Part shown: positions 1 to 64,000 of the stretch, piece after piece
Layout: every line of letters begins with the position of its first letter
How positions within the stretch are numbered: position 1 is the first letter of the stretch
Origin: a virus
Lineage: Duplodnaviria; Heunggongvirae; Uroviricota; Caudoviricetes
Length of the DNA stretch: 64,000 bases
Direction: 5' to 3' (one strand)
IMG/VR virus record: IMGVR_UViG_3300037455_000543
Location: 360,164-424,163 of that record
Notes under the pieces: generated by a model
The model's input: the letters and a program-made list of their open reading frames with translations, nothing else
The model's database searches: none
What the model was told of the DNA's origin: nothing
Made by a program: the position numbers and the translations under genes

Positions 1-945
1 GAATTCGAAGATGTCGAAGATGTTAAGACTGTAGAACCTGAAGTTATCGAAAACGTTGAAGTCGTATCGAACGTCAAGGAAGAAGTCGAAGACAATCCGT
101 ATTCTGTTGAAAGCGATGAAGATCTTGCATCTCAGTTAATTGCGGATCCTCTTCCGGTTTTCCGTCAACTCAATACCTATGCACTCATGGTTGCACGTGG
201 TCTCAACAATGCACTGTTGATTACTGGACAGGGTGGTGTTGGTAAGTCCTATAATGTGAACAAAATTCTTTCCACTTATGGTAAGAAGGGCGTTGACTAT
301 GTTATCATGAAGGGTAAGAGCTCTGTTTCCGCTATGTATAAATTCCTTTACGACAATTATGACAAGATTGTTGTATTCGACGATTGCGATAGTGTGCTTC
401 AGAATAATGACGGTCTGAATATTCTTAAGGGCGTTTTGGATAGCGGTGACGTTCGTGAAGTAAGCTGGAATACTTCTGGTAGCTGCATGGTTGATACATT
501 CGGTTGTGAAACTCACGAAGAAATCGAACAAAAACTCAAGGCTTGGGAAGAAACTCATAAGAATAAAGTTGGCATTCCTAACTATTTCCGTTTCATGGGT
601 GCTTGTATCTTTATTAGCAACTTGAGTCGTTCTGACCTTGAAAAGTCTCCGTCTATGCAGGCTCTTCTTGGAAGATGCACGGCTGTTGATATTCAGTTGA
701 TGGCTTCTGATATCATTCTTAGAATTGAGTCGGTTCTTCCGCAGAAGAAAATTTACAATACTCGTGGCCAGGATATTTCGGATCCGGCCATCAAGGAAGA
801 AGTTTTCGAATTCATGAAATCTCCGGAATTCATGGAAGATCCGAGAATCAAGAATGCTAACATTAGCTTCAGACTTTTCGACAAAATCTATATGTTCAGA
901 TATGCTGGCCTTCCGAACTGGAAAGAAATGGCTTACTGTGTCTAA
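1..945 (+). CDS. AAA+/P-loop ATPase, 5'-truncated by window edge
   Basis: Frame open from base 1; Walker A GQGGVGKS, Walker B VVFDDCD. Confidence 0.8.
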   Translation, partial: EFEDVEDVKTVEPEVIENVEVVSNVKEEVEDNPYSVESDEDLASQLIADPLPVFRQLNTYALMVARGLNNALLITGQGGVGKSYNVNKILSTYGKKGVDYVIMKGKSSVSAMYKFLYDNYDKIVVFDDCDSVLQNNDGLNILKGVLDSGDVREVSWNTSGSCMVDTFGCETHEEIEQKLKAWEETHKNKVGIPNYFRFMGACIFISNLSRSDLEKSPSMQALLGRCTAVDIQLMASDIILRIESVLPQKKIYNTRGQDISDPAIKEEVFEFMKSPEFMEDPRIKNANISFRLFDKIYMFRYAGLPNWKEMAYCV

Positions 946-969
946 TTAGACGACTGAATAAATAAATTT

Positions 970-1010
970 AAGACTTACGGGTTTAAACTTGTAAGTCTTT
1001 TTTCTATATT
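970..1010 (+). promoter_or_regulatory. terminator hairpin fused to sigma70-type promoter
   Basis: AAGACTTACGGG/CTTGTAAGTCTT stem + T-run; TTTAAA-17nt-TATATT. Confidence 0.75.
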
Positions 1011-1036
1011 ATAAAGGTAATCAAAAGGAGTTTAAC

Positions 1037-1429
1037 ATGTCTACTGCAAAGTTTATTACTTTAAAAGAATTTAAAAAATTCATTAAAGAAACATGTCCGA
1101 ATCTTTATGTGAATAAGGACGGTAGTATTTTTATCAAGAATACATGTTATCTTACTTCGATTGCTGATTTAGGCTTATACGAAGAATACCATGCTGATGG
1201 TGATAATCGTATTAAGATTGGTCAATTTGATGAATGTGTAGGCACTAGTATTTTTTATTATGGTCATAAGAAAAATATTTTTGCTGTATATAATACTGAT
1301 AAAGAAAAAGCTAAGATGTTTGAAAAAATTTATAATATCTTATTTTCTGAAAAAGAGAAAATTAGAAAGATAATATTAGACGAAGCAAATCGTCTTCATG
1401 CAATAGCAAACAAAATTTGGATTGGTTAA
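1037..1429 (+). CDS. hypothetical protein
   Basis: ORF with AAGGAG SD after promoter. Confidence 0.7.
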   Translation: MSTAKFITLKEFKKFIKETCPNLYVNKDGSIFIKNTCYLTSIADLGLYEEYHADGDNRIKIGQFDECVGTSIFYYGHKKNIFAVYNTDKEKAKMFEKIYNILFSEKEKIRKIILDEANRLHAIANKIWIG

Positions 1430-1632
1430 GGAGACCATGTTTCGTGAATTTTATGAATGTTACGTGGGATAATCGAGCGGAGCGTCAAAAAGCACTTAAT
1501 GATCCGGTTAAATATAGTGGTTATTCTGTAATTGTTGATACTGTCTATAATCATGAATCTAATTACACTCCGAAAAAACCGAAGACTCAAGAGACAATGA
1601 TAATTAATGGTAAAGAATATATTTTGAGGTAA
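1417..1632 (+). CDS. hypothetical protein (true start probably ~1437); paralog of 4209-4511
   Basis: Shared C-terminus KYSGYSxIVDTV...TMxxNGKEYIL. Confidence 0.6.
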   Translation: MDWLRRPCFVNFMNVTWDNRAERQKALNDPVKYSGYSVIVDTVYNHESNYTPKKPKTQETMIINGKEYILR

Positions 1633-1665
1633 ATCAACTAGACGACTGAAAGAATATAATGGAGT

Positions 1666-1702
1666 AAGTAAGGTTTAAGATTGACCTTACTTTTTCTATA
1701 TT
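1666..1702 (+). promoter_or_regulatory. terminator-promoter cassette
   Basis: AAGTAAGGTT/GACCTTACTT stem; TTTAAG-17-TATATT. Confidence 0.75.
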
Positions 1703-1708
1703 ATAATC

Positions 1709-2434
1709 ATGTTTGATTGTTGTGTAATGAATCCGCCTTATGAGAAAAGTCTTCACTTGAAGATTATTGCAGAACTATTACCAAAATGTGAAACAGTAGT
1801 TAATATCAGTCCATGCAGATGGCTAGAAGACCCTTTAGCCAGATATAAGAATAATTCTGATTATAAGAAGTTTGAGGATTCTGTTTCTAAAAAAATCGAT
1901 GAACTTGATATTATCAAATGTGATAATGCTAATGAATTATTTGATATTGAGCACAGTGATTTGGCAATATATAAATTTGGCAATGGCGGATATGATTATG
2001 CTAGTCTATCTAAGATGGATAGCATATCGCAAAAGATTTTTGACAAATGTAAATCTTGTAAGACAATGATGGATATTTCTACAGAAGAAGGCTATCGTGG
2101 AAAACACGATGGAATAATCGGAGTTATTGGTTCTCATCGCCATCCTGGCCCTAAGATTATTTCTGACGATTATAATTTGTTCATTACTTATCGAGAAACT
2201 TGTGGCAACAAATTAATTTTCTTTAAGAACGAAACTGAACGCCAAAATTGTTTTAAATATCTTACATCCAAGTTGATAAAGCATTATAGTAGTAAAGTAA
2301 GACAGAATCAACGAGTGCCATGGCAATTTATTCCCGTAATCGATTTTTCACAGGAATGTAATGACGGATATCTAAAAGAATTTTTCGGATTGACTGATAA
2401 AGAGTATAAAAATATTTTTATTGACAATTTGTAA
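1709..2434 (+). CDS. N6-adenine DNA methyltransferase, catalytic (NPPY) + TRD half
   Basis: Begins MFDCCVMNPPY (motif IV); no SAM-binding motif I. Confidence 0.7.
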   Translation: MFDCCVMNPPYEKSLHLKIIAELLPKCETVVNISPCRWLEDPLARYKNNSDYKKFEDSVSKKIDELDIIKCDNANELFDIEHSDLAIYKFGNGGYDYASLSKMDSISQKIFDKCKSCKTMMDISTEEGYRGKHDGIIGVIGSHRHPGPKIISDDYNLFITYRETCGNKLIFFKNETERQNCFKYLTSKLIKHYSSKVRQNQRVPWQFIPVIDFSQECNDGYLKEFFGLTDKEYKNIFIDNL

Positions 2435-2456
2435 AAAATTTTCTATATTATAAACC

Positions 2457-2918
2457 ATGCAAGATTTAACAACGAAGAATGATGGTATTGTTAGAAGTAA
2501 AGAAAGAATTACCAAGAATGGTGAAGTCTTTACTCCTAAGGCCTTAGTCGAAAAGATGATGGATAAAATTCCAGAAGAAAAATGGAAAGATCCTAAGGCT
2601 ACATTTCTTGAACCTACCTTCGGTTCGGGTAATATGTTGATTTGTATGTTGGAACGTCGTATATCTAGCGGTATTTCGCCCATAATCGCTCTACAGACTC
2701 TTTTTGGAGTCGAACTAATGCAAGACAACGTTGACTTGTGTAAAAGCCGTATACGCGACGTATTGCGTGTTAATAAGGTCAAGATAACGAAGAAGGTAAA
2801 CGATATTATTGACCATAATTTTGTATGTTCTGATTTTTTCAAATGGGATTTTGAAAACTGGTGCCCAAAAGAACAACCAGAATCTTCAGAATCAGAATTA
2901 TCAGAATTATTTACATAG
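2457..2918 (+). CDS. N6-adenine DNA methyltransferase, SAM-binding half
   Basis: GEVFTP (motif X), LEPTFGSGN (motif I), GVEL, CSDFF; no NPPY; own promoter TTGACA(2421)-17-TATATT. Confidence 0.75.
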   Translation: MQDLTTKNDGIVRSKERITKNGEVFTPKALVEKMMDKIPEEKWKDPKATFLEPTFGSGNMLICMLERRISSGISPIIALQTLFGVELMQDNVDLCKSRIRDVLRVNKVKITKKVNDIIDHNFVCSDFFKWDFENWCPKEQPESSESELSELFT

Positions 2919-2944
2919 TAAACTGAGATAAAAAGATTATAAAG

Positions 2945-2979
2945 AAAAGATTGACACTGGTCAGTCTTTTTTCTATATT
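2945..2979 (+). promoter_or_regulatory. terminator-promoter cassette
   Basis: AAAAGATTGAC/GTCAGTCTTTT stem containing TTGACA-17-TATATT. Confidence 0.8.
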
Positions 2980-3008
2980 ATAAAGGTAATCAACGAGGAG
3001 CATAAACA

Positions 3009-3419
3009 ATGTATCTGTTCAGAAGAATTAGCGAAGAAAAGAATTTGACCAAAGGTGGTCGTGGTCGTGTTGATATTTATCAGTCTGTGCATGCTGATTT
3101 GAATTATCTTATTGGCTGTGCAAAGAGTAATGTGCATAGTCTTGATGATAGTTTGCCGAATTGGCATGTTCATGTAAAGGAACCTGACCAGAAGTATCAT
3201 CCTGGCTGTGTATTCTGTTCTGAAGGCTTGACTACATTCTATAGTGGCTTCGGAACTAGGGAAGACGACAAGTATGAATGTAAGACAAAAGTTTTCATTT
3301 TCAATACAGACTATATTCCGAACAATATGATTAAGGAAATTGATGAACAGGATATTTCGTTCATTCCCTATTATGAACATGGCAAATCTCCAGATCAAAT
3401 TTATGCTGAAACAAATTAA
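3009..3419 (+). CDS. hypothetical protein
   Basis: ORF with GAGGAG SD. Confidence 0.7.
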   Translation: MYLFRRISEEKNLTKGGRGRVDIYQSVHADLNYLIGCAKSNVHSLDDSLPNWHVHVKEPDQKYHPGCVFCSEGLTTFYSGFGTREDDKYECKTKVFIFNTDYIPNNMIKEIDEQDISFIPYYEHGKSPDQIYAETN

Positions 3420-3441
3420 GGATTAGTAAAGGAAATCAGGA

Positions 3442-3828
3442 ATGAGAACTTATACTGATGAAACAATAGGCATTACAAAGATTATGCTTACAGAAGCAAT
3501 ATGTTCAATATTGGTAGGTATAATAGCTACAGTTATAGTAATGTATTTGCATAATGATAGTATTATCTGCACTGAGTTCTATTGTTATGCTCATCGTCAT
3601 TCTGTTTATTGTTATTTAGGCTGGAGTGGAATTAATGGTGTTGCAACATATGCTATCTGGACTATAATTTTGGGGTTTACCAGATATCCGCTATTTTATA
3701 ATATATTCTGTGTATGGCTTTATAATGTATTACATTTTTCTAGTAATTATTCTGCATGGAAAAGTAATATAAAGAAAAATACAATGAAAGAATTTTTGAA
3801 TTACGAAAAAAGTAGGCTTATACGATGA
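3442..3828 (+). CDS. membrane protein
   Basis: 2-3 hydrophobic segments. Confidence 0.65.
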   Translation: MRTYTDETIGITKIMLTEAICSILVGIIATVIVMYLHNDSIICTEFYCYAHRHSVYCYLGWSGINGVATYAIWTIILGFTRYPLFYNIFCVWLYNVLHFSSNYSAWKSNIKKNTMKEFLNYEKSRLIR

Positions 3829-4219
3829 AAAGAGAGTTTTTTTCTTATATTTAAGAGGTAAAGAAGAGGTCATAATGAATAGAATTATCCAGAAGATAAG
3901 TATACAATGGGTTCCATTTAAGGAAACTCTCCCGAAAGTCGGCTCATTTATAGTAGCTAAACGCTCTGACGAAACATTACGTTTTATGTTCGGAACGTTT
4001 ACTGACAATGGATTTGCATGCCCCGATGGAACATTTATTACTTCGTTACTACATGAACAGTTTGTGTGGTCGTATGTATCTGATGTTTTCTCTGAACAGA
4101 CAACAGTGGATTCAAAGACTGACAAAGTGGTCCAAGAAATTCTTGATTCTATTGTTCCGTGAGAATTTAAGGAGAATTTTTGAATTACGAAAAAAGTAGG
4201 CTTATACGATGAAAAGAGA
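3789..4219. repeat. 47-bp perfect direct repeat (3789-3835 and 4173-4219) flanking one gene
   Basis: AGAATTTTTGAATTACGAAAAAAGTAGGCTTATACGATGAAAAGAGA occurs twice. Confidence 0.9.
3875..4162 (+). CDS. hypothetical protein, DUF551-like
   Basis: WVPFKETLP N-terminal motif. Confidence 0.55.
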   Translation: MNRIIQKISIQWVPFKETLPKVGSFIVAKRSDETLRFMFGTFTDNGFACPDGTFITSLLHEQFVWSYVSDVFSEQTTVDSKTDKVVQEILDSIVP

Positions 4220-4511
4220 ATATGCTTTAATTACAAGGGCTTCTGTTTTTTGGAGTTCTATTGGTATTTTGATTGTATATATGCTAATCGGATTAGCTCC
4301 ATCTATTATGTTGGTATCTGCTAATCAACGTGGCCAATATGCATTAGGTCCATGCTTTTATTGTAGGAATTGTAATTCTCCTGAAACAGCTGGAAAATAT
4401 AGTGGTTATTCGACTATTGTAGATACTGTCTGGACAAATAAGGATTATAGTAATCTTGAAAATAAACCGCAAACTATGATGGTTAACGGCAAAGAATACA
4501 TCCTTAAATAA
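4209..4511 (+). CDS. membrane protein, paralog of 1417-1632
   Basis: N-terminal TM helix, shared C-terminus. Confidence 0.65.
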   Translation: MKREYALITRASVFWSSIGILIVYMLIGLAPSIMLVSANQRGQYALGPCFYCRNCNSPETAGKYSGYSTIVDTVWTNKDYSNLENKPQTMMVNGKEYILK

Positions 4512-4591
4512 GACAACTGATTAGATATTATTATATGAACAGGGTTTAAAAATGACCCTACTTTTTCTATATTATAAAGGTAATCAAAAAG

Positions 4592-6213
4592 GTGATAGTC
4601 ATGAACGCTGGTTTTAAAAAGACAAAAACTTATAAAGAATTAAAGAAACAAAATAAAGTTAAAAAAGATAAATTTGAAACAGAAAATGTCACAATACCTA
4701 CTCTTGTAGCATTTGTTGTTGGTATTGCTTTTTGTATCAATTTTTTAGGAAAGATCTGGGATTGGATCTATAAGCCACAGGAAACTGTTGGTTGGTTTTT
4801 CCTTGCGGCTGGTGGCTCTACTATTGCAATTTTACTTTTCTTTATTATTGCATTCATTATTGGCGAAATTATAAACCTAATTATTGGTGAAATTGTCTAT
4901 CCAATAATGCTTAAAATTGAAGTAAGTAGTGAAGATAATTTTAACAGAATAAAGCGCGAATATCGAGACTGGATGGACGAGATATATTGCGAATTCAATC
5001 ATTACTATCCAGCTGACTTATCATCAAAAAGGACAATCAACAATTCATGGAGGAATAATGCCTAAGAATGAAACTACAGTTGAACAATATGTAGAAGCTG
5101 TTAAGCTTTATAAGAAACTCGAAGATAAGGCTAAAGTATTCTTTGACTTGATTGCAAATTTTGGTGAACGTTTGCATAATGTATATCGTTCGCATAAAAA
5201 AGCAGAGGCAATTTTTGATGAACTAACAGATGAGCTTAGTATTGAATGGCTGGTCTATGATGATGTAATTGACGGAATATTGGAAGAAAGCTCAATAGAT
5301 ATTAATTATATTGAGGTGCCGGCTGGTATCAAGAAAATGACTGGGATTTATATCATAAATTGGTATAATGACAAGCATGACCATATTTGTATTCCGCTCA
5401 AGTATCTTATGGATTTATCGGAAGTAAGAGCTATCATTAAAAAATATGATAAGATTATTGATGCAGATGAAAAGAAATTTGCCGCATATAAAAGAGACGA
5501 TGTTGTTGGAAAAGTTCTTGAAGAGATGCTTGAACAGGGTTTTAATAAGTATAAGAGAAATCCGGCACTTATCGTAAAGAATTTTGACAGTATTGGCAAG
5601 TCTATATTTGATGATTACTGGGAAGAATTCGCTATCAAGATTGAAGGCGCAGATGTTCGGCATATTAATAATAAGTATGTTGTAAGTATCGCCTATACAG
5701 TAGACGAGGGCAATATCCAGGTATTTCTTGCAGAAATCTGATATAGATAACTGAGAAAATATAATATGACAAGTAAGGTTTAATAACGACCTTACTTTTT
5801 CTATATTATAAAGGTAGTCGTCGATTTATGATTACGCATCCAACATTAGTCAAGTAAAGGAGAAAACTATGTTTAATGAACAATGGGCGGAAAAAATGCT
5901 TAAACATTATTCAACTGTGCTAGGCATCAGTTCTGAAGATGTAATTGCATATTTTAGCGAGCAAATGCTAAATTTCGGTCTTCGTAGACAATTTGACCAT
6001 ATCAGGTTTGATAGCGGTAAAGAAAAGTTTGTTCCGATTGAACCGATTAATCTGAATGATTGTGATTTTAGTCGTAACCGTGTTATCAAGATTGATTCAC
6101 CGTCTAAAGATTTTCCGGTTGAAAAATTTAGCGATAAGCTAATTAAAGAATGGGAACAGCCAGATTATTATAAAGAAAGTTTGCATAAGCTTTTAAAAGA
6201 ACACGGTTATTAA
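4592..6213 (+). CDS. three hypothetical genes (4592-5065 membrane, 5058-5741, 5869-6213)
   Basis: Packed ORFs with SD; terminator-promoter cassettes at ~4540 and ~5771. Confidence 0.65.
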
Positions 6214-6234
6214 TCAACTAACGGAGCGGACTAA

Positions 6235-6852
6235 ATGAACTTGGGAAAAGATCCATTGTGCTATTCTAAAGCATACAGGCATAAGCTAAGAGAAATCTAT
6301 AAGTCTATTATTGATTATCGCAAAGCTAATCCTTGCAAAGACCAATATTTTGAAATCCATCATATTATTCCTAAGCATATATGCAAGAAACTTGGAATTG
6401 ATATGAATTCAATTAATAATAAGGTTCAACTGTCTGTAAAAGAACATGCGTTTGTCCATATGATTCTTGACAGAACACGTGGCTTTAAAGTTATTGGTAG
6501 TAAAAGCCTTAAGCGTATTGCGGAAAACAAGATTAATGGCTATAAACAAACTGGATTGGAAAAGGTAGGAAAGCCTATTCTTACTAGTGAAGATCGCCAT
6601 GTGATTAATCTTGGCCGTAAAGAAGTGCTTGCAAAATATAAAAAGAAAATCAATGACTATATTATTACCAAAGCATCGGCAACTGACTTTTATCATGCTA
6701 TTTGTGACGTTCTCAGAAAAAAGCTTAATATTCCAAACGAAATTGAATTTAACATGTCGAAAAATATTACAGGCCATTTGAGAAATAGCATTCCTACGGC
6801 ATTAACGTTAGGTTTATCGGTAAAAACATTGCTGCGAACTGAAGTAAAATAA
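6235..6852 (+). CDS. HNH-domain protein (homing endonuclease-like)
   Basis: EIHHIIPK...NNKVQLSVKEHAFVH. Confidence 0.7.
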   Translation: MNLGKDPLCYSKAYRHKLREIYKSIIDYRKANPCKDQYFEIHHIIPKHICKKLGIDMNSINNKVQLSVKEHAFVHMILDRTRGFKVIGSKSLKRIAENKINGYKQTGLEKVGKPILTSEDRHVINLGRKEVLAKYKKKINDYIITKASATDFYHAICDVLRKKLNIPNEIEFNMSKNITGHLRNSIPTALTLGLSVKTLLRTEVK

Positions 6853-6912
6853 GATTAAAATAAAGATTGACAATTAGTCAGTCTTTTTCTATATTATAAT
6901 TTAGAGGAAAAA

Positions 6913-9594
6913 ATGAAAAAAGAATTTATTAAGACCGAGCATATTACTCTTGATGGCCATGTATTAACAGAAGATGAAAAAGCTCGTGAAGATCGAATTG
7001 ACAAGGATCAATATTGGCTTGATCGTCATGAAAAATTATGGCAAGAGGGTGTTGAAGCTAAACCTGAGCATTATGCCTTAGGTGCTGTAGAATGCGCCCG
7101 TCGTGCTGATTATTGTGAAAGACGTCATTTGTGTGGATATAAACATGATGTCATTATCAAATGGTATTGGAAGAAGGATGATGGCACGACTGAAATCGAA
7201 GAAACTGAAAATTATTTAGCAAGCACATGGAATAAAATTAATTTGTTCAGATGCGCTGCCCAATATTGGTCAAGCATAGCTCGACAGGTTCAACGTAAAG
7301 AAGAACTTGAAAATCCGTTGCACATGCATGTTGAACATAAAGATATTATTATCACTGACCCATGCTACATTGCCAAGGAATGGGATAAATTTTATGATAA
7401 ATATGTAACTCGCCCAGTTAGCCGACTTGATGTTCCAGCTGATGAAAGATGTAACGGTGAAAATATCTTGATGAGAGATACGATTTATGGTGACTGGTCT
7501 TGTCATGTATTCAATGAAAAGAAAGAGTCTATCGGTCGTTTCTGTGCGGATGCGGGTATGGTTTGTATCGCAGTCCTGGGTGAGAATCCTGATATCGATC
7601 CGGAAAAGGTAAAAGAAATTTCAAAAAAAGACTGGTGTGCTACAATTCTTAAAGATTATACTGGCGATCTTTATATCAAACGTGCACCTACTGAAGGTTC
7701 GTATGATGAAATTTACGTTGAAGGCGTCGGTTCAATCAATTTCACGTCAAGGCAGACTGGCCTGTAATGGTTGACTGAACAAATATAATATGGTAAGTAA
7801 GGTTTAATATCGGTCTTATTTTTTCTATATTAAGGATATAAAAGGAATATTAATTATGTGTGCTACACTTGAAGAGTTTAAAAAGGCTAAAAAAATTACA
7901 GATGAAGTTGAAGATAAACTGTATTCGATGGTGTCTGACTTTAACAGATTCTATCCGCATAGCCGTTCATATGAAAATATTGAATTCCGAGAGGGGCAGG
8001 ACTATGCAATTATTCATTATGAAGAATATTGCATGGGCGAAAGTGATTCTTATGATGACTGGATTATTCCCACGTCAATTATTGAAGATTATATTGCTGG
8101 TAACAAGGAAAAGGCAATGAATGCCATGCGAGAATACAGGGCGGAAGAAAAACGCAGAATCGAAGAAGAAAGAAAGCGTCGTGAGGAAGAAGCTAAAAAG
8201 CAAAGGGAACGAGAACTCGCTTTGGCCGCAGAAAGAAAAGAAAAAGCAGATTATGAGCTTTGGAAAAAGTTAAATGAAAAATACGGGAGTAAAACAAATG
8301 CCTAGACAATATTGCGTTCAGCTACTTAATCTAACAACTGGAAAAACAAGCCTGTATATTTGTAAGGCGAATAACATTTATGAAGCTCTTAAAATCAGTG
8401 GTGTAATTCCAAAAGATGCTGATGTAACAGCAGACACTAAATGGGAAACGAACTACAAGTTGGAAACATTATATTCCGAGCCGGTTGACTAAAATCAAAA
8501 TATTATTTAAACGAAGATTGACGAAAGTCAGTCTTTTTTCTATATTATAAAGGTAATCAAAAGGAGTCAATAATGTTCAATTTCTTCAAAAAGAAAACGT
8601 TTGATATTGAAAGCGTCAATGAATTAATGGCACGAAACGATAAGTTTTATTTTGATACCAATTATGATCTCGTTCGTATTAAAGGAACCTCAATTTTTGG
8701 ATCTTTGCAGGATTTAACATTTAAGTCTGTCGAAGTTGACGGAGAAGATTTCAAAGTTCAAGAAAGTATTTCCAAGGGCGGATATAAGGTTGGCGATGAA
8801 ATTTTTTGGAAAATGCCATTTACTGAAATAGAACGTGAAATGCTTGTTTATAAGATTAACGGTAAAACAAGTATTTGCGAAGAAACTATTCAAAATGCAG
8901 TCAAAAAGTATGAATATAACAAAAAGTATGTATTCAATCCGACTTTGGCGACACAGAGGAATGGTTTGAACTGGTTCTTCCTCATTTGTCTTCGTCCGAC
9001 GGATATTAATCCTTATTTTGAATTCCTTGACCAGCAAGAAGCAACAGAATATATTGTCGAATACAGAAATTATGTATTAAAGGAATTTCAAAAACGTTCG
9101 GACGATGGAAAATATCAATTCGATATGGTCGTAACTGTTGAACCGTATTTGACTTGGCTTGATCAAAATAAGGAAAAGCTCGATGTCGAAAAACATCGCA
9201 GGGAAGAAAACGAAAAATGCAAAGACATTTTTGATATGATTAGGAGAGCTTAATGAAAACGAATTTTGCAAATTTTATGGAAGCTGAACGTTATCTTAGG
9301 AAACATCTGGATCTTCCTAAGAAAGTTCGAATCAAGACAGAATATAATTTGTTTACTGTTAAGGCAAATGATAAGCATCCTGATATTCGTGCATTACGTC
9401 AATATCTCGATTTTGAATATCATGGCAAGAATGCGGGTGTTGGTGTTGTCGAACAGTATAAGCCTGAAGTAAAGAAAGGTGAATGGGTTATGACTGTTGA
9501 TGGTAATAAGCCATGGATTTTCGTGGAAACTGAAAACTTTAAGGAAATTACTGAAGAGGAATTTATTTCTAAGATTAACGGAATTCTTGAATGA
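6913..9594 (+). CDS. five hypothetical genes (6913-7767, 7856-8305, ~8298-8492, 8573-9253, 9253-9594)
   Basis: Packed ORFs; 6913 has ITDPCY...GDW...DAGMV; cassettes at ~6863, ~7796, ~8513. Confidence 0.65.
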
Positions 9595-10487
9595 AAACAC
9601 TTTATAACTTTATAGAAGAAACATATCATATTGATTTGAGTCAAAGCAAGTTCACAATCAATGTGACTAATGTAAAGAATGGTTCACGACCCGATTACTG
9701 GACTATGAAGCTATGGGACGGAACAATCAAGGATTGGGAATTGTCTAATCTTATTGCTTGGACTGGTAAACGTGATATGGTTCTGTGGAAACCTGGAACA
9801 TATATTATCCAGATCTATAAGACTGATGCTGGTAGTTATCTTCTGGGTTCTCTGTTTAAAGTTATTAGTTGCACTAAGAATCCGAATTTTGGTAAACCTG
9901 TTGAAGAATGTGACAGAAGTCTTTATTCTGCGGAAACTGGTTGTAATGAGCCGAATACCAGATATACATATCGGTTTGAACAAATCGATCTGAATATGTA
10001 TCGTGGTTGGCCCATTAAGTTGGATTTCAAAATGAATCAGGCTTATCAGCTTGATTGCAAGACATGGAAAGATAAAATCTTAATGGAACCGATTTCGACT
10101 TATACAGCCCATAAATTTCCAGGTTATAAAAATGTCGATCACAGCTTAATAGATTTGAAAAGCTTAATAGATTTACCAGAATGGAAAATCGCTTTAGAAA
10201 ATCAAAAAGGCGTATATATGCATACTGATATGCTTAATGGAAAACATTATATTGGTAGTGCATATGGTAAAGCAAGATTGTGGAGTAGGCTAAAAGAATA
10301 TACAGTAACTGGGCATGGTGGTAATTTGGGCTTAATAGAATTAGGTGCAGATTATATTTTTAAAAATTTCAAAACTTGTATTCTTGAAGAATGCCCGGAT
10401 AATATGAGTGACGAAGAAATTATCCAACGTGAAAATATGTATAAGGATAAATTTATGACTCGCGAATTTGGCTATAACAAAAACTAA
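9591..10487 (+). CDS. GIY-YIG nuclease family protein
   Basis: C-terminal GVY...HYIGSA...RL..Y...ILE...RE...N. Confidence 0.75.
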   Translation: MKTLYNFIEETYHIDLSQSKFTINVTNVKNGSRPDYWTMKLWDGTIKDWELSNLIAWTGKRDMVLWKPGTYIIQIYKTDAGSYLLGSLFKVISCTKNPNFGKPVEECDRSLYSAETGCNEPNTRYTYRFEQIDLNMYRGWPIKLDFKMNQAYQLDCKTWKDKILMEPISTYTAHKFPGYKNVDHSLIDLKSLIDLPEWKIALENQKGVYMHTDMLNGKHYIGSAYGKARLWSRLKEYTVTGHGGNLGLIELGADYIFKNFKTCILEECPDNMSDEEIIQRENMYKDKFMTREFGYNKN

Positions 10488-10823
10488 TAAAAGGAAATCA
10501 GACAATGGCAGAATTTACAAAAACCGTATATGTTCCGATTGAAATTACGACAAGTAATAAACTTACGGATGAACAGGCGCTTAAAATCGCCGAGATTATT
10601 TTTGACGATACTTCGAATAGTGTAGAAGTAGTTAGTAAAGAGGCACAGATTAAAATTGAAGATTGGGCAGTACATAAGCCTGTTACCGGTTGGGATATCG
10701 GTAAGAATTATTTACCTAGAGCATAAATTTTAGCTTAATAAAAATTTTCAAAATAAAAAACTGTGTCGAGTCTCGATACAGTTTTTTTTCTATATTTGGA
10801 TTAAAGTTATAAGAGGTAAAAGA

Positions 10824-11573
10824 ATGAATTATAATATTGAAATGATTAATCTTCTTTCTGAACTTTATCCAATTCAACCACAATTGGCTTTTTATAAGGT
10901 CGATGACAAGATTGTTTTAAAGGCACAAGAAGTAAGACAGAAACTTGCATATAAGCTTGAAGCACCAACTGAATATTTTGATTTCCCAGCTGAAGCATTG
11001 AGATTCTATGACTTTAAGAAATTTATGGATTTCTTTAATACGTTCAATGTTGATTCCAAGGATGAACAGTTAAAAGATACTCCGATTCTTGACGCAACAT
11101 TACTTGAATCTGGTGAAATTTCAAATATTATCATTGAGTCGTCCAAGGGTAAGCAGAAGTTCTCTTACAGGGCTGCAATTCCTGGAACAGTCGATGAACC
11201 GCAATTTAATAATCTTGCGCTTCCTACTATTGGTGCAAAGGTAACATTGTCTGAAGCACAGATTAATCATTTGAAGAAGATGGTTAATTTGATTTATGAC
11301 AAGAGCACTCCGGGCGGAATTAAGATTGAATGTGCTGGCGATACTATGAAAGTTACTTTACACAATATTGTAACTTCTAATAGTTATGACATCGAATATA
11401 AGCTTAATGGAACAGCGGAAAAGGATTTCAACTTGACTATCAATAGAGAAGGCTTATTGTTGTTACCGTCTGCATCGTTTGACATCGACGTTGGTCCTAA
11501 AGGTTTGATTTTCCACATGCTCAGAGACGACAATATTAAGTTAACAATGGCAATTTCCTATATGAAGGCATAA
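10824..11573 (+). CDS. sliding clamp, T4 gp45-like
   Basis: 249 aa, FP...RFYDFKKF motif, adjacent to clamp loader. Confidence 0.65.
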   Translation: MNYNIEMINLLSELYPIQPQLAFYKVDDKIVLKAQEVRQKLAYKLEAPTEYFDFPAEALRFYDFKKFMDFFNTFNVDSKDEQLKDTPILDATLLESGEISNIIIESSKGKQKFSYRAAIPGTVDEPQFNNLALPTIGAKVTLSEAQINHLKKMVNLIYDKSTPGGIKIECAGDTMKVTLHNIVTSNSYDIEYKLNGTAEKDFNLTINREGLLLLPSASFDIDVGPKGLIFHMLRDDNIKLTMAISYMKA

Positions 11574-11575
11574 TT

Positions 11576-11872
11576 ATGGTTAAAGCAGAAGATTTTTTAC
11601 CAGAAGATAAGAAAGTAGATATTCGTTCAATGGATCCGTGGCAGGTCATTAAACAGGCTGCAGAGGCTGCAGGTATTAAGATTAAGAATCCTAAGCCAAA
11701 TTGTAAGCATTGTAATGGTCGCGGCTATGTAGGTCGTTATGCAGATACTGGTGAACCTATTGCATGTAAATGTATTTTTGAAAAGGAAGTAACTGACAGA
11801 GATACAACTATTGAACAGCAGTATCTTAGACCAAGAAACAGAGCAGAACGTAGAGCATTGAGAAGAGGTTAA
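11576..11872 (+). CDS. small zinc-finger protein
   Basis: CKHCNGRG...CKC; basic RPRNRAERR tail. Confidence 0.6.
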   Translation: MVKAEDFLPEDKKVDIRSMDPWQVIKQAAEAAGIKIKNPKPNCKHCNGRGYVGRYADTGEPIACKCIFEKEVTDRDTTIEQQYLRPRNRAERRALRRG

Positions 11873-11875
11873 TAA

Positions 11876-12814
11876 ATGGCTGAAGATACAAAAAGTTATG
11901 TCTGGGAACATTATTTTAGACCGAAGAGTGTAAAAGATGTTATCATGCCACAAGATTATCATAACTTCTTCAGTAAGATAATCAAGGGTGGTGCATCACA
12001 GAACTTGATTCTTTCCAGTACTACTCCAGGTTCTGGAAAAAGTACGACAGCTCTTGCATTGGCACATGATCTTGATGCAGAATTCTTGTTCTTAAATGCA
12101 TCTGATGATAATGGCATTGATACAATTAGAGAAATGGTTCCTAACTTTGCATCGACTGGTTCTCATAATGGTAATCCAAAAATTATCATTTTTGACGAAG
12201 CTGATGGTATGACTCCTAAGGGACAGGAAGCGTTAAGAAACTACATCGACAAGTATCAGGACAATTGTAGATTTATTTTGACCTGTAACCATATTGCAAG
12301 AATTATCAAGCCACTTAAGGAAGAAGGTGGCAGAACGATGGTTTTTGATTATGACTTAAAGAATCCTAAGTATATCGAAGAGCTTAGAGATAAAATCTAT
12401 AAGCGAATGGAAGGTATATTGAAGTTCGAAAAAGTTCCGTTCGAAGAAAAGGCAGTCAGAGACTTAATAAATCTAAAGTTCCCATCTATCCGTTCTATTG
12501 TCGCTACTTTACAAAAGTATGCTATGATGAAGGATAAGATTGATATGGATATTATTCCGTATGTTCAAATAGGTGACGAATTTACAAATATCGTCCTCAG
12601 CAAGAACTTAACGGATTGTAGAAAATATATCAATGAACATGGTTTATTCCCGGTCGATGTGTTCTGTTACTTAATGGATAATATCGTTCCTAAATGCACG
12701 AATAAAGGTGATGCTATTACACAGATTGCAAACTATGAATACCAGTCAAACTTGTCGTCTGACCCGTCTATTCAAATTGCAGCATGTTTGGTTAACCTGT
12801 TCCAATGTATCTAA
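11876..12814 (+). CDS. clamp loader large subunit, T4 gp44/RFC-like
   Basis: WEHYFRP, PGSGKST, LNASDDNGID, IIFDEAD, CRFILTCN. Confidence 0.9.
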   Translation: MAEDTKSYVWEHYFRPKSVKDVIMPQDYHNFFSKIIKGGASQNLILSSTTPGSGKSTTALALAHDLDAEFLFLNASDDNGIDTIREMVPNFASTGSHNGNPKIIIFDEADGMTPKGQEALRNYIDKYQDNCRFILTCNHIARIIKPLKEEGGRTMVFDYDLKNPKYIEELRDKIYKRMEGILKFEKVPFEEKAVRDLINLKFPSIRSIVATLQKYAMMKDKIDMDIIPYVQIGDEFTNIVLSKNLTDCRKYINEHGLFPVDVFCYLMDNIVPKCTNKGDAITQIANYEYQSNLSSDPSIQIAACLVNLFQCI

Positions 12815-13087
12815 TGTCTGAATTATTTAGATATGATTCCGATAAATTGAATCGTAAGCAGTTAATAATTGCTTACGGTTCTGATATTGAAAATATAGAA
12901 AAAGAAATTCAGAATTTAGAAAGTGTATTAAATAATAAAAAATATAAAAAACTAATGAGTAGGGACAAATATACTGAAGTCTACTCTAAATTAATGGATT
13001 TGAAAGCATTAAAGGACTTATTGCTATTTGAAAAAGATCTTTCATTAATTTAGGTTGACAATATAAAGTATATTTGCTATATTAATT

Positions 13088-13525
13088 ATGAAAAAGAAAA
13101 TACTTTATATATTGCGTGGTGTTCCAGGATCTGGAAAATCTACATATGCTAAGGAAATAATGACAAATCGGTGCGATAGCATTGGTGAGCATTATGAAGC
13201 GGATATGTATTTTATGGATAATGGAATGTATAATTGGAATGCTGATAAGCTTTACTATGCACATAAGTGGTGTTACTTTAGTGTGTGTAAGGCGATGGAT
13301 AAGCCGTCCAACGATTATGTAATTGTTTCTAATACATTCGTATTGAACAAGGACATAAAGCCTTATATAAAGGCTGCAGAAGAAAGAGGATGGGAAGTAA
13401 GCGTTTTAAGATTGTCTAACAATTTTAATAATGTCCATTCTGTTCCGGCTGAAGTTGTTCAGGGAATGTTGGATAAGTTCCAAGATTATCCTGGCGAAAT
13501 AAAGCTTGCTAAAGTTGAAGTATGA
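13088..13525 (+). CDS. P-loop kinase (AAA_33/polynucleotide-kinase-like)
   Basis: RGVPGSGKST, EADMYF, VSNTF, NVHSVP. Confidence 0.8.
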   Translation: MKKKILYILRGVPGSGKSTYAKEIMTNRCDSIGEHYEADMYFMDNGMYNWNADKLYYAHKWCYFSVCKAMDKPSNDYVIVSNTFVLNKDIKPYIKAAEERGWEVSVLRLSNNFNNVHSVPAEVVQGMLDKFQDYPGEIKLAKVEV

Positions 13526-14070
13526 CACAAGAAGACAAGAATAAATTCGATTGGTTAAATCAAACTTCGTATCTTTTACGATTGTTGCTTAACAAATATG
13601 GTTTTGAAATTGAAAAATTTACAATTACGAACAATGATGTTTGGCATGTCTTTTATGACAAGACAATCGTAGGAAGTATCACATTCAGAACAGACGAAGA
13701 TAATTTTACCTATTGTAATTTAAGACTTTATAAATATTTTTCTTTAAAGTTTCCTAAAATAAAAGACTTTATTATGTCTGAATATTTTGAATTCGAAGAC
13801 GGAAAACGTGTTCGGTTCAAGTTCGATGACTTTGAAGAATATATTGAAAAAGTATTGACTTGTGTAAATTCATTGATAGTAAAGCAGAAGGAAACGCCAG
13901 AAGAGCAAGATGATTTAAGCGATAGTATATCGAGGCTTAAAGAATATTGTGAAGAATATGACAGTAAGTTTTCGAATAATATAATGTTTAAGGATATTCG
14001 AAATATCCTTAACGAAAACCAAAGATTACTAAAAGAAATCGAAAAACTTAAAGCTTCTGCTGAAAGATAA
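13522..14070 (+). CDS. hypothetical protein
   Basis: ATGA-coupled ORF. Confidence 0.65.
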   Translation: MTQEDKNKFDWLNQTSYLLRLLLNKYGFEIEKFTITNNDVWHVFYDKTIVGSITFRTDEDNFTYCNLRLYKYFSLKFPKIKDFIMSEYFEFEDGKRVRFKFDDFEEYIEKVLTCVNSLIVKQKETPEEQDDLSDSISRLKEYCEEYDSKFSNNIMFKDIRNILNENQRLLKEIEKLKASAER

Positions 14071-14148
14071 CTGGTGAATATACTGGATTGAGAACGGGTT
14101 AACAAACCCGTTCTTTTTTATTATATTTGATATATCAAAGGATTTAAA

Positions 14149-16013
14149 ATGGCAAAGACTAAACAGAAATATCTTGTTTTAAAGGTTGTTCGCCTTGATG
14201 AAAAGAACGAACTGTATAAAAATATCTATCGTGTAACCGATGAAACTGGAACATTGAACCTGCTCGGTTATTATGACGAAAAGGAAACAGAACCTGTTGT
14301 AATCCTTACCAATAAGGCTGTTCTTGAATATGATTGGAATGGCATTGCTGCAAGAGTTCAGAAACTTAATAAAGATTTCTGCGAACAGTTTGTGGACAAG
14401 TCTAAGATCATCGTTATTACTGAAGAGGCTAAGACTGAAGAAGTCGGTCAGAATTTCCGTATTGTGGATAATGTCATGTTCATTACTGAACATCGATATA
14501 ATTCTCAGTTCAAGGAAGAAAATATCGTTGTCGAAAAGCCTAAGGTTGAAGTTGTTGAACCTAATCCTGGGTTCTTTACAAAGCTTAAGAGACAGCTTTT
14601 CCCAAATAAGGTTAAGCAAAAGGCTCCGGAAGAACAATACAAAACTTTTGTTGGCGATTTGACAGAAGATGAAAAAAGTGCAGTCAAGCATATTGGCTGG
14701 GGTGTAGCGTTTGTGCTTATCTTGGCTGTCGGTTTTGTTTGGCTTGATCAACATTATTCAGAAAGATATACGCCTACTGAGGTAACTGAAGAGTTCATGA
14801 AGAATATTACTCAGACTACTACTAAAACGGTGTTCGATTCTGTTCATGTTGATACTATTGCTATTCCTGATACGATTACTTTTAACCATGATTTCCAGCT
14901 TACTCAGGAACAACAGCGTATTGCTGATTCTTTAGCAAGAGAAAAGCGTTATGCTGACAGTGTTAATCTGTATCTTAGACTTCATAGAAAGGTAAAGGTT
15001 TCGTTGCATTCCGCCATTAACGATGGTCATACTGAAAGAACTGCTAAGACTGAAATGGTTGCTGATTCTCTTAGGGAACAGGATATTAAACAGCTTACTA
15101 CTGTTATTAACCAGATGACCAAGGAAATGAACAACGAAAGACTTGAAGAGCTTAAGCAAAATCGATTCATTACTCCTGGTAAAGAAAGTAATTTCATTAT
15201 TGGTATGAGCAAGAAGGATGACTAATGAGTAATGATGAATGGAAGAAATTCTGGGAAGATAGATTAATTAAAGGAGATGGCGGTTATTATCGAGACAACA
15301 ATGGTCAAATTAGAAAGCTAAAGTCTAATGAATACATTGATCAATATGGTAATTTACAAAAACGATATGGTTATTATAATGAAGAATATCATCCGCATTG
15401 TACTTTTGTAGAACCGGCTCAATATAAAGATGACCATTATGAAGGAGATGGTGTGGAAGATTTACCTTTGGTATTAAAACTCTTTATTTCTTGTTTTGTT
15501 CTTTTTGTTTTCTTGGGTGTACTTGTATTATTGCCCATTCATGACAATGTTCCACCTGTTGTTATTACAGAAAAGAAAACAACTGTCGTAGATTCTGTTT
15601 CTGCATTTGACATTAATCAAGAAAAAGACTTGACGACGCAGATGATAGATGAAAAGAAACAGCAGATGGCAGAAGTCAATGAAGAAATCAAGAAAATTCA
15701 AGAAAAGAAGGCTACTGCTGATACATTAAAGGCTAATAAGAAAGAACGTCTTACTATGACTGCCTTGGTTGACGATGGTTTTATTACCCGCGAAATTAAG
15801 GCTGAGGCTGAAGTTGATAGTGTTACTGATGATGCGATCGATATGCTATCTCAGTCATTACAGACAACAGTTGATAGTATTGCTTTACAGACTAAGTTAA
15901 AGACTTACATGAGAGCTCAGTTGGAAAACGGTGATACTGCTACGGTTGCATTGTTGATGCGTGCGAGAGACTGGAGTCTGGACGAGTTGATTGAGGTATT
16001 TGGTTTAGAGTAG
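14149..16013 (+). CDS. two paralogous single-pass membrane proteins (14149-15225, 15225-16013)
   Basis: Central TM helix; shared A-x-x-D-G...R..K.E...DS C-terminal domain. Confidence 0.7.
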
Positions 16014-16071
16014 TAAGTATTGACGAATTTAATCGTTTTTACTATATTTAAATCGATTAAAGGAGTAATTA

Positions 16072-17963
16072 ATGTTCAAAAGCAAACCGATTATCCATAT
16101 ATTATTCATGATTCTAACAGAGTTTGTTCTCTGTTATGGATTAACTTATGCAATTTCATATATTGCAAGTCGTCCTGATGGACATGTAAGATATGTATCT
16201 ACTATATCTGAAAATGGAGATCTTGAAGATGTTTTAGATATTGCAGGAATTAAGTATCGGGATGCTTTCGAACGTCTTAATTATGATACACAGTATAGGA
16301 TTAAGCATGAAGTGCTTAGGAAGATGACTATTCCATATCACTATACAGAAAAGGAATTCAAAAATACTGTATGGTTTTGGACATGGGTAGTATTTACTAT
16401 AAGTATGTTCTTGTTTTTCTTTATTGCTATGTTTGCACATGATACTGGAGATGTTGTGGCTTCACCTATATTTTGCAAAATATTGTGTTGTTTATTGACA
16501 ATTCTACCAGCATCAGTGAATGAACCTATTAAAACTAGAAGACTAAGACGACACGAAAAAATTACCAGTTTACTTAATAACTTTAACAACTACGGGGTAA
16601 AATAATATGATGATTGGATATGAACGATACGAACTTCGTGATACTGATCCGGATATTACTGGTATGATTATGCTTTTAACCGCAGTCATGTTTATTTTTG
16701 GTATTATCATGTCTATCACATGTGAAAGTCTCCCGTCTAAGGAAATTGAACAAGAATTGCTTAATAAAAAATGCGAATATGTTAAGGGTTATATTGACAG
16801 CCAGAATATGATCCCTAACTGGCAAAAGGGGTGGTAATGCCAGCACATAAAGTTCTTATTTATATTGCCATGCTTATTTTTGAAATTTGGGCATGGAATT
16901 TTATTGGAAATGGTATAGCGACTGCCGTTACTAGTAAAGATAAGCAATATGAAATTAGTAGTGATTGCAATTGTGAGCACGAAGTTTTACAACGTATTAA
17001 ACATGCAAATATTAGCGATAGTGATAAAGCAAAGTATTTAACAAAATATACTTTGATGAATCCTTTTGAAAAAGAATTCTTTGAAAAAGAGATTAAAAAT
17101 GCTCCTATTACTATTACTTATGATGAAAGAGTAATTATTCTGACAAGACGAATTTCTATACTTGGAATTACATTTAGTTTCTTATTTACAATGATATTTG
17201 TAATAGTACTAAATCAAAGTGGCGGTAATGGGCATCTTGCGCCACCGCTTTGTTGGGTTGTTATAGGTATTATTATGCTTGTTTATTATTTTACAGGCGG
17301 TAAGAAAGAACGAGATGCAAAAAAGAGAGAAAATCTTCATAAAAAAATTTCTGGATTGACTGAAAAATTTAAACAGTTTAATAGGATGGCATAATGTATA
17401 AATTTCTTAGTAAATTCTTAATTGACGACTATGAAGCATATGAAGCTGACGCATTTTGTGCAATACAGACTGGTGTATGTATTGTTATGCTTATTGCAGG
17501 TATTATTTTAAGTGTTATTCCTGAGATTATGATTTTTCCGAATGATATACAGCAACGTCTTGGTGAACATAAGCGTGAACTAATCTTTAATCGACTAGAT
17601 CAGGAAACTACATCTGTTAAGCCTCTTATATCTTCTGCACCAGCAAAGGCTGTAAAAGAAGCTCCTATGTCAATGGTTCCACTGGTTTTTGCAACAACAC
17701 CTACGCCTATGACTAAAAAGGATAGTGTTGTAAAGGAAGAAAAAGTAGAAGCTCAGCCAAAAGTAGCAGAACATAAAAATGTTCCTGCGAATTTGAAAGC
17801 AATTCCTAATAAGCCTTTGTCGGCAGCTCCTGCAAATGTTGAAGTGACTAAAGGACCGACATATACTTGGAGAAGTTCTGGAAATACTGTAAAGATTACA
17901 TATCCAGACGGAAGAGTTGAAATTGTAAGTAAATCTTTATTGCCATATCTATTGGGTAAGTAA
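16072..17963 (+). CDS. four membrane-protein genes (16072-16605, 16607-16837, ~16837-17394, 17394-17963)
   Basis: Coupled ORFs with TM segments behind TTGACG promoter at 16020. Confidence 0.65.
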
Positions 17964-18619
17964 TGAAAATAATGTTAGACATGGACGGTGTATTAACCGA
18001 TTATGATTCTTGGCTTGATTATCACAATGCAAGAAAAGAAAACGGTAAAACAAATTGGGGAAAAGTCGGAAAGATTGGTTCCTCATTTTGGTCTAATATG
18101 CCATGGAATTTAGAAGGTCATAAGCTTTATAATCTTATTCTTGATTATATAAAGGATAAACCTAATATTCAGTTAGGTATTCATTCAGCTATTGGAATGG
18201 AATGCGGTAAAGTTGGAAAACGTTACTGGTTAGAAAGAAATTGTCCTGAAATTTCTATGGATTTAGTAAAGCTGGATAATGACGGTCATTTTAAATATAG
18301 AACTGGTGCATTTGATGAAATTCTTGTCGATGATAGATTGCCAAATATTGAGTCTTATGTAGCTGCAGGATTTCCTGGAGTATTGTTTACCAATGCACAA
18401 GAAACGTTTGACGGTATTGTCAAGATTATCGATGATTATAAGAAACGACCTGATTATAAGGAAATTCTTAGATTATTGAAGAAAGAACGTGAATGTGTCA
18501 TTAGAGCAGAACATTGTGACAGGAATTGTGCTAAATGTGATTTAGTAGAAGACCCTGTAGCAGTTATTGCTATGTATGACAAGGTAATCGAAGCATATTC
18601 TAAATTGGTAGAAGTATGA
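17963..18619 (+). CDS. HAD-family 5'(3')-deoxyribonucleotidase-like
   Basis: LDMDGVL motif I, ILVDD motif IV. Confidence 0.8.
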   Translation: MKIMLDMDGVLTDYDSWLDYHNARKENGKTNWGKVGKIGSSFWSNMPWNLEGHKLYNLILDYIKDKPNIQLGIHSAIGMECGKVGKRYWLERNCPEISMDLVKLDNDGHFKYRTGAFDEILVDDRLPNIESYVAAGFPGVLFTNAQETFDGIVKIIDDYKKRPDYKEILRLLKKERECVIRAEHCDRNCAKCDLVEDPVAVIAMYDKVIEAYSKLVEV

Positions 18620-19122
18620 AATTAAAATATAAAGAACTTTATAAACATGTTTTAAAAGAATATCAGCAATTTAGTAAGTGTGCCAGATTACATGTAGCGG
18701 CATTGCTTGTCAATGACGGTAGAATTCTTTGTTGCGGTTATAATGGAACACCAGCAGGACAAATAAACTGTAATGAATTATTTAAAGGCGAAGTAATTAA
18801 TGGTGTATCACATTATTATTTGAGAGATAATCCATATGAAGAATGGCGTGAGACCGATGAACAAGATTGGCGAGCTGCGCATCATGAATTCGCTAACAAG
18901 AACGAATTGCATGCTGAACAAAACCTTCTTGGTCAATGCTTACAAAAGAATATTAATGTAACAGACTGTTCTATTGTAATATCTCATGAACCGTGTGAAA
19001 GTTGCGCAAGGTTAATTCTTGCGGCAGGTATTAAACATGTGCTATATGTTGACAAGTATGACCGAGGTTCACGGGGAATTGAGTTCCTCACGGCAAACGG
19101 GGTAAAAGTAGAGCAGTTCTAA
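18616..19122 (+). CDS. cd: dCMP deaminase
   Basis: GYNGTP, HAE, PCESC zinc motifs. Confidence 0.9.
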   Translation: MKLKYKELYKHVLKEYQQFSKCARLHVAALLVNDGRILCCGYNGTPAGQINCNELFKGEVINGVSHYYLRDNPYEEWRETDEQDWRAAHHEFANKNELHAEQNLLGQCLQKNINVTDCSIVISHEPCESCARLILAAGIKHVLYVDKYDRGSRGIEFLTANGVKVEQF

Positions 19123-19180
19123 GTATTGACGGTTATGACTGATTTTACTATATTAATGACATAAAATTAAGGAGTCATTA

Positions 19181-19831
19181 ATGAGTTATCACGACGACAG
19201 CAATACTGGTTGCACAATCATCTTTAGCATTGCAGCACTTGCTTTTTGCTTCTTGTTTGCAATGTGTCAAAACTCCTTGGTAGACAAGGACTTAAACAAA
19301 GTCTCTGCTACCGCGAAGAGTGAATATCTTGAGCATAATACCGAAAGCTGGGGAAATAAGCTTGTCGGCGGTAACAGCATGAAGAAGGCTGTTTATGCTA
19401 CTTATCAAGGTATTGCAAAGGAAAACAACATTTCTGTTTATGAAGCAGTAAAGCAAACAAGAGGAAAGTTTGCTGGTCAATTTAAGACTCATTTCCGCTC
19501 TCTTGGTTCTTTCTTAGCTTTGCCTAATATCAGGAATGCATATCGTTCTGATGATATGGGTAAGCAAGTAGTTGTCGTTCATTTCACCTGGCAAGAATGT
19601 AGCGGTAGTGGTGACAATCATCATTGTTGGACTGAACATGATGAAGTTATTATTCCTGAAATCGTTCAACCTAAGATGAACTATGATAAAGACAGGTATG
19701 AAAACCAATCTTATGATGAACCCGAAGAAACTGGCACTGTAGGTATTGACTATGAAGGTTTTGATATGCAGATAAACCATCAGCCTACTGTCGGTATCGA
19801 CTATGACAACTTTGATATGGTTGTCGAGTAA
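19181..19831 (+). CDS. exported/membrane-anchored protein
   Basis: N-terminal hydrophobic helix; duplicated TVGIDYxxFDM at C-terminus. Confidence 0.6.
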   Translation: MSYHDDSNTGCTIIFSIAALAFCFLFAMCQNSLVDKDLNKVSATAKSEYLEHNTESWGNKLVGGNSMKKAVYATYQGIAKENNISVYEAVKQTRGKFAGQFKTHFRSLGSFLALPNIRNAYRSDDMGKQVVVVHFTWQECSGSGDNHHCWTEHDEVIIPEIVQPKMNYDKDRYENQSYDEPEETGTVGIDYEGFDMQINHQPTVGIDYDNFDMVVE

Positions 19832-19912
19832 AAGGGGTTTACAACAGGACAAAAATTTACTATATTTAAATCAAACAAAACAATTAACACATTAAATTAA
19901 AAGGAATAAAAA

Positions 19913-20551
19913 ATGAAAACTAAGTTCAATATTTTCAAGATTTTCGGTAAGAAGATTTCTGATGGTCTCCAGAAGATGATCGACACGAAGGACAAGCTTG
20001 AATACATCCGTTCACATTATCAGGACGAAGTTGACAAGTATGTTGAATCCTCCGAAGGTTTGCTTGTTACTGAAAAGGCTCTCCGTGACAAGGTAAAGGA
20101 ACTGGAAGACAAGACCAAGGCTCTCGAAACTACCGCTAAGAATTATGTCAAGAACGGTGAACTTGAAAAGGCTAAGACTGCTTTCGTTAGCTTCACTGGA
20201 ACCAAGAATGCTCTTGACACCGCTAAGGAAAGCTACAAGGTTATTTCTGAACAGTGCCTCAAGGTTAAGGAAAATCTCAGTAAGGTCGAAATCAATAAGC
20301 TTATGCTCAATGCTAAGATTGATTCTCTCAAGGAACAGATTGAAGTTCTCAAGCTCTCTGACTTCGATGGCGTAAACTTCAGCCAGGAATGCGACGACAT
20401 GCTTAAGGAAGTCGAAGACGAAATCAAGATGACCAAGTACAAGGTCGAAGTTAAGAAGGACGTTAAGCAGATCATGAATGCTAGTGCTGAACCGGCTAAG
20501 ATGACTTCTGTCGATGCTGATTTCAATGCTTTCGTCGAAGCTAACCGCTAA
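19913..20551 (+). CDS. coiled-coil protein, PspA/IM30-like
   Basis: 212 aa all-helical heptads; strongly biased codon usage. Confidence 0.5.
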   Translation: MKTKFNIFKIFGKKISDGLQKMIDTKDKLEYIRSHYQDEVDKYVESSEGLLVTEKALRDKVKELEDKTKALETTAKNYVKNGELEKAKTAFVSFTGTKNALDTAKESYKVISEQCLKVKENLSKVEINKLMLNAKIDSLKEQIEVLKLSDFDGVNFSQECDDMLKEVEDEIKMTKYKVEVKKDVKQIMNASAEPAKMTSVDADFNAFVEANR

Positions 20552-20619
20552 TCTTTGAAGAAATTCAAATAAAAATTAAGGATGATCCACAGGGTCATCC
20601 TTTTTCTATATTTACTATT

Positions 20620-20757
20620 ATGAGATATATTTTACTTATAATAGGTTTATTTTTAATCGGGTGTGGAGAGACCGTCAATCAACCTCCTATTAATGATTGT
20701 TATTCTACAAGTGATTCTACAGTTGTTTGTAGCGATGTTCAGTATCAGAGGTATTAA
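20620..20757 (+). CDS. small putative lipoprotein (not in ORF track)
   Basis: MRYILLIIGLFLIG-C lipobox; ATG 7 nt after TATATT. Confidence 0.55.
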   Translation: MRYILLIIGLFLIGCGETVNQPPINDCYSTSDSTVVCSDVQYQRY

Positions 20758-20759
20758 TA

Positions 20760-23700
20760 ATGAGTGACCAGAATGAATTTTTAACTGATTTTTCAGTCAA
20801 TTTCTTTACAGATTTTTCGAAGTCATTCAGTGGGAATGATATTTCTGCATATAAGCCATATGAACCCGTTGAATCAAAATTTATCGAACCTTCATCGTAT
20901 AAAATGCCCGATGATGCTGACGAGATTATTCGAAAAGAATGGGACAAGAATCCTTCAGAACCTGAAGTTAAAGAACCTAGTTTTGAAGATGAGTATAAAA
21001 AATTTATTAAAAGTAATAAATTTAAAAAATTACATGACGATTTTCAGAACATGGAGAGAATGAATGAAGATTGGAATAAGAAATATAAAAATAAAGAAGA
21101 AGAAAAAATAATTAAGCAGCATAAGGCTAAGTATAAAGAATATATTGACGAATATGAAGAAGAACGTAAAAATTCTACAATAGAATATATTCCGAGTGGC
21201 ATTTCTAATTATCCGAGAGTCGATACAGCATTTGATTTATTATATAGAGGCATTGATAGGAATACAGAAGAAATTGCAAAGAGTATTGGCTGTGTAATTA
21301 AAGGCCAGACATTATATCCTATAGATTGGTCTAAAGAAGAAGTAGAAGAATTGAATAGGAGATTAAAGAGAAAATGATAGTTACTTTTATTAGATGGTTT
21401 ATATTTTCCGCAATCATTATTCTGTCATGCTGTTGTATGATGGAACCAATTCCAGGACATGAAGTAGTTTCTCAAAATATTGCATTTTTTATAGTTTGCG
21501 GTATTACAGGGTGGTTATTAGCAGATTATAATACTATTCGATTGTATAAGAAAGCTAATGAAGAATTAACTTACCATGTAGAATGGTTAATGGAAAAGAA
21601 TGGAATTACTGCTACACCTGAGCCAGTTAAGATAATTAGACTAACCAAACTAAATGAACATTTAGTTAATATGTATAATGGTTGGTTAAAACAATATAGA
21701 GAATTTCCTACTTTATGGGATGCTATTGAAACATATTACAAAGATTGTCAGATTAGCGGTGATAAGGGTTTCATTCTTGACGTTCAAGAACAACAAAAAG
21801 AAGAAGATCCAAAACCACATTCTGTATATTATACAGTAACTACTTATGGAATGAGAGTTACTGACGATATAAAGGCTCTTCGAGAAATTGGTGTTCCTTT
21901 ACAGATTAATGAATATACAAGAGAAGAAGATCCGAATAAGATTGTTAGAGTTTTATCTTGCACCATTCCTGAATGGATGCTTGGTTTAACAAAAGACGAA
22001 ATTTTAAAGGAGTATAAAAAAGCAAATGGATGAAGAATTAAAAGAATTCTTTGATGAAGATAAAGAATCTAAGTCGATTGACTGGAATATATGGCATAAC
22101 AAAGTTAAAGATGCTAAGACTGCATTTCAGATTGATGACATGATTCTAATTTGTGAAAAATTGAATATCGCATTTGGCGAAGATGACCCGATTTCATATG
22201 GTGGCATTAGTGAATTGCTTGATAGTGCGATGGAATGGTTAATTGTTCACTATAATAATAAGTGGGACGGCGTAATTAGAGACAGTGATAAAATACGCTG
22301 TTATGGATTTAATTATTACCGTGATGAAGGTGGATTTTTTACAATAGAGAACCATTTTAAAACCACCGGTAATACAAATACTGATTTGGATTATATAGAT
22401 CCGTATATTAGAATTTCTCTTGTTCCGACAAGTTTCGGTTTGATGGATGTTAAAGACCTTTATTTTAAAATTGAATTTATAGTAGCATCACAGATGTGGT
22501 GAAATGGAGTCAAAAATGAGACAAGTAATAGATTGGGAAAAAATTGAAGATATCGCTGGCGCAGATCCAGATTATATTTTCTACTGGAAGTATGATGGAA
22601 CCTACTCTAAGGGCGATATTATGACATTAAGTAAACTTTCAGACAATAAACTTGCAGAAGTTATTGGTTTTATGAAAGATAGAGAAAAGACTGAAGAAGA
22701 AAATCGTGGAATTGCTGAAGAAGAAGCAAGACAGGCAAAAGTTCTTTTTGAAGCATATTCAAAAATTGATTTCTGCACGCTTACAACATTGATTAATGAG
22801 CATTGGACAGAGGGCTTCGATGATGAATGTATTGATGTAAAATGTTCTGACTATATCGATATTACAAAGCATGAATATGATATGATTGACCTTCAGAAAA
22901 TTGTAAAGGCATTCTGTGATGAAGCATTGAAGCGTTATATGTCAGATTATGTTTCTTGGCTTACTTCTGAAAGAGATGATGAAAAGGCAGAAGAGCCATC
23001 AGGTCAGTTCTGTCATAACGGTATTTGTATTGACATTACTAAATGGGGCGTAAGTATTACATATAGTCCGATTTCTATCTATGCTGCTGCTGAGGATGAA
23101 GTTATAGGAGTTGTTGAATAACAATGAATATTATATTAAATGATGGAACAAAAATAACTGACGCTACTGTTAGTGACATTCAGGAACTTATAAGCAGAGG
23201 CATAATTCATTCTGATTCTGCTTCAGCTACTAATTCACTTATAGATGATAATTGGAAAGCATGTAAGGATCCTTTTGAATCTTTAGTCGGTGACACAAAT
23301 GACTTATTCGCTGCTTGCAAGGATTTATGCAAGGATAATGATAAAATTCCGCCTGAATATCATGATGGTGAGCCAGAAATAGATGGTAACAGTCCTGGTT
23401 TTGGTGCAATTCAAAACTTAATAGCTAAGGGTCAAGTAATTGATTGTCCAGATATTGACTTCCCGCAAGTCAACTTTAGTGATAAGCCACTTTCAGCTAA
23501 TATGCCATATGATTGTAAGCCATATACTGGTTTTACGGGTTTAACTGCTACAACAGCCTGTGAATCAACTGCATGTAATCCTGTATGTGTTAAAATCTAT
23601 GCAAATGATTCAGTAGCAAATGCACTTAGTGCTGTTTCAGAATATGGTAAATGGTAATTAAAAGATAACTGTTTGATTTTTAATAAGTATATTGGGTTGA

Positions 23701-26700
23701 CAACCAATATACTTTTTTCTATTATTATATCTGTATGAAAACTCTTTATTTCAAGAATCCTGAATTTAATCCTGCTACTATTACAGTAGCTGCTGAACTT
23801 CGTAATCTTATTCAGACTTGGAGAAAGGAAAATAAGCTTCCTATTGACTTCAGAGTTCCAACTTTGAATATCTGGTATAAGGATGAGATTATTACTGCTG
23901 CTATTCGTGAAGGACGAACTGAAGCACAGAATATGACTCATCTTTGTGAACTTTGTCAGATTGACAGACTTGTAAGATATGATGATCAGGATATCGTATT
24001 CAAGATGAACAATCTTAAATTTGATTTTGCTAAACTTCAAGATTATGATGTTATTGTCTGGTCTGATTTAGGTGGAACAATGAAATACGGTAATATTCTT
24101 GATGATTCACAAAATCTTGTTAAAACAGCAAGTGAAAAACGATATTATGAGAGGTATTAATAATGGATTTGATTTTCTTATTTGCCGCTATGCTTTTACC
24201 AATTATGATAATTTGTAAAGTATTTGAAGATAGTTATGACGAACGAGTAAATTCGAAAGAATTTTGCAATCGTAAGAAGCATGATTATTATATTAACAAA
24301 TTTTTAAACTATACCCCATTGGATATTAAAAATGACTAAAAGTGTTGAATTTCCTGAAGAACATCTCATTAAGACTTTCGATGAATTTGACCGTATCATC
24401 GAAATTGAATATCTTTTGTCAGGTAAGAAGTGCCAGATTGAATATACTGGCGCTTGTTGGGGCTGTAATGATATTAGACATATTACATGGTCTGATGGCT
24501 ATGAATATATGACTAATGAAGAAATCTCTGTTCTTAATTCAGATGGAACGGGCGTTAAGAAAGGTTGGAAATTAGTTGAAAAGAAAAATCCTAATTCTGA
24601 AGCAATTCTAATAATTGATTTCGATACTAATAACAAGATTGTTCGTATTGAAAAGTCATTACATGGAAAGACAATCTTCAAGCGTGAAATTGGCGATTGG
24701 GGATTTGATGGTAGAATTAGAGCAGACGAAATGTATATCACAATGAGGAAGTAATATGACGCCAGAACTGTTATTTTTTATCTGTTTTATTGGTATATTT
24801 TTAATTTATATCCTGCTTGGTCTTCGAGCACAGAATAAGAAAATCGAACAAATAAACAAGCGTGCTCTTTTACAAGACATTGTTTTTGCATTTAAAACTT
24901 ATAAACCAAAGAAATAATTATGAACAAGAATATAATTCCGATACCTGAAGAATGGAGACGTCATCGTTTACTTAGCTTCGTATATTGGTTTTTCCATTAT
25001 ATTTTTGTAAACTACATTGCAATCAAGCATTATCATCGCATTTTCCCGTTTCATGATATTGAAAAACCCTGGAAGCTGCTTTTCGGAATGAAATATGAAA
25101 AAATGAACGAACAACATCTTAAATGTGCACATCATATAAAGGGAAAGGCTGATAATGAAGTAAACTGGATTGAAGCTATCTGCGACTGGGAAGCAAGTGG
25201 ATATTCGAAACCGAAGTCGTTATTGAATGCATATGAAACTTGCAAGAAGTATCATCCAGATAAGTTGCATATCGTTGAACCATTATTAAAGAAAGGTCAC
25301 TTACTATGACGCCAGAAAAAATCCAAGATGTATTTTATACATTAGAAAAAATCATTACCGATAATTGGCCAGAAAATAAAGGCGATGCACCATATAAGTT
25401 TAATGAATATGGTGAAGAAAAAGATTGGCTGATTCGTTTTGATAATGTAAACTATATTACATATAGCGAAGATGCTGACGTGTTCACGCTTGACCTTAAT
25501 GCAACGTTCGAGGAAAGTGATGATTTCTGGGGTATTACTGATTATGAAGAAAAGGAAATTCCTGAACTTTATAAGAAAGTAGAAGAATTGGTTAAATTCA
25601 TTGCAAAAAGAACAGAAGAGGTCAAATAATGCCAGCTGTATTATATGTTGAAAGAGAAGATGAGTCATTCAGTGTTCCGTTAGATGAAGTAGCTATTCTT
25701 AATGTAGATAATAGTAAGATTTATATTAAGATTAAGAATTGCACTAATAGTGTTTCTTGGAGTGACCATGATAAAATTAAAAAAATTTATCTTATAACAG
25801 AAACAGAAATGAAATCTGTAAAACTTAATCAATTAGTTAAAGAAGCAGCTATGCTACAAGCTCATTATGTTAATACTAAAGTAGATAGCTCATTACCGTT
25901 TTAGGTTATAAAATGAATTATAACGATTTAGAACAAGAAGAAGTTTTATGCTGGTATGACGGTCCCTTGATTGAAACTGTAAGGGATAAGGAAAATAATG
26001 TCTATATCGCATATAACAATATCCCAGACGAGCTTTTATCGTTGGTCAGTGAAGAACTACTCATTAAGATGATTGAACACCAGATAACAGTTTATGATTG
26101 TTTTATGGCAGGTTCAAAAAAGTGGAAATGGGATAGGGATAAACTGGATTATGTTGAAATTTCAGAATTTGACCCGGATGATTTATTAGATCAGGGCGTT
26201 TATTTTAATGAAATTTGCTATTTTGAATATGATAAAAATTATCTTGAAACATTAAAGGAGAAATTAAATGGTAGACAGAAATCTTAAGACTGAATATGAT
26301 AAATATGGTAATCGTATTCATTACGTGACAAAAGACAATATTCATCCAGATAAATATATGGAGGTATGGTGTAAATATATTTATCCGGAAGGTTATCCAG
26401 ACGTTATTGGATATATTGACTGTAAAGTATATAAGATTAAATTTGATGATGACCATGTTCAGGAATGGGAATAATGACAGAAGTACAGAAGGAAATTGAC
26501 CGGTGGCATCATTTTGCTAATGGTGCCATTGGAAACAAGTATGCTTTGATGACTTTATTTGTTGCTACAGTAGCCCCAGAACTTAAAGAAGAAGTTCAGT
26601 GTAATATTGAAGATGAATTGGAAAGAGTAAAGAAAAAATGATAACATTATTTGCAATATGTGATATGATTAAAATGTTAGGTATAGCATTTTTCACTATT

Positions 26701-27896
26701 ATTGCATTAGCCGGTTCACTAGGTCTAGGATATTGGCTAGGTTGTAAAGTGTATGATAAATTTTTTGCTAACAAATAGAAAAAGGAAAATTAAATGCAAT
26801 TATTGACTATTTTATTGATAATCTGGATCTGCCTTTGCGGTCTTAGTTTTGTCGTAACTATCTTTTCAGAGGACGGAAAGATTTCCACGGTTGTTGAGGC
26901 CGTCTTATGGTGTACATTATGTGCATGTGGTATCGCATACGGCGGAACATTTGCTTTTGTAATTGGCATTATTCTTGCTTCGATGCTCGGCATTAACGTC
27001 TTGTATCAGGCTACATGTGATCCAAAACCGGTAATGGTAGTCCATTTGCCATTATGTATTTTGCTTATCATTGCGGTTTGCCAGTATACTTATTAAGGAA
27101 TAAAAATGATTAAGACAGATTTAACCATGCGTTATATGCCTAAAAAACTCCAGGCATTTAAGAAATATATCGAAGAATATATTTGCACTTATTTCGTAAC
27201 ATCTGAAGAGAATCATACAATTATCTTCTATACAGAGCATGAAGACCATTATGTTCCTTATGTCTTGCTCGTTTGCGATATGGACTCAGATTATGTCGAG
27301 ATTTACGTAAATAAGACATATGACGATATTAGCAGTGAAGACGCGCAACCTGTAATAACGAATCTCATTTCTAATGACATGGTTAAATTCCTAGAAGCAA
27401 TCAATAAGTGTATAAAAGAAAAGGCTGTGTAATGAATATCAAAATAATAGATGGTGGTATGATAAGTATCACATTCGAAAACTGTGAATGCATTCGTATT
27501 ATGGATAGGGCTATTGAACGTATGTGTTTTGATACGGATGGAGAACGTTATGAATATGATAATGAAACCGGCAAATTGAGAATTAGAAAGATATTAAAAA
27601 ATTTCTATATTAAGCTTAATTTACGTGAAGAAGATTACTTTTTCCATACCTATAATCGAACTAAGCCAACTTTTAAAGAAGAAGGTAGTTCATGTATAGA
27701 TCGATTACGATATTGTGATGATATTACATGTATAGAAATTAACGGTGAAAGTTTTTACGTTCCATTTGATGCGGAAAAAGTGATTTATGATAAAGAGTTA
27801 CCTATTCCGTGTTATAAGAATAAATTGCAAAAGAACGAAGAAGGCAAGAACAGTTACGGCCACAATACTCTGACAATTTCAATTAACTCAAAGTAA
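20760..27896 (+). CDS. run of ~20 hypothetical genes
   Basis: Tightly coupled + strand ORFs; 24920-25309 is His-rich with DWE motif. Confidence 0.6.
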
Positions 27897-27964
27897 CGAT
27901 TAAAAATAAAAATTTCAGAAAAACACGTTAAATTTTGTTAACGTGTTTTTTATTTTACTATATT

Positions 27965-28300
27965 TTGAACCACATATTAAAGTCTGATTCCTCGGAACGA
28001 AGACCAACTCAATGGAATTGTCGGTAGAGGGTTAGCCATTTTATATCTGGGTTCAAGGTATACTTGAACGGTTTTAGGCCGTTAAATGAATGAACAGTGA
28101 CGTATAGATTAGCAACCTATACATATAGCCGCCATGGCTTGACATGATATAGCCGAAGTACAGGATGACCGCCTCGTAAGCATGTCAGTAAGTCCCAAGA
28201 GATTGACACCATGAAGCTTTATGCCAAAAGTGACCAATCGCCTAGTTCCTGCTAGGCTTAGATCTCTCCCAATCGCATTATCCAAAAGAATGATGTTTAT
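27965..28300 (+). ncRNA. candidate structured non-coding RNA
   Basis: Follows hairpin-promoter; no credible ORF, raised GC, several hairpins. Confidence 0.4.
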
Positions 28301-28507
28301 AAATATCATATGAAATGTCAAATTGCTTATTACGATATGTTCGGAAACATCAGTGTTTCAAAAGAAGTCTATGTCGCTGATGATTGGTCAAAAGAAAAAA
28401 TAAAAAACTGGTATGAGGAACATGTAAGTTATTGTAAAGAAGTAATAAACATAATGTTTGATAAGTAAGGGTTGACATAAGTCAACCTTTTTTCTATACT
28501 TTATAAT

Positions 28508-31500
28508 ATGAAGTTTAGAATAATTAAAAAGACTTATTATTGCTATGATGGTAAAGCAATAGTTGATTATTATCCACAAGAAAAAGGATTATTTTTCTGG
28601 CATGATTTCGAAGAATGGCATGGAACTTGCCCATTATCTGTTCGATTTGATACTTTAGAGCAAGCAGAAGGTTATATTTTAGCTTATATTAAAAATCATA
28701 CTGAAGAAGGAAATTCAGAAGTAGTGGTTAAAGAATTTGAAGTAGATAATAAACTTTGGAATTAAAAGGAAAGATAAATGTTTACTTATATTAAAACTCA
28801 GTTTCAAAAATATTGGAATAATCCGTATCTTTATTATGACGTAGTTGACGCGGATGAAATGTCGTTTTTCGGAGTAGCTACATTGACATCAATGTTCATG
28901 ATGGCAGCATTGATAACAATAGGTATTATTACTCTTACTGGTGGTATACCGATGCCCAACCTTGTTGGAATTTTAATGATTGTTAGCGGAGTAATATCAG
29001 GTACTTTCGGTATAATCTATGGAGTTACATCTTCTAAAGTTCAAGAAGATTGGCCAGATGAATTTGACCAATATAATCCGAATAATATAATGGTCATGGT
29101 TTCTGTAATAAATGAATCATTATTTTCTGGATTTTTATTTGTCATGCTGGTTATTTGTATCGTCAGTTGGTTCTTTACTACGGTTTTTTATTCATTTCCT
29201 ATGTGGATAATTAAAATGATTACTAAACCTAAAAGACCTAAAAATGCAGACAAGAAAAATATTAAAAAGATAGTAGAACTTACAAGCCAGTTTACAAGAT
29301 ATAAAAAGGCTAGAATATAAAATTTAAATTATTTTTACGTGGGTTGACAATTCAACCCATTTTTATTATATTTAATATTATGAATATTCAATTACAAGGA
29401 AAGTTACCTGAAGAACTTCTTCAGAGTAAGGATATTAATTTACTCAGAAGTATACGTGAATGGGCTGATACTCAAGTTCAATCGTTAAAGAAAGAAAAAG
29501 AACAAAAAGAACTTGATAAATATAAGCCTGACATTGAAGGAAAGTTTATAAAGAAAATTCATAGATCTTGGAGAGGGTCAATTACTGTTCCTAATCCTAA
29601 TAATTTTGAAATCGCCTATATCAAGAAAATCGATTTTGTAGGAAATGGATTTGTTCGTTGTAAGGCTATAGTTATCAATATCGAGTATAGCGGTATCGAA
29701 CAGCAGATTGATAAAGGAGGGATATCAGCTAAAATGTTCGATGGTGTCCAGATTTCTTCATGGATTGATAACCAGTATGATATTTCTTTTGAATATATCA
29801 AGAATCCTATGATTCTTGCACAGCAGGAAGCTGAAAAGGAAATTGACGACGCTATTTCATGTGCAAATTTACAAAAGACCGTGTTTTGGTCAAATATAAA
29901 TCAGGAAAATAATAAAGATGAGTGATCAGAAGTGGAATAGTTTGACTGATAACCAGATGCCATTAGGTAAATGGGTTCTAGCTATTGTTAAATATGATAA
30001 TGTAGATGAATTAACGGTTGAATATGTAAGAAGAGTCAGTAATGACGAGTATTCAGTTAAGTTTGATGGTTATCATGTAAGACCTATTTCACAGATTAAA
30101 TTCTGGAAAGACGAAGAATTACCTAAAGCCACCGCGATTGACAATGAACCGATGGCAACAAATAGAGAACTTGCTGAATGGCTTGCTAAAGGTAATGGCC
30201 AACTATTACGTGATAATATGGTATGGATATCATGGGCATACAGTCCGGAAAAAGATAATGTACCAGTATCACAAGACATAAAAATCCGTTGGTTTAATAC
30301 AGATGGATGGATTATAGCGACAAAGAAAAACATTTATACCATTCCAACTGTTCCACCAGTCATGTCTGGTATTATAAAAAAAGATTAATATGATTTTTAC
30401 ATTAAAAAGTTATAACGACCTTGGTAGATGTAGCTATGCTACATTGAAGGATATTTTCGATACTGATAAGGATGAGATTTTTCTTGATTGTAAGAAAATA
30501 GAAATTAAGACAATCGAAGACTTATTCCCGTTTCTTTGGCAAAGTCCTGGAATAGCATTTAATTCTGGAGGTAAGTCCAAATCTTATTTTAATTCTACAG
30601 GAACACATTGGCATCATGATTATGATACATCTATTATAAACTGTAAAAATGAAATAAAGAAATTACAGGAGAAAATAGAAAAGAATCCTGAAAGTAAGTC
30701 AGTTGCGAGATGGACTGAAAATATCAAGTTTGAGAATGACCATATGACAAGTCTTATCAATATTCAAAAAAGACTTGACAAAGAAATGGAAGAACAAAAG
30801 AAAGAACTAATTAAGGAAAACACAAAGGAATAAAAAATGACATTATCAACATTAAGCTGGGTTGTATTAGCTGGAAGTGCTGCACATGGAATTACTTGTG
30901 TATGTGCAACATTTTCTGCACTATTATTAGTTGCATGTATAATCTTATTCATAGGCGGATATGATAGTAGCACATCAGATAGTTCTGCTAAACAGTTAAA
31001 AGCTGGCGGGGTTCTTTCTGTTATTTTCGGTATTATTTTCGGCCTTGTTGCTGCATTTATTCCGTCTGAAAAAGCAATTTATATGGTAGCAGGTATTGAA
31101 CTTGTTAATAAGTTTAGTCAGACAGAAGCAGCTAAGGAACTTGGTGAGAGTGGCATGAGTATTGTTAAAGATATTACTTATATTATTCATGATTATACGC
31201 GTGATTCTGATGATAGGGACCGCAGGAGATAAAATGATACCTAAAGAATGTTCTTTGGAATACCAAGCAAAGGAAGCACACTTCAAGCGAGTTCTAAATG
31301 ACTGCTGTGTTATGAATAACTTGATGGAACGATTGAAATGCGAAAAGGAAATCCACTTGATTGACAGCGAGCTTGAAGTCATAATGAGTTTTAGTCCGCT
31401 TTTCAATGACTTGCATATTGATGTTGAAGACGGCATATTGAGGAGAGCATAATATGAAGCATGAAGAATTATTTGTTCTCTATGATCGATTACCTAACGG

Positions 31501-34500
31501 TATTTGGGAACCTATTGACTGTAAGTATAAGTCTCAATTGTCAGAAAGAATGCAGCAGTATTACAAGGCAACAGAATTAGCATTTGCCAAAGAACATAAC
31601 GAGCGTATTAAACCATTGCTCATTAGTAAAAATAAAGCATAGGATATAATCATGAGTACAAGATGTCAGTTTATTATATGGGAATATAATCCCGAATATG
31701 ATGATTATTCAAGAAAGCTTAATTTTTATCATCATCATGATGGCTATCCATCATATATGGAAGAAGATATAAAGAAAGTTATCGAATCTGTTCCCGACTT
31801 CAAGATTGAAACATTAAAGAAAGCATTTCCTGAATATGATGATGAGTATGAACTTGAACGAATAAATAGTGAACATAGTGATATTGAATATGTTTGGCAT
31901 CTATTTATAAGCGATATAAAAGCTGAACTTAGATATGTAGATTTACGTGGCGCAGATACAGAGCAAGCTTTATATGCACCGCATAAATGCAAGAACAAGT
32001 TTAAAAAGTCATGGATTAAATATCTTACTCCTGGATCAAATATAGAAGTCGAAGTTGATAATGAGACTTATAAGAAAGCAGTAGAAGAAGCACAAAAAGT
32101 AAATATGACAGTAGACGAATATTGCACAAGAATAGTAAATGAAGCATATAAGTCTGGTGAACTGGGAAAGATATTAAATAAGCTTATGGAGAAGAGACAT
32201 GAAAATAATCTTTGAAAACGGCATTGAAGTCGAATGCACAGTAGAAGAGTTCAAGGAACTCTATAATTCTGGTTATTTTAATAATAAACAGGAATCTATT
32301 ACAAATGGCGATGATATCAGTTGGGACAAATTGATAAAGCAAATGCCAAAAATTCAGCCAGGATTAGATCCATATAAACCAGATCCGTTTAGGGATAATG
32401 TAGTTTTAATGTACGGTTGTAACATTCCAAATGATAGTATTAGATATTTAGATAATACGCCTATCGCTGGAACTTCTTCGGATTCTTTATCACCGTCACA
32501 GTTCAAAGCGCTTAATGATATTGTAGGCAATAATACTGATGAGCAATAAAGCTAAATTTCCAATTTCTGATATAGAAATGCAGGTACTTCTTAAGAAGTA
32601 CCCGTTTCTTCGCTATCGTAATGTCTGGTCTGGAAAACAGACATTTCATGGGAAGTCACAAAATTTGGAAACTAACTATTATAAATGTTTAGATGGTTCT
32701 GGATGGGAAGAACTTTGGAAAAAGAAGTATCTTCCTAGGCTTTTTAAAGAATATGATACCTGGTCCAAAACAGAAAAGAAAAATTTTATGTTTTTGGACG
32801 TTAAGGAAAAATTTGGTGAATTAAGGATATATACAACTCATTCTACTAACCTTGAATTCATCGCAGAAACGCTTTCTGGATGGACTTGTGAGTTCTGTGG
32901 TAAAACACCTAGGGAAGACGGAAAACGAGTCATATGGACCACTTCTGGATGGATAACGAACCTCTGTGAAGATTGTGCAAGGAAGCAGATTAAAGCGAAT
33001 TTCGATACTACGAAAATCGACGTAGAAAAGATGCTTGCAGAGATGAAGAATGTTCAAGAAAAGCCATTCGGATATACAAGATACAGTAAAGATACTCAGA
33101 CTACTGTTCTTTATAAGGAAACAGATGACGGCTGGCTTGAAAAGGACCAAGAAATAGAAGAACCAAGGATTAAAAATGAAACTTGAATATAAAGATTGGC
33201 TAAAGATGCAAGAAAAGTATAAAGGCTCTAAATGTTTTGTAGCGGGATGCAATAAAGAGGCACTTTATGAAGGTGGTGATGCAAGATATTGGTGCGGAAT
33301 GTGTGAAGAACATGCTGATATGAAGAAAAAGTACCAATGGTATCTTGAAGACGATAATTCAAAAGAACCTGTTATTGTAGGAACTTGGTAATTTAAAGGG
33401 TTTACAAAAACCCTTTTATTTTTTATATTGTTTAAAAATAACTTAAGGAATTATACAATGAGAAATTTTACAGATGTTCTCCAGAAACTTATTACTCTGT
33501 CCAAGGATAATGAACTTACCGAACAGTTCAATAAAATCTATGAAGATACGACGATGACAGCGCCAGAAGCACGATGGGAAATCAGAGGCCGTCAAGTATC
33601 TGATGCACTTTATAACTATTCCGTGTCTAACAGTAATGCTCTTGAAGACTGGTATGTTTCTCTTGTAGCCGAATTTACACAGAAATCTACTAATGAATGC
33701 AAAAAGTTTATTGAATCTGTAAATAGAAGCAAAAAGTAATATTTATGATGAATATAAAATATTATGTAATTCGTGAAGATAGAGCTACTAACCCATTAGC
33801 TGGTCCGAAATATTATTCATTTAATTGGAATACAGCTACTGGTTGTGATTATACTTTAACGGATTTTACTACAGCATCCAGATTTGATGTAGAAGCAACA
33901 GTAAAGGCGTTTGCAAAATCAAAATTGAATAATTATAAGATTTTTGAAATCCAAGTCAGAGAAGTAGAAAAGGAGCAATAATGTTTCCGTTAACTAAATA
34001 TGAAACATTTTTAAAGTTTTTCAATGAAGATGCAGCATATAAACATGCTGCAACTAGAATATCGAAAGTAGTTTCTTCGATGTCTATTCCTGTCAATATT
34101 AATGTAAAAATAGAACCAGGATTTTTTAAACTGCCTAATTATATTGATTGTTCAAGAACAGGTATAGATATTACATTGAGTTATGATGTAAGAAAATTTG
34201 GTTTATTAGAACAGTTTTATAATGGTAGTGTAAAAGAAGATTATAAATTTGCTGATCCTTATGACATTCTTTTAAATTCGAAAGAAGTATATATAAATGA
34301 ATGTAAAAGCTTATTTGATGTTTGTCAGAAAATCACTGAAACAGCGAATGAAATTAAAAAAGAAGTTGAACTTATTACCGATAATATATATCAGTATCTG
34401 CCATTAATTGATCATGGCTATATATTTAATAATATTATAGATAAATTTTCATCTACTACTGCTGAAGTTTATTTATCAGTTAATACATTGGATGATTTTA

Positions 34501-35068
34501 TTACGAAATGTGTCGAGCAGAATATTAAAGTAGACGCTGATTATCGTAATTATGTTATTGAGGAATTTAAGAAAGCTGCAAAAGGTGAAAAAGTAAATTA
34601 TGATTTCGGTGCATGGGTTTGTACACCGCAAGCATTTGATACTAACAAAAGCGATATAGTTGAAACAAATGATATTATTAATAAAGAAAATGAAAGATTT
34701 TCTGAAATTTTAAATAGAATTAATAATGATATTGTTCCATGTAAGACTTTTGAAGAAGTTATACAAAGAGAAGGATAATTATGACATCAGAAGAGATGCA
34801 TGATTTAATTGATGATAATCTTGCTACGTGGAAGCAATTTATTGGCGCTTGTGTATATCAAAACAAAGCTGATGAAAAAGTAATAATTAAATTACCGTGT
34901 AAGCTTACGTTACAAAGTGGTATGGAAGTTAATGCTATTACTTTTGTGAAAACCGGCGATACAATGCATACCATATTTGCTAATTTTGAAGATGGAAAAG
35001 TTCCATCATTTTGTTGTTCAAAAAATGTAGAAGATTTAGTTATTTCACAATGTTTTAAAAAGGAATAA
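28508..35068 (+). CDS. run of ~17 hypothetical genes
   Basis: Coupled ORFs; promoters at ~28470, ~29344, ~33401. Confidence 0.6.
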
Positions 35069-35069
35069 A

Positions 35070-35603
35070 ATGACTATTACTGAAAAGCATATTTTATTTT
35101 GGGGTGACTGGCCGAGCAATTTTGCATGGGCTCCGATACAAATTAAATGTTCAGACGATATTACACGAAAGTTTTTTGCATCTGAACAATATTACATGTT
35201 TGAAAAGGCATTACATTTTAATGATCTTGCTATTGCTGATGCAATCATTCATTTGCCGTTTGATGATGACAGTTCTTATCAAGCAAAGAAACTTGGTCGT
35301 CATGTAAAAGATTTTGACCAAGAAAAGTGGAATGAAGTTTCTTATGATATTATGCTCCGTGCATGTCTTGCAAAATATGGTCAGAATAAAGTGCTATTTG
35401 ACAAGATTACTGATCCGGCTTTGGAAGGAAAGAAATTTGTTGAAGCTAGTCCTTATGATAAAATCTGGGGAATTGGTTTAGGCGAAGCTGATCCTAAGGC
35501 TGACGATGAAACTCAATGGCTTGGTGAAAATCGTCTCGGTAAAGTTCTCGATGAGGTCAGAGCAAAGCTTCTTGCTGGATATAAAGAGGAAATTCAGTAT
35601 TAA
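35070..35603 (+). CDS. NADAR (YbiA-like) hydrolase
   Basis: SNF, SEQYYM..KA, AKKLGR.V, EASPYDKIWGIG, GENRLG. Confidence 0.9.
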   Translation: MTITEKHILFWGDWPSNFAWAPIQIKCSDDITRKFFASEQYYMFEKALHFNDLAIADAIIHLPFDDDSSYQAKKLGRHVKDFDQEKWNEVSYDIMLRACLAKYGQNKVLFDKITDPALEGKKFVEASPYDKIWGIGLGEADPKADDETQWLGENRLGKVLDEVRAKLLAGYKEEIQY

Positions 35604-37366
35604 TGGGTGAATATATCGGAAATACAATAGAATCGTTAAGAAAAGCCTGTTCAGTCAAGGACTGGGATGGTTATGATGCTGATCCTATTTCTGAGGAAGT
35701 ATTTCAGAAAGCAGAAGCAATCGAGAAATATCTTCCATTAGATGAAACTTGGGATTTGTTTCCAGGTGGTGATGGTTCTTTACAGTATGAAAATCGATAC
35801 GATGACGATATGTTCTATGTAGAGATATATCCAGATGGGTATTATGTTGAAGAACTTGACACTCATGCAGATATATCGTTTAATTATCCAGAAACAGTAA
35901 AAATTCTGTTTGATATGTATAAGAAACGAAAAGCGAAGCGTAAAAATAAGGACCTAATGGATGCATTATCAAATTTTGCAACAAAATTATATGAGTCGCA
36001 AAAACCTTTAGATCCTGATGATGCAGCAATTTTAGAAGAAGCGGTTCAAACAGAATTTGATGCAAATAATAAATAGGTATTGACGAAATACCTATTTTTT
36101 ATTATATTTGATTTTATGAAAAAGTTATTTCTTGACATAGAAAATACGGTTATAGATGACTTGGTAAATTGTAACTTTCTTGAAGATAATTGCAAGAAGA
36201 TTTCAAACATTATTAAAGAAATTGAACCGCGAAGTATAGATTTCTTTACTTGGGGATGGAAAACATGCGACGATATTAATATTAATATCGTAAATTCTAT
36301 TCTTATTAAACTCGGTAAAGATCCATTAAATATAGGTTGTGGTTGTCGTGTTTTTCCAAAAGCTTTTTCTGTCGAGAGTGCGATTGAAACCGGTTGGTTA
36401 GCAAAAGAAGATTTTGACAGGGCAATTGAGCCTGGAATGATGGCAGAATTTGGAATATCAAAAATTAGTTGCTTTATTGATATTGTTTTAAGGTCCACAA
36501 CAGAAACCATGTTACAAAAATGCGATGCAACAATTAAGAATCCGTTAGAATTTTGGCTTATCGATGATTTGGTCGAACAGAAAGAAGAATTAGCATTTCA
36601 TGGTGGAATTTTAAAAATCGTATTGCTTAATCCAAAGGATTTAAAATAATGGAAAATAAAATAGATTCATATAAAATTAAAAACGTGAATTTTTCTCTTA
36701 TTGATGAGGACGATGACCGTTTTGAAGATTTTAAGAAACAGAGACTCGAACGTGGTTTTGACAGTTCCGAGCTTTGGAGCCTTGATTGTACTATTGCTAA
36801 ATTTATTGCTCCTCGACTTAAAGCCTTCCGTGAAAATAGTGGTGATTCGCCAATCGGTAAGTCTAGAACTGAATGGGAAAAGATCCTTGATGAAATGATT
36901 GAAGGATTTGAAATCTATCCAAACCATTTTAATTGGCCATCTGAAGAATCTAACCAGAATTGGTCAAAAGTCTATAAGGCATTGGAACATTTCCGTAAAT
37001 ATTTCTTCCAACTGTGGTATTAATATGAATACAGTAGCAAAATTAGATAAAAATGACATGTCAATTATTCAAAGAGAAGCAAATCTTGAAAAGGTTGCTG
37101 ATTTTTGTAATATTTTTAATATGATAAAAATCTATTACAAGGATATGCTTGACTGGAAAGAAGGTGATGAGATAGATATTGCAGAAGCGGAAGAAATGAA
37201 GCAAATGTGTTATAATCTTTCTTATAAGCTTCGGGATATTCAAGAAGTTCTTGGATTTGCTGTCATTGACCAGAAGTGGACTGTTAAGGATAAACAAGAG
37301 TGGTTTGATAAGTTTATAAAAGCAAGAAATAGTGGTGAACCAGTAATGGTCATGGAAAAGGATTAA
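35603..37366 (+). CDS. four hypothetical genes (36116-36649 HAD-like)
   Basis: Coupled ORFs; LFLDIENT and LIDD in 36116 ORF. Confidence 0.55.
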
Positions 37367-37368
37367 GT

Positions 37369-37923
37369 ATGATTGTTTTTGTTTCGGGTAGTTCTAAAAT
37401 AAAGAAACTTACAGAAGACATGCAAAAATGTCTTGATAAGTATATTGAGCAAAAAGCTTCATTTATTGTCGGTGATTGTTATGGTGCTGATGAACTTGCA
37501 CAAAAATATCTAAAATCTAAGAATTATGAAGATGTAACTGTTTATTGTTCTCAAGAAAAACCGCATCAGAAAAGATGTAAGTATGATAAATATGTTTCTT
37601 TATGGGAACAAGCACAAGGCAAAGAAGGCGAAGAGTTTTATCAAGTAAAAGATAAAGCTATGTGTGAAGCATGTGATGTAGCAGTTGCATTTTGGAATGG
37701 TTCAAGCTACGGTGTAAAGTGTAATATTCTTCGTTGTATCGATGCAGGTAAAGAATGTGAAATCTATATTAGCGATACATTTGACACTTTAGATTTATCA
37801 GAAATTGTAGCGAAAAGTAATGAAAAGGTTCATATTAATTTGTATAAAGTTCCAAATACAGGTCTTCCAATAGATATTATTACTGGAGCACCGCATAAAA
37901 TAGATTGGTTGCAGGAGAAGTAA
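37369..37923 (+). CDS. SLOG/DprA-like Rossmann-fold protein
   Basis: VFVSGS, GDCYGAD, KDKAM...D...AFWNG.S.G. Confidence 0.65.
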   Translation: MIVFVSGSSKIKKLTEDMQKCLDKYIEQKASFIVGDCYGADELAQKYLKSKNYEDVTVYCSQEKPHQKRCKYDKYVSLWEQAQGKEGEEFYQVKDKAMCEACDVAVAFWNGSSYGVKCNILRCIDAGKECEIYISDTFDTLDLSEIVAKSNEKVHINLYKVPNTGLPIDIITGAPHKIDWLQEK

Positions 37924-37926
37924 ATT

Positions 37927-39049
37927 ATGGGTCTTGATGTATGGTGTTATAAAGTAAAAGATAAAGAAGCATGGCGTAAAAGCGTTGCTGCAAAGGAAGT
38001 ATTTGAAAAATATTCTAATGAGCTTTGGGATAGATATTATGAAGAAGCTAGTGCAGCATATAAAAAGTGGAATAGATGGCATAATGACCTAACTGAAAAA
38101 GTTAGTCAAGATATTATTACCGATGAAGAATATAATGCTGAATTAGAAAAGGATCCATATAAGTATACAGTTACTGATTTTGCAACTTCAGATGAAAAAT
38201 TAAAATATCAGCTTCTTAAGAATGACTCAGATATTGCATTATATGAACCTGAAGAAATTGAAGACCTTTATATGAGAAAACAATATTGGTTTATTCAATA
38301 CTGTTATCATAAGTATGACCAATATATGATTAAGGAAGAAAGGTTTAATGGTAGAGTATTAGACAGTGAAAATCATTATTATGATATAGTCTTAAATAAA
38401 GATGACGTAGCTGATATTATTTCCAGATTGACTAAGATTGTAGATAATTGTAATGAGCTAATGAATAATGAAGATGTAAAAAAATTTATTGCATCGTTGA
38501 ATTTAAAACAAATTGACTATGACAATGTTATAGAATCTACAGATCTTAAAATATGTGGTAAATTAGCAGTTAATCTCGAAGGCGAAGACAAACATTTAGC
38601 CGGATTGGTTAATACTGACTATGTTGACAGTATTTTCCCGGTTTATGAAGAATATGTCCATAGTTATCGTCCGCCTTGGAATTATAATTTAGAAAGTTTC
38701 AAACATTATCTTGATAAATGGAAAGATGTTTATAAAGATATGACTGAAGATGAACTTATTTGGGTTCATGAATGGTGGTAATATGTTAAAAAAATTTCTA
38801 TCTTTGTTTACACGTGAAAAGATAATGGCTATCAGTACCGATAGTAGTTGGGGAGGAGTACGAAAATATCCCCAATGGTGGTTTATCTGGTGGCATTTTT
38901 ATTGGCAACAAGATGGATATGAGCATTATTCACCTATTAGTTATTCAATTACCGATGAAGAAAGATTAAGAAGTATAAATAAGACGAAATATATAATAGA
39001 CCAATTTAATAAATTACGGATAGATAATGAAAATATTAAAGCCAATTAA
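37927..39049 (+). CDS. two hypothetical genes
   Basis: MGLD...RK..W phage-type ORF and a Trp-rich ORF. Confidence 0.55.
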
Positions 39050-40112
39050 AGACGGAAAGTTTACTGAAACCAATGACCTTAGGAATTCTATATTCTTAGC
39101 TGGTCCGTGTCCGAGAGAAAAGGATGATTTTAAAAATGACTGGCGTTTTCAGGCATTTGAAATTTTGAAGGACCTTGGTTTTGACGGAACTGTAATTACT
39201 CCGACTAATCAGGATTATCAGGATTACCGCAAGCATGACCATAATGCCTTGACAGTACAGACGAAGTGGGAATTTGAGACCATGAAGAAATGTTCTGCAT
39301 TGGTTTTCTGGATTGACCGTTCTGATAAACATCCGGCAATGACTACCAATATTGAGATCGGTGATTGGTATGATAAGGAAGGTGTGTATGTAGGTTGGCC
39401 TAAGGATGCACCGAAGAACGACTATATCGAAATTCGTCTCAAGATGAGAAAAGAAAAGAAAATCTATAATGATTTGAGAGAAATGTTGAAACAGGTCGTT
39501 GATGACTTTAAGAGACCTGCACAGATGTTCTTTACTAGTGATACGCATTTTGGTCAAGAAGCTACACGTAAGCATTCCAGACGTCCGTTTGTCGATGTTG
39601 ATGATATGGATTTGTCCCTTATTTCTAACTGGAATAAGAGAATTACAATGAATGATACTGTTGTACATGCTGGTGACTTTGGCGATATCAAGAAGATAAA
39701 GGAAGTCATCGGAAATCTTAATTTCGGTAAACTGATCTGGGTCATGGGTAACTATGACAGAACTGAGGCATTATTTATCAGACAGATTATTAAGGAAACT
39801 AAGAGAGATATTGAACTTCGTGACGACTATTCGTTTACACAGAAAGATAAGAATGGTAAGCCAGTAACATTTTATGTAGTTCATGAACCTAAAACATTTA
39901 CTATTATTAAATCTGGACATGAACCGACTTATCCTAGCGAATTTGTCTTGTTTGGCCATATCCATGGTAGAGGTCAAGGAAAAGAAAACGGCACAGATGT
40001 CGGAACTGATTGCCATGGATATACGCCTATGTCTATGGATGATGTATGGTGGTTCCATAATGCATGTCAATATTGGGATGATAACGTATTCTATCCAAGG
40101 GCAATAGTATGA
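39027..40112 (+). CDS. nucleoside 2-deoxyribosyltransferase-like domain fused to calcineurin-like phosphoesterase
   Basis: N: IFLAGP...WR...WE...FW...TNIEIG; C: DTHFG, GDF, GNYD, HEP, GHIHG. Confidence 0.8.
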   Translation: MKILKPIKDGKFTETNDLRNSIFLAGPCPREKDDFKNDWRFQAFEILKDLGFDGTVITPTNQDYQDYRKHDHNALTVQTKWEFETMKKCSALVFWIDRSDKHPAMTTNIEIGDWYDKEGVYVGWPKDAPKNDYIEIRLKMRKEKKIYNDLREMLKQVVDDFKRPAQMFFTSDTHFGQEATRKHSRRPFVDVDDMDLSLISNWNKRITMNDTVVHAGDFGDIKKIKEVIGNLNFGKLIWVMGNYDRTEALFIRQIIKETKRDIELRDDYSFTQKDKNGKPVTFYVVHEPKTFTIIKSGHEPTYPSEFVLFGHIHGRGQGKENGTDVGTDCHGYTPMSMDDVWWFHNACQYWDDNVFYPRAIV

Positions 40113-43100
40113 GTGAATATGAAAAAACATACAATCATATTAAAGCAGTAGTAAAAAAGTTGTTAGATAACGGAACAACTTTCGTTGTTGCAACTCAGTC
40201 ATTTAGATATAATAGTGACGGTATACCAGAACCACGACTTCCTATGCCATCAAATGAAAACGTCTTTTTTATTGATTATGATAGTTCATTTAGATAGTTA
40301 AGTTTAATATAGGGTTTACAAAAACCCTATATTTTTTTATATTGTATATTATGCGTGTATTCAAAATCGAAACATTTGATAGTGCAAGCAGAATGGCTAA
40401 GTTTATCAACGAAATGGAAGAAGATAAAGCAAAAGACATTCAGATTGTTCAAATTGTAAGTAGAAGAATCGCAGATATATGTAATGTTTATGATTTATGT
40501 TATTGGGAAATTACTAAAAAGAGAACTAAAAGATGCAAATAATCAAGAAAATTTTAGCTTTTTTCTATAACAAGGAATATAAGCAATTAAAAAAGTTTAT
40601 CCGTGTAATCGGACCTCATGTTGTTACATTCTATATTGTAAGAAAGACAAAGAAATATCTTGGTGGTCTTATAGAGTTGAATGCAAATGTTTTATGGGAC
40701 GATTACGATTCTAAAAAAGTGTCTGATGAAGAAAAGTATTATATGGACATGAGCGTTCATGCTGCTGCATTTACGATTCTTGCAACGGAATGGAAAACTA
40801 TGATAAATCATATTGAACCGGAGGCGGTTAATGACTAAAGAAGAACTTATTGCTGAATTACAGAAAATTGAAGGAAATCCGACCATTGGTATTGGGTTAA
40901 ATAAAGCATGGGGTAAGTATTGTCTAGCTATTAGTGGCATTACTCCATTATATAATCATGATGGCCATAAGGTAGAAGGCGTATCAGTTTTAGAAATTAA
41001 CGCTGAAGATGCTCATCCAATGACACAAGAACAGCTTATGGTTCGTAAGCAAATTTCTCTTAGTAAGAAATATGGACCGTTAGTTAATTGTAGTATTGAT
41101 GAACGATTCTGGGCGGTAAATGGTCCATGGCTAGATAAATGGAACAAAGAAAAAATTGAAATGCTAGAAAACAAGATAAAGCAGTTAGAAAATAAGTAAT
41201 ATCAATAGGGTTTACAAAAACCCTATATTTTTTTATATTATATTATATGAGTATTTCCGTATTTAATACCAAAAAATTCAAAGAAAATTTATTTTATGTT
41301 CGTTCATTGAACGCAGTTGTCGTTGCAATGATACTTTTACCAGTTCTTATATATTTTTGTGCAGAGTGCCCAATACAAGGAGTTGGTGAACTTCTTTGCT
41401 TCTTTGGTCTAAGTTTAATGATTTTTGGAATGCCTATTATAGGTATTGTTGCTTTTATAAATGATACTACTGGTCCGACAAATAGCACAGTAAGAATTAT
41501 ATTATCAATTTTATTAGCGCCCACAATTATTGTTGTGGAACCAATATACAGGCTGATTTATAAATGTTTATACGGTAGAGCTTACAAACGACAAGAACTT
41601 TATAGAATGGTAGGAGAATTTAAAGGTGTTTAGTATTTTTGGTCATAAGAAAGATAAATATCCTTTACATGATGAAGCACATATTGTCCATAATACTGGG
41701 TGGTTTAGTTCATTTAAAGGCGAAAAAGACGAATTTCATCAGAAAATTAAAAAAGCTCTTAATTTTATAAATGTCAATAAGCTTGAACAGACTAAAAAAC
41801 AATATGCTATTATTGAATTTGAAAAAGAAGATGTAGTTTTAGTTCTTGGTAATTATCGTGGAATGGCTATGGTTAAGAAATACAATAATCCTGGTCATCC
41901 ATTAGAAAAAATGCTTGATTATACATGGGAAACATGTTGGTTAAGTTATGGCTTTGATTATAAAGAAAGCACTATCTATAAATGGTATATCACTCCGTTG
42001 CCTGAAGTTATTGTAAAAGGTGTATTTGAAGATATGTATGCAGTAATGCATAATGTAAATGACATAATGGGTAATAAGCTTACTTATATGTTTGACAAAT
42101 ATACTATAAAAGATAATGTATAGATAACTGGAAATTTATGTAACTATTAAACCGTTTACAAAAAACGGTTTTTTTATTATATTTTAAACCATGAGAGAAT
42201 CTAAGAAAGATAAGCGTGAGCATGATTATGGCAAAGTTCATCGTTTTGCCCGTCATATTCATAATGACCCTAATATTAAGTCTTATGATATAAAGTCTGA
42301 TTTAATTGATGAACTTTATGAGAAACTTCATGTCGACGAAAAGCTAGATTATGTTGAATTCTGCCGTTATCTTCGTCATATTGGCGTTAATAACCATGGG
42401 CGTGCTAATATTAAACATGACCGTGCCCGTAGAACTCTTGGTATTCGTAAAATGATTCAAAAGAAACGTGAACGTTCTATTAAAAAGACAGAATATAAAG
42501 AAAGTAAAGATGAGTAAGCACCATTATTATATTTCAGTAAAGAATCAATTTAATGCAGATTGCACCATTTATTGTGGAACTAATCTTCCCAAGATGGCTA
42601 AAGCCTATGCAAAGCTTGAAAAATTCCGAGATTACGGTTATGACATCAAGCTTGATGAAGATTTGAATTACGATCCTGACTGTGGTGCATTTACCTATTA
42701 TAAGGATATTTTTGGCAAAGAACCTGAAGAAGGGCTTAACGGAATAGATTTTCAAAATTGTTTACTTGAAATTAAACGAGAATTCGGAAAAGAAGCGGAC
42801 TAATGAACGATAAAGATACTATTACTCTTGAAGCTAAGTCTATCGATGACATCAAGTTTGAAATTTCCGGTAATGATTTTATTTCCGGGAAGTATAACAA
42901 GATTCGTTGGGAGCCGAAACATAGAACACCTGATGATGGTAGTTTGACTTTTCATGGCATCTATAAAGATGATTTTCTTTATTTGTCTATTCGTAAGCAT
43001 GGCTTTATTGAAACAATTGATGCCCATAATAGAATTCCCAAGGATATTCTTGAAGGACGTAAATTTTTGGTTTATGTAACGCCTTATTTAGGTTTTCACA

Positions 43101-43126
43101 ATGTTGAGTATGAAGAATTAATGTAA
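40109..43126 (+). CDS. run of ~9 hypothetical genes
   Basis: Coupled ORFs; hairpin-promoters at ~40310, ~41205, ~42148. Confidence 0.6.
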
Positions 43127-43209
43127 TGGAGTATTTAAGTTGAAAGAATATATTGTTGTCATTTCCATAGCAATAATCGTTATTGCACTTGCAATTATTA
43201 AGGTTTAAT

Positions 43210-43701
43210 ATGCAGAAACTCTATTGTTTTAGTCGAAAAGGTTTTAATTCCTTTATGTTTGGCAAAGGATGGACAGACGAAACTCTGCCCGATAATGTTG
43301 CTGTTATCTCTATTTGTTGTACAGAACCGGTTAAGAACAATCTTTTCACTAACCATTATGATGGTAGTGATGATACACATCGTTTTTCGTCCAGAAACAA
43401 CGTTCTGAACCTCGATTTCGATGACATTAATGAAGAAGTAAGACATTGTGACGAAGGTTATATTGCGACCAATATAACGAAAGAACAAGCAGATGAAGCG
43501 GTCAAGTTTATTGAAGCTCATAAGGATTGTGATTTTTACATCCATTGCAATGCAGGAAAATCCAGAAGTCAGGCTTTCGTAAAGTATATCATGGAACAAT
43601 ATCCGGATATTGAATGGGAAACGAATCCGTTTAATCTGTGTCTTTATCCGAATGTCTATGTTTCTAATATGCTTAAGCGTTCTGCAAGGGAAGTATTATG
43701 A
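43210..43701 (+). CDS. protein-tyrosine/dual-specificity phosphatase-like
   Basis: FDD acid loop and HCNAGKSRS (CX5R). Confidence 0.85.
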   Translation: MQKLYCFSRKGFNSFMFGKGWTDETLPDNVAVISICCTEPVKNNLFTNHYDGSDDTHRFSSRNNVLNLDFDDINEEVRHCDEGYIATNITKEQADEAVKFIEAHKDCDFYIHCNAGKSRSQAFVKYIMEQYPDIEWETNPFNLCLYPNVYVSNMLKRSAREVL

Positions 43702-46700
43702 TAGCTGATGAACTTAGAGAGATTCAAAATAAAAGATACAGCTTAAATCCTGACTATTTTAATGACTGCGTTAGATATATTAATAGAGATTTAAGAGCGT
43801 TTGCAAAAGAGCATAGAGAAACGACTCTTCAATATCCTATTCTTAAGGGCGAATTTATATTATACAGGCAAGATTCAAACTATCTGCCTGGTGATACTGG
43901 AATTTGTAAAGTTTCTATTGATATGTTTGACGCATTATCTGAATATTATCATAAAGAAGGCATTACTGTTACGTGGATATATGATCGATATCAGAAAAAC
44001 GGTAGTATAGCATTTACATGGTAATTTAAGGAGAAAATATGGGTTTAAAGAATTTTTTATTCGGAACATATTGGTTTGTTCATTATAAGGCATATAAGGA
44101 AAATAGTGGTCTAGGACCACGTATAGAAGGTTATATAACGGTCAATACTTCTGCGACTGGTCATAATCTAGTTAAATATATTAAATCGCAAGTAATGTTA
44201 GAATTAGAAGACGAAAGTTGTAAAAAAGTTATTATTACTAATATATCAAAGCTGGAGTAAAAATGGCTATATATGTTCCTGAAGGTAGAGAACCGCCATA
44301 CTATGTTGATTCTCGTGGCTGGCGAGAATCTAAAAATGGACCTATATATCCAACCTTAGAAGAAGCTAATCGAGCTAGACGAATGAAAGGTAATCCATAT
44401 TACAGTTCATTAACAAAAGAAGCAAATATATCTGCAATATGGATTATTATTTTTATGCTAGTTCTTATTATATTTGCTGTAATAGTAATTTAAATAAAGG
44501 AAATAAAAATGGCTGAATTGTTTAAAAACCAGGATTATACAAGTCGTGGATTTCCATATAAGGAGTTTACGGATAGGTATGGTGCAACTTGTTCTATGCA
44601 GATGAGTTCTATTGCAACTGAACCATGTCTTTGGTTAGGCGTGAATCAAGAACAGTCTGAGCAGTTTAAAGAAAGGTTTAAATCTTGTCCTTATACAAGA
44701 ATGCACTTGACATATGAGCAAGTTCAAAAATTGGTTGAAGATTTACAAATGTGGTTGGATAATGTCGAATAAAACTTTAAAAGAACTATATGGCGATTTT
44801 TGGAAAGAGTTTCAGAAGTTCATTACAGAAGTGTCTTTTGGAATTTTATGCTTATTTCCAATACTTTTATTCTTTGCATATTTGTTTGTTTTAGGTGAAG
44901 AAGTACCTGCAACATTAGACTGTATATTGGCAGTTGTATTTAATCTTGTATATGTGCCATTGCCTGCATGGCTATGGGTGCATCGACATTATAGTTATAC
45001 TGTTCCAGAGTATGTATTAGCAGTTTTAAAGTTTTATTTTTGCACATGTCCACTACTCATGGTGATGATATGCGTTCCATTCTTGGTGCTATTTTTACCA
45101 ATCTGGGTATCTATATTGATGGTATTTTTATTAGGCTGTTCAAAGACTGTAGGCGCAATAGTTATAGTGAGCGGAATTGTGCTTAATGTGCCTTGGGGAC
45201 CTTTTGGGACATGGCTAATGAATAAGATATTCGATCTTTGTCCAAATTAAGTTTACAAAACAATAAAAAATTACTATATTTAATAAAGAGGTAAATAAAA
45301 TGAAAGAAATGGGTGAAGTTGTAATATTTATTGCTATTTTATGTGCATTACTTATTGCTGGTTTAAAGATTGCTGGTACTTATAGTGCTAGTTATTTTAC
45401 AGAACAAACTGGATTGGAAGCAAAGTGTAATGTTCTTTCTGAATGCTATGTAAAGCAAGATTCATCTTGGATTCCATATAAGGTTTGGGCCTTGCAGCAG
45501 CAGGGAAATAAGGTTCAGCTTATTGACTCGAATAAGTAATATGATAAATATTCTTAAAAAGATAAATGTATTTGATTGCGATTCTTTTGCAAAATATATA
45601 TTCTGGTTAATCTGGGATCTAGGTTTTGCAATATTCGATTTTATAGTAACGCAGGGTATAATAGGATATAGTTGTGGTATATTGATGTGTGGATGCTTTA
45701 TAATACATTTAAAACGTTTCATTGAATTTAGACGAGAACAAAAAGAAAAAGTTAGACAGTTAGTTAATGATTTTATGGATTGGTTTCCAGAACATTATAA
45801 GAAAATGAAAGAACAGGAAAATAATGTCTGATTTTCTATCAAAAAATGAAATGAAAAAACATAAAATTAGGGAATTGGAAAAACGATTCCTTAATTTTGA
45901 TTTATCGGGTTCTGACAATGATGGGATATTAGAATCTTCTTGGTGTAATTGTAAAATTACAGAACCTAATAATCAGAAGCTGTATATTCATATTTCTAAT
46001 CTTTTTGCAAATACCGTATATCCTGAAGGATATAAAATAATGAGCATATCTCCTGATAAGGAATCAGCGGTTCATTTAGCAAATAGTTTGGTTTTACCTA
46101 AACCGATTTATGTTACAAAGGTTTTGTTGCCAAATAATAAAGAAATATGCAAAGGTGATTTGTTATTCAAGTATAAGGAGTTACCAAAGACTATATTTTC
46201 TAAAATGTTCAATAGCCAGTCTTGTTATATATCGTATAATACATATAGAGAACTTGACTATTTTGTAAATTGGTTTAGAAACGATTTTAAGTGTGGTGAT
46301 AATATTCCAATGGGTAAATTATTCGCGGCACATAGACGTTATCGAGAAGAAAGAAAAACAGTAAAATTTATGCCTTATGATTTTTTAAATGTATATGAAA
46401 AAACAGATACATATTTGTATGTATAAATAAATATCTTATGTTATTTTGGTTTTTAATAATTTGTTGGATTGTAATGATTATCACGACTATCGTGGGTGTT
46501 TATAATATTGCAAAGTTGAAAATGGAGTTTATTGAGAAATCTGCATACATTTTACCGGTTGTAGTTTTATTCTGTGCAGGTTCTTACTGTTTTTATAGGC
46601 TTATAATAGGTAGTGTATGAGGAAAAATCAAAAGTTTACACCGATTAGCATTGCAGCAGTAAAAAAGATTTGTGAGGAAGCAGGTCTTTTATCAGCGGTC

Positions 46701-47280
46701 TCTGAATTTGCTAAAGGTATTGTAGGAGATTTTGAAAGCGAATGCTCAGCAACTATTGGCTACGGTTTAGATAAAAGAACTGCGGCCGATGCACCTGTTG
46801 TCTTGATTTATGAAGACAATACATTTGAATTGAATCAAGATCCTCATATTTGTAAAGATACATATAGAGACGGGACAACTGAAATATTCTATGAATGCGG
46901 AAGTCAGAATAATTATATAGGAAGTGTCGAAAGATTTAAAAAGTTTTTCTATATTGCATTAGAGAAACACAAAAAAGTTTACGAAGAATATAAAAGGTTG
47001 GTTAAACATGGATAATTGTAGATGCCCGACTTGTAGGCATATTAAAGGCGAGATTTCTAATGAAGAATATGCTTGGTATCTTAAAGGTTGTATCGAGACA
47101 GCAACAAGAATTTTAAAGACTTATGATAATAAGAATGAGAATCAGACAATCTCATGGAGAACTGCAGCACAATATGAGCTAGATAACCAAGTGTTATCGT
47201 TAGACCAACTAGTTGAAGCTATGGATAATCCGGATCCAGCATTATTACATCCGGAAGATTACGTTTTAAAAACAGAATAA
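43698..47280 (+). CDS. run of ~11 hypothetical/membrane genes
   Basis: Coupled ORFs. Confidence 0.6.
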
Positions 47281-48191
47281 TGAAATACTTTGTAATATCA
47301 GATTTACATTTTGACTTTTATGAAGCGTATGCCGTAGAACCGGCACGTTTGAAGAAAGCTGATCCTCCAGAAGATGTAACAATCGACACTCTGGAGTATA
47401 TTTGGAATACTCATTTCCTTCCTGAAACAGAAGGTATTATTCTCGGCGGTGATTATTCAAACGATTATTTGCGTTTCTCTCGATTTATTCCTTGGATTGC
47501 TAAAAAATACAAGGAAGTTTATCTCGTATTGGGAAATCATGATTTAACATGTCGTGGACTCGCCACTAGTTCTAAGTCAAACTTGCAATTTACTTGTACT
47601 GAACAAAAAATTGCAAAGATGAAAGAAATTTGCGACGCTATTCCTAATATACATTTCCTTGAAGGTAATGTAGTCAATGGAATTGGCGGTTGTATGGGCA
47701 TGTGTGATTTCAAGTGTGAAATTCCACATTATGGCTTAGATCCATTCACTAACTGGAAGCGGAATTGGTATGACGGTAAATATTGGCGTTATTTCCGTCA
47801 AGAACCTGGTGCAATCTGGAACCATTATGAAAAGATGATGATGGACATTGTTCAACAGAAGCCAAAAGTAATGGTAACTCACTTTATGCCTATTCAGTTG
47901 GGAATTCCTCATGAGTATCGCAATGACCCATGGAATTATGTTTTCTATTTCAATGCTGAAAAGTTCCTTGATGAACTTGATGATGAAACATATTGGATAT
48001 GTGGTCATACTCATGGCAAGAGGATGGCTGAATATGTAAATGCTAAAGGAAATTTAATTCATATCATGTGTAATCCTTTTGGATATCCAAACGATTATAT
48101 GCCATACTGTGATATTCTTGATTATACCGGAGAAAAATTACAACGGCTTGAAACTCGCAAGACACATGAAGATTTTATTATAGAATTTTAA
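47280..48191 (+). CDS. calcineurin-like metallophosphoesterase
   Basis: SDLH, GGD, GNHD, THF, GHTH, NPFGY. Confidence 0.9.
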   Translation: MKYFVISDLHFDFYEAYAVEPARLKKADPPEDVTIDTLEYIWNTHFLPETEGIILGGDYSNDYLRFSRFIPWIAKKYKEVYLVLGNHDLTCRGLATSSKSNLQFTCTEQKIAKMKEICDAIPNIHFLEGNVVNGIGGCMGMCDFKCEIPHYGLDPFTNWKRNWYDGKYWRYFRQEPGAIWNHYEKMMMDIVQQKPKVMVTHFMPIQLGIPHEYRNDPWNYVFYFNAEKFLDELDDETYWICGHTHGKRMAEYVNAKGNLIHIMCNPFGYPNDYMPYCDILDYTGEKLQRLETRKTHEDFIIEF

Positions 48192-48204
48192 TTTAAGGTG
48201 AATT

Positions 48205-48783
48205 ATGAATACAGAATGTTTAAAACTTTTAGGTAATTTTACAGGTGAGGATGAAGTTAAGTTCTTACGATATGTTTCTGTAATGGGCGTAGAAAATAAG
48301 TTTGAACTCGGATGGGTTTGGGGTGGTTTGTCAACTTTTAAGAATGATTTTAATGAATCGAATGAAAACGAACTCAATCAGTTCATATGGGATAATGTTA
48401 AAAAGATTGCAGTAAAATCGGTCTTTAATGAAAAAGACTATAAGGATAGTAGAATATTAAGTCCGTTTATATTTACCCAATGTAATACATTAGCAACGAC
48501 AACTAGAAGAACCTCTGGAAATACAATTGTATATAATAACCAGTTCAAACCATATCTTGAAAAATTAGCACCTGTTTATAATAGCGAGCTAGATTCTTTT
48601 AACAATGTCATAAACTGCTATAATTCGCATCTGGACGGAGAAAAACCTGAAGCTATAATTACATATGTCGGAGCCAAAAATACTGATTCTGGACTAGGTT
48701 ATGTGCAACAGGGGAAAGGTTATGAATTTTTCTTCGATGTTCCAGGTGCAGACAAATATTATAGGTTAATTACTATTGAGTAG
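48205..48783 (+). CDS. short protein resembling C-terminal part of T4-type major capsid gp23
   Basis: NTLATTTRRTSGNTIV, YVGAKNTDSGLGY, KYYRLI recall gp23 motifs. Confidence 0.45.
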   Translation: MNTECLKLLGNFTGEDEVKFLRYVSVMGVENKFELGWVWGGLSTFKNDFNESNENELNQFIWDNVKKIAVKSVFNEKDYKDSRILSPFIFTQCNTLATTTRRTSGNTIVYNNQFKPYLEKLAPVYNSELDSFNNVINCYNSHLDGEKPEAIITYVGAKNTDSGLGYVQQGKGYEFFFDVPGADKYYRLITIE

Positions 48784-48792
48784 GAGGATAAA

Positions 48793-50117
48793 ATGGCTAA
48801 TGAAACAAAACCAACAGTAAGAATCAATTGTTGCAGTCTACCGTTATTGATTGGTATAACGGGCGCAGTCTGTGTAAGCTGGATTTTTAATCATTCTGTC
48901 TTATGGGCAATTTTACACGGTTGTCTTAACTGGTTCTATCTTGCTTATAAGGCTATTTGGTACGTTGTGACCAATTTTTAATTGTAAAAGGTTATGAAAT
49001 GATAACTAAAGAAGAAGTTGAACAGACTCTGGACAGCTATAAAAAGCTTGTTACACGTGCCCAGCATGTGTATAATCGTCTTTATACTGAGTTATACAGT
49101 AAGTATGGTAGAAATCAATATGATGCTGAGCCTGAGCTTTTCCTCGGTATCGAAAGCGGATATGATCTGCAAGTCAAGCCTTCGGATTATCCGGAAAATA
49201 TTGATTTCGGTACTCCTGACCATGATCGCGACGGTGATTATATCGGTTTTTGCACCTTTAAAAAGGAATTCCTTTATAACGATGAAGCACTAACTGAATA
49301 TATCAAGTCTGAAATTGAAAAGCATGAAGAAGTACAGAAGCGTCAGCGTGCAGCGGAAGCAGAGAAACGTAAGCGTGCTGCAGAAAAGAAAGAAGCTGAA
49401 GAACGAGCGCTTTATGAAAAATTAAAAGCTAAATATGAAGCTAACTAAGATAGTCTTATGAAAAAGAACAAATGGATTTCTGTAAAAGATAAATTGCCAG
49501 ATACGAATAGAAATGTTCTTGTCGTATCTTGTGGAAAGGTATGTATTGGTGATTTTGAATCAGTAATAAATAAGCAGTGGTGGGTAAACGATAGCGAAGG
49601 TTATCATAAGACCATGGCTGTTACTTACTGGATGGAATTACCAGAACTACCAGAAGATTAACATGTATAAAATTAAAAAACATAAAGTGAGGAAAAATAA
49701 AATGGGTGTAATCGAAATTTGGTCGATTCTAGCAGTAGTATTGCATTTCTGTGGCGTTGGCGCCTTCGCGGAATGGCCTGTAATCGCAGGTCCGTTAACT
49801 TGGAGTTGCCTCTGCCTTGAAATATGGGTATTTATTGTTTATTTCGTAATACTTGCCCTTGTATTCTTAGGCGCAGTATTCTCGAAAAAGTAATCAAAAA
49901 TTTACAAATTAAAAAATGACCGTTGACAAGACGGTTATTTTTTATTATATTTTATAATATGGGTAAAAAGAAAGAAAAAGAGCCTGTAACGCCAGATTAT
50001 ACAGTCTATATCGAGGTTTGGGATTCTGACAGGAAACCTCATAGATATAAAATCGATAAAGACGGCGAATTTACAATTCGTGGCGGAAATGCTGTTGAAC
50101 CTAAGCAGGGAGAATAA
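48793..50117 (+). CDS. five small genes (49458-49661 DUF551-like)
   Basis: WISVKDKLP...VTYWMELPELP in 49458 ORF. Confidence 0.6.
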
Positions 50118-50118
50118 T

Positions 50119-50622
50119 ATGTCAAGGACAAACGGATTATATGTTGGTTCATTTGACCCGCTTACTGTTGGTCATATGGATATTATTAAAAGAGCTGCAA
50201 AACTATTTGATTTGCTTTATGTAGGTATTGCCACCAATTCTACAAAGAACTATTTATTTACCGAACCCGAACGTTATAAGATGGTTCAAGAAGCAATAAG
50301 ATATCAAGGAATAGGCAATGCTTCAATTATTAGTGTTCCTGATCAAATGACGACAGATGTAATGATTAACTATAATATTCAGACATTGGTCAGAGGAGTT
50401 CGTAATTCTAAAGACATGGAAGATGAATATATATTGAATCAATATTATACGAATCTTAAGTATGATATGGAAGAAATTATATTGTTTAGTAGATTTCCAG
50501 CTGTTAGTTCGACATTTGTAAAAGAATGCATTAAGTATGGTAAATTTGAACGCCTTGATGAAAAATCGCTATTTGTACCAGCTAATGTGTCAAGTATGAT
50601 TTTAGATAGATTTAAGAGATAG
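50119..50622 (+). CDS. coaD: phosphopantetheine adenylyltransferase
   Basis: YVGSFDPLTVGHMDII.RA..LFD, LVRGVR, VSSTFVKE. Confidence 0.85.
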   Translation: MSRTNGLYVGSFDPLTVGHMDIIKRAAKLFDLLYVGIATNSTKNYLFTEPERYKMVQEAIRYQGIGNASIISVPDQMTTDVMINYNIQTLVRGVRNSKDMEDEYILNQYYTNLKYDMEEIILFSRFPAVSSTFVKECIKYGKFERLDEKSLFVPANVSSMILDRFKR

Positions 50623-50626
50623 TAGT

Positions 50627-51256
50627 ATGGCAAGAAAGAAAAGCGAAAATTGTTCTGATGTTATTCAGATTCTTGGCGGTGCAAATCATGATACCGTTCG
50701 AGAAGATGAAGATTTCTATGCCACTCCTACAATGGCAGTTCAAAAACTTATCGATTCTTTCGGTCCTGTATTGAAAATCGATAATGCAACGATATTTGAT
50801 CCGTGTGTAGGTAAAGGTCATATCTTAAAACCGTTCAGGGACCAGAAATACAATGTTGCTGGAACAGATTTAATATCAAGAACTGATTTATGGGATTCAC
50901 ATATTGAATATCAAGGCGGTCAGGATTTTTTGAGTAGAATAGAACCTTTTCATGGTTGTAATATCGTAACAAATCCGCCATATAAGATTTGTCTTGATTT
51001 CGCTAAGAAAGGCATAGAACTTATTGACGATAATCGTTACATGTGTATGCTTCTTAAGATTCAGTTCCTTGAAACCAAAGCAAGATATGAATTCTTCAAG
51101 AAATTTCCACCAAAGTATATCTACGTATTTGTAAATCGAATTGGTTGTATTCCAGGTGGAGAAAGCGATGTCAATAAGCCTTCTGCAATTTGTTATGCTT
51201 GGTATATCTGGCAGAAAGGTTATATTGGAGATCCAATGGTAAGGTGGATTGCCTAA
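50627..51256 (+). CDS. DNA N6-adenine methyltransferase
   Basis: DFYATP, DPCVGKG, DFL, IVTNPPY. Confidence 0.85.
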   Translation: MARKKSENCSDVIQILGGANHDTVREDEDFYATPTMAVQKLIDSFGPVLKIDNATIFDPCVGKGHILKPFRDQKYNVAGTDLISRTDLWDSHIEYQGGQDFLSRIEPFHGCNIVTNPPYKICLDFAKKGIELIDDNRYMCMLLKIQFLETKARYEFFKKFPPKYIYVFVNRIGCIPGGESDVNKPSAICYAWYIWQKGYIGDPMVRWIA

Positions 51257-52151
51257 TGAAAAAACTTATATTTCCTGAACCTGAAAAATTTAAACAGATT
51301 TGTCAAGAAGTAATTCAGACAACGCCGAAAATTGATGAAGGTGGTGCATGGTATATTGATAATTATAAATTGAAAAACGGATTATTGATGGATATTGAGT
51401 TTTATCCACCAATGGCTTATAGTGTAGTAGATCGAGATTATAATGGCGTATTTTTTGTAAGTGTAGGACCGGAAGGTGCATGGTCTGATAAAAAAGTACT
51501 TAAACAAAAACACACAAATACATTTAAAAAGTTTAAATCGATTTTACAAAAGGTAATAAAAGAAAATGTGTGAATTCTGTACAAAAGTAGTTCATGAAAG
51601 AATAGATGAATTTGAAGAACCTAATTGTGTAATGATTAGGCGATGGTATAAGTCTGAATTTGTATATGATGAATTAGACCGAGACCGTCGTGATGAATTT
51701 TATCTATTTGAACGTAGACATGAACCCATGAGTGTTCAAAAATCACCAATATGGTATTTATCAACACCTGGTAAACTTTTATTTCCTGTCAGCAACTGTC
51801 CAAAATGCGGAAGGGACTTGGTATAATTATATGAGAAACGATATTGGATATGTAAGTTTTACGAATGATGATTTTGAATTGCAAGCATCATTTAGCAATG
51901 AAAGATCTGCACAGTTTTTTGCCGAATACTTGAAAACTAAATATGGCGAAAATAACCAGACTAAAACTGATTTTCGTGGAATGCCATTCATGAAATTCAA
52001 GATGGATGACAAGAATGAAATTGTATTATGTGGAAACCTAGTTGCCAGCCTTCAATGCATTTTGTCAGACTATATAAATGTATTGATGAATCCGATTCCT
52101 GACTATAAGTATAATCCGGATAATAATATTATTAAAACGATAACATGGTAG
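51256..52151 (+). CDS. three hypothetical genes
   Basis: Coupled ORFs; 51566 has CxxC...CPKCG. Confidence 0.55.
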
Positions 52152-52180
52152 ACTGATAAAAATAATTTTATTTTTAAGGG

Positions 52181-52350
52181 TTTACAAGACGAGAATAATT
52201 TACTATATTATACATCGTTAAATGATTGAGTGTCTGATAGACGATCAATAAAATGACATAGACACAGTGGTTGCAGGTTGAGGCTGGATATTCCTTCCAG
52301 ATCTGGGTCTATTTGAGGGTGACGAATCGGTATTCCTTCAAGACACTTTA
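52181..52350 (+). ncRNA. promoter and candidate small structured RNA
   Basis: TTTACA-17-TATATT, then AGTGTCT...AGACACT-closed non-coding segment. Confidence 0.35.
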
Positions 52351-52488
52351 AAAATAGGGTTTACAAAACAAAAGTAAATTACTATATTTAACAACACAAA
52401 ATGATTGACTTTCAAAGTCGATTAGCAGATTTGAAAAAAGCGAGAATTAAGAAAAAAGTTTTATATATAATATAAAACGAGGATTGAA

Positions 52489-52551
52489 ATGCAATTAGTA
52501 GTAACAACAAACGTAACACCAGTCAATAATCCAAAGGTAACTTTCGATTAG
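52489..52551 (+). CDS. leader peptide 1 MQLVVTTNVTPVNNPKVTFD
   Basis: GAGG SD; V5 T4 N3 P2; precedes terminator and Asn/Pro/Thr/Met/Val tRNAs. Confidence 0.85.
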   Translation: MQLVVTTNVTPVNNPKVTFD

Positions 52552-52577
52552 TTTGTTTCATTACTCTGATTCTAATC

Positions 52578-52612
52578 AATCCTGTATGAGACAAACTCAA
52601 ACAGGATTTTTT
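52578..52612 (+). terminator. attenuator terminator 1
   Basis: AATCCTGT..TGAG/CTCA..ACAGGATT + T-run; competitor 52550-52561 pairs with 52586-52597. Confidence 0.85.
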
Positions 52613-52626
52613 AATTCTCCTATTAT

Positions 52627-52699
52627 TGTTCCATAGCTCAGTTGGTAGAGCCCTCGACTGTTAATCGAGTTGTCCCTGGTTCGAGTCCAGGTGGAACAG
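52627..52699 (+). tRNA. tRNA-Asn(GTT)
   Basis: Cloverleaf; CTCGA-CTGTTAA-TCGAG; G73. Confidence 0.9.
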
Positions 52700-52980
52700 C
52701 TAAGGTATCGTATTATTAAATACCGGGAAGGTCGGGGCGGCGGGTAATCCGCAGCCAAAGCAGGGAATGGTAGATCCCCGATATCGTTTTGCAAAACAAA
52801 GCAAGATAGTTAACACCGACGTCAACGTGCCCTCATTGGAGTTGATCACCAGACTTGTGGCGCCAACCGGTTAATGTAGCTAAAATTCGAAAGATATAGC
52901 AAACAACGTTACTATTTTGTTAGAAACTAAAAAACGTTATGCTGGTAGTCCAGTGGTGGTGGAACCACCTAAAAAACTTG

Positions 52981-53055
52981 CGGGGTGTAGCTCAGTCTGG
53001 CTAGAGCATCTGCTTTGGGAGCAGAGGGTCGTAGGTTCGAATCCTGTCACCCCGA
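52981..53055 (+). tRNA. tRNA-Pro(TGG)
   Basis: Canonical cloverleaf. Confidence 0.95.
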
Positions 53056-53059
53056 CGAA

Positions 53060-53705
53060 CATGGTGAGGGGCGTGCTCTGTCGAAAGGCAACACGAGCAA
53101 GGAACTAAATTCTTTACCCAAGCGGAAAGTAATTTCCGCCGGAGACTGTGCTTAAGTCGATTAATAATCGATATGGCGTCGGTAAAGTTGTCAGGAATAA
53201 ATACGCCAAGAGATTGGGTACCTGACATTAGTACGTTCTGGCGGTGAGGCTCACCAGCCCTGTAGAATGGGGTTGCGACAAAACCGAGGCGTGAGCTAAG
53301 GCACGACGCGGAAATACAGGTGCTTATCTTCATCGAGATTAGCATTATGATCTGGGCAAGACCTATAGCGATAATCGTACAGTGCATGTCACGAATACAT
53401 CTACAACTTTCACCCTGTGGGCCGATAGCAATGTGACCCTCCAAGTTGCTTACTTACTTGTTCCGAAAGTAAAACTCTGGAAATATTCCGCCAGTTGTCC
53501 AAAAGGAAACATGAGTTCCAACGCGGTGTATAGAGAAATCTATGAAACTTAGGCGCAGGAGGTTCGTTACCTGGTTACGAAAGTACGGAAATAACGTAAC
53601 GCTTTGTAATTGAAGCGAATTATTTGTTAGCGAGTGTAAAATGCGATTTATAAGATCTATCGCTTACATGAGTTAATAAATTAAGTTTGACAAACACAAT
53701 TACAT
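53060..53705 (+). ncRNA. candidate large structured ncRNA (~630 nt)
   Basis: GC-richer, no credible ORF, many hairpins, between tRNAs. Confidence 0.55.
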
Positions 53706-53710
53706 TTTTT

Positions 53711-53783
53711 GCTGGTGTAGCTCAATTGGCAGAGCAGCTGATTTGTAATCAGCAGGTTGTAGGTTCGATTCCTATCACCAGCT
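53711..53783 (+). tRNA. tRNA-Thr(TGT)
   Basis: Canonical cloverleaf. Confidence 0.95.
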
Positions 53784-53918
53784 CTAATAAATACTGTTAG
53801 GCGTTATTTAGAAGCTGCAGACTCTTTATAGTGCTAAATCGGGTGTAACACGTAAGATCAGTTACAGTAAGAGCTGGTATAATCAAAGACCTCCAGTAAC
53901 AGTAAATTTTGAATTTGA

Positions 53919-53993
53919 TGCGGCCGAGTGAAACGGAAAATCATTCAAGGCTCATAACCTTCGAGATACTGGGTTCGACTCCCTGGACCGCGA
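53919..53993 (+). tRNA. tRNA-Met(CAT), initiator-like, atypical
   Basis: AAGG-CTCATAA-CCTT; weak 1:72 pair; some stem mismatches. Confidence 0.7.
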
Positions 53994-54204
53994 CTAAAAT
54001 ATACTTAAGCGCAAGTGCCTTTTAACGGACGCACCATTTTAAGGACTGAGAGCTGGGATAACGTTCGGGAATGCGTAAACGCCCTAGTTCGACAACGTAT
54101 AGAGCTAAACCTCTTGTATAGGGTAAAACCGATGTATACTACGTTTAGTGAGCGCTGAATTCACATAAGGGACGTGGTGTGAAGAGTATATCTTTTGAAT
54201 TTAT

Positions 54205-54276
54205 CGCGGGTTGATGCAGTGGTAGCAAGCAAGGCTCATAACCTTGAAGTCCCTGGTTCGAGTCCAGGACCCGCTA
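54205..54276 (+). tRNA. tRNA-fMet(CAT)
   Basis: CGCGGG start, C1xU72 mismatch, CTCATAA loop. Confidence 0.85.
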
Positions 54277-54364
54277 CGAATACGGTGAAAAGATACTAGG
54301 CGAGTATCATTTGATTAAGTTCAAATCGGGCTGTAGTCATTAGAGTCGCACCACTTAAAAATTA

Positions 54365-54423
54365 TGGCATAGGAAGTTCCTATTTTTAAAATTAAATGGG
54401 TTAATTAGTATTACTTCCCGCCA
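54365..54423 (+). ncRNA. GC-AHA-N5-UUCCUA motif copy
   Basis: TGGC ATA GGAAG TTCCTA...TA CTTCC C GCCA. Confidence 0.7.
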
Positions 54424-54514
54424 AACTTTTAAAAGCCAGTCTACGGGAAAATAAAGAGTAGACCGTTACCCAGAAGCCTGACCACGAGCTGGGACTGTAT
54501 CAAAGTGGTCATAA

Positions 54515-54590
54515 CTCTCCTTCGCCTAGCTGGTTTATGGCACCTGTCTTACAAACAGGAACAACCTTGGTTCAAATCCAAGAGGGGAGA
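54515..54590 (+). tRNA. tRNA-Val(TAC)
   Basis: CCTGT-CTTACAA-ACAGG; full cloverleaf. Confidence 0.85.
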
Positions 54591-54597
54591 TAAAAAT

Positions 54598-54710
54598 AGC
54601 ATAGGTAGTTCCTATTATCAAACGTGTAGCTCAGTGGTTAGAGCGTCGGGAGCAATCTCGGAGATCGTTGGTTCGAGTCCAATCATGTTTACCAGAAGTA
54701 CTACCCGCTA
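54598..54710 (+). ncRNA. UUCCUA motif enclosing an anticodon-less tRNA-like RNA (54620-54694)
   Basis: Acceptor, D and T arms canonical; anticodon loop replaced by GCAA tetraloop; ends ACCA. Confidence 0.75.
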
Positions 54711-54722
54711 TAAAGTTTACAT

Positions 54723-54837
54723 GCGGAAAGTAGCTCAATTGGTAGAGCAGAAGTATTATGTTACTACCCGCTACACGCAAAGGTTGTTCCTATTAATGGG
54801 GAACTTTGGGTTGTAGGTTCGAATCCTGCCTTTCCGC
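54723..54837 (+). tRNA. tRNA body (Pro/His-like) with permuted UUCCUA motif inserted in anticodon loop
   Basis: Acceptor, D and T arms intact; ~48-nt insert between GAAGT and ACTTT. Confidence 0.7.
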
Positions 54838-54843
54838 CGAAAC

Positions 54844-54930
54844 TGGCATATGAAGTTCCTATTTTTGGAAATCCTAGTATTATCTTCGGATAAGAAGGGA
54901 TAAGGTTCAAATCCTTTTTACTTCTCGCCA
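54844..54930 (+). ncRNA. UUCCUA motif copy enclosing a T-arm
   Basis: TGGC ATA TGAAG TTCCTA...AAGG-TTCAAAT-CCTT...TA CTTCT C GCCA. Confidence 0.7.
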
Positions 54931-54990
54931 AATTAAAATTTAACAAAAACGGAAAAACAAAAAACATAAATAAACAAAAGAGAAAATAAA

Positions 54991-55056
54991 ATGACTTACG
55001 TTATGAACACAAATAATACCAACCCTAATAATAACCCTGAGGTGCTACAGGATTAG
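54991..55056 (+). CDS. leader peptide 2 MTYVMNTNNTNPNNNPEVLQD
   Basis: N7 T3 P2; precedes terminator and Asn/Pro/Thr tRNAs. Confidence 0.85.
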   Translation: MTYVMNTNNTNPNNNPEVLQD

Positions 55057-55089
55057 TTTTGTTTCATAACTAGATGAATTTTTAAACTG

Positions 55090-55131
55090 AATCCTGTAAG
55101 ACCTTTGAGACTTACAGGATTTTTTATTTTT
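55090..55131 (+). terminator. attenuator terminator 2
   Basis: AATCCTGTAAG/CTTACAGGATT + T-run; competitor TACAGGATTAGTTT (55046-55059) pairs with 55084-55098. Confidence 0.9.
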
Positions 55132-55207
55132 GTTTACTAGCTTAACTGGCAGAGCGCTTCCCGTGGCCACGGGTGAGAGATATTCGGTTCGACTCCATTG
55201 TAAACAG
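55131..55207 (+). tRNA. tRNA-like RNA with Asn-type acceptor and no anticodon loop
   Basis: TGTTTAC/GTAAACA-G; arm CCCGT-GGCC-ACGGG; weak T-stem. Confidence 0.6.
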
Positions 55208-55215
55208 CTACTTAT

Positions 55216-55303
55216 TCCACGGTACTCTAACTGGTAAGAGGCCTGGCTGTTAACCAGGTGTATGGTGTAAAAACCTATGGAGGTTCGAATCCTTCCCGTG
55301 GAG
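55216..55303 (+). tRNA. tRNA-Asn(GTT) with long variable arm
   Basis: CCTGG-CTGTTAA-CCAGG; U1-A72, G73; ~20-nt variable arm. Confidence 0.85.
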
Positions 55304-55311
55304 CTAAATAT

Positions 55312-55395
55312 TGGTAGGTACCCGAGTGGTAGCAGGGGGGAGACTGTTAATCTCTTGACGAAAGTCCGCCGCAGGTTCGAATCCTGCCCTATCAG
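55312..55395 (+). tRNA. tRNA-Asn(GTT) with Tyr-like class II body
   Basis: GGAGA-CTGTTAA-TCTCT; GAC-GAAA-GTC variable arm; G73. Confidence 0.85.
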
Positions 55396-55404
55396 CTAAA
55401 ATAA

Positions 55405-55478
55405 CGGAGTGTAGCGCAGATGGTCAGCGTGTTTGCTTTGGAAGCATAAGGTCGTTGGTTCGAATCCAACCACTCCGA
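55405..55478 (+). tRNA. tRNA-Pro(TGG)
   Basis: Cloverleaf, TTTGGAA loop. Confidence 0.9.
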
Positions 55479-55486
55479 TAAATTAA

Positions 55487-55560
55487 CAGGGTGTAACTCA
55501 GTTGGTTAGAGAGCTCGCCTCGGATGCGAGGGGTCGCTGGTTCGAGTCCAGCCATCCTGA
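55487..55560 (+). tRNA. tRNA-Pro(CGG)
   Basis: CTCGC-CTCGGAT-GCGAG. Confidence 0.9.
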
Positions 55561-55653
55561 TAAAATATAAAGTGCGCAGGAGACATACTAGCCGTAGGGG
55601 CTAGAGAAGTTATATCCAGACGGAGGTCGGATAGATGGTGGAATTGCGATAAT

Positions 55654-55726
55654 CAGAATGTAGCTCAGCTGGCAGAGCGCACCGTTCGGGGCGGTGAGGT
55701 CGGAGGATCATAACCTCTCATTCTGA
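55654..55726 (+). tRNA. tRNA-Pro(CGG), atypical T-loop
   Basis: CACCG-TTCGGGG-CGGTG; T-loop ATCATAA. Confidence 0.8.
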
Positions 55727-55737
55727 CTAAAATTTTT

Positions 55738-55803
55738 GGCACAGGTCGTTCCTATGAGCTCGTAGAGCAGCAAATTGTTAATTTGAAGTATTTACGACCC
55801 GCC
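55738..55803 (+). ncRNA. UUCCUA motif enclosing D-arm-like hairpin + Asn anticodon stem-loop
   Basis: GGC ACA GGTCG TTCCTA...CAAA-TTGTTAA-TTTG...TA CGACC C GCC. Confidence 0.75.
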
Positions 55804-55806
55804 TTT

Positions 55807-55879
55807 GCTGGAGTAATTCAACTGGTAGAATAGCGGTTTAGTAATCCGCAAGTTGTAGGTTCGAGTCCTATCTCCAGCT
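55807..55879 (+). tRNA. tRNA-Thr(AGT)
   Basis: GCGGT-TTAGTAA-TCCGC; Thr-type acceptor. Confidence 0.85.
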
Positions 55880-55886
55880 CTATAAT

Positions 55887-55959
55887 GCCGGAATGGCGCA
55901 ATTGGTAGCGCAGCTCTTCCGTAATGAGATGGTTGGGTGTTCGAGTCACTCTTTCGGCG
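55887..55959 (+). tRNA. tRNA-Thr(CGT), atypical (C33)
   Basis: Loop TCCGTAA; weak anticodon stem. Confidence 0.7.
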
Positions 55960-56010
55960 TATCATTAGAAAGGATTGACAATAGTCAATTCTTTTTCTAT
56001 ATTATAAATC

Positions 56011-56613
56011 ATGATGCAATTAATAGTTATATCGAGTTTCGCTACAGCTGCAATAATTGCTGCATATTATTTCGGCATAGGTTTACTTTATAAGTATAGA
56101 GCAGGAGTATCAAAAATTCTAGCCTTTATAGTCTTTTTCTCGATTATAGGTTATAGAATGTATAGGGATTATCAAGATGAAAAGATTGTGGAATCAGCAT
56201 TGACTGAAATAACTACCGAAATAGATAATGCTGAAAAGAACATGATGTCAGATAAGGATTTTCATGAGTTCGTAGCAAAATCAATATCTCAGAAAGATGG
56301 CGTAAGTTTAAATATTATTCCGCAAATCGATACGGCAATCTTGAAAATTAATAAGATTTATCAGAATGTATTAAATGATCCGGATTTTAAGATTATGATA
56401 ACGAGCGCAAATGATTCTAAGTCACATTCAAAGAATTCGGCACATTATCGAGGACAAGCAGTAGATATAAGGATAAAGAATATTAACCATAGACATAAGA
56501 ATGAAATTATTGCAGCGATTAAGGAAATCTTAGGTGATAGGTTTTTGGTTCTCCATGAAGACAAGGGAAAACCAAATGAGCATTTGCATGTTCAGTTGAA
56601 GAACAATGGTTGA
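56011..56613 (+). CDS. membrane-anchored peptidase M15-family (endolysin-like)
   Basis: Two N-terminal TM helices; ITS...SAHYRGQAVDI...EHLHVQ zinc motifs. Confidence 0.8.
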   Translation: MMQLIVISSFATAAIIAAYYFGIGLLYKYRAGVSKILAFIVFFSIIGYRMYRDYQDEKIVESALTEITTEIDNAEKNMMSDKDFHEFVAKSISQKDGVSLNIIPQIDTAILKINKIYQNVLNDPDFKIMITSANDSKSHSKNSAHYRGQAVDIRIKNINHRHKNEIIAAIKEILGDRFLVLHEDKGKPNEHLHVQLKNNG

Positions 56614-56683
56614 TGGAAAGGGTTGACGAATGTCAGTCCTTTTTTTATATTATACGTATTAACAACAAATAACAGAGGAAAAA

Positions 56684-57586
56684 ATGAAAAAAATTATCAA
56701 CTTCTTGTTTAACTATCTCACTAAGCGTGCGCAGAAAGCAAAACCTAAAGAAAAAAATATCTATAATGCAGCAGGTAAGGTAATTTTAAATTTCCATAAT
56801 CTTATCAATCCAGCTATAACTACATATGAATATGATGAGGAAGGCCGTGAGATTTCAAATAAGTACATGTATAATGGTCATTTAAGTTCCATGACCAAGG
56901 GTGAAGTTATGGAAGACGGCCGGTTTAAAGAAACACGTATTACTTTCCCTGATAAGTCTAATAAACTTGAAGAAAAAGAAGTCGTTGTTTATTATACTTC
57001 TCCTGATAGGTCTACTCTTTATGATGAAAATTATCAGACTGTTCGAATGGAAGAAGTTGAAAATGATGAAAATGGTCGTGCTATTAAAAATGAAACGCGG
57101 TTGTATGATGACGGTAAGCTTCGTGCAACAGAAGTTCATCACTACCAATATGACGAACGTGGAAATCGAACTAAGATCGATGGTAAGACTACTGAAGCTG
57201 ATGACAGCATTAAATATATTTCTTCCTCCGAATATAATTATGATGAAAATAATTTAATGGTTCATAGAATTGAAACATTCAAAGCTATGACTAAAGACCA
57301 CATCTCTGATGATGAAACTCAATATCATTGTCAATATGATGAACAAGGTCGTGAAATTAGATGTTTAACTTATGAATGGGACCGTATTCGTGCAAGGTCT
57401 GACAGGTCTTGTCGTGATCATTTCTATTTCGGTGATGATGAAATTGAAGTATATAATCACATTACTTTGAATTTCATGATTACTACTTATGTTAAGAAAG
57501 TAACTAGGTCTGATGGTTCTAGGGTTGAAACTGAATGGTATTTGCCTAACTGGTTTGGTAAACTGCTGGTTTGGTGCTTACGTTAA
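56684..57586 (+). CDS. YD-repeat-like protein
   Basis: Repeated YEYDEEGR / YQYDERGN / YNYDENN / QYDEQGR. Confidence 0.7.
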   Translation: MKKIINFLFNYLTKRAQKAKPKEKNIYNAAGKVILNFHNLINPAITTYEYDEEGREISNKYMYNGHLSSMTKGEVMEDGRFKETRITFPDKSNKLEEKEVVVYYTSPDRSTLYDENYQTVRMEEVENDENGRAIKNETRLYDDGKLRATEVHHYQYDERGNRTKIDGKTTEADDSIKYISSSEYNYDENNLMVHRIETFKAMTKDHISDDETQYHCQYDEQGREIRCLTYEWDRIRARSDRSCRDHFYFGDDEIEVYNHITLNFMITTYVKKVTRSDGSRVETEWYLPNWFGKLLVWCLR

Positions 57587-57604
57587 TTTAAAAAGGAATA
57601 TAAT

Positions 57605-59738
57605 ATGACATACGAAGAATTAGTCAGTGATGAACGTTATGGTAAAATCTTGAAGCGTTGCCAAGAATTACCTATTGGAAAAGTTCTTGCATCTAATATC
57701 GATGATGCTTGGCCAGATTTGCCTGAAGAACTGCGCGAAGTACATGATGCTTATTACAATCCTAATGAACATTATTATGACTCTATTATCGATGTTATCG
57801 ATGACTATTTCTTGTATGTTGAAGAAGATATTACAGAAGAAAGTAAGAATAAAGTCCTCGATTATGCAATGAATCTTAAGGATATTAATCTTGTCTTCTT
57901 TGATGAATCTACGAAGGAATAAATTATGAATTATAATCTTTCAAGACTTCCGGGAACATACGAATTTGACCGGGAACAATTCGGCTTCAAGATAAATTCA
58001 AAGGTTTACAATGCACAAGAATACAGTTCTATTACGAACTGTTTTAGAGTTGTAGATATTAAGAAGAAAGACAAGTATATTGAAGCAGTGGATGTTATTG
58101 AAAATGGTAAAATGCATTCTGATAAGGATGACAAGTATTTTCATAAATGTGCAGACTATATGGTTAATTCGCCATTATATTATGATACTACGATTGGACT
58201 TTATAAGCCTACCCAGAATTATATTCATCTTATGACAAAGCTTGTTTTTAGAAAGATGATTATTGCATACCTTAAGAAAGAAGAAGATGTAGAAGTAGTT
58301 GAAAAATTGACAAATGAAAAACAGTTTAAAACTACATTTGTAATTAAGAATACTGAAGTTTTTAATGACCTTCATGAATATTTCTATGACTGGTATGTTA
58401 ATAAGACTTGTTCATATGAAGATTTTTTGAATAAAAATATAAGCAAGATTGGAAAAACCAATTATTTGATGCCTAGCACTGATAAGTATAAGATTGATCC
58501 TAATCATCCTGTAGAATTTTCAAATATAGCAGACGGACTTGATTGTGCAGATGTATATACTGCTTATCTTAATTTAATTAATCGTATTAAACAAATCTAT
58601 AATCAAATTGAATGGAAAGAACAAGAAAAGAATAAAAAGTTCAAAGCTGTAGTAATTTTAACTGTTTAAGGAAATAATTATGCCAAGATATGCGAAGAAA
58701 GGATGTACAAGAGCAGATATTATTGAAAAGATGCTTGACCAGCTTAAAGCAGATGGCGGGTATGATGAGGATATGGATGAAACCGACTCTGAACAAGTAA
58801 TTCAGCAGTGGCTTTATAATTGTGTTGCATATAGTGACATGAATCCTCAGATAGAAAAAGACTTGTCAAAGCTCGAATTTGATTGGGAAAATTCAGAAGA
58901 AGATTTTGAAAGTCAAAAATATGGAAAGCTTCCGGATGGAACATCGATTATCTGGTGTTTTGCAGGTGGAGATTGGGAGTTCCCTATTCATTTTGCCGTT
59001 TATATTGACGATAAGGACCATCTGAGAGCTTATATGCCGTTAGACGGTAATGTATATTGTCCAAAGTGTAAATGTGCTTACGGCTCATGCGAGGACGAAG
59101 AACATGAGCCTGAGGAAGAGCCTACGCCAGATTGGGAAAAGATGTATGCTGCGGCATGCAAACGAATTGAAACACGATAAGGTATAAAATATGAAATGTG
59201 CGATTTGTCAAGATCGATATGATACATTAAGTTGTCGTATTACAATGAGTAATGATAATCAAAGGCGTGATCCACAATATGATATGATTGTGTGCGAGAA
59301 CTGTTATTATAAGATTCTTGAAAAAATTATATTGATGGACCCAATAAATAAACGCTTAAATAAAGAAGAACACGTATGATGTCAACAATAAATACAGTTG
59401 TATTAATTTTAAGTATAATTGATATTCTGATTTTTTTATTTGCTCTTTTTAATTTCTTCTGTGCATTTTTCTGCAAAGGCGCAGATCGATTTGGGGTAAT
59501 TTTTCTCGGTATAGTAGCTACAATTTCCGCAATTGCTGGTTATGTAAGATTGCCAGACAAAGATGAACGTGTAGCATTATTTATGCAGATGAAGCCAAAA
59601 TGTGAGCATGAAACAGTTAAATGTTTAGAAGCAAAAGCAAGATGGTATAAAGACTCAATAGAATATAATATACGAGATACTACAGAAATTATAGATTCTA
59701 TTAAACAGGTTATAGATAAATATAAAACTGAGAAATAG
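57605..59738 (+). CDS. five hypothetical genes
   Basis: Coupled ORFs with SD. Confidence 0.6.
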
Positions 59739-59776
59739 GGTTTACAAAAGTAAAACAATTTACTATATTTAACATC

Positions 59777-59837
59777 GTTAAAGCAAAAAATGTTCCTATG
59801 ATGATATTTGCAAAATAGTTTTACATTTCGCTTTAAC
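59777..59837 (+). ncRNA. UUCCUA motif copy with TAT-TTGCAAA-ATA anticodon-like loop
   Basis: GTTAAAGC AAA AAATG TTCCTA...TA CATTT C GCTTTAAC directly after a promoter. Confidence 0.7.
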
Positions 59838-59842
59838 ACATC

Positions 59843-59953
59843 GGGGAAATAGCTCAGTGGTAGAGCAACGGTATTACGTTACGTAGTGATGCATATAACG
59901 TTCCTATTTCCATTTCAAGGCGTGTGTCGTAGGTTCGAGTCCTACTTTCCCCA
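59843..59953 (+). tRNA. tRNA body with permuted UUCCUA motif inserted in anticodon loop
   Basis: Perfect acceptor/D/T arms; insert TA CGTTA C GTA-GTGA-TGC ATA TAACG TTCCTA. Confidence 0.75.
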
Positions 59954-60067
59954 CTAAAAAATATTTTAAAAAGGGGTTGACAAACCAAAAACTTTTTACT
60001 ATATTTAACAACGTAAAATAACAAAAAACAGGAAAAATTTTTTATATATAATATAAAGGTAACGAAA

Positions 60068-60181
60068 ATGACTATGAACGTATTTGAACATGAATTTTTT
60101 GCAGCAGAACGTGCCGCAGCTGAATTCGCAGCTGCAGCGTTTGAAGCATTTTGTTCAGATACAGTGCATAGGATTAGGTAG
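60068..60181 (+). CDS. leader peptide 3 MTMNVFEHEFFAAERAAAEFAAAAFEAFCSDTVHRIR
   Basis: A10 F6 E5; precedes terminator and Glu/Ala/Phe tRNAs. Confidence 0.9.
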   Translation: MTMNVFEHEFFAAERAAAEFAAAAFEAFCSDTVHRIR

Positions 60182-60206
60182 TTAACCTAAATAAGTTTGA
60201 AAAAAC

Positions 60207-60241
60207 GGTTCCTGTGCACAAAGCGCAGGAACTTTTCTTTT
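60207..60241 (+). terminator. attenuator terminator 3
   Basis: GGTTCCTGTGC/GCGCAGGAACT + T-run; competitor GTGCATAGGA (60164-60173) pairs with 60210-60219. Confidence 0.9.
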
Positions 60242-60292
60242 ATACTTTGCTGGTAGTCCAGTAGTGGAGACACCACTTAAAAAACAACATTT

Positions 60293-60365
60293 GCTCCGTT
60301 CGGCCAGCGGTTCAAGCCAACCGACTTTCTATCGGTTAACCCCAGTTCGAATCTGGGACGGAGTA
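60293..60365 (+). tRNA. tRNA-Glu(TTC)
   Basis: ACCGA-CTTTCTA-TCGGT. Confidence 0.85.
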
Positions 60366-60375
60366 CTAAAAATTT

Positions 60376-60447
60376 GGGTCATTAGTATAATGGTAGTATC
60401 TCTGATTTGCACTCAGAGGGCATCGGTTCGAATCCGATATGTATCCA
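60376..60447 (+). tRNA. tRNA-Ala(TGC), bulged acceptor
   Basis: TCTGA-TTTGCAC-TCAGA; G3.U70. Confidence 0.8.
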
Positions 60448-60456
60448 CGAAAATTT

Positions 60457-60529
60457 GGGACTGTAGCTCAGTAGGTAGAGCGTTGGCCTGAAGAGCCAAG
60501 CGTCGTAGGTTCGATTCCTACCGGTCCCG
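60457..60529 (+). tRNA. tRNA-Phe(GAA)
   Basis: TTGGC-CTGAAGA-GCCAA. Confidence 0.9.
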
Positions 60530-60537
60530 CTAAATAT

Positions 60538-60611
60538 GGGCTTGTGGCGCAATTTGGTAGCGCAGTAGCTTTGCAAGCTAAAGGTTACGGGATCGTTCCC
60601 CGTCAGGTCCA
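60538..60611 (+). tRNA. tRNA-Ala(TGC)
   Basis: TAGC-TTTGCAA-GCTA; G3.U70. Confidence 0.85.
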
Positions 60612-60620
60612 CTACATTAT

Positions 60621-60693
60621 GCCTCGGCATCCAATCGTGGGAATGGACGGGACTGAAAATCCCAGAAATCCGGTTCGACTCCGGAACCTGGCA
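60621..60693 (+). tRNA. tRNA-Phe(GAA), atypical acceptor
   Basis: GGGA-CTGAAAA-TCCC; good T-arm, poor acceptor pairing. Confidence 0.65.
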
Positions 60694-60704
60694 CTAAACA
60701 TTAT

Positions 60705-60777
60705 GGGCTCGCATGATCCAAGGAGGCGACCGGTCCTTGCAAGACTAGTGTGGTGAGTTCGATTCTCATCGGGTCCA
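60705..60777 (+). tRNA. tRNA-Ala(TGC), atypical D-arm
   Basis: GGTC-CTTGCAA-GACT; G3.U70. Confidence 0.8.
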
Positions 60778-60789
60778 CTAAAATTTTTC

Positions 60790-60863
60790 GGCGCTGTCGA
60801 ATAACTGGTTCAGTTCACCGGCCTTTCAAGTCGGAAATTCGGGTTCGAGTCCCGACAGCGCTA
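60790..60863 (+). tRNA. tRNA-Glu(TTC)
   Basis: CCGGC-CTTTCAA-GTCGG. Confidence 0.9.
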
Positions 60864-60874
60864 CTAAAATATAT

Positions 60875-60947
60875 GGGTTCGCATGATCCAAGGAGGCGAG
60901 CTGGCTTTGCAAGCCGGCTGAGGTGGATTCGATTTCCACCGGATCCA
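60875..60947 (+). tRNA. tRNA-Ala(TGC), atypical D-arm
   Basis: CTGGC-TTTGCAA-GCCGG; G3.U70; D region identical to 60705 copy. Confidence 0.8.
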
Positions 60948-61114
60948 CGAAAGTCTACGGGTGGTGCCATTACTGTAGGCAAAGCATAGAAATATGCTGG
61001 TGATGAAGGAACAATACAACATAGGTTTAAATGCGCCTTGAGTATCAAGACCTAAAATTGGCTGAGAATCACGACGAAGTTTTGTGTCTTCGTAGGAATA
61101 AAAAACACATTTAT

Positions 61115-61188
61115 GGCTCTATCGTCTACGCTGGTTAGGACGCTAGGTTTTCAACCTGGTAAATTTGGTTCGACACCAAATAGGGCTA
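61115..61188 (+). tRNA. tRNA-Glu(TTC)
   Basis: CTAGG-TTTTCAA-CCTGG. Confidence 0.9.
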
Positions 61189-61193
61189 CTAAT

Positions 61194-61269
61194 GGGGGCT
61201 ATGGTTTAATTACCGCTCTTGGGCATAGTGATTTCCTACTTTTAATTGGTTCGAATCCAATTGCCTCCA
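61194..61269 (+). ncRNA. Ala-type acceptor+T-arm minihelix fused to permuted UUCCUA motif
   Basis: GGGGGC/GCCTCC-A with G3.U70; AATTGG-TTCGAAT-CCAATT; TA ATTAC C GC..GC ATA GTGAT TTCCTA. Confidence 0.7.
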
Positions 61270-61367
61270 CTAAAAATCTTGAGGGTCTAAAGTGAAGCCT
61301 GCTTAGACACGTATCAAAGAGATGATAAAAGACTGGTTGGATTCCAGTTGGATCCTTAAGAAATCAT

Positions 61368-61440
61368 GGTTCTATCGTCTAGTGGCCAAGGACAGTCGGT
61401 TCTCAGCCGCCTTACTTCAGTTCGAATCTGAATAGAACTA
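61368..61440 (+). tRNA. tRNA-Glu(CTC)
   Basis: CGG-TTCTCAG-CCG; Glu-type D arm. Confidence 0.8.
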
Positions 61441-61464
61441 CTATTCCATTAAAGGAAGTATTAT

Positions 61465-61794
61465 ATGATAACAGTGACACAAATTAACGATTTAAGAAAA
61501 GAGACTCAGGTTAGCATGCTTCTTTGTAAGCAAGCTCTTGAAGCAACAGGTGGTGATTTCGATGCTGCAAAAAAGTGGCTTCGTGAACAAGGTAAAGAAG
61601 TTGCTGGGGATTCATCTGCTTTTGGATTCACATTGATTAAAAATGGACAAGTTTCTGAACAGAGTACAGATAATAAGTTCACTTATTCCGACGGCCATAC
61701 AAGTATAGATATTCGCAATTATGGAGGTTCTACACCTTATACCATATGGGGCGGAATAACTGGACAGATAGTCCTTAATCCCGTAAAAGTATAA
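61465..61794 (+). CDS. protein with EF-Ts N-terminal (UBA-like) domain
   Basis: ITVTQINDLRKETQVSMLLCKQALEATGGDFDAAKKWLREQG. Confidence 0.8.
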   Translation: MITVTQINDLRKETQVSMLLCKQALEATGGDFDAAKKWLREQGKEVAGDSSAFGFTLIKNGQVSEQSTDNKFTYSDGHTSIDIRNYGGSTPYTIWGGITGQIVLNPVKV

Positions 61795-61869
61795 TATATA
61801 ATTAATTCTATTAAAAAGGGTTGACAAATGTCAACCTTTTTCTATATTATATAAAAAATATCATAAAGG

Positions 61870-62406
61870 ATGGTTAGACGCAGAATGATTAAACCATGTG
61901 ATTTTATACGTTGTTGTAAAAAGGTTTTTGGCGAGGCAAATTGTACATTTACAAATACGGTAGGAACGTCAGAACCATATTATATAACTTGTATTGTAGA
62001 GAATAAGGAAGTTGCACATTTAGCTGTATATAGTAATATTTTGTCATCTTTATGCCGTGTATACATAGATAATTGTGAAAATATTGTAAATTATAAAATT
62101 ACATTATATTATTATCTTTTAAAAGCAAATAAGGCATTAAAGTCAGTTCGACAAAAATTATTTAAAATTTATAGGACTATTGATTCTGAATTTCCAGATG
62201 AAAATTTAAATGATACTGTGAAATTAACAATTCAATATCTTACTAATGTTGAATTTGAGACAGAAGAAAAAGTTCAAAAATTATTTAAAGATTTATTTGA
62301 TAGCACATGTCACAACAATCCTAAAATTAGAGAAAAACTTATTTTAGATATGTTCGAATTTTATGCTAATATGGTAAAGATTAATAAGATTAAAGAAGTT
62401 GAATAA
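61870..62406 (+). CDS. hypothetical protein
   Basis: ORF behind hairpin-promoter at ~61815-61848. Confidence 0.6.
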   Translation: MVRRRMIKPCDFIRCCKKVFGEANCTFTNTVGTSEPYYITCIVENKEVAHLAVYSNILSSLCRVYIDNCENIVNYKITLYYYLLKANKALKSVRQKLFKIYRTIDSEFPDENLNDTVKLTIQYLTNVEFETEEKVQKLFKDLFDSTCHNNPKIREKLILDMFEFYANMVKINKIKEVE

Positions 62407-62407
62407 T

Positions 62408-62440
62408 AAAAAAACCAGGTCATTAACCTGGTTTTATTTT
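62408..62440. terminator. bidirectional intrinsic terminator
   Basis: AAAACCAGGT/ACCTGGTTTT between convergent genes. Confidence 0.8.
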
Positions 62441-62454
62441 TAAATTCAATTTAA

Positions 62455-62790
62455 TTAATAAAACTCATCTACTGTTTTATCTGCAAGTTTATTTTGAACA
62501 CAGGCATCAGTCGTGCACTTAGCAAACTCAATACCATCTTCGTATACAATATCTGCCGTTTTTATGCTAGTATTATATTTTATAGCAAGGTCATTAGGCA
62601 ATTCTAAATTTTTATAACCATTGATAAAGAGTAGACGAAAATCATTATAATCGCTATCATCCCAATATTTATAATTACGGTCCCAAAGTTCATCAAAAAT
62701 GTCTTGCGGCGTATATGTAAAACCTCTGGTTTCGTTTATAACTTGATATCCATATTTATTAAGTATTTTTTTGGCTTCATTTAAATTCAT
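62455..62790 (-). CDS. hypothetical late-expressed protein
   Basis: AAGGAG SD and TATAAATA (minus strand 62816-62823), the T4 late promoter consensus. Confidence 0.75.
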   Translation of the reverse strand: MNLNEAKKILNKYGYQVINETRGFTYTPQDIFDELWDRNYKYWDDSDYNDFRLLFINGYKNLELPNDLAIKYNTSIKTADIVYEDGIEFAKCTTDACVQNKLADKTVDEFY

Positions 62791-62938
62791 TTGGTGTTCT
62801 CCTTAAATTATATATTATTTATAAAAAATTAATTTAAGGGGTTTACAAAAAGAAAATAAATTACTATATTTAACATCGTTAAAACAAAAAACAAAAACAG
62901 GAAAAAATTTTTTATATATAATATAAAGGTTAAGAAAA

Positions 62939-63040
62939 ATGACTAAGTTTGTAGTTGACACTCATGATTGCAAGACTCGCCGCGACGGACGAGGTTTCGG
63001 CAAGCATGATAAGGATCGTTACCTACACAGGGTCATCTAG
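62939..63040 (+). CDS. leader peptide 4 MTKFVVDTHDCKTRRDGRGFGKHDKDRYLHRVI
   Basis: D5 R5 K4 G3 H3; precedes terminator and Asp/Arg/Lys/Gly tRNAs. Confidence 0.85.
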   Translation: MTKFVVDTHDCKTRRDGRGFGKHDKDRYLHRVI

Positions 63041-63065
63041 TATTAAACTGTATAAAGTTTTAAAG

Positions 63066-63103
63066 AATGATTCCTGTGTAAAAACGGGAATCATTTTTTA
63101 TTT
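63066..63103 (+). terminator. attenuator terminator 4
   Basis: AATGATTCCTGT/ACGGGAATCATT + T-run; competitor TACACAGGGTCAT (63024-63036) pairs with 63067-63080. Confidence 0.85.
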
Positions 63104-63177
63104 GGTCTCATTGCCTAGTGGTCTAAGGCGCTGGTCTGTCTAACCAGTTTTCGTGAGTTCGAATCTCACTGGGATCG
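63104..63177 (+). tRNA. tRNA-Asp(GTC)
   Basis: CTGGT-CTGTCTA-ACCAG; G73. Confidence 0.85.
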
Positions 63178-63188
63178 CTACAAACAAA

Positions 63189-63251
63189 ATAGCATAAGAA
63201 GTTCCTATTAAAAAATACAGACTGCAAATCCGTTAATATACTTCTCGCTAT
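63189..63251 (+). ncRNA. UUCCUA motif copy with Cys-type (CTGCAAA) anticodon loop
   Basis: ATAGC ATA AGAAG TTCCTA...ACAGA-CTGCAAA-TCCGT...TA CTTCT C GCTAT. Confidence 0.7.
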
Positions 63252-63255
63252 ACTT

Positions 63256-63331
63256 GGGGCCGTAGCTCAATTTTGGTTAGAGCACCGGACTGTCACTTCG
63301 GAGGTTGAGGGTTCAAGTCCCTTCGGTCCCG
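63256..63331 (+). tRNA. tRNA-Asp(GTC)
   Basis: CCGGA-CTGTCAC-TTCGG. Confidence 0.9.
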
Positions 63332-63339
63332 TTAAATAT

Positions 63340-63419
63340 ACACCAGTAGCCGAGCCTGACTACGAATCAGGTACACGTAACTGGAGCTGAAAATGCAGGT
63401 TCGAACCCTGTCTGGTGTA
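63340..63419 (+). tRNA. tRNA-Arg(ACG) with rearranged D region
   Basis: Perfect acceptor, CCTGA-CTACGAA-TCAGG and T-arm; only 8 nt before anticodon arm, 23 nt after. Confidence 0.7.
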
Positions 63420-63430
63420 CTAAAAAATAT

Positions 63431-63485
63431 GCGGTGGGAGTTTTACTAATTTCTCGTGTCCGACACCGGGAAGATAAAAAATTAG
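63431..63485 (+). ncRNA. repeated pseudoknot element, copy 1
   Basis: GCGGTG GGAG TTTT ACTAAT TTCTC GTGTCCGACACCGGG..ATAAAAA ATTAG. Confidence 0.6.
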
Positions 63486-63568
63486 ATTCGCCAGCTCAGC
63501 GAATTCAAACAAATGAGTTTCTGGAGTTTGTAGGTAGCTTCTGTCCAAAACCAAAAACCTTCGCCTAT

Positions 63569-63643
63569 GCCTCACTAACTCAATTTGGTTAGAGTACCTG
63601 CCTCTTAAGCAGGGAGTTCAAGGTTCAAGTCCTTGGTGGGGTA
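63569..63643 (+). tRNA. tRNA-Lys(CTT)
   Basis: CCTGC-CTCTTAA-GCAGG. Confidence 0.9.
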
Positions 63644-63647
63644 CTAT

Positions 63648-63704
63648 GCGGTGAGAGTTTTGCTGGCTTCTCGTGTCCGACACCGGGCAGATAAAAAACC
63701 AGCA
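63648..63704 (+). ncRNA. repeated pseudoknot element, copy 2
   Basis: Same core with covarying TGCTGG/CCAGCA. Confidence 0.6.
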
Positions 63705-63709
63705 TTTAT

Positions 63710-63783
63710 GCGGTAGTAGCTCAACTGGTAGAGCACCGGATTGCCATTTCGGAGGTTTGTGGGTTCGAGACCCATCTACCGCT
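63710..63783 (+). tRNA. tRNA-Gly(GCC)
   Basis: CCGGA-TTGCCAT-TTCGG; U73. Confidence 0.9.
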
Positions 63784-63792
63784 TTAAAATTT

Positions 63793-63865
63793 GGATCTAT
63801 ATGTCAATGGTTCAGACGAGGAAACTCTTAATTTCCGGATTCCCGTTCGACTCGGGATAGGTCCA
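63793..63865 (+). tRNA. tRNA-Lys(CTT)
   Basis: GGAAA-CTCTTAA-TTTCC. Confidence 0.85.
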
Positions 63866-63876
63866 CTAAAATATAA

Positions 63877-63947
63877 GCACCTATGGTGTACAAGTAGCAA
63901 GTCGCATTGCCTGTGCGAAGGAGACGGGGCAGTACCGTCTAGGTGCT
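63877..63947 (+). tRNA. tRNA-Gly(GCC), atypical T-loop
   Basis: TCGCA-TTGCCTG-TGCGA; T-loop GGCAGTA; U73. Confidence 0.75.
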
Positions 63948-63956
63948 CTAAAAATT

Positions 63957-64000
63957 GCCTTATTGTTGTATTGGCTTAGCAAGCGATCCTTCCAAGTTCG
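63957..64000 (+). tRNA. tRNA-Gly(TCC), cut by window end
   Basis: CGATC-CTTCCAA-GTTCG. Confidence 0.6.

Follow-up and report, generated by a model that had tools for sequence, protein, structure and literature searches.

The window analysed here, the whole stretch of 64,000 nucleotides, forms the end of the 424-kb circular genome (G000) of a giant T4-like phage of rumen origin. The host is probably Fibrobacter, and no close cultured relative was found, the best capsid match reaching 31-33%. Four units, each consisting of a leader ORF (20, 21, 37, and 33 aa), a terminator, and a tRNA block, were located in the window where a first-pass annotation had placed them. While its count of four is right for the window, the genome as a whole carries seven. 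Units 5, 6, and 7 lie outside the window, with leaders at G000:C1:10787-10873 (+), 12774-12866 (+), and 325873-325929 (-), and obeyed the same rule when examined blind. A candidate eighth leader was not found in the five relatives examined. The window features, all on the plus strand, are as follows.

52360..52388 (+): sigma70-type promoter of unit 1 (-35 TTTACA, 17 nt, -10 TATATT)
52466..52476 (+): AT-rich motif just 5' of the SD
52489..52551 (+): leader 1, 20 aa; Val (mostly GTA), Thr, Asn, and Pro codons
52550..52561 (+): predicted antiterminator strand of unit 1; 12 bp with the terminator inner stem/loop, -13.8 kcal/mol, shuffle p 0.008
52578..52612 (+): intrinsic terminator of unit 1, U-tailed hairpin
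52627..54590 (+): tRNA block 1; Asn(GTT), Pro(TGG), Thr(TGT), Met(CAT) x2, Val(TAC), with non-coding inserts between
54965..54972 (+): near-match to a T4-type late promoter, 5' of leader 2
54991..55056 (+): leader 2, 21 aa; Asn x7, Thr x3, Pro x2; p 5e-4 to 3e-5
55039..55062 (+): predicted antiterminator strand of unit 2; about -20 kcal/mol, p 0.002
55090..55125 (+): intrinsic terminator of unit 2, U-tailed hairpin
55131..55960 (+): tRNA block 2; a tRNA-like gene (4-nt loop), Asn(GTT) x2, Pro(TGG), Pro(CGG) x2, Thr(AGT), and a gene at 55886
59977..60005 (+): sigma70-type promoter of unit 3, 11/12 match
60068..60181 (+): leader 3, 37 aa; Ala x10, Phe x6, Glu x5; p 7e-7 to 4e-8
60164..60173 (+): predicted antiterminator strand of unit 3; 10 bp, -18.1 kcal/mol, p 0.0007
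60207..60244 (+): intrinsic terminator of unit 3
60293..61441 (+): tRNA block 3; Glu(TTC) x3, Ala(TGC) x4, Phe(GAA) x2, Glu(CTC), two tRNA-like genes
62842..62870 (+): sigma70-type promoter of unit 4
62939..63040 (+): leader 4, 33 aa; Asp, Lys (AAG only), Arg (mostly CGN), Gly, His; p 2e-6
63024..63038 (+): predicted antiterminator strand of unit 4; about -17 kcal/mol, p 0.001-0.002
63061..63103 (+): intrinsic terminator of unit 4
63104..64000 (+): tRNA block 4; Asp(GTC) x2, Arg(ACG), Lys(CTT) x2, Gly(GCC), and, judged by eye, probably another Gly(GCC) at 63875

Block 4 runs past the circular junction, with Gly(TCC) and His(GTG) at G000:C1:84-239. The gene at 55886 was called Tyr by ARAGORN, but its loop register and acceptor stem suggest Thr(CGT). 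ORFs of 18-37 codons occur between promoter and first gene in 7/7 units, six of them with SD-like purines. The terminators before the first regulated gene are hairpins of -12.7 to -17.7 kcal/mol with U tracts; in the four window units they lie 25-36 nt past the leader stop and 12-60 nt ahead of the first tRNA or tRNA-like gene. Promoters of the unit 1 sigma70 form also precede units 3-7, so the transcribing RNA polymerase is presumably the host enzyme. The AT-rich motif is common to leaders 1, 3, 4, 5, and 6 and may be a second promoter. The T4-type late promoter, TATAAATA, is enriched 5' of core genes (46/126 vs 23/217). As unit 2 has no sigma70 promoter, read-through from unit 1 may also feed it. 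The region is represented in RNA runs, and one RNA contig spans leader 1, its terminator, and tRNA-Asn without a mismatch, although such contigs give no information on transcript ends, strand, or level and may reflect DNA carry-over.

Codon match between leaders and tRNA blocks

Cognate codons are enriched over genome codon usage in each of the seven leaders (p = 5e-4 to 7e-10), with 12-14 of 19 codons cognate in leader 1 (p about 1e-5). The true pairing of the 7 leaders with the 7 blocks ranks first among 5040, and the match holds in frame only. The annotated mirroring of tRNA content by leader composition was thus recovered in all four window units, although its list for unit 4 was incomplete, lacking His and Gly(TCC) (the leader has 3 His). 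The match also distinguishes synonymous codons (AGY from TCN for Ser, AAG from AAA for Lys, CAG from CAA for Gln), which split by block with 5/0 vs 0/7 for Ser, 4/0 vs 0/2 for Lys, 4/1 vs 0/3 for Arg, 4/0 vs 0/3 for Ile, and 3/0 vs 0/2 for Gln. Together, codons for all 20 amino acids, 49/61 in total, are represented in the seven leaders. A leader would act as an OR-gate serving the 3-6 amino acids of its entire block rather than a single tRNA. For Glu(CTC) and Pro(CGG), no GAG or CCG codons were found in the control zones. Matched residues account for 101/133 positions where the ribosome leaves segment 2 free, compared to 14/47 beyond (Fisher p 4e-8). Part of this zoning follows of necessity, since the last codons must also preserve the pairing.

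In relatives, leader codons were found to vary together with tRNA content, a check that the annotation had proposed. The tRNAs for Gln, Cys, and Ile relocate between blocks and the matching leader codons relocate too: Gln(CTG) was found in three different blocks with CAG tracking each, and Cys and Ile(GAT) behave likewise. Since the relatives represent a handful of lineages, these tracked moves are few independent events. Across four genomes, the codon peak fell in the own overlying leader for 101/131 anticodon classes (permuted mean 19), and 8 further units in relatives agree with the match. Further exceptions are an L119 block under an Ile/Val-type leader without Ile/Val tRNAs, the unit-6 leader of G002/G003, which carries an in-frame TAA, and some tRNA blocks without a leader.

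The same layout occurs in distant giant phages, including the public records LR745206 and LR756501. In the relatives L309/L316, an Ala4 leader and a unit-3 type terminator precede a gene for alanyl-tRNA synthetase (AlaRS); G000 itself yielded neither an AlaRS nor a PF00587-type synthetase. None of the host tRNA genes carried such a leader (0/40), and a detector requiring an ATG start found none in the fetched stretches of four cultured, tRNA-rich phages (XacN1, CM1, a Pakpunavirus, and the T5-like Ceto).

Competing RNA folds and the proposed switch

Complementarity between the leader 3' end or stop and the terminator, as annotated, was present in all four window units (duplexes of -14 to -20 kcal/mol, shuffle p 0.0007-0.008), with the qualification that the unit 1 strand begins at the stop codon, extends downstream, and pairs with the inner stem. 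The further statement that the sequences differ in each copy did not hold for units 2-4, which have a common CCTG/CAGG core and can pair with one another's strands; unit 1 is moreover a paralog of unit 2. For units 1-6, the computed antiterminator is exclusive with the terminator, free when the ribosome is stalled, and covered when it is at the leader end (p<0.01). Unit 7 has the same geometry but the weakest duplex, with p 0.11 alone, while its homologs have stronger duplexes. Modelled segment-2 pairing in units 1-6 was 0.70-0.87 with a stalled ribosome vs 0.08-0.24 with the ribosome at the stop. Masking is not confined to the stop, as the annotation had it, but starts 4-9 codons earlier in units 2-6.

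The pairing is retained among relatives. Over 46 distinct units, the own duplex averages -15.6 kcal/mol vs -8.9 kcal/mol for cross-type duplexes. The unit 1 strand is identical in the relative G006, compensatory pairs occur in units 4 and 5 (one A-U/G-C pair in unit 4), and units 6 and 7 keep pairing with unrelated sequences. In full-length equilibrium models the terminator wins in 6/7 units even with the ribosome stalled, so antitermination would have to be kinetic. In an attenuator, a 1:2 pause/protector hairpin causes termination when the leader is untranslated. At the decision point, such a fold is clearly predicted for unit 5 and for the AlaRS leader, which has all three classical folds in the models, and partially for unit 1; none was predicted there for units 2, 3, 4, 6, and 7.

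The units thus combine a short ORF, enriched control codons, an intrinsic terminator, and an exclusive antiterminator (at p 0.11 in unit 7), and the attenuator reading already put forward in the annotation passed every sequence test that was run. The seven units are therefore best read as ribosome-mediated transcription attenuators of the trp/pheST type giving negative feedback on tRNA supply, with a probability of roughly 0.88. Layout, codon match, exclusive folds, zoning, and co-evolution come from sequence and computation, and we infer leader translation, coupling, kinetic antitermination, and the physiological trigger. In the proposed mechanism, the polymerase would make a short leader RNA that a trailing ribosome translates. 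With fast codon reading, the ribosome would reach the last codons or stop and cover segment 2, the terminator would fold, and the tRNAs would not be transcribed. With scarce usable aminoacyl-tRNA, it would wait in the control zone, leaving segment 2 to pair with the emerging first terminator arm, and the block would be transcribed. Since the leader codons are those decoded by the tRNAs of the block, their production would then switch the block off again. A leader in matching codons joined to a switchable transcription stop probably means that a tRNA set is made only during slow codon reading.

Possible triggers and comparison with known systems

Anticodon loops of the phage were identical to those of one Fibrobacter genome in 23/46 cases and different in 23/46, a comparison giving no clear sign of nuclease evasion. 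As sensing would extend to all 20 amino acids and half of the loops are those of the host, an alarm specific to nucleases fits no better than general feedback on supply. A narrower trigger, compatible with supply feedback, would be inducible counter-defence, in which the attenuator detects host tRNA cleavage or modification by toxins of the PrrC/RloC, PARIS, or VapC type and supplies resistant replacements. This appears possible but rather unlikely. Phage tRNAs are known to offset tRNA-cleaving defences (PMC10264068, PMC11464382), and isoacceptor-level matching, several very different gene bodies per anticodon, and the 23 deviating loops are in its favour, whereas coverage of 20 amino acids in blocks pooling up to six is coarse for single-target nucleases, the other 23 loops equal those of the host, and the AlaRS gene placed under this module suggests a role for charging capacity as well.

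Sensing of amino-acid starvation, with extra tRNA competing for what remains of a scarce free amino acid, is improbable. Amino-acid limitation is what the classical leaders of biosynthetic operons answer to (PMC3082878), and as the mechanism is blind to uncharged versus missing tRNA, starvation should induce the units too. However, a shortage of amino acid is not cured by more tRNA, and the leaders split synonymous codons by the isoacceptor's block and track tRNA moves between blocks.

It is very improbable that nascent-peptide arrest of the TnaC/ErmCL type or direct RNA sensing (T-box, riboswitch) drives the same terminator switch. The leader C-termini are conserved within type and several leaders fold strongly, but what is conserved at the C-terminus coincides with the antiterminator strand, and no Rfam T-box, leader, or riboswitch match was obtained. 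Arrest peptides depend on a fixed motif with codon choice irrelevant, whereas here control zones differ as tRNA content differs, and the choice among synonymous codons tracks the anticodons. Hardly credible is the absence of any switch, with leaders as stand-alone small protein genes of incidental or peptide-serving composition, fixed terminators, and tRNAs made by leak-through or from own promoters: terminators prevailing at equilibrium, gene callers treating leaders 3 and 4 as protein-coding on many contigs, and the RNA contigs joining leader 1, its terminator, and tRNA-Asn fit it, but it leaves unexplained the synonymous-codon matching, the codon tracking of moved tRNAs, the conserved and compensating 2:3 pairing, and the fixed 24-38 nt spacing, and in most units the 9-22 nt between terminator and first tRNA are too short to accommodate a promoter.

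Building on the attenuator reading, the panel may form a genome-wide, isoacceptor-resolving surveillance array, an idea to which we give slightly less than even odds. During infection, giant phages would detect the loss of any host tRNA class, whether through a nuclease, modification by a toxin, or decay of host tRNA, and would activate the corresponding rescue block alone, using a portable module that is retuned by codon changes as tRNA genes move and is also grafted onto synthetase genes. Why phages carry tRNAs, for codon compensation or to replace depleted host tRNA, is a long-standing question. A sensor firing on slow decoding would make phage tRNAs an on-demand supply, and the question becomes testable, as each 150-nt leader would report which tRNA class runs short, and when, in infection. 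The units would extend textbook attenuation to tRNA genes regulating themselves, display a regulatory code that evolves in step with gene order, and offer compact codon-specific sensors for research.

The annotation knew of no description of leader attenuation for tRNA genes or phages, and no published case for tRNA genes was found, including in huge-phage, jumbo-phage, PARIS, and anticodon-loop papers, in a search that lay mostly outside the subscription literature. Studies of T5 tRNA-Lys against PARIS and of anticodon-loop variants describe phage tRNAs replacing depleted host tRNAs (PMC11464382, PMC10264068), and attenuation is absent from both. Supernumerary tRNAs of the Anabaena PCC 7120 L-array (trn operon) are induced under impaired translation, with a promoter-binding repressor proposed (PMC8421152); this is one global switch that is not codon-matched, and neither attenuation nor a leader appears in that paper. 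The T-box, like the switch proposed here, is a terminator/antiterminator switch set by tRNA status (PMC11404447). It binds tRNA directly without translation, whereas the phage units have an ORF with an in-frame codon match, and no match to RF00230 was obtained at E<=1.

Control by a leader of an aminoacyl-tRNA synthetase is known from E. coli pheM-pheST, which senses charged-tRNA supply and raises decoding capacity. Its layout is that of the AlaRS unit in L309/L316, while in G000 the module heads tRNA blocks instead. The multivalent leaders thrL, ilvL, trpL, and hisL share the attenuator design of pheL. In pheL, a short leader ORF with control codons is followed by competing 2:3 antiterminator and 3:4 terminator folds, and stalling leads to read-through (PMC3082878). 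Control codons are common to these enterobacterial leaders and the phage units, for which the 2:3 vs 3:4 switch is predicted, whereas the 1:2 protector is not consistently predicted in the phage. The Rfam Trp, His, Thr, Leu, and Phe leader families gave no match; the phage units would work alike but regulate tRNAs and are not members. In contrast to the enterobacterial leaders, the panel is phage-borne, has seven members, covers all 20 amino acids, and is isoacceptor-resolved. As its output consists of tRNA genes, the product would be the sensed molecule, unlike in the enterobacterial amino-acid operon leaders.

Anatomy of the units and codon content of the leaders

The seven tRNA units of this phage genome (G000), each made up of a promoter, a leader ORF, a terminator and a tRNA block, are best explained as ribosome-mediated attenuators through which tRNA supply feeds back negatively on itself, a reading to which we give a probability of nearly nine in ten. 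The four units in the window that the first-pass annotation had claimed were all found as stated. They run from a sigma70-type promoter (lacking only in unit 2) through a common AT-rich motif, a 20-37-codon ORF, a 25-36-nt spacer and a U-tailed hairpin into the tRNAs. Low-threshold ARAGORN added a second Phe and additional Ala, Met and Arg tRNAs, all obeying the codon-tRNA rule, as well as three tRNA-like genes in the window whose anticodon loop is not normal, and the gene at 55886 is read as Thr(CGT), not Tyr. Block 4 extends across the circular junction, where it gains Gly(TCC) and His; its leader contains three His codons. For the three blocks outside the window, a matched leader was predicted beforehand and was present in 3/3:

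G000:C1:10787-10873 (+), leader 5: Leu/Ser/Trp; block of Trp, six Leu and Ser(GCT)
G000:C1:12774-12866 (+), leader 6: Ser/Tyr/Cys/Ile/Gln/Met; block of tRNAs for those amino acids
G000:C1:325873-325929 (-), leader 7: codons ATA/AGA/AAA/CAA; block of Ile(TAT), Arg(TCT), Lys(TTT) and Gln(TTG)

Tested against genome codon usage, the match of each leader to its own block gave p values between 5e-4 and 7e-10; of 5040 permuted leader-block assignments, the true one scored best. All six Leu codons occur in leader 5. Where the tRNAs of one amino acid sit in different blocks, the synonymous codons divide as well: AGY and TCN Ser codons number 5/0 in unit 5 and 0/7 in unit 6, AAG occurs only in unit 4 and AAA only in unit 7, and Arg (CGN vs AGA), Ile (ATT vs ATA) and Gln (CAG vs CAA) are split likewise. 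The match is limited to the ORF frame and exceeds base shuffles (p 0.0002; 0.012 for unit 7). This confinement and the synonymous splits point to decoding speed rather than a function of the peptide.

Some terminator hairpins double as the next promoter's -35 box (window 55967-55996, 56615-56644 and 61814-61841), a common motif throughout the genome.

Predicted mutually exclusive folds of the leader RNA

Every leader ends in a strand complementary to the terminator, located within the last codons in units 2-6 and at or just after the stop in units 1 and 7. Duplex energies range from -13.8 to -19.7 kcal/mol for units 1-6, with shuffle p values of 0.0007-0.008; unit 7 is weaker, at -9.8 kcal/mol (p 0.11). 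In models that treat the ribosome as a mask, the probability that the first arm of the terminator is sequestered was 0.70-0.87 with the ribosome in the control zone, the codons at which stalling leaves the pairing strand uncovered, and 0.08-0.24 with the ribosome at the stop (unit 7: 0.52). Cognate residues made up 101/133 ahead of the masking point and 14/47 beyond it, a contrast partly forced by the pairing constraint. The pooled control zones cover all 20 amino acids and 49 of the 61 sense codons.

Equilibrium models favoured the completed terminator in 6/7 units, so read-through would have to depend on folding order. Prediction of a protector fold in the absence of translation was inconsistent across units, and with low confidence several may thus default to ON when translation fails entirely. 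A genome-wide scan of G000 for short ORFs followed by a terminator with which they form a strong duplex yielded almost only the tRNA leaders. A candidate eighth attenuator (G000:C1:116827-116960; 24-codon Ser-rich ORF, alternative fold of -21 kcal/mol, terminator) precedes protein genes, one nicotinamidase-like by eye, and was not found in five relatives.

Related phages, host and neighbouring genes

The unit layout was found in all related phages examined. Over 46 distinct units, a unit's own duplex averaged -15.6 kcal/mol vs -8.9 for cross-type pairs. A G-C/A-U swap occurs in the antiterminator and terminator helices alike in unit 5 and one in the antiterminator of unit 4, while units 6 and 7 keep the pairing in relatives despite unrelated sequences. 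Leader composition, expected in the first-pass annotation to co-vary with tRNA content, follows relocated tRNAs: Gln(CTG) lies in block 6 (G000 and its relative G006), 5 (G001) or 7 (G002) with a CAG peak above each, and leader codons also track Cys (block 6 or 5) and Ile(GAT) (block 6 or 3). From the five Ile codons of the unit-3 leader in G006, Ile(GAT) genes overlooked by ARAGORN were predicted, and two were present. In four genomes, 101/131 anticodon classes peaked in the correct leader (permuted mean 19, maximum 62); these genomes are kin, and the relocations, few in number, are the informative part. Eight units on new contigs also agree, and a more distant phage (capsid 70%) carries a single 17-tRNA block whose 37-codon leader covers nearly all those amino acids. 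Exceptions are L119, where an Ile/Val-type leader heads a block lacking those tRNAs, some blocks without a leader, and Glu(CTC) and Pro(CGG), which have no matching GAG or CCG codons. A further exception is an in-frame TAA at codon 9 of the unit-6 leader in G002 and G003 (L160:3300-3395 and L295; both assemblies), which may leave that block constitutive or rewired via an overlapping ORF.

Matched leaders (p down to 2e-6) also occur in the giant contigs G009 and G010, of much lower GC, and in the public records LR745206 and LR756501 (635 kb and 735 kb); the huge-phage paper reporting a 735-kb genome (PMC7162821) mentions neither attenuation nor leaders. Neither the forty tRNA loci sampled from a Fibrobacter genome nor the tRNA arrays fetched from XacN1, CM1, a Pakpunavirus and Ceto showed such a unit.

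The virus record, circular and 424,163 bp long (35% GC, 127-bp terminal overlap), has the window as its final 64 kb and encodes a T4-type Gp23 capsid, terminase and UvsX. IMG/VR holds many relatives with capsid identities of 90-99%; the best capsid match among cultured phages is only 31-33%. Sequencing runs containing the region come from bovine and sheep gut, and Fibrobacter is the likely host, as a phage-borne GH10 glycoside hydrolase (G000:C1:36670-38454) is 73% identical to Fibrobacter genes.

Within block 1, about 500 nt of structured non-coding sequence (53060-53620; z -2.3) is a candidate large ncRNA; it has no Rfam match, varies among relatives and yielded one RNA contig at depth 308 vs 3-14 for that run's others. 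A two-strand module with a TTCCTA core recurs at window 54365-54930, 59843-59953 and 63190-63250 and at G000:C1:12547 and 13503. It surrounds the tRNA-like gene at 54620; in those at 54724 and 59843 it occurs in permuted form within the anticodon arm. The tRNA-shaped genes at 54620, 55131 and 61279 have 4-nt or broken anticodon loops, similar ones lie directly upstream of unit 4 in relatives, and they are possible decoys. Directly after block 3, a 109-aa protein with an EF-Ts N-terminal-like domain (61465-61794; below the Pfam cut-off) is kept in relatives.

Among the tRNAs, two tRNA-Asn (55216-55396) have long variable arms. A34 anticodons, Thr(AGT) at 55807 and Ser(AGA), Pro(AGG), Ala(AGC) and Ile(AAT) in relatives, were absent from 40 sampled host loci. 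By eye, an apparent group I intron splits a tRNA-Asn (L164:2680-3100, G006), and a tRNA-Ile(TAT) has a 25-nt insert in the anticodon loop (L156:3600-3690, G001). The phage tmRNA (G000:C1:123310-123660) and ORFs between blocks 4 and 5 that by eye look like an HD-type (p)ppGpp hydrolase and a Pth2 peptidyl-tRNA hydrolase (G000:C1:2627-3150 and 6643-7000) point to a translation-support region; both Pfam families are present near unit 4 in relatives.

Trigger and known systems

Sequence and computation establish the anatomy, the codon match, the exclusive folds, the zoning of matched codons and their co-evolution with tRNA content; attenuation of this kind would in addition rely on leader translation, transcription-translation coupling and kinetic antitermination. 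The region is present in RNA libraries, which are uninformative on termination. In the relatives L309 (4287-5766) and L316 (2318-3798), a 445-aa alanyl-tRNA synthetase gene (PF01411, N-terminal part only) is preceded by a 19-codon leader with four consecutive Ala codons and a unit-3 type terminator. Predicted folds are the protector without a ribosome, the antiterminator on stalling at Ala and the terminator with a ribosome at the stop. This layout, shared with the pheST attenuator, suggests that usable aminoacyl-tRNA serves as the signal.

Phage tRNAs can counter tRNA-cleaving defences (PMC10264068; PMC11464382). General supply control fits the data as well as such counter-defence, because the leaders cover 20 amino acids, the blocks are pooled, half of the phage anticodon loops are the same as the host's, and a synthetase gene is under the same control layout.

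The units matched no Rfam leader family or T-box. Their proposed working principle is that of the thrL/ilvL/pheL and pheST attenuators (pheL: PMC3082878). Among the papers accessible to the search, which included few subscription ones, none was found to describe tRNA genes under attenuation. The closest functional case is the inducible tRNA array of Anabaena, which is ascribed to a repressor. The arrangement is real; on the reading given here, it turns a known mechanism on a target that is new and self-referential.

Follow-up and report, generated by a model that had tools for sequence, protein, structure and literature searches.

A probable leader-peptide attenuator of tRNA genes in a rumen phage, with codons matched to the tRNAs of its own operon

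Among the enterobacterial leader-peptide attenuators, thrL (Thr, Ile) and ilvL (Ile, Val, Leu) are multivalent, and trpL and hisL are further members of this group. The pheST attenuator of Escherichia coli, with its leader pheM, controls phenylalanyl-tRNA synthetase. T-box elements (RF00230) have a stem I whose specifier loop presents a single specifier codon, and a conserved T-box sequence in the antiterminator bulge; they bind uncharged tRNA directly and do not need translation. Control of the tRNA genes themselves is usually placed at promoters, i.e., in their response to growth rate and in the stringent response, and the tRNA genes of phages are usually seen either as fixed supplements to codon usage or as spares against tRNA-cleaving defences. 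The leader pheL belongs to an attenuator of an enterobacterial amino-acid operon (PMC3082878), and in Salmonella the proline-codon leaders mgtL and mgtP, found ahead of the mgtA and mgtCBR operons, form tandem attenuators (PMC3641672). Leader-peptide control of tRNA operons was not found in the literature searched, mainly papers outside subscription journals. The mechanism proposed here, leader-peptide attenuation, is a familiar one; what is new is its target, tRNA genes.

The locus lies in a 64,000-nt window, the whole stretch of DNA that was analysed, from the 424-kb genome of a rumen phage; unless otherwise stated, positions are those of the window. From its sequence and from folding models, we judge with a probability of roughly 85% that attenuator 1 regulates the transcription of a phage tRNA operon by ribosome-mediated (leader-peptide) attenuation, sensing the capacity to decode those codons that are read by the operon's own tRNAs, and the phage probably makes the tRNAs of this cluster only while ribosomes read the cognate codons slowly. 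A leader-peptide attenuator is expected to have a short ORF with a start and a ribosome site, a Rho-independent terminator before the first regulated gene (here a tRNA gene), codons tied to the regulated product, and an antiterminator that depends on ribosome position and excludes the terminator. Unit 1 has all four, the last in silico only, and its parts are as follows.

52360–52388, plus strand: promoter of unit 1 (TTTACA, 17-nt spacer, TATATT), inside the phage-specific motif GGGTTTACAAA-N11-TTACTATATT
52460–52483, plus strand: AT-rich box TTTATATATAATATAAA (52460–52476), then the SD-like GAGGA (52479–52483), 5 nt upstream of the ATG
52489–52551, plus strand: leader ORF 1, with its ATG at 52489, 20 sense codons and a TAG stop
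52493–52512, plus strand: region 1, the 5' strand of the protector (codons 2–8, including GTA GTA ACA ACA AAC), which pairs with 52551–52571
52550–52561, plus strand: region 2, AGTTTGTTTCAT, which begins with the A of the stop codon TAG and has region 1 or region 3 as alternative partners
52578–52612, plus strand: intrinsic terminator 1, with an 8-bp outer stem, a 4-bp inner stem and a T6 run; −13.8 kcal/mol
52586–52597, plus strand: region 3, ATGAGACAAACT, covering the terminator inner stem and apical loop; 3' strand of the antiterminator

The promoter agrees with the sigma-70 consensus at 10 of 12 positions, and given this fit and its 17-nt spacer a Bacteroidetes-type (−33/−7) promoter was dropped. 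The extended motif around it occurs 13 times in the 424-kb genome, nine of them at tRNA units, and its use as a query led to 65 loci of related phages. The AT-rich box TTTATATATAATATAAA stands unchanged upstream of leaders 1, 3, and 4 (6 matches where 0.38 would be expected). An SD-like 4-mer lies ahead of 54% of the long ORFs of this phage, compared with 11% of random 17-mers, and the use of such sites argues against a Bacteroidetes-type host; the phage uses the standard genetic code with SD-led initiation. Recoding of TAG, the stop of five of the seven leaders discussed below, was rejected, as TAG ends 40 of the 343 long ORFs and no tRNA with a CTA anticodon was found at the default threshold. 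The terminator hairpin spans 52578–52608, and the T6 run ends 14 nt upstream of tRNA-Asn. A simple terminator scan, which allowed loops of 3–8 nt only, missed both attenuator terminators, and folding was used instead.

Beyond the terminator lies cluster 1, composed of the following genes.

52627–52700, plus strand: tRNA-Asn (GTT), found by ARAGORN and Rfam; reads AAC and AAT
52981–53056, plus strand: tRNA-Pro (TGG), found by ARAGORN and Rfam; reads CCA
53711–53784, plus strand: tRNA-Thr (TGT), found by ARAGORN and Rfam; reads ACA
53919–53994, plus strand: atypical CAT tRNA, found only at a lowered ARAGORN threshold and below Rfam listing
54205–54277, plus strand: CAT tRNA (Met), found by ARAGORN
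54515–54590, plus strand: tRNA-Val (TAC), found by ARAGORN; reads GTA
54620–54837, plus strand: two tRNA-like genes of uncertain identity, found by ARAGORN and Rfam

The first of the two tRNA-like genes (54620–54694) is called as Leu CAA, but its position 33 is a G and its anticodon stem is weak, and the second (54724–54837) has a 41-nt insert in its anticodon loop.

An earlier, sequence-only reading had pointed to the use of GTA (four times), ACA (three), CCA (two), and AAC or AAT (three) in the leader, with the exact cognate anticodons TAC, TGT, TGG, and GTT downstream. Both the codon counts, the last made up of one AAC and two AAT, and these tRNA genes, recovered by ARAGORN and Rfam, are as it described them. 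Following the start, 12 of 19 codons are cognate to downstream tRNAs, against 3.4 expected (binomial P 1.5e-5), and only 42 of 100,000 random coding windows of the genome match as well (empirical P 4e-4). Read in the other two frames, the leader gives 2/18 and 4/18 cognate codons. That the match reaches individual codons, as had also been proposed, is borne out by a test confined to the amino acids served by cluster 1: exact Watson–Crick cognates make up 10 of the 15 codons, where the synonymous codon usage of the phage itself would lead one to expect 4.8 (P 0.0055).

The genome contains seven units composed of a leader, a terminator, and a tRNA cluster. The true pairing of leaders with clusters is the unique maximum of 5040 permutations, under exact and wobble decoding alike, and the enrichment in cognate codons holds for each leader singly. 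When synonymous choice is pooled over the leaders, 101 codons are cognate (82.7 expected), with 67 exact cognates (44.2 expected, P<1e-5). Serine is written as AGY only before Ser GCT and as TCN only before Ser GGA/TGA/CGA; lysine as AAG before CTT and as AAA before TTT; and glutamine as CAG before CTG and as CAA before TTG. Moreover, the stop-proximal segment is complementary to the 5' half of the terminator in six of the seven leaders (P 0.0003–0.006 each; Fisher-combined 6e-12). Three further units of the seven lie in the window.

54991–55131, plus strand: attenuator 2, with leader ORF 54991–55056 and terminator 55090–55131
60068–60241, plus strand: attenuator 3, with leader ORF 60068–60181 (rich in Glu, Ala, and Phe) and terminator 60207–60241, preceding Glu, Ala, and Phe tRNAs
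62939–63103, plus strand: attenuator 4, with leader ORF 62939–63040 and terminator 63069–63103, preceding Asp, Lys CTT, and Gly tRNAs

The leader of attenuator 2 is rich in Asn, Thr, and Pro, with one Tyr codon, and in its antiterminator 55046–55059 pairs with 55084–55098. Attenuators 1 and 2 stand in series, with no promoter between cluster 1 and leader 2, and this order recurs in six related contigs. The leader of attenuator 4 is rich in Asp, Lys (all AAG), Gly, His, and Arg, and its cluster crosses the end of the genome to take in Gly TCC and His GTG.

In related phages, the content of the leaders shifts with that of the tRNA clusters. Leaders of the Leu type gain two Cys codons where the cluster has Cys GCA, and two CAG plus two Cys codons where it has Gln CTG and Cys GCA; the Asp/Lys-type leader has eight Ala codons where two Ala TGC tRNAs lead the cluster, and none in the phage studied here. 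A Tyr codon occurs in the Asn/Pro/Thr leader only where the cluster has Tyr GTA, and the Tyr-type leader, ahead of clusters without tRNAs matching Gln, Ile, and Cys, has no Gln or Ile codons and one Cys codon in place of three.

These data bear on the best of the rival explanations, namely that a translated leader does control the terminator but reports general translation capacity and not the supply of specific tRNAs, such as the availability of ribosomes or initiation, or the coupling to polymerase, with its codon content as a by-product. A layout of protector, antiterminator, and terminator would indeed respond to any shift in ribosome progress, and seven of the 19 codons of leader 1 (CAA, TTA, GTC, AAG, ACT, TTC, GAT) lack a strict cognate in cluster 1. 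We nevertheless consider this reading unlikely, as it leaves unexplained why seven leaders match their own clusters better than in any other of the 5040 arrangements, why synonymous choice tracks the anticodons, and why leader content follows the gain and loss of tRNAs in relatives.

A second rival dispenses with translation: as in a T-box, uncharged tRNAs would pair through their anticodons with triplets of the leader RNA, stabilising the antiterminator. Its appeal is that the regulated products are tRNAs and that the leader holds their cognate triplets. These triplets, however, share one frame, which opens with an ATG downstream of an SD-like site and closes with a stop; the cognate match is 58% in that frame against 12–16% out of frame, and each leader has many different specifier triplets where a T-box has one. 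Neither a T-box nor any other cis-regulatory family of Rfam was found at gathering or E-value thresholds, and RF00230 itself gave no match at gathering or E<=1 over 52000–64000, nor in the other clusters. Sensing of this kind is very improbable here.

Ribosome-mediated attenuation also needs RNA folds that exclude one another, and these were examined in leader 1. In nascent RNA of 85–105 nt, and again in the full leader, the minimum-energy fold is the protector helix between region 1 and the segment after the stop. The sequence-only reading had proposed that 52550–52561, over the stop, pairs with 52586–52597 inside the terminator; this helix does exist, with 12 consecutive pairs (one of them G-U) and a duplex energy of −12.8 kcal/mol, and in the nascent minimum-energy fold it gains two extra pairs into the terminator 5' arm. 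Folding of both states, the check that this reading had called for, gives the 2:3 antiterminator as the minimum-energy fold of nascent RNA of 109–112 nt, in which the terminator is excluded. In silico, a ribosome with the stop codon in its A site masks region 2 and blocks the 2:3 helix, and masking of region 1 frees it; once formed, the helix is separated from the terminator state by a modelled ~16.6 kcal/mol. Of random genome segments of equal length, 99.4% pair with the terminator 5' half and loop less strongly than the stop-proximal segment does. Since region 3 occupies the loop and inner stem of terminator 1 and not its 5' arm, the 2:3 helix and the outer terminator stem are predicted to be exclusive on two grounds, nearest-neighbour folding without pseudoknots and the steric argument that 3 nt cannot span a 12-bp helix. 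In leaders 1 and 7 the antiterminator is directed at the terminator loop; the probability that the 5' arm is paired is too crude a measure for them, and explicit state energies were used. The cognate codons 13–17 fall outside region 1, and modelled stalling there favours the terminator.

Every helix of leader 1 is retained in all six distinct homologues: the protector core (RNA nt 18–24 with 63–69) is kept in 6/6, with one C-G changed to U-G; all 12 pairs of terminator 1 are invariant; and region 3 is invariant save for one A-to-G change that keeps a G-U pair, next to a spacer that varies. Double changes in the 2:3 helix number zero among these homologues (six distinct, 95% identical rows), which are too similar for compensatory changes in the leader 1 helices, so that the covariation count is uninformative. 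Among relatives, compensatory differences do occur between antiterminator and terminator arms. In cultured phages, blastn of 52150–55150 against a phage collection gave tRNA matches only, and no homologue of the leader was found. The pattern GATTAGTTT(N)GTTTCAT, searched in viral contigs, returned mostly chance matches, and the unit itself only in relatives already known.

The conservation has to be weighed against a further alternative, in which the hairpin acts constitutively, as a partial terminator or as a site of processing, and the short ORF arose by chance in AT-rich DNA. Open frames of such length are common, and three related contigs (L054, L067, and L068) carry the same tRNA block 29 nt after a promoter without a leader, which shows the gate to be dispensable. 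Against this stand the codon enrichment, its frame specificity, and the permutation tests, the conservation of ORF and helices beside a variable spacer, and the z-score of −5.6 for the fold of the 125-nt leader 1, and we regard a chance frame as having hardly any likelihood. That the short ORFs encode trans-acting peptides, such as membrane peptides, with an incidental likeness to the tRNA sets, can be set aside with similar assurance: the Leu/Ser-rich leader at genome positions 10787–10873 does resemble a hydrophobic helix, but the only property common to the seven peptides is the match to their own clusters, selection on synonymous codons is inexplicable at the peptide level, and relatives swap residues in step with their tRNA content.

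Under leader-peptide attenuation, the sequence of events would be the following. Transcription would begin at the promoter (52360–52388), and a ribosome would load at GAGGA and translate the 20-codon leader while RNA polymerase advances. With ample charged Val(UAC), Thr(UGU), Asn(GUU), and Pro(UGG) tRNAs, the ribosome would reach the TAG and cover region 2 (52550–52561), so that the hairpin 52578–52608 forms and transcription stops in the T run. If one of these tRNAs were scarce, it would stall on codons 4–11 (GTA GTA ACA ACA AAC GTA ACA CCA) and sit on region 1, region 2 would pair with region 3 within the terminator, and, the hairpin being prevented, polymerase would read into the Asn, Pro, Thr, CAT, CAT, and Val genes. 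The output would restock the sensed tRNAs and close a negative feedback loop, and the read-through RNA would next reach attenuator 2, where Asn, Thr, Pro, and Tyr codons would be tested before the second tRNA block. The results themselves comprise the sequence elements, the codon statistics, the alternative folds in silico, and the joint change of leader and tRNA content among relatives; leader translation, stalling, the direction of the switch, and the benefit to the phage are what we infer from the sequence and the models taken together.

Stalling would signal amino-acid starvation too, which extra tRNA cannot relieve.

With no translation at all, region 1 would pair with region 2 and the terminator would form. 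The sequence-only reading had supposed the reverse, i.e., that failure to initiate the leader would also antiterminate, and had linked this to two initiator-type tRNA-Met in the cluster. The models do not bear this out: the protector helix is transcribed before the antiterminator, the untranslated full-length leader favours protector plus terminator (−30.9 kcal/mol) over the antiterminator state (−18.7), and the barrier from protector to antiterminator is estimated at about 11 kcal/mol. Given the protector helix, an untranslated leader 1 should terminate, and the models predict a trp-like superattenuation. At 109–112 nt, the antiterminator is the more stable by 2.3 kcal/mol, and fast refolding would therefore favour the earlier view. 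As for the tRNAs themselves, in a bacterial initiator position 1:72 is unpaired and the base of the anticodon stem consists of three consecutive G-C pairs. The initiator-type assignment is only partly right: 54205–54277 shows an unpaired 1:72 (C1/U72) but just two G-C pairs at the bottom of this stem, and in 53919–53994 U1 pairs with G72 and the anticodon stem combines two G-C pairs with a C/C mismatch. Judged by these features, 54205–54277 comes closer to an initiator than the other CAT tRNA does.

If attenuator 1 works as proposed, it would be a direct, isoacceptor-resolved feedback loop on the tRNA pool and a natural, compact sensor for the supply of individual tRNAs. It would also explain why the tRNA arrays of large phages are split into blocks, and would tie the tRNA sets of phages, in a testable way, to host immunity that targets tRNA. 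More tentatively, the seven leaders may form a multiplexed, isoacceptor-resolved sensor array that detects host tRNAs made scarce or destroyed, for instance by anticodon nucleases or other tRNA-depleting defences, and replaces just those, with attenuators 1 and 2 in series as an AND gate for reserve Asn, Pro, Thr, and Tyr tRNAs. Such an array would be a demand-driven system for counter-defence and codon supply, with no cellular equivalent described. Reporters would allow direct tests both of the series layout of the two attenuators and of the superattenuation predicted without translation.

Compared with the enterobacterial attenuators, the phage units share a short leader rich in regulatory codons, an intrinsic terminator, and an exclusive antiterminator set by the ribosome, as well as a 1:2 protector that predicts termination without translation and the use of several amino acids per leader. 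They differ in that the enterobacterial attenuators control biosynthetic enzymes, whereas the phage units control tRNA genes and their output is the sensed molecule; in selection that extends down to synonymous codons and isoacceptors; in region 3, which in attenuator 1 lies in the terminator loop and inner stem; and in being phage-borne, with seven units per genome and two of them in series. The pheST system is alike in applying leader-peptide attenuation to a component of the translation apparatus, responsive to the supply of charged tRNA, but its target is a synthetase, it reads a single amino acid, and it belongs to a cellular gene, whereas the phage unit acts on tRNA genes. With the T-box, the phage units have in common the reading of tRNA status via codon–anticodon recognition and a switch between terminator and antiterminator; unlike there, the triplets of the phage leader appear to form a frame of the translated type. 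Finally, mgtL and mgtP are likewise short ORFs, more than one in tandem, in which codon-specific translation speed picks the leader structure; they act, however, on a transporter and a virulence gene, the codons bear no relation to the product, and the tandem ORFs share a single leader, whereas the phage ORFs each head their own tRNA block.

The unit referred to as attenuator 1 (52489-52612), which consists of leader ORF 1 and a terminator placed before the tRNA genes of cluster 1, very probably works by attenuation, and we assign this model a probability of about 85%. The sequence-only reading had proposed it together with a match down to individual codons and a specific helix, and the three are supported together. 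Its inventory also holds: the leader ORF (52489-52551) has 20 sense codons, including GTA x4, ACA x3, CCA x2, AAC x1 and AAT x2, and the anticodons GTT, TGG, TGT, CAT and TAC are present downstream. GAGGA lies 5 nt upstream of the leader ATG, and the AT-rich box upstream of the ORF is common to leaders 1, 3 and 4.

Elements around attenuator 1 (window coordinates)
52181-52209, second promoter copy, TTTACA-17-TATATT
52360-52388, promoter of attenuator 1, TTTACA-17-TATATT
53919-53994, second CAT tRNA, atypical

Cluster 1 had been credited with two initiator-type tRNA-Met. The gene at 54205-54277 does have an unpaired 1:72, the atypical one at 53919-53994 does not, and both fall short of three G-C pairs in the anticodon stem. 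In some leader 1 homologues, codons 4, 5 or 9 are ATA or ATG in place of GTA, which, speculatively, would fit CAT tRNAs sensed as elongators, one of them perhaps an AUA reader.

The window is the final 64 kb (360164-424163) of the 424,163-bp IMG/VR virus record, the ends of which are direct terminal repeats of 127 bp. The phage has a G+C content of 35%, 50 tRNA genes and one tmRNA (ARAGORN default), and uses the standard genetic code; its long ORFs stop at TAA (258), TAG (40) or TGA (45), and SD-like sites precede 54% of them vs 11% of random 17-mers. It is assigned to the rumen because of a cow-rumen-2 RNA inside its genome and of related contigs in viral and metagenome collections.

Window coordinates
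28096-28200, cow-rumen-2 RNA (Rfam RF02947, 108.5 bits)

The codon match is the first line of evidence. Twelve of 19 codons of leader 1 are cognate to its cluster vs 3.4 expected, a level reached by 42 of 100,000 random coding windows of the genome, and the match is confined to the ORF frame (12/19 vs 2/18 and 4/18 in the other two). When the amino acids were held fixed and codons redrawn from the phage's own synonymous usage, exact Watson-Crick cognates numbered 10/15 vs 4.8 expected (P 0.0055) and, with wobble allowed, 12/15 vs 8.3 (P 0.026), which bears out the match at the level of individual codons. The genome holds seven such units, four of them in the window.

Leader ORFs, with TAG stops where present
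52489 (start), leader ORF 1, TAG at 52549-52551
54991 (start), leader ORF 2, TAG at 55054-55056
60068 (start), leader ORF 3, TAG at 60179-60181
62939 (start), leader ORF 4, TAG at 63038-63040
genome 10787-10873, leader ORF, TAG at 10871-10873
genome 12774-12866, leader ORF
genome 325929-325873, minus strand, leader ORF

Over all leaders, 58% of triplets match in frame vs 12-16% out of frame, and in a 7x7 table of leaders against clusters the true pairing is the unique best of 5040 permutations under exact and wobble decoding alike. With the seven leaders pooled, synonymous choice gives 101 cognate codons vs 82.7 expected and 67 exact ones vs 44.2 (P<1e-5). The contrasts at codon level are clear: serine is written AGY only ahead of Ser GCT and TCN only ahead of Ser GGA/TGA/CGA, AAG precedes Lys CTT and AAA precedes TTT, CAG precedes Gln CTG and CAA precedes TTG, while ATA comes before Ile TAT and AGA before Arg TCT.

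The second line of evidence is the RNA itself, numbered so that nt i is window position 52488+i. According to the folding models, attenuator 1 would follow the four-region logic of trp. The terminator (nt 90-120) has an 8-bp outer and a 4-bp inner stem (-13.8 kcal/mol) followed by U6, and the leader 1 fold has a z-score of -5.6. The two 12-mers proposed to pair, region 2 (52550-52561) and region 3 (52586-52597), are indeed complementary at 12 positions with one G-U pair; this antiterminator (nt 62-73 with 98-109) gains two further pairs within the terminator 5' arm. It is the minimum-energy fold (-18.9 kcal/mol) of transcripts 109-112 nt long, in which synthesis of the 3' arm is just about to begin. 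Region 3 occupies the inner stem and loop of the terminator, which is unusual for four-region logic; once the 12-bp antiterminator has formed, 3 nt remain for bridging to the outer 3' arm. Since folding was pseudoknot-free, the antiterminator and the outer terminator stem are presumed mutually exclusive on steric grounds.

In the model, a ribosome with the stop codon in its A site masks nt 46-73, so that region 2 is blocked and only the terminator is possible. When it stalls on codons 4-10, region 1 is masked, and the antiterminator (-18.7 kcal/mol) and terminator (-20.6) are near-equal in energy; therefore, the outcome is set by which segment is made first. Passing from antiterminator to terminator means crossing a findpath barrier of 16.6 kcal/mol. 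Failure to initiate the leader had also been expected to antiterminate. This is not supported, because a protector helix, in which nt 5-24 (codons 2-8, with the run GTA GTA ACA ACA AAC) pair with nt 63-83, is finished by nt 85 and predicts superattenuation, i.e., termination when the leader is untranslated; without translation, the full-length RNA adopts a fold with both protector and terminator at -30.9 kcal/mol vs -18.7 with the antiterminator. For the step from protector to antiterminator, findpath gives a barrier of 11.4 kcal/mol. In transcripts of 109-112 nt, the protector is the less stable of these two by 2.3 kcal/mol, and fast refolding would therefore favour the antitermination claim.

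Complementarity between the stop-proximal segment and the terminator 5' half recurs in six of the seven leaders (P 0.0003-0.006 each, combined 6e-12); in leader 7 it is non-significant (P 0.50), and this leader, by eye, uses a post-stop motif resembling that of leader 1, directed at its terminator's loop and 3' arm. TAG ends 5/7 leaders vs 40/343 long ORFs, and in leaders 1 and 2 it sits inside a conserved GATTAG motif overlapping the start of region 2. One possible reason is slow RF1-dependent release, which would keep the ribosome on region 2; some relatives' leaders have TAA in place of TAG.

Relatives provide the third line. Searching with the promoter motif gave 65 loci on related viral contigs, the longest of 415 kb, and their units co-vary with tRNA content. 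The Trp/Leu/Ser leader has two extra Cys codons where the cluster contains Cys GCA, and gains two CAG and two Cys codons where it has both Gln CTG and Cys GCA. The Asp/Lys/Gly leader is free of Ala codons in the present phage and has eight of them where the cluster opens with two Ala TGC tRNAs. A Tyr codon occurs in the Asn/Pro/Thr leader only if Tyr GTA is present, and the Tyr-type leader has no Gln or Ile codons, and one Cys codon instead of three, where those tRNAs are gone from the cluster. Variants also show compensatory differences between the terminator arms and their pairing partners at the leader ends, such as GUGGGAAC with GUUCCCAC in one and GUAGGGAC with GUUCCUAC in another.

Leader 1 has eight homologues (six distinct) on viral and metagenome contigs, none of which has lost a pair in the protector core, the 2:3 helix or the terminator. 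The pattern that found the metagenome homologues included region 2, which in them is thus conserved by construction; region 3 and the terminator lay outside it. Region 3 has a single change, A to G, that retains a G-U pair; otherwise, only codons 3-5, 8-10 and spacer nt 77-89 vary. The six distinct sequences contain no double compensatory change in any of the three helices (2:3, protector core, terminator), and the alignment therefore speaks neither for nor against these pairings.

The order leader 1, Asn-Pro-Thr-CAT-(CAT)-Val, leader 2, Asn-Asn-Pro-Pro-(Pro)-Thr is found in six related contigs. No promoter was found between cluster 1 and leader 2, so transcription of the second tRNA block depends on reading through both attenuators. 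Three other relatives have a promoter 29 nt ahead of the first block, with no leader in between; therefore, the gate is an option, not a necessity. Attenuator 3 may also control a protein gene, co-transcribed with its cluster, which gave 29.6 bits (E 7e-7, below the curated cut-off of 33.2) against PF25025, the EF-Tu-binding N-terminal domain of EF-Ts.

61465-61794, 109-aa ORF, starting 24 nt past the last tRNA of cluster 3

Several other elements accompany the tRNA genes. The second promoter copy drives an RNA of ~150 nt without ORF or tRNA call and with 78-97% identity in relatives; promoter copy and RNA together span 52181-52357, right before the attenuator 1 promoter. The cluster 1 spacers 52701-52980, 53057-53710, 53785-53918, 53995-54204 and 54278-54514 are 75-97% conserved in related contigs; the 654-nt Pro-Thr spacer (53057-53710) has a fold z-score of -4.3 and no match in Rfam, and its first ~350 nt have none among the related loci retrieved. 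These long spacers are structured RNAs of no assigned family, co-transcribed with the tRNAs, and not junk. In cluster 1 tRNA-Pro, and in cluster 3 the first tRNA, is preceded by a copy of a small hairpin element, GCTGGTAGTCCAGTGGTGG...CCACC with an A run behind it (52940-52975 and 60248-60290). The tRNA-Asn behind attenuator 1, intact in the present phage, is split in some relatives (related contigs L031:5700-6100 and L013) by a long insert just 3' of the GTT anticodon. Outside the window, at genome 12312-12480 (locus L009), another promoter copy is followed by an RNA in which a single acceptor-like stem encloses three T-arm-like hairpins (GGTTCGAGTCC-type); the Tyr/Cys/Ser attenuator has its promoter just downstream of this RNA. 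A recurrent motif of ~17 nt, GCATAnGAAGTTCCTAT with core GTTCCTAT, occurs beside or within tRNA-like genes, including two tRNAs with 27-41-nt anticodon-loop inserts that contain it, and may be a processing or mini-intron signal.

Occurrences of the GCATAnGAAGTTCCTAT motif
54367-54385, motif
54599-54617, motif
54845-54863, motif
63190-63208, motif
54724-54837, tRNA with the motif in its insert
59843-59953, tRNA with the motif in its insert

Attenuator 1 is not a T-box, as there is no Rfam match and the codon match depends on reading frame. In logic, it is closest to the pheST leader and to the multivalent leaders of thr and ilv. It may serve codon-supply homeostasis or a counter-defence against tRNA depletion. 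No description of leader-peptide control of tRNA genes was found in the full-text literature searched. Leader-peptide attenuators include pheL (PMC3082878), and tandem leader ORFs are known (PMC3641672). The mechanism of attenuator 1 is that of these classical systems, but its output consists of tRNA genes, so that the loop closes on the sensed molecule, and selection acts at the level of individual codons and isoacceptors.

What the first reader, a model, noticed from the sequence alone, without database searches (positions are those of the whole stretch)
54365..63251. Nine copies of a covarying RNA module (GC-AHA-N5-UUCCUA ... UA-N5'-C-GC) fused to tRNA parts
Direct copies at 54365, 54598, 54844, 55738, 59777, 63189; permuted copies inside 54723, 59843, 61194. 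The 5-bp stem covaries (GGAAG/CTTCC, GGTAG/CTACC, GGTCG/CGACC, AAATG/CATTT, AGAAG/CTTCT, TAACG/CGTTA, GTGAT/ATTAC) while the AHA/C internal loop, UUCCUA and UA stay fixed. The cargo is tRNA-derived: an anticodon stem-loop (GTT, GCA, possibly TGG), D-arm+anticodon arm, a T-arm or a whole tRNA body. I do not recognise it as a known family. Inference: a protein-binding tag or small ribozyme presenting tRNA fragments, e.g. decoys for anticodon nucleases or a tRNA splicing/assembly device.
Basis: partly seen in the sequence, partly recalled or inferred. Interest (0 to 1): 0.88.

Follow-up and report, generated by a model that had tools for sequence, protein, structure and literature searches.

The report
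Protein-docking RNA handle displaying tRNA parts
A giant rumen phage carries 13 copies of an undescribed small RNA "handle", each attached to a different piece of tRNA; across phages and bacteria the handle travels with one uncharacterised protein gene, sometimes beside RNA-repair genes, which suggests an RNA-protein particle that shields or repairs tRNA during phage-host conflict.

Summary
Observation confirmed. All nine copies are real (shuffles: 0.007 expected). The module is a 6-bp covarying helix, a 3x1 internal loop and an outer stem. It matches no Rfam family. The 424-kb jumbo phage has 13 copies. One is the 5' leader of an unnamed 655-aa protein (helical N-part, TerD-like C-domain) outside the window. 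That protein family is the partner: 120 of 151 homologous loci carry the module within 1 kb upstream. In Chryseobacterium 37 genomes have both, 23 neither, and the cassette follows rtcB. Cargoes are tRNA parts: canonical mini anticodon loops (30 of 215 vs 2.8 by chance; mostly Lys, Ser, Asn), anticodon-less bodies, T-arms and YrlA-order mimics. Best reading: a protein-binding handle of a Ro60/Y-RNA-like particle that presents tRNA baits, probably decoys for tRNA-attacking enzymes. It is not a Y RNA by its defining motif, and no Ro60 likeness was detected. Binding and function are inferred, not shown. Ribozyme or intron readings are unlikely. This scan noted what is probably the same or a sister system on other DNA (e1-4657586, e1-1954852, e1-5617884).

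The parts
54365..54423 (+). Copy 1, direct module (halves 54367-54382 and 54412-54421); cargo a weak A/U hairpin 54390-54406 whose loop holds UGG (Pro-like; loop letters conserved in L069)
54596..54711 (+). Copy 2, direct module enclosing a whole tRNA body (54620-54694) with an encoded CCA; anticodon loop replaced by a 4-nt loop (ARAGORN mis-calls it tRNA-Leu). Same build in L069 and L084
54723..54837 (+). Copy 3, tRNA body whose anticodon loop is replaced by the permuted module (54762-54792, one U-U mismatch)
   Evidence: same build in Chryseobacterium, Tenacibaculum and a planctomycete
54844..54930 (+). Copy 4, direct module (one U-U mismatch); cargo a UUCG hairpin (54880-54893) and a T-arm (54902-54916)
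   Evidence: same build in L224
55738..55803 (+). Copy 5, direct module; cargo D-arm (55758-55768) plus anticodon stem-loop GUU/Asn (55771-55785); orthologues read GCU (L069) and GGU (L095)
59741..59769 (+). Promoter-like site (TTTACA-17-TATATT) directly before copies 6 and 7, which look like their own two-RNA unit
   Evidence: consensus match only
59776..59838 (+). Copy 6, direct module with a long outer stem and an A/U-rich loop that is not conserved
   Evidence: (z -3.45)
59843..59954 (+). Copy 7, tRNA body with a 3-bp anticodon stem, permuted module (59875-59906) and a mini hairpin 59910-59920 with UUC (CUC in L069; both Glu); ends CCA
61194..61270 (+). Copy 8, acceptor stem plus T-arm minihelix; the permuted module (61207-61238) replaces the D and anticodon arms; ends CCA
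   Evidence: (weak tmRNA hit)
63189..63251 (+). Copy 9, direct module; cargo a mini anticodon stem-loop GCA/Cys (63220-63230); the leader peptide of this operon contains a Cys codon

Best explanation
The module is the RNA binding site ('handle') of a dedicated ~600-650-aa protein with a helical N-part and a TerD-like C-domain (here G000:19596-21563, outside the window). Each copy is a small RNA processed from the phage tRNA operons. The protein clamps the handle, stabilises the RNA and displays a tRNA part: an anticodon loop, D+anticodon arm, T-arm/elbow, or a body with a CCA end. None of these RNAs looks like a working tRNA. The displayed parts most likely act as baits or competitive decoys for host enzymes that attack tRNA (anticodon nucleases, possibly CCA-end toxins), as one arm of an anti-tRNA-depletion programme that also includes about 55 tRNA-like genes and three kinds of RNA ligase. 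The copy in the gene's own leader probably gives autoregulation. Shown: structure by covariation, gene linkage, tRNA-derived cargo, RNA-repair context. Inferred: direct binding (about 0.85), stable discrete RNAs (about 0.75), decoy role rather than tether or sensor role (about 0.55 given binding).
For: Covariation without selecting for pairing: 137 of 166 distinct copies pair 5/5 vs 17% on shuffling (max 25%); mutual information lies on the diagonal; G-U pairs are tolerated. Motif-first: 15 of about 29 viral loci with a true module carry the gene next to it; 6 of the other 14 contigs carry it elsewhere, the rest being fragments of 4-46% completeness. Gene-first: 120 of 151 loci have the module within 1 kb upstream, 246 copies vs 3 inside the gene and 1 antisense. 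Chryseobacterium: 37 both, 23 neither, 1 RNA-only genome that holds a truncated start of the gene. The cassette lies directly after rtcB there, with RlaP downstream in several; PrfH and Rnl-type ligases neighbour it elsewhere. Canonical CU-NNN-AM loops closed by 2 pairs: 30 of 215 distinct cargoes vs 2.8+-1.6 shuffled, mirror control 3 vs 2.9; top anticodons UUU 8, UGA 4, GUU 4. The N-part has a basic region (net +12 over residues 131-310) and 17 near-invariant K/R columns in residues 80-396. A decoy role was proposed for YrlA itself (PMC7790460).
Against: No binding, processing or activity data. Linkage in one cassette explains co-occurrence without proving binding, and Chryseobacterium genomes are not independent. 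Most cargoes (about 85%) are not canonical anticodon loops, and many Bacteroidales have only a single leader copy, which fits cis-regulation. RtcB lies within about 4 kb in only 9 of 158 protein-first loci, and is about 106 kb from the gene in this phage. The cassette is common in bacterial chromosomes, so it is not only a phage counter-defence. Unmodified decoys may be poor substrates for nucleases that need modified wobble bases (own knowledge). The permuted copies do not fold into the module unaided.
Confidence: 0.5

Rival explanations
1. Y-RNA-like tether or repair platform: the protein binds the handle, and the tRNA-like cargo recruits tRNA-binding repair or decay enzymes (RtcB, RlaP, PNPase) or holds broken tRNA halves for ligation.
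For: rtcB-RNAs-gene-rlaP order in Chryseobacterium parallels rsr-yrlBA-rtcBA. Bodies keep D and T loops but drop the anticodon, like YrlA. YrlA-order members exist. The phage encodes RtcB, Rnl1 and Rnl2.
Against: Does not explain the many minimal RNAs that carry only an anticodon loop with varied anticodons. RtcB is adjacent in a minority of loci.
Confidence: 0.25
2. Guard or sensor: the RNAs hold the protein inactive; cleavage of the bait loop by a tRNase releases it to signal or act, as in type III toxin-antitoxin arrays.
For: Tandem arrays of short repeats directly before one gene. Bait-like loops. TerD domains occur in stress and anti-phage systems (PMC7824862).
Against: No nuclease, toxin or PADLOC match. 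The copies differ from each other and are dispersed over tRNA operons in this phage. The repeats are not identical pseudoknots.
Confidence: 0.1
3. Mainly a cis-regulatory operator (autogenous attenuator or RNA-stability element); the tRNA-operon copies only tune processing of the tRNA transcripts.
For: One leader copy in 55 of 151 loci. The last copy is followed by a U-tract within 16 nt in 76 of 110 loci (no background control). The leader copy of this phage lies between promoter and start codon.
Against: Does not explain tRNA-shaped cargo, arrays of up to 6, copies downstream of the gene, or stand-alone units with their own promoter (59741).
Confidence: 0.07
4. Self-cleaving ribozyme or tRNA intron/splicing element.
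For: Sits in tRNA arrays and at anticodon-loop positions; ARAGORN models some copies as introns; RtcB context.
Against: No Rfam ribozyme hit even at E 10. Only about 15 conserved nucleotides and no second conserved helix or pseudoknot. Excision leaves 3-bp stems or loops of non-canonical length. Tight linkage to one protein gene is not expected of a free ribozyme.
Confidence: 0.05
5. A DNA-level repeat or mobile element.
For: Multi-copy, associated with tRNA genes.
Against: Strand bias 246:1 relative to the gene, G-U pairs, conserved cargo types across distant phages, no transposase or integrase among recurrent neighbours.
Confidence: 0.03

Closest known systems
Ro60 (Rsr) with Y RNAs YrlA/YrlB/Yrn1; rsr-yrlBA-rtcBA operon (PMC4201824; 10.1101/312249; PMC7790460; Rfam RF02553)
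   Same: Modular RNA: terminal protein-binding stem with an asymmetric loop plus a tRNA-like domain; several RNAs encoded upstream of the protein gene on the same strand; RtcB neighbourhood; present in bacteria and phages; T-before-D permuted members in relatives (S-CRM01 element 35.9 bits to YrlA).
   Different: No GNCGAAN0-1G motif; no TROVE gene in the phage; the partner ends in a TerD-like, not a vWA, domain and shows no detectable Ro60 likeness. Cargo is far more varied and includes real anticodon loops, normal-order bodies and free CCA ends, which YrlA lacks.
[quoted passage not shown]
   Same: tRNA-like non-coding RNA beside RtcB.
   Different: No Band-7 gene among neighbours of 158 loci (single-sequence query). 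I could not read the original paper, so an earlier mention of this RNA there is not excluded.
Prok-RING_4 (PF14447) / MXAN_6230-SCO0854-type helical+TerD proteins
   Same: Whole-model fold match TM 0.54 to an ESM Atlas cluster in which 21% carry PF14447; feature neighbours TerD and Prok-RING_4 at 0.82-0.89. From memory, Pfam describes these as helical + ROT/TROVE-like repeats + TerD, possibly RNA-processing.
   Different: No RING domain and no Pfam, NCBIfam or PHROG hit for this protein; I found no RNA partner described.
Phage tRNAs that counter anticodon nucleases (T4 Pnk/Rnl vs PrrC; T5 tRNAs vs PARIS and retron Eco7) - own knowledge
   Same: Same conflict; the commonest cargo anticodon, Lys UUU, is the PrrC and AriB target.
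   Different: Those are functional, cleavage-resistant tRNAs or repair enzymes; these RNAs look non-translating and protein-docked.

Membership tests
Y RNA / YrlA (RF02553) | GNCGAAN0-1G (or GGUCCGA) Ro-binding motif near the 5' end | tested here: not met
   0 of 9 window copies; 3 of 164 direct copies elsewhere
Y RNA / YrlA (RF02553) | Score above the Rfam gathering cut-off (69 bits) | tested here: not met
   best overlap with a window copy 19.4 bits; S-CRM01 member 35.9 bits
Y RNA / YrlA (RF02553) | Ro60/TROVE gene within 4 kb, same strand | tested here: not met
   PF05731: 0 hits in the complete phage genome, controls positive; 5 of 42 cellular assemblies with the partner gene have TROVE, on other contigs
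Y RNA / YrlA (RF02553) | Permuted tRNA domain (T-arm, closed acceptor, D-arm) held by the protein-binding stem | tested here: inconclusive
   absent from the nine window copies (normal order or fragments); present in relatives L005, L020, L029, L084/L224, L089, L129, L245, L283, L287
Y RNA / YrlA (RF02553) | 5' and 3' ends pair into a long stem; RNAs encoded upstream of the partner gene on the same strand | tested here: met
Y RNA / YrlA (RF02553) | Physical binding to the partner protein | not testable with these tools
   needs EMSA or pull-down
Ro60/TROVE protein (for the 655-aa partner) | HEAT-repeat ring | tested here: inconclusive
   Ro60 not among Foldseek or VIA rows for the full or N-terminal model; HHalign probability 0.3% against a shallow five-sequence TROVE profile
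Ro60/TROVE protein (for the 655-aa partner) | C-terminal vWA domain | tested here: not met
b7a-tRNA / Band-7 / RtcB system | Adjacent Band-7 gene | tested here: not met
   no Band-7 neighbour found in 158 loci with one query; the phage's own Band-7 gene is at G000:155 kb
Known self-cleaving ribozymes (hammerhead, HDV/theta, twister, pistol, hatchet, hairpin) | Match to the family's conserved core | tested here: not met
   no Rfam hit at gathering or at E<=10
Known self-cleaving ribozymes (hammerhead, HDV/theta, twister, pistol, hatchet, hairpin) | Self-cleavage | not testable with these tools
   needs in vitro assay
tRNA with intron | Excision restores a 5-bp stem and 7-nt anticodon loop | tested here: not met
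   by inspection of copies 3, 7, 8 and bacterial homologues with 3-bp stems and variable linkers
Type III toxin-antitoxin array | Near-identical pseudoknot repeats before a ToxN/AbiQ-type RNase | tested here: not met
   repeats differ in stem and cargo; no toxin family match

The most novel reading that the evidence does not exclude
A third, widespread class of tRNA-mimic ribonucleoprotein, independent of Ro60 and Band-7: one protein docks a programmable panel of RNAs that display chosen anticodon loops, elbows and CCA ends as decoys (or tripwires) for tRNA-targeting toxins, with the panel tuned to the anticodons under attack and used by both phages and bacteria.
Probability: 0.35. Interest if true: 0.9.

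Novelty: new variant of a known kind. Interest (0 to 1): 0.76.

Why it matters
tRNA cleavage is a main weapon of anti-phage defence, and known counters are repair enzymes or resistant tRNAs. A protein-docked panel of anticodon baits would be a different counter. It would also give a ligand and a role to a large unannotated protein family (1,103 clusters at 50% identity with E<=1e-30). The open question of what bacterial Y-like tRNA mimics do becomes testable in a simple form, because the minimal RNA is about 45 nt and cultured carriers exist (cyanophage S-CRM01, Chryseobacterium species). A small handle that accepts many cargoes could also be a new RNA tag.

Full report
Setting. The window is the last 64 kb of a complete 424,163-bp virus record with direct terminal repeats: a jumbo phage with 55 ARAGORN calls including a tmRNA, RtcB, Rnl1 and Rnl2 ligases. 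A cow-rumen-2 RNA and long matching contigs in bovine and sheep gut metatranscriptomes point to the rumen. The closest cellular hits of the partner gene are in Fibrobacter assemblies (50% identity); the host is not established.

Observation. All nine copies are present as described: six direct and three permuted. Shuffled sequence gives 0.007 complete modules per 12 kb. The module is an outer stem ending in G-C, C-G, then a loop of three bases (usually A-H-A) opposite one C, then a 6-bp helix closed by an invariant U-A, then UCCU and an A/U-rich single strand. Four more copies lie elsewhere in the genome, giving 13. Rfam has no family for it.

It is a widespread RNA family. A pattern scan of viral contigs returned 117 stretches before hitting its limit. 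About 29 held the true complementary module, often as tandem arrays of 2-6. To avoid circularity I picked left and right halves by fixed letters only: 137 of 166 distinct copies paired at all five variable positions, against 17% when partners were shuffled (maximum 25%), with mutual information on the diagonal (0.5-1.2 bits at four positions) and G-U pairs tolerated. A 53-row alignment gave 97% paired cells and covariation score 0.71 against 0.20 shuffled and at most 0.19 slid; those rows were pre-selected for pairing, so this is supportive only.

It has a partner gene. One copy (G000:19528) lies between a promoter-like site and the start of a 655-aa ORF (G000:19596-21563). Fifteen of the motif-positive viral loci carry a homologue directly beside the array. 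Of the 14 others tested, 6 contigs carry it elsewhere, including the only complete one; the rest are small fragments. In reverse, among 151 loci fetched by the protein, 113 (strict) or 120 (relaxed) have the module upstream on the same strand; 246 copies against 3 in the gene and 1 antisense. The model also finds it in 17 of 22 genomes or records whose fetched locus lacked a strict match. Carriers include Bacteroidota, Fibrobacter, a planctomycete, gammaproteobacteria, Bacillota, many phages, and the cultured cyanophage S-CRM01, which has five copies before the gene and one after. In 61 Chryseobacterium genomes, 37 have both, 23 neither, and the one RNA-only genome holds a truncated start of the gene. 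This is cassette linkage, not proof of binding.

The protein. The family is large and unannotated (2,379 hits; 1,103 clusters at 50% identity; no Pfam, NCBIfam, PHROG, PADLOC or PDB sequence match). AlphaFold2 gives pLDDT 86.7. Residues 430-598 are TerD-like. The helical N-part has no clear structural match, and no likeness to Ro60 was detected. The whole model matches an Atlas cluster partly annotated Prok-RING_4 (TM 0.54), a family that I recall Pfam describing as helical, ROT/TROVE-like and TerD; that recollection is untested. The N-part carries a basic region and many near-invariant K/R residues, compatible with RNA binding.

Neighbourhood. In Chryseobacterium the order is rtcB, usually a tRNA body with the permuted module in its anticodon arm, two or three direct copies, the gene, and often rlaP. 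rtcB is core there (60 of 61) and the cassette is accessory. Elsewhere PrfH, RNA ligases and kinase/phosphoesterase genes occur nearby, but RtcB is within about 4 kb in only 9 of 158 loci.

Cargo. The same cargo types recur in distant phages: a whole body with CCA and a 4-nt loop in place of the anticodon; a body with the module in the anticodon arm; T-arm; D-arm plus anticodon arm; T-before-D YrlA-order mimic; and minimal loops. Canonical 7-nt anticodon loops closed by two base pairs occur in 30 of 215 non-redundant cargoes, against 2.8+-1.6 in shuffles (maximum 11 in 2000); the mirror pattern is at background. The commonest are Lys UUU (8), Ser UGA (4), Asn GUU (4). Orthologues of copy 5 swap the middle anticodon base while keeping the loop frame. 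From my own knowledge, tRNA-Lys(UUU) is the target of PrrC and PARIS AriB, and Asn/Tyr/His/Asp tRNAs of colicin E5. In this phage several cargoes match amino acids of the leader peptide of their tRNA operon, which suggests they are co-induced when those tRNAs run short; that link is inferred and incomplete.

Expression. Contigs from RNA libraries of three rumen studies cover copies 1-4 and part of 9 (for example 54394-55127 with 8 differences). This is compatible with transcription but does not show it, nor ends or processing.

Mechanism. Best supported: a protein-binding handle (about 0.85) on small stable RNAs that present tRNA parts. For what the display does, I rank decoy for tRNA-attacking enzymes first (overall 0.5), then Y-like tether or repair platform (0.25), sensor (0.1), cis-regulation only (0.07), ribozyme or intron (0.05), DNA repeat (0.03). 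The first three are not exclusive. A competitive-inhibitor role was suggested for YrlA but not tested (PMC7790460).

Comparison. It works like Ro60 with Y RNAs: modular RNA, gene linkage, RtcB context (PMC4201824; 10.1101/312249). It is not a member: the Ro-binding motif, the Rfam score, a TROVE neighbour and the vWA domain all fail. It is not the Band-7 system by neighbourhood. I found no paper describing it, but could not read Burroughs and Aravind 2016. Earlier unchecked notes of this scan describe what is probably the same or a sister system in other genomes (e1-4657586, e1-1954852; e1-5617884). I had reached the Y-RNA-like reading before seeing them, and they are not independent support.

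Verdict. Real, conserved, apparently undescribed RNA family with a dedicated protein partner; new variant of the tRNA-mimic RNP kind; interest 0.76.

Noticed in passing
window 52489-52551, 54991-55056, 60068-60181, 62939-63040: Short leader ORFs rich in the amino acids of the tRNAs just downstream (V/T/N/P; N/T/P; F/E/A; K/D/H/R/G/C), each followed by a terminator-like hairpin: apparent attenuators of the tRNA operons.
   Followed up: partly
window 63339-63421: tRNA-Arg(ACG)-like gene with no clear D-arm and a long variable region, missed by ARAGORN and Rfam.
   Followed up: no
window 53920-53995, 55133-55212, 60622-60695, 60704-60780, 60875-60949, 63876-63949: Further odd tRNA-like genes not called by ARAGORN (two near-duplicate UGC/Ala types with unusual D-arms, a CAU type, others).
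   Followed up: no
window 61465-61794: 109-aa ORF whose N-terminus resembles the EF-Ts N-terminal/UBA domain (E 6.8e-7, below cut-off), inside the tRNA region; could bind EF-Tu.
   Followed up: no
window 28096-28200: cow-rumen-2 RNA (RF02947), 108.5 bits.
   Followed up: no
window 56011-56613 and 56684-57586: Peptidase M15/Hedgehog-like protein with an N-terminal membrane segment, and an RHS-repeat-like protein.
   Followed up: no
L118:9098-9919 (G000 18097-18918): Microbial-type PARG (ADP-ribose glycohydrolase) gene two genes before the partner gene; a GNAT acetyltransferase lies nearby.
   Followed up: no
G000 123310-128456: tmRNA gene (tag ANTYAMAA) about 3.6 kb upstream of rtcB; in relatives L025 and L078 a Ser-loop copy of the module lies upstream of rtcB on the same strand.
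   Followed up: partly
L287:2372-2835 (S-CRM01, HQ615693): Unannotated five-copy array before gene g174 in a cultured cyanophage, including a YrlA-order member; GenBank places a small reverse ORF (g173c) over it.
   Followed up: partly
L289:6068-6460 (phage Phass-1): Four copies with anticodon-like loops directly before a tmRNA gene, downstream of the partner gene.
   Followed up: no
window 53400-54200: Long non-coding stretch with the highest summed contig depth in rumen RNA libraries (partly cross-mapping tRNA); may hold another structured RNA.
   Followed up: no

Follow-up and report, generated by a model that had tools for sequence, protein, structure and literature searches.

Putative leader-peptide attenuation of a phage Asn/Pro/Thr tRNA block, most likely as a second gate in series

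Organization of the locus

The stretch of DNA that was analysed (the window) is the terminal 64 kb of a virus record of 424,163 bp (Caudoviricetes), and all positions given below are counted from its first nucleotide. The record has a G+C content of 35 % and carries a 127-bp terminal repeat, so that the tRNA region of the window continues into the start of the record. Seven units, each with leader, terminator and tRNA array, are found in this genome, and in all seven tRNAs are the sole cargo. The unit considered here, unit 2, has its leader ORF directly upstream of the cargo and on the same strand, the first cargo RNA starting at 55131 (Table 1). Six distinct versions of the unit are available for comparison, namely those of the present genome, of L019 (G006), of G003 (L046, L037, L048), of G001/G002 (L047, L049, L256, L157), of L259 and of L267. 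Where the cargo is known in these lineages, it consists exclusively of Asn/Pro/Thr tRNAs.

In the interval from the terminator to the following promoter (55975), ARAGORN identifies two Asn (GTT), one Pro (TGG), two Pro (CGG) and one Thr (AGT) tRNA as well as a last gene called Tyr (GTA). It had originally been predicted that every anticodon downstream of the leader is Asn, Pro or Thr. This holds for the first six calls and requires a caveat for the last one, which reads CGT (Thr) when aligned with Thr tRNAs. This Thr-like tRNA has the pairs G1-C72 and C2-G71, while its anticodon arm combines the aligned loop TCCGTAA, from which CGT is read, with C33, an open loop of 9 nt and a weak closing pair. 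The L019 copy retains the same loop in a stem altered by a compensatory pair, and a Thr (TGT) tRNA occupies the position in G001/G002.

Neither of the two GTT tRNAs is a canonical bacterial tRNA-Asn: they possess GUU and G73, but long variable arms instead of a class I body. Their bodies are nearest to the phage's own Ser tRNAs (67-70 %), and the amino acid that they carry cannot be deduced from the sequence. The idea that such long-arm Asn tRNAs are confined to lineages with two gates was rejected, as in L157 a long-arm Asn tRNA lies behind a leader of the G001 type.

Three cargo RNAs come in addition to those noted earlier, namely the anticodon-less RNA at the head of the block, the structured spacer RNA and the T-armless RNA. 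The first is kept in L259, with its palindrome changed to CCCGCTGCAGCGGG, and the last displays compensatory changes in 7 of its 14 pairs. A kinship of the T-armless RNAs with T4 rnaC/rnaD was considered and discarded, since no common motif was found.

Table 1. Features of unit 2 and of the gate upstream of it (window coordinates)
Feature	Position	Strand	Remarks
Upstream gate: promoter (TTTACA-17-TATATT), TATATATAATATAAA box, leader 1 (52489-52551, MQLVVTTNVTPVNNPKVTFD), terminator 1	52360-52612	+	
5' leader of unit 2, A-rich and G-poor	54934-54990	+	contains CATAAATA at 54965-54972
Leader ORF, 21 codons and TAG, MTYVMNTNNTNPNNNPEVLQD	54991-55056	+	intact frame, kept in six lineages
Regulatory core NTNNTNPNNNP (7 Asn, 2 Thr, 2 Pro codons)	55006-55038	+	
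Antiterminator 5' strand TACAGGATTAGTTT	55046-55059	+	covers the last three codons and the stop codon
Small linker hairpin TTCAT/ATGAA within the antiterminator loop	55063-55079	+	present in 4 of 6 lineages
Antiterminator 3' strand	55084-55098	+	overlaps the terminator 5' arm
Predicted intrinsic terminator, 12-bp stem (55089-55100 with 55111-55122), 10-nt loop, U-run TTTTTTATTTTT	55089-55131	+	
tRNA-like RNA, anticodon arm closed by the 4-nt loop CCCGTGGCCACGGG	55131-55208	+	no anticodon
tRNA, anticodon GTT (Asn), long variable arm	55216-55304	+	89 nt, G73
tRNA, anticodon GTT (Asn), long variable arm	55312-55396	+	85 nt, G73, G3:U70
tRNA-Pro (TGG)	55405-55478	+	
tRNA-Pro (CGG)	55487-55560	+	
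Structured spacer RNA, 93 nt, conserved, no assigned role	55561-55653	+	hairpins change in step between lineages
tRNA-Pro (CGG), atypical T loop	55654-55727	+	found by ARAGORN, not by Rfam
T-armless tRNA-like RNA: acceptor-like stem, D-like arm, anticodon-like arm with loop TTGTTAA (GTT)	55743-55804	+	
tRNA-Thr (AGT)	55807-55880	+	
Thr-like tRNA, loop TTCCGTAAT	55886-55960	+	ARAGORN: Tyr GTA; aligned with Thr tRNAs: CGT
End of unit 2: terminator-like hairpin overlapping the next sigma-70-like promoter (TTGACA-17-TATATT)	55967-56003	+	

A leader ORF matched to its cargo

The core of the leader ORF is composed of nothing but Asn, Thr and Pro codons, exactly as had been predicted. This run of 11 codons is the longest of its kind in the genome (six frames, 424,163 bp), the runner-up comprising 8, and the number of such runs expected from composition is 2e-4. 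The putative ribosome-binding site is weak (GAGA at 54980-54983, 7 nt before the ATG), and translation of the ORF is an inference.

When every leader was scored against every array by plain wobble rules, the true pairing of the seven leaders with the seven arrays turned out to be the single best among 5040 permutations. The array of unit 2 reads 11 of the 20 codons scored in its own leader and arrays 3-7 only 1-3 of 20; array 1 reads 10, and unit 1 also senses Asn/Thr/Pro. The claimed match between leader 2 and its cargo can thus be upheld at the level of amino acids, while at the level of codons it is looser than in the other units. CCT, which is used in the leader, has no strict Watson-Crick or G:U reader within the block, and CCG and ACG codons are missing from the leader though CGG and CGT-like tRNAs follow. 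Judging from the sequences, leader composition tracks cargo in other units and genomes too: a Val tRNA is present in array 1 and leader 1 is the Val-rich one, and in G002 Val tRNAs lie within a Glu/Ala/Phe array whose leader has Val codons in its core.

All six lineages have an intact ORF, and the indels that distinguish them are all of whole codons. Changes in the core remain within N/T/P or are synonymous, the exception being one Val in L259. By comparison, the tail PEVLQD-TAG is invariant, its Glu and Val codons changing synonymously. An invariant C-terminus is what one would expect if the ORF encoded a functional peptide of 21 residues whose codons match the cargo only incidentally. However, the core is free to vary within N/T/P, even in length, and the peptide is of low complexity and devoid of a hydrophobic segment. 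Moreover, the segment that encodes PEVLQD is a strand of the antiterminator and is therefore constrained at the RNA level. That the peptide itself is the functional product is barely credible on this evidence, and we retain the reading of the ORF as a regulatory leader.

Searches for known elements and for further relatives gave little. Rfam models applied to 50000-64000 matched tRNAs only, the rest being noise far under the gathering score, and revealed no T-box or other cis-regulator. A blastn comparison with GenBank phages returned nothing beyond tRNA matches, no relatives emerged when related loci were sought with the neighbouring ORF (56684-57586), and a promoter-pattern scan yielded a single unrelated contig without tRNAs. 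The motif GATTAGTTT(N)GTTTCAT has 106 matches across viral contigs, nearly all of which are due to chance, the real ones belonging to already-known relatives only. With a looser pattern for metagenomes the matches listed were likewise mostly chance; after filtering, at least two new variants (L259 and L267) and at least two copies of the G001 type remained. In the one cultured phage that was spot-checked, Xanthomonas phage X1, the head of the tRNA array has no obvious leader or terminator.

Two mutually exclusive hairpins

The end of the leader can adopt two alternative structures. The predicted terminator hairpin has a free energy of -14.5 kcal/mol (z = -5.65 against shuffled sequences), and the antiterminator, which cannot coexist with it, -18.9 kcal/mol (z = -4.38). 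The latter is the minimum-free-energy fold of the entire leader, a property that sets unit 2 apart from all other units of the genome. In a duplex test, pairing of the 3' end of leader 2 with the 5' arm of the terminator amounts to -21.0 kcal/mol, a value equalled by none of 2000 shuffles. An antiterminator that spans the stop codon is a design common to units 2-6 (p = 0.001-0.011 for units 3-6 in the same test); unit 1 shows no significant antiterminator (p = 0.15), and unit 7 was left out of the test. The 5' strand of the antiterminator is in part coding sequence as well.

Across the six lineages, no change is found in the three strands that make up the switch, in contrast to the loop of the terminator and the linker, which vary. 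In the alignment, 98.6 % of the terminator cells and 90.4 % of the antiterminator cells pair. No covariation was detected in either helix, because the stems are invariant, and the support that this comparison lends to them is one of conservation only. Function of the hairpin as a terminator is inferred.

How the two folds would respond to a ribosome was explored with a purely thermodynamic model, in which a ribosome footprint of 31 nt was masked codon by codon. If the A site lies no further than the codon at 55027, which applies to 8 of the 11 core codons, the antiterminator is predicted to form completely (14 of 14 bp) and the terminator not at all (0 of 12). With the A site anywhere from 55033 to the stop codon, all 12 bp of the terminator are predicted. 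In the model, the leader without any ribosome takes up the antiterminator fold, i.e. the "on" state; the device would thus report on translation generally and not on Asn/Thr/Pro decoding alone. No upstream 1:2 pairing that could serve as protector (anti-antiterminator or pause hairpin) was found in leader 2. Since the predicted folds depend on the position of the ribosome, the geometry is that of a classical attenuator, except for the predicted read-through of an untranslated leader.

The short ORF, its cargo-matched codons, the terminator and the antiterminator that excludes it, all of them conserved in six lineages, support the original proposal of an attenuator, albeit at the level of sequence, its function being inferred.

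A probable second gate without a sigma-70 promoter of its own

Units 1 and 2 can be aligned from their last Asn codons via the stop codon and the motif GATTAGTTT(T)GTTTCAT to the base of the terminator and the U-run, which bears out the earlier observation that motif and terminator base are common to both. Ahead of the ORF, the 5' leader of unit 2 shows homology to the 5' UTR found in promoter-proximal units, although their -35 and -10 hexamers have no counterpart in it; this homology begins approximately where the transcripts of the promoter-proximal units start. The box that precedes the leader in those units, TATATATAAT, has become CATAAATAA in unit 2. No other unit of the genome is devoid of promoter and box, and none but unit 2 is located behind another gate.

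The absence of a sigma-70 promoter just upstream, already noted in the original prediction, extends over the whole + strand from 52389 to 55975, where no sigma-70-like site was detected; TAAAAT at 54934 lacks a -35 element and is not conserved. The upstream gate is, as far as can be read from the sequence, the only evident source of transcripts for unit 2. Given the lack of a sigma-70 promoter in this interval, unit 2 most likely represents the second of two gates in series, and transcripts reaching it would first have to pass gate 1. L019, G003 and L267 are arranged alike, with array 1, an A-rich spacer and leader 2 in succession. This promoterless arrangement thus recurs in four lineages, the present genome included, and lends further weight to the suggestion that both gates act on one transcript.

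Alternatively, unit 2 could be transcribed independently from a promoter of its own that is not of the sigma-70 type, for example the T4-type late variant CATAAATA; the attenuator would be unaffected and would simply not lie in series. TATAAATA appears to act as late promoter of this phage, as in T4, 89 of its 125 copies being located at most 50 nt upstream of an ORF start, and CATAAATAA, the counterpart in the alignment of the promoter-proximal TATATATAAT box, does not vary among the four lineages of the series type despite variable flanks. However, CATAAATA, identical to TATAAATA at 7 of 8 positions, is found ahead of ORFs at no more than the background rate genome-wide (4 of 29 copies, or 14 %, versus 71 % for TATAAATA), and neither a conserved -35/-10 pair nor a TG-extended -10 is present ahead of leader 2. 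Since the four lineages are close relatives, the invariance of CATAAATAA is weak evidence, and yet it is the reason why an independent late start, unlikely and unsupported as it is, is not excluded. Neither the CATAAATA nor the TATATATA box is supported as a general late promoter, their rates being those of the background (14 % and 12 %, respectively).

The serial arrangement has its origin in a duplication. G001, a complete genome of 415,750 bp, has a single N/T/P unit, which lies directly behind promoter and box and has a leader and switch of the unit-2 type; G002 and L259 are alike in these respects. The unit was thus duplicated, and the downstream copy lost its promoter and kept the old switch. 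Of the original notion of a unit that had been duplicated and re-tuned, the duplication stands, but unit 2 is not the re-tuned copy: comparison with the complete relative indicates that leader and switch have stayed in the ancestral state in unit 2 and that it was unit 1 that was re-spelled to include Val.

A copy that has lost its promoter and its TATATATAATATAAA box and retains a weak ribosome-binding site could also be a decayed duplicate, that is, an ORF no longer translated followed by a terminator that either acts constitutively or serves as leaky punctuation separating the two blocks of tRNA genes. Decay is difficult to reconcile with the intact ORF, the whole-codon indels, the restricted composition of the changes and the retention of both helices in six lineages. 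In addition, the same leader and switch are the primary, promoter-proximal gate in G001/G002 and L259, and a constitutive terminator of -14.5 kcal/mol would silence nine conserved RNA genes. Loss of function is accordingly improbable, although less easily dismissed than a functional peptide, and the interpretation of unit 2 as a working gate is preferred.

Proposed mechanism

We propose that unit 2 gates the Asn/Pro/Thr tRNA block behind it by ribosome-mediated (leader-peptide) attenuation of transcription. In the absence of any experiment, and with host and RNA polymerase unknown, we put the probability of this reading at about three in four. Block 2 would probably be transcribed only while ribosomes read Asn/Thr/Pro codons slowly.

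RNA polymerase would start at the promoters 52181/52360, pass gate 1 and the first tRNA block and then transcribe the A-rich leader and the 21-codon ORF, on which a ribosome would load and follow. If Asn, Thr and Pro codons are decoded fast, the ribosome would reach the TAG and cover 55046-55059, the hairpin 55089-55122 would form, and transcription would stop at the U-run. A ribosome that waits within the first eight codons of the core (55006-55029) would instead leave 55046-55059 free to pair with the 5' arm of the terminator, resulting in read-through into the tRNA genes. That stalling operates the switch in this manner is inferred. The cause of the waiting would be scarcity, cleavage or lack of charging of the matching tRNAs, and the net effect a negative feedback that ties tRNA supply to decoding speed.

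It may be objected that the gate senses amino-acid supply through the charging of tRNAs for Asn, Thr and Pro rather than the amount or integrity of these tRNAs. An uncharged and a missing tRNA stall the ribosome equally, and the architecture of unit 2 is that of leaders of the thrL/ilvL type. A tRNA cargo, however, cannot relieve amino-acid starvation, so that the response would be futile, and all seven units gate tRNAs only. Amino-acid supply as the relevant signal is quite unlikely in our opinion; because the cargo is tRNA, the sensible input for the proposed attenuator is a shortage of functional tRNA, which is an inference from the gene content.

The natural trigger, again by inference, could be loss of tRNA, for instance through host defences that cut it. 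The PARIS nuclease AriB depletes tRNA-Lys(UUU), Thr(UGU), Asn(GUU) and Thr(CGU) and, to a minor extent, also cleaves those for His and Pro(UGG) (PMC12409363). Ribosomes then stall at the matching codons, and the tRNAs of phage T5 overcome the defence (PMC12409363). By analogy, a defence of the PARIS type may give the input signal proposed here, while there is no evidence that this phage meets such a nuclease.

A more speculative extension, which we consider doubtful, is that both gates together constitute an escalation circuit directed against host immunity that cuts tRNAs, with gate 2 releasing a reserve of odd RNAs. Gate 1 (Val/Thr/Asn/Pro) would first release ordinary Asn, Pro, Thr, Met and Val tRNAs. 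Should decoding of Asn, Thr and Pro codons remain slow, for example because a PARIS-like nuclease also cuts these first-line tRNAs, gate 2 would open. The reserve would consist of the Ser-like long-arm Asn(GTT) tRNAs (one with G3:U70), the Thr-like tRNA with its 9-nt loop, the Pro tRNA with an atypical T loop and the anticodon-less and T-armless RNAs, all of which could escape the nuclease or soak it up.

Relation to known systems and implications

Multivalent leader-peptide attenuators are well known from the amino-acid operons of enterobacteria, such as thrL (Thr/Ile) and ilvL and ivbL (Ile/Val/Leu), alongside trpL, hisL, pheL and leuL. Unit 2 shares with them a short leader that combines several amino acids, an intrinsic terminator, an antiterminator that depends on the position of the ribosome, and the translation of stalling into read-through. 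It differs from them in that its cargo are tRNA genes and not biosynthetic enzymes, that the loop would control tRNA supply and that the setting is a phage. Furthermore, the antiterminator strand of unit 2 includes the stop codon, and a 1:2 protector pairing is missing; such pairing is typical of trpL but not universal among leader-peptide attenuators.

In the pheST operon of E. coli, Phe codons of the pheM leader attenuate expression of the Phe-tRNA synthetase. The leader of unit 2 would similarly control part of the apparatus by which its own codons are decoded, whereas pheM acts on a synthetase protein, with a single amino acid and a single gate, in a cellular context. Serial arrangements are also known: thrZ of Bacillus subtilis is preceded by three T-box leaders. 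T-boxes resemble unit 2 in sensing tRNA status, in switching between terminator and antiterminator, and in the use of tandem gates whose read-through probabilities multiply, but they bind uncharged tRNA directly and require neither a ribosome nor an ORF.

Why and when phages make use of their own tRNAs is debated, the two main views being that they match codon usage or that they replace tRNAs destroyed by host defences. To our knowledge, the regulation of phage tRNA genes has hardly been studied, and in the full-text literature we came across no account of tRNA genes controlled by a leader peptide, older subscription papers being outside the coverage of the search. The replacement of cut host tRNAs by the Asn, Thr and Lys tRNAs of phage T5 against AriB, whose targets Asn(GUU), Thr(UGU), Thr(CGU) and, as a minor one, Pro(UGG) overlap the set gated by units 1 and 2, is a parallel on the side of function, and no sensing or regulation of phage tRNA genes was described in that work (PMC12409363). 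Unit 2 would then represent a known mechanism, leader-peptide attenuation, put to a new use, the gating of tRNA genes, and here as the second gate in series.

With about 140 nt and a standard terminator, the device could be used to report how fast specific codons are decoded. What unit 2 would add to the single gate is that gates can be stacked, giving two thresholds on one transcript, and that they may evolve by duplication of whole units, loss of promoters and re-spelling of leaders, with leader composition tracking the cargo. If the proposal is correct, tRNA production in this phage would be driven by demand, and the classical attenuator, known as a sensor of amino-acid supply, would have become a sensor of decoding capacity.

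tRNA-like RNAs in the arrays

The first gene 3' of the terminator of unit 2 (the unit of leader ORF, terminator and tRNA array that carries the Asn/Pro/Thr cargo) encodes a tRNA-like RNA without an anticodon. Its acceptor, D arm and T arm are normal, but a closed palindrome of 14 nt (CCCGTGGCCACGGG) forms the anticodon arm. The related phage contig L259 has a counterpart on the reverse strand, directly 3' of its own terminator, in which the hairpin is retained even though the palindrome (CCCGCTGCAGCGGG) differs.

A family of tRNA-like RNAs is also located within the tRNA arrays. Its members share a layout consisting of GCATA, a 7-nt acceptor-like strand, the invariant TCCTAT, a variable interior, the matching 3' strand and then CGCY. 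Every member has an A:C mismatch at position 1, and the T arm is missing from some copies. The copy at 54603-54710 surrounds a complete cloverleaf whose anticodon arm is closed by a tetraloop. In an alignment of five copies, compensatory changes are found in 7 of 14 pairs. The four orthologues of the copy at 55743-55804 carry the loops GTT, GCT, GAT and GGT, so that all four bases occur at position 35.

Location of the features discussed in the text
Feature	Window	Genome or contig
Anticodon-less tRNA-like RNA	55131-55208	
tRNA-like RNA family	54371-54423, 54603-54710, about 54848-54930, 55743-55804, 63196-63250	genome 13507-13567, 320439-320488 (minus strand)
Long-arm tRNAs, Asn anticodon GTT	55216-55304, 55312-55396	
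tRNA genes interrupted within or close to the anticodon loop	54724-54837, 59843-59953	L046 5745-6062
Spacer ahead of third tRNA-Pro	55561-55653	
Double hairpin GCTGGTAGTCCAGTRGTGG...CCAC	52937-52975, 60249-60285	
109-aa ORF	61465-61794	
Conserved box TTTT(T)ATATATAATATAAA	52462-52479, 60040-60057, 62910-62927	genome 12743-12760
Second sigma-70-like promoter, upstream of the one of unit 1	52181	
Stretch between this and the unit 1 promoter	52181-52350	
Leader stop codons	52549, 55054, 60179, 63038	genome 10871, 12864, 325873 (minus strand)

Unusual and interrupted tRNA genes

Two tRNAs of array 2 combine the Asn anticodon GTT with a long variable arm. In body, both come closest to the phage's own Ser tRNAs (67-70 %). 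G73 is present in each, and sequence does not settle the charged amino acid. The second also contains G3:U70, which in E. coli is the main identity pair for alanine. Further long-arm tRNAs with unexpected anticodons are encoded elsewhere in the genome, namely Cys GCA (89 nt), Ile GAT (83 nt) and Gln TTG (88 nt), as are several short Leu tRNAs of 74 nt.

The two interrupted tRNA genes of the window contain inserts of about 40 nt, both with the GTTCCTAT motif, and Rfam tRNA matches extend across them (114 nt and 111 nt, respectively). In array 1 of the related phage G003 (contig L046), an insert of about 240 nt follows CTGTT in the tRNA-Asn gene. Homing-endonuclease-like ORFs between tRNAs are also present in relatives.

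Other array-associated elements

The 93-nt spacer ahead of the third tRNA-Pro is kept in the relatives L019 and G001/G002, and its hairpins, read directly, co-vary (for instance CTAGCC..GGCTAG vs CTAGC..GCTAG; CGCA/TGCG vs CACA/TGTG); no Rfam match was found for it. In each of arrays 1 and 3, a repeated double hairpin immediately precedes a tRNA, possibly acting as a processing signal or representing a small RNA. Directly 3' of the Glu/Ala/Phe tRNA array, the 109-aa ORF resembles the N-terminal, EF-Tu-binding domain of elongation factor Ts (PF25025) only below threshold (29.6 bits; cut-off 33.2 bits).

Promoters and leader stop codons

In the promoter-proximal units, the conserved box lies between promoter and leader; a single base separates it from TATAAATAATATAAA, the extended form of the late promoter that the phage uses at other sites of its genome. 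Checked genome-wide, TATATATA by itself shows no promoter-like positioning. A second sigma-70-like promoter (TTTACA-17-TATATT) precedes that of unit 1 by 180 nt. The intervening stretch is G+C-rich, conserved in G003 and devoid of an ORF, and may correspond to a small RNA.

The seven leaders end in TAG (five) or TGA (two), never in TAA; among the genome's long ORFs, 75 % stop at TAA and 12 % at TAG. The probability of at least five TAG stops in seven leaders is 4e-4. This bias could reflect either a required pairing of the stop codon inside the antiterminator or the use of a single-release-factor stop that lengthens ribosome dwell there.

Follow-up and report, generated by a model that had tools for sequence, protein, structure and literature searches.

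Attenuators whose leader peptides respond to more than one amino acid are well known from enterobacteria, where the ilvGMEDA leader serves Ile, Leu and Val and thrL serves Thr and Ile; hisL, pheL and trpL are further leaders known from these bacteria. The genes for tRNAs are, by textbook account, controlled at the level of the promoter, through growth rate and the stringent response. Here we analyse a locus of a giant rumen phage, termed unit 3, which an earlier note had read as an attenuator upstream of tRNA genes. Like the attenuators of the ilvGMEDA and thrL type, unit 3 has a short, putatively translated leader whose regulatory codons specify several amino acids. Its hairpin (1:2), antiterminator (2:3) and intrinsic terminator (3:4) have the same arrangement, and a ribosome at the stop codon would cover region 2. 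Our analysis, which was done entirely in silico, supports the attenuator reading in two ways: the sequence features that define a leader-peptide attenuator were all found in the right geometry, as predictions, and leader codons match tRNA content across the genome and covary with Val and Ile tRNAs in relatives. We estimate at roughly 0.7 the probability that unit 3 is a ribosome-mediated leader-peptide attenuator that would give demand-driven tRNA synthesis.

The DNA under study (the window, 64,000 nucleotides in all) forms the final 64 kb of a virus record that is 424,163 bp long and has a G+C content of 35%. No cultured relative was found by blastn of a phage collection, which gave tRNA-level matches only. 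The Rfam cow-rumen-2 RNA has a full-length match at window positions 28096–28200 (108.5 bits), consistent with a rumen origin. The phage also encodes a tmRNA (genome C1:123310–123660) with an 8-residue tag peptide, which could act on leader-stalled ribosomes.

Unit 3 begins with a sigma-70-type promoter on the plus strand (59977–60005; −35 TTGACA, 17-nt spacer, −10 TATATT). It is near-consensus, matching at 11 of 12 positions, and the family of promoters to which it belongs has 31 strict copies across the genome. The A/U-rich 5′ UTR that follows (60013–60067, plus strand) contains a conserved box common to other leader units, and in two of these the box is identical to that of unit 3. A short leader ORF of 37 codons plus TAG (60068–60181, plus strand) comes next, ahead of the first structural gene. 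It is equipped with an ATG start and a putative ribosome-binding site, the Shine–Dalgarno-like element AAGG (60056–60059), approximately 55 nt 3′ of the promoter and 8 nt 5′ of the ATG. The ATG, the Shine–Dalgarno-like element and the stop position are all conserved, and the first two are unpaired in the minimum free energy (MFE) fold. No sigma-70-like promoter was present on the plus strand between the terminator and the tRNA genes.

Codons 6–28 of the leader (60083–60151, plus strand) form the regulatory run and encode Phe (×7), Glu (×5), Ala (×9), His (×1) and Arg (×1), which bears out the claim of the earlier note that 21 of 23 consecutive residues are Phe, Glu or Ala. The three amino acids account for 17.5% of residues in the 343 long ORFs of the genome, and the enrichment test against the phage proteome that the note had proposed gave a binomial probability of 2.3×10−14 for at least 21 of 23. 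We rejected composition alone as sufficient evidence, because a six-frame scan of the genome found approximately 16 distinct places (~8 loci, several of which were scored in two or more frames or strands) where at least 21 of 23 residues come from some three-residue set. The other windows listed, the unit 3 leader aside, look low-complexity or repeat-like. Such a composition is thus rare and not unique, and the decisive point is the identity of the three enriched residues. Here the run is cognate to the tRNAs of its own cluster, which was its best match among the seven clusters of the genome, and the codon/tRNA match appears in the leader frame only. The His and Arg codons within the run count against the attenuator, as does a conserved Glu–Arg codon pair, since the cluster has no cognate Arg tRNA.

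Seven canonical tRNA genes were found in 60293–61441 by ARAGORN and Infernal in agreement, all on the plus strand: Glu(UUC) at 60293–60366, 60790–60864 and 61115–61189, Glu(CUC) at 61368–61441, Ala(UGC) at 60376–60446 and 60538–60612, and Phe(GAA) at 60457–60530. Three more genes on this strand are non-canonical, namely a Phe-like gene whose anticodon loop is GAA and whose acceptor stem is weak (60620–60697) and two Ala-like genes (60706–60780 and 60876–60950), each combining G3:U70 with a UGC anticodon loop and an irregular D region; the middle one of the Glu(UUC) genes lies between the two. The earlier count of ten tRNAs, all of them Glu (×4), Ala (×4) or Phe (×2), is therefore correct in its identities and for the four canonical Glu genes, whereas two of the Ala and one of the Phe genes must be qualified as non-canonical. 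ARAGORN mis-called the non-canonical elements at lowered thresholds, and we therefore relied on folding and on the sequences of relatives to interpret them. The Ala-like family, with a third member at L035:10492, has the UGC anticodon, G3:U70 and an invariant non-canonical D region, and the substitutions by which its three variants differ in the acceptor and T stems are compensatory. This recurrence in relatives with compensatory changes indicates that the genes are under selection. The Ala-type minihelix of the note corresponds to a tRNA-like element at 61194–61272 (plus strand), which consists of a G3:U70 acceptor and a T arm and has a partial tmRNA-like match in Rfam. It is followed by a conserved long hairpin (61277–61361, plus strand).

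Other elements lie in and around the tRNA genes of the window. An ORF of 109 amino acids (61465–61794, plus strand) opens 23 nt 3′ of the final tRNA gene of the cluster. Its match to an EF-Ts N-terminal/UBA domain is sub-threshold (29.6 bits, cut-off 33.2). The ORF has relatives directly 3′ of the tRNA arrays in L001–L004, so that it may be co-transcribed with the tRNAs. Two tRNA genes have inserts of ~40–50 nt in the anticodon region (59843–59953 and 54724–54837; Infernal 53 and 51 bits), and the former has its own promoter (59741–59769) and no leader ORF. Between tRNA genes, a short palindrome with GTTCCTAT at its centre is found repeatedly (54365–54385, 54598–54615, 54848–54865 and 63189–63205).

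An intrinsic terminator lies between the leader and the structural genes (60207–60242, plus strand; stem-loop 60207–60233 plus T-run). Its hairpin, which begins 25 nt 3′ of the leader stop codon, has an 11-bp stem (6 G-C) and a 5-nt loop at a predicted −18.3 kcal/mol. The earlier note had also proposed that the end of the leader pairs with the terminator, and we could locate this pairing: region 2 (60164–60173, plus strand), the 5′ strand of the antiterminator, 6–15 nt 5′ of the stop codon, forms 10 bp, one of them G-U, with region 3 (60210–60219, plus strand), which comprises the 5′ arm of the terminator and two loop bases. Of 1000 shuffled versions of the leader tail, no more than 9 reached complementarity of this extent. 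Region 2 is positioned within the footprint of a ribosome terminating at the stop codon, a geometry like that of trp and his. A UAACCU element (60182–60190) directly 3′ of the leader stop codon resembles the UAACCUCC box and shows local pairing with 60174–60181.

Folding predictions gave mutually exclusive structures. In the MFE fold of the untranslated leader, a long leader hairpin (regions 1:2; 60072–60171, plus strand), which would sequester region 2, occurs together with the terminator (z −6.9 against shuffles). With a ribosome at the stop codon, the terminator was the only fold predicted to be possible. Stalling was represented by removing the RNA covered by the stalled ribosome or 5′ of the stall site and by truncating the transcript before the 3′ arm of the terminator; under these conditions the antiterminator had −21.6 kcal/mol, compared with −24.5 kcal/mol for the full-length terminator fold. 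An antiterminator that excludes the terminator, a strand masked by the ribosome and a 1:2 hairpin are thus all present by prediction.

From these features we infer that the leader is translated, that ribosomes stall on it and that read-through is regulated. Host RNA polymerase would start at the promoter at 59977–60005, and a ribosome would load on the leader. Where decoding of Phe, Glu and Ala codons is rapid, the ribosome would arrive at the TAG and mask region 2, the terminator hairpin with its T-run would form, and transcription would end before the tRNA genes. A stall anywhere in the 23-codon run would instead leave the ribosome within the leader hairpin and free region 2, which could then pair with the 5′ arm of the terminator before the 3′ arm is made, allowing read-through into the Glu, Ala and Phe tRNA genes. 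Newly made tRNAs would relieve the stall. Since the products are tRNAs that read the sensed codons, the loop would amount to negative feedback on decoding capacity. Were the leader not translated at all, its hairpin would hold region 2 and the terminator would form. The need to assume that transcription and translation are coupled in the host counts against the attenuator.

Seven units of leader, terminator and tRNA genes were located in the genome. We scored each leader against each cluster using wobble-decoded codon sets, and the resulting 7×7 matrix was diagonal-dominant: all seven leaders match their own tRNA cluster, and the true assignment was the single best of 5040 permutations at both the codon and the amino-acid level. 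Against its own cluster the unit 3 leader reached 0.50 by codon and 0.58 by amino acid, and no other cluster gave it more than 0.17. In another unit, ATA, AGA, AAA and CAA codons are matched with UAU, UCU, UUU and UUG tRNAs. The Val(UAC) and Ile(GAU) genes of this genome belong to other clusters, and the leaders of those clusters carry Val and Ile codons.

These results bear on the signal that unit 3 would sense. The same mechanism might answer to amino-acid starvation through uncharged tRNA and so tie tRNA transcription to the Phe, Glu and Ala supply of the host. A leader-peptide attenuator senses decoding rate only, and missing and uncharged tRNA are indistinguishable to it, as is established for the trp and his attenuators; the match, fold and promoter results for unit 3 do not separate the two states either. 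However, the match holds at the level of codons and so points to tRNA species rather than amino acids. Moreover, extra tRNA does not relieve amino-acid starvation, so that a tight match between a leader and its own cluster would bring no obvious benefit. We therefore consider starvation an unlikely signal, although it is the strongest of the alternatives. The match of the leader to the tRNA species of its own unit argues that tRNA supply would be the signal under selection.

To obtain relatives of unit 3, viral and metagenome contigs were scanned with patterns and with protein anchors. The metagenome pattern scan yielded mostly chance matches, and loci were kept only if a leader ORF was present. 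Two leader types were recovered. Type I, that of the window, occurs in L001, L034/L077, L068, L085 and L119, and its copies differ by three synonymous changes and, outside the run, by single replacements. Where type I clusters are complete (the window, L001, L034/L077 and L119), they contain Glu, Ala and Phe tRNAs only. Type II leaders, such as those at L018:1332–1439 and L020:1611–1718, have 4–5 Ile and 2–5 Val codons in the run, and the clusters behind them add Val(GAC), Val(UAC) and Ile(GAU) (G001, G002, G003, L055, L062, L089, L125 and L151; G003 without Val(UAC)). In L075, also with a type II leader, the Val tRNAs are present and the sequence ends just after them, so that the Ile gene cannot be judged. 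Ile(GAU) is canonical in L151, L089 and L020:2747–2823; in G001, L055, L062 and L125 it is represented by one or two atypical Ile-like genes, found only because the type II leader predicted them. In G001 two such genes lie in tandem (L019:337–506, minus strand). Acceptor stem, T arm and anticodon loop are well formed in these, but a normal D arm is missing and an additional insert is present; both ARAGORN and Infernal missed them.

Smaller changes follow the same pattern. The G003 unit 3 cluster lacks Val(UAC), which is kept elsewhere in G003, and its leader has GAA where that of G001 has GTA. Every non-synonymous change among the type II variants stays within Ile, Val, Phe and Glu, indicating selection on membership in the cognate set and not on the peptide sequence. 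Leader codons and tRNA content also changed together in other units: the Leu cluster has Gln and Cys tRNAs together with Gln and Cys codons in its leader, the Asn/Pro/Thr cluster a Tyr tRNA together with a Tyr codon, and the unit B leader of G003 has lost its Ile codons. Some observations on the relatives count against the attenuator. L032 has a type II leader (Ile ×4, Val ×3; reverse strand, ATG at 6317) and neither Val nor Ile tRNA in its cluster; this discordant unit is probably recombinant. Type II leaders begin with Asn and Lys codons that the cluster does not serve, and the unit 3 covariation comes from two clades and hence from few independent events. The distant relatives L002–L004 have a single array of ~33 tRNAs in place of sorted clusters. 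The array of L003 is preceded by a short ORF that uses 17 different amino acids and has a terminator behind it (L003:2632–2860); this ORF may be a generalist leader.

A second alternative accepts that the leader is translated and takes the output to be something other than classical antitermination. Stalling might trigger cleavage, processing or tmRNA action on the precursor, or translation might do no more than protect or expose the transcript, with the terminator acting as a constitutive partial stop. The phage has a tmRNA of its own and tRNA precursors are heavily processed, both of which fit this explanation. So does the slightly greater stability of the terminator fold over the antiterminator at equilibrium, which means that the proposed switch needs co-transcriptional kinetics and which also counts against the attenuator. 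Against this alternative, the complementarity between region 2 and the terminator arm is significant in five of the seven units of the genome, with sequences that differ from unit to unit. Further, the architecture of hairpin, antiterminator and terminator and the pairing of region 2 with region 3 are kept in both leader types despite their differing sequences. The 5′ arm of the terminator is invariant in all relatives that were recovered without it as a search term, whereas its 3′ arm and loop vary, as expected of a strand with two partners. We regard an output of this kind as improbable, marginally more so than a starvation signal.

It is very doubtful that the ORF is no sensor at all, being either a chance or structural by-product of a GAA/UUC and GCA/UGC hairpin or a small functional peptide, with the terminator ending a short early transcript: the Phe/Glu and Ala codons are self-complementary, so that a hairpin could yield such an ORF, and the genome has other low-complexity three-residue windows, but this leaves unexplained why all seven units carry codons of their own cluster, why the match is limited to one frame, why the ATG, the Shine–Dalgarno-like element and the stop position are conserved, why leader residues shift with tRNA content in relatives and why non-synonymous changes are confined to the cognate set. 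The complementarity of GAA with UUY and of GCA and GCU with UGC does count against the attenuator to the extent that the hairpin potential follows in part from the codon set.

Taking unit 3 as an attenuator, we propose, with odds only a little better than even, that the genome carries a modular ‘tRNA-stat’, in which every tRNA operon would be autoregulated by the decoding speed of its own codons and sets of tRNAs would be made on demand, for instance when infection brings degradation of host tRNAs or their cleavage by anticodon nucleases. The modules would evolve as tRNA genes move between operons and leader codons are rewritten to follow. If this is true, a codon-sensing attenuator that feeds back on tRNA supply would represent a new regulatory logic for the translation apparatus and would explain how large phages can reserve their tRNA arsenals for times of need. 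The ‘tRNA-stat’ would also be a natural, programmable multi-codon sensor. The rule that leader codons equal operon content can be used for annotating odd tRNA-like genes, as was done here for the non-canonical Ile-like genes, and for the construction of synthetic sensors of decoding speed at chosen codons.

The Rfam leader families (His, Leu, Thr, Trp and Phe) had no match at E≤1 in 59700–61500 and none at the gathering threshold in the window, and the T-box riboswitch covariance model had no match at E≤1 in 59700–61500. We also considered and dropped a possible attenuator upstream of the E. coli tRNA-Phe genes, as the regions upstream of pheV and pheU of K-12 have no Phe-rich leader ORF. Full-text literature searches found no published description of leader-peptide attenuation of tRNA genes, and the ‘tRNA-stat’ would be the first.

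The T-box riboswitches of Firmicutes resemble unit 3, as proposed here, in their terminator/antiterminator switch, in answering to the charging state of tRNA and in controlling translation-related genes. However, the T-box RNA binds tRNA directly, without ribosome or ORF, whereas the putative sensing element of unit 3 is an ORF. In E. coli pheST, a leader with Phe codons (pheM) and a terminator control a gene of the translation apparatus, with feedback on the supply of charged tRNA-Phe, much as we propose for unit 3. The pheST attenuator differs in that it is chromosomal, acts on phenylalanyl-tRNA synthetase and responds to one amino acid only. Compared with the attenuators of the ilvGMEDA and thrL type, unit 3 is phage-borne and one of seven paralogous units, and its run, at 23 codons, is the longer one and extends over the entire leader hairpin. 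It would control tRNA genes and not biosynthetic enzymes, so that its product would act directly on the step that is sensed.
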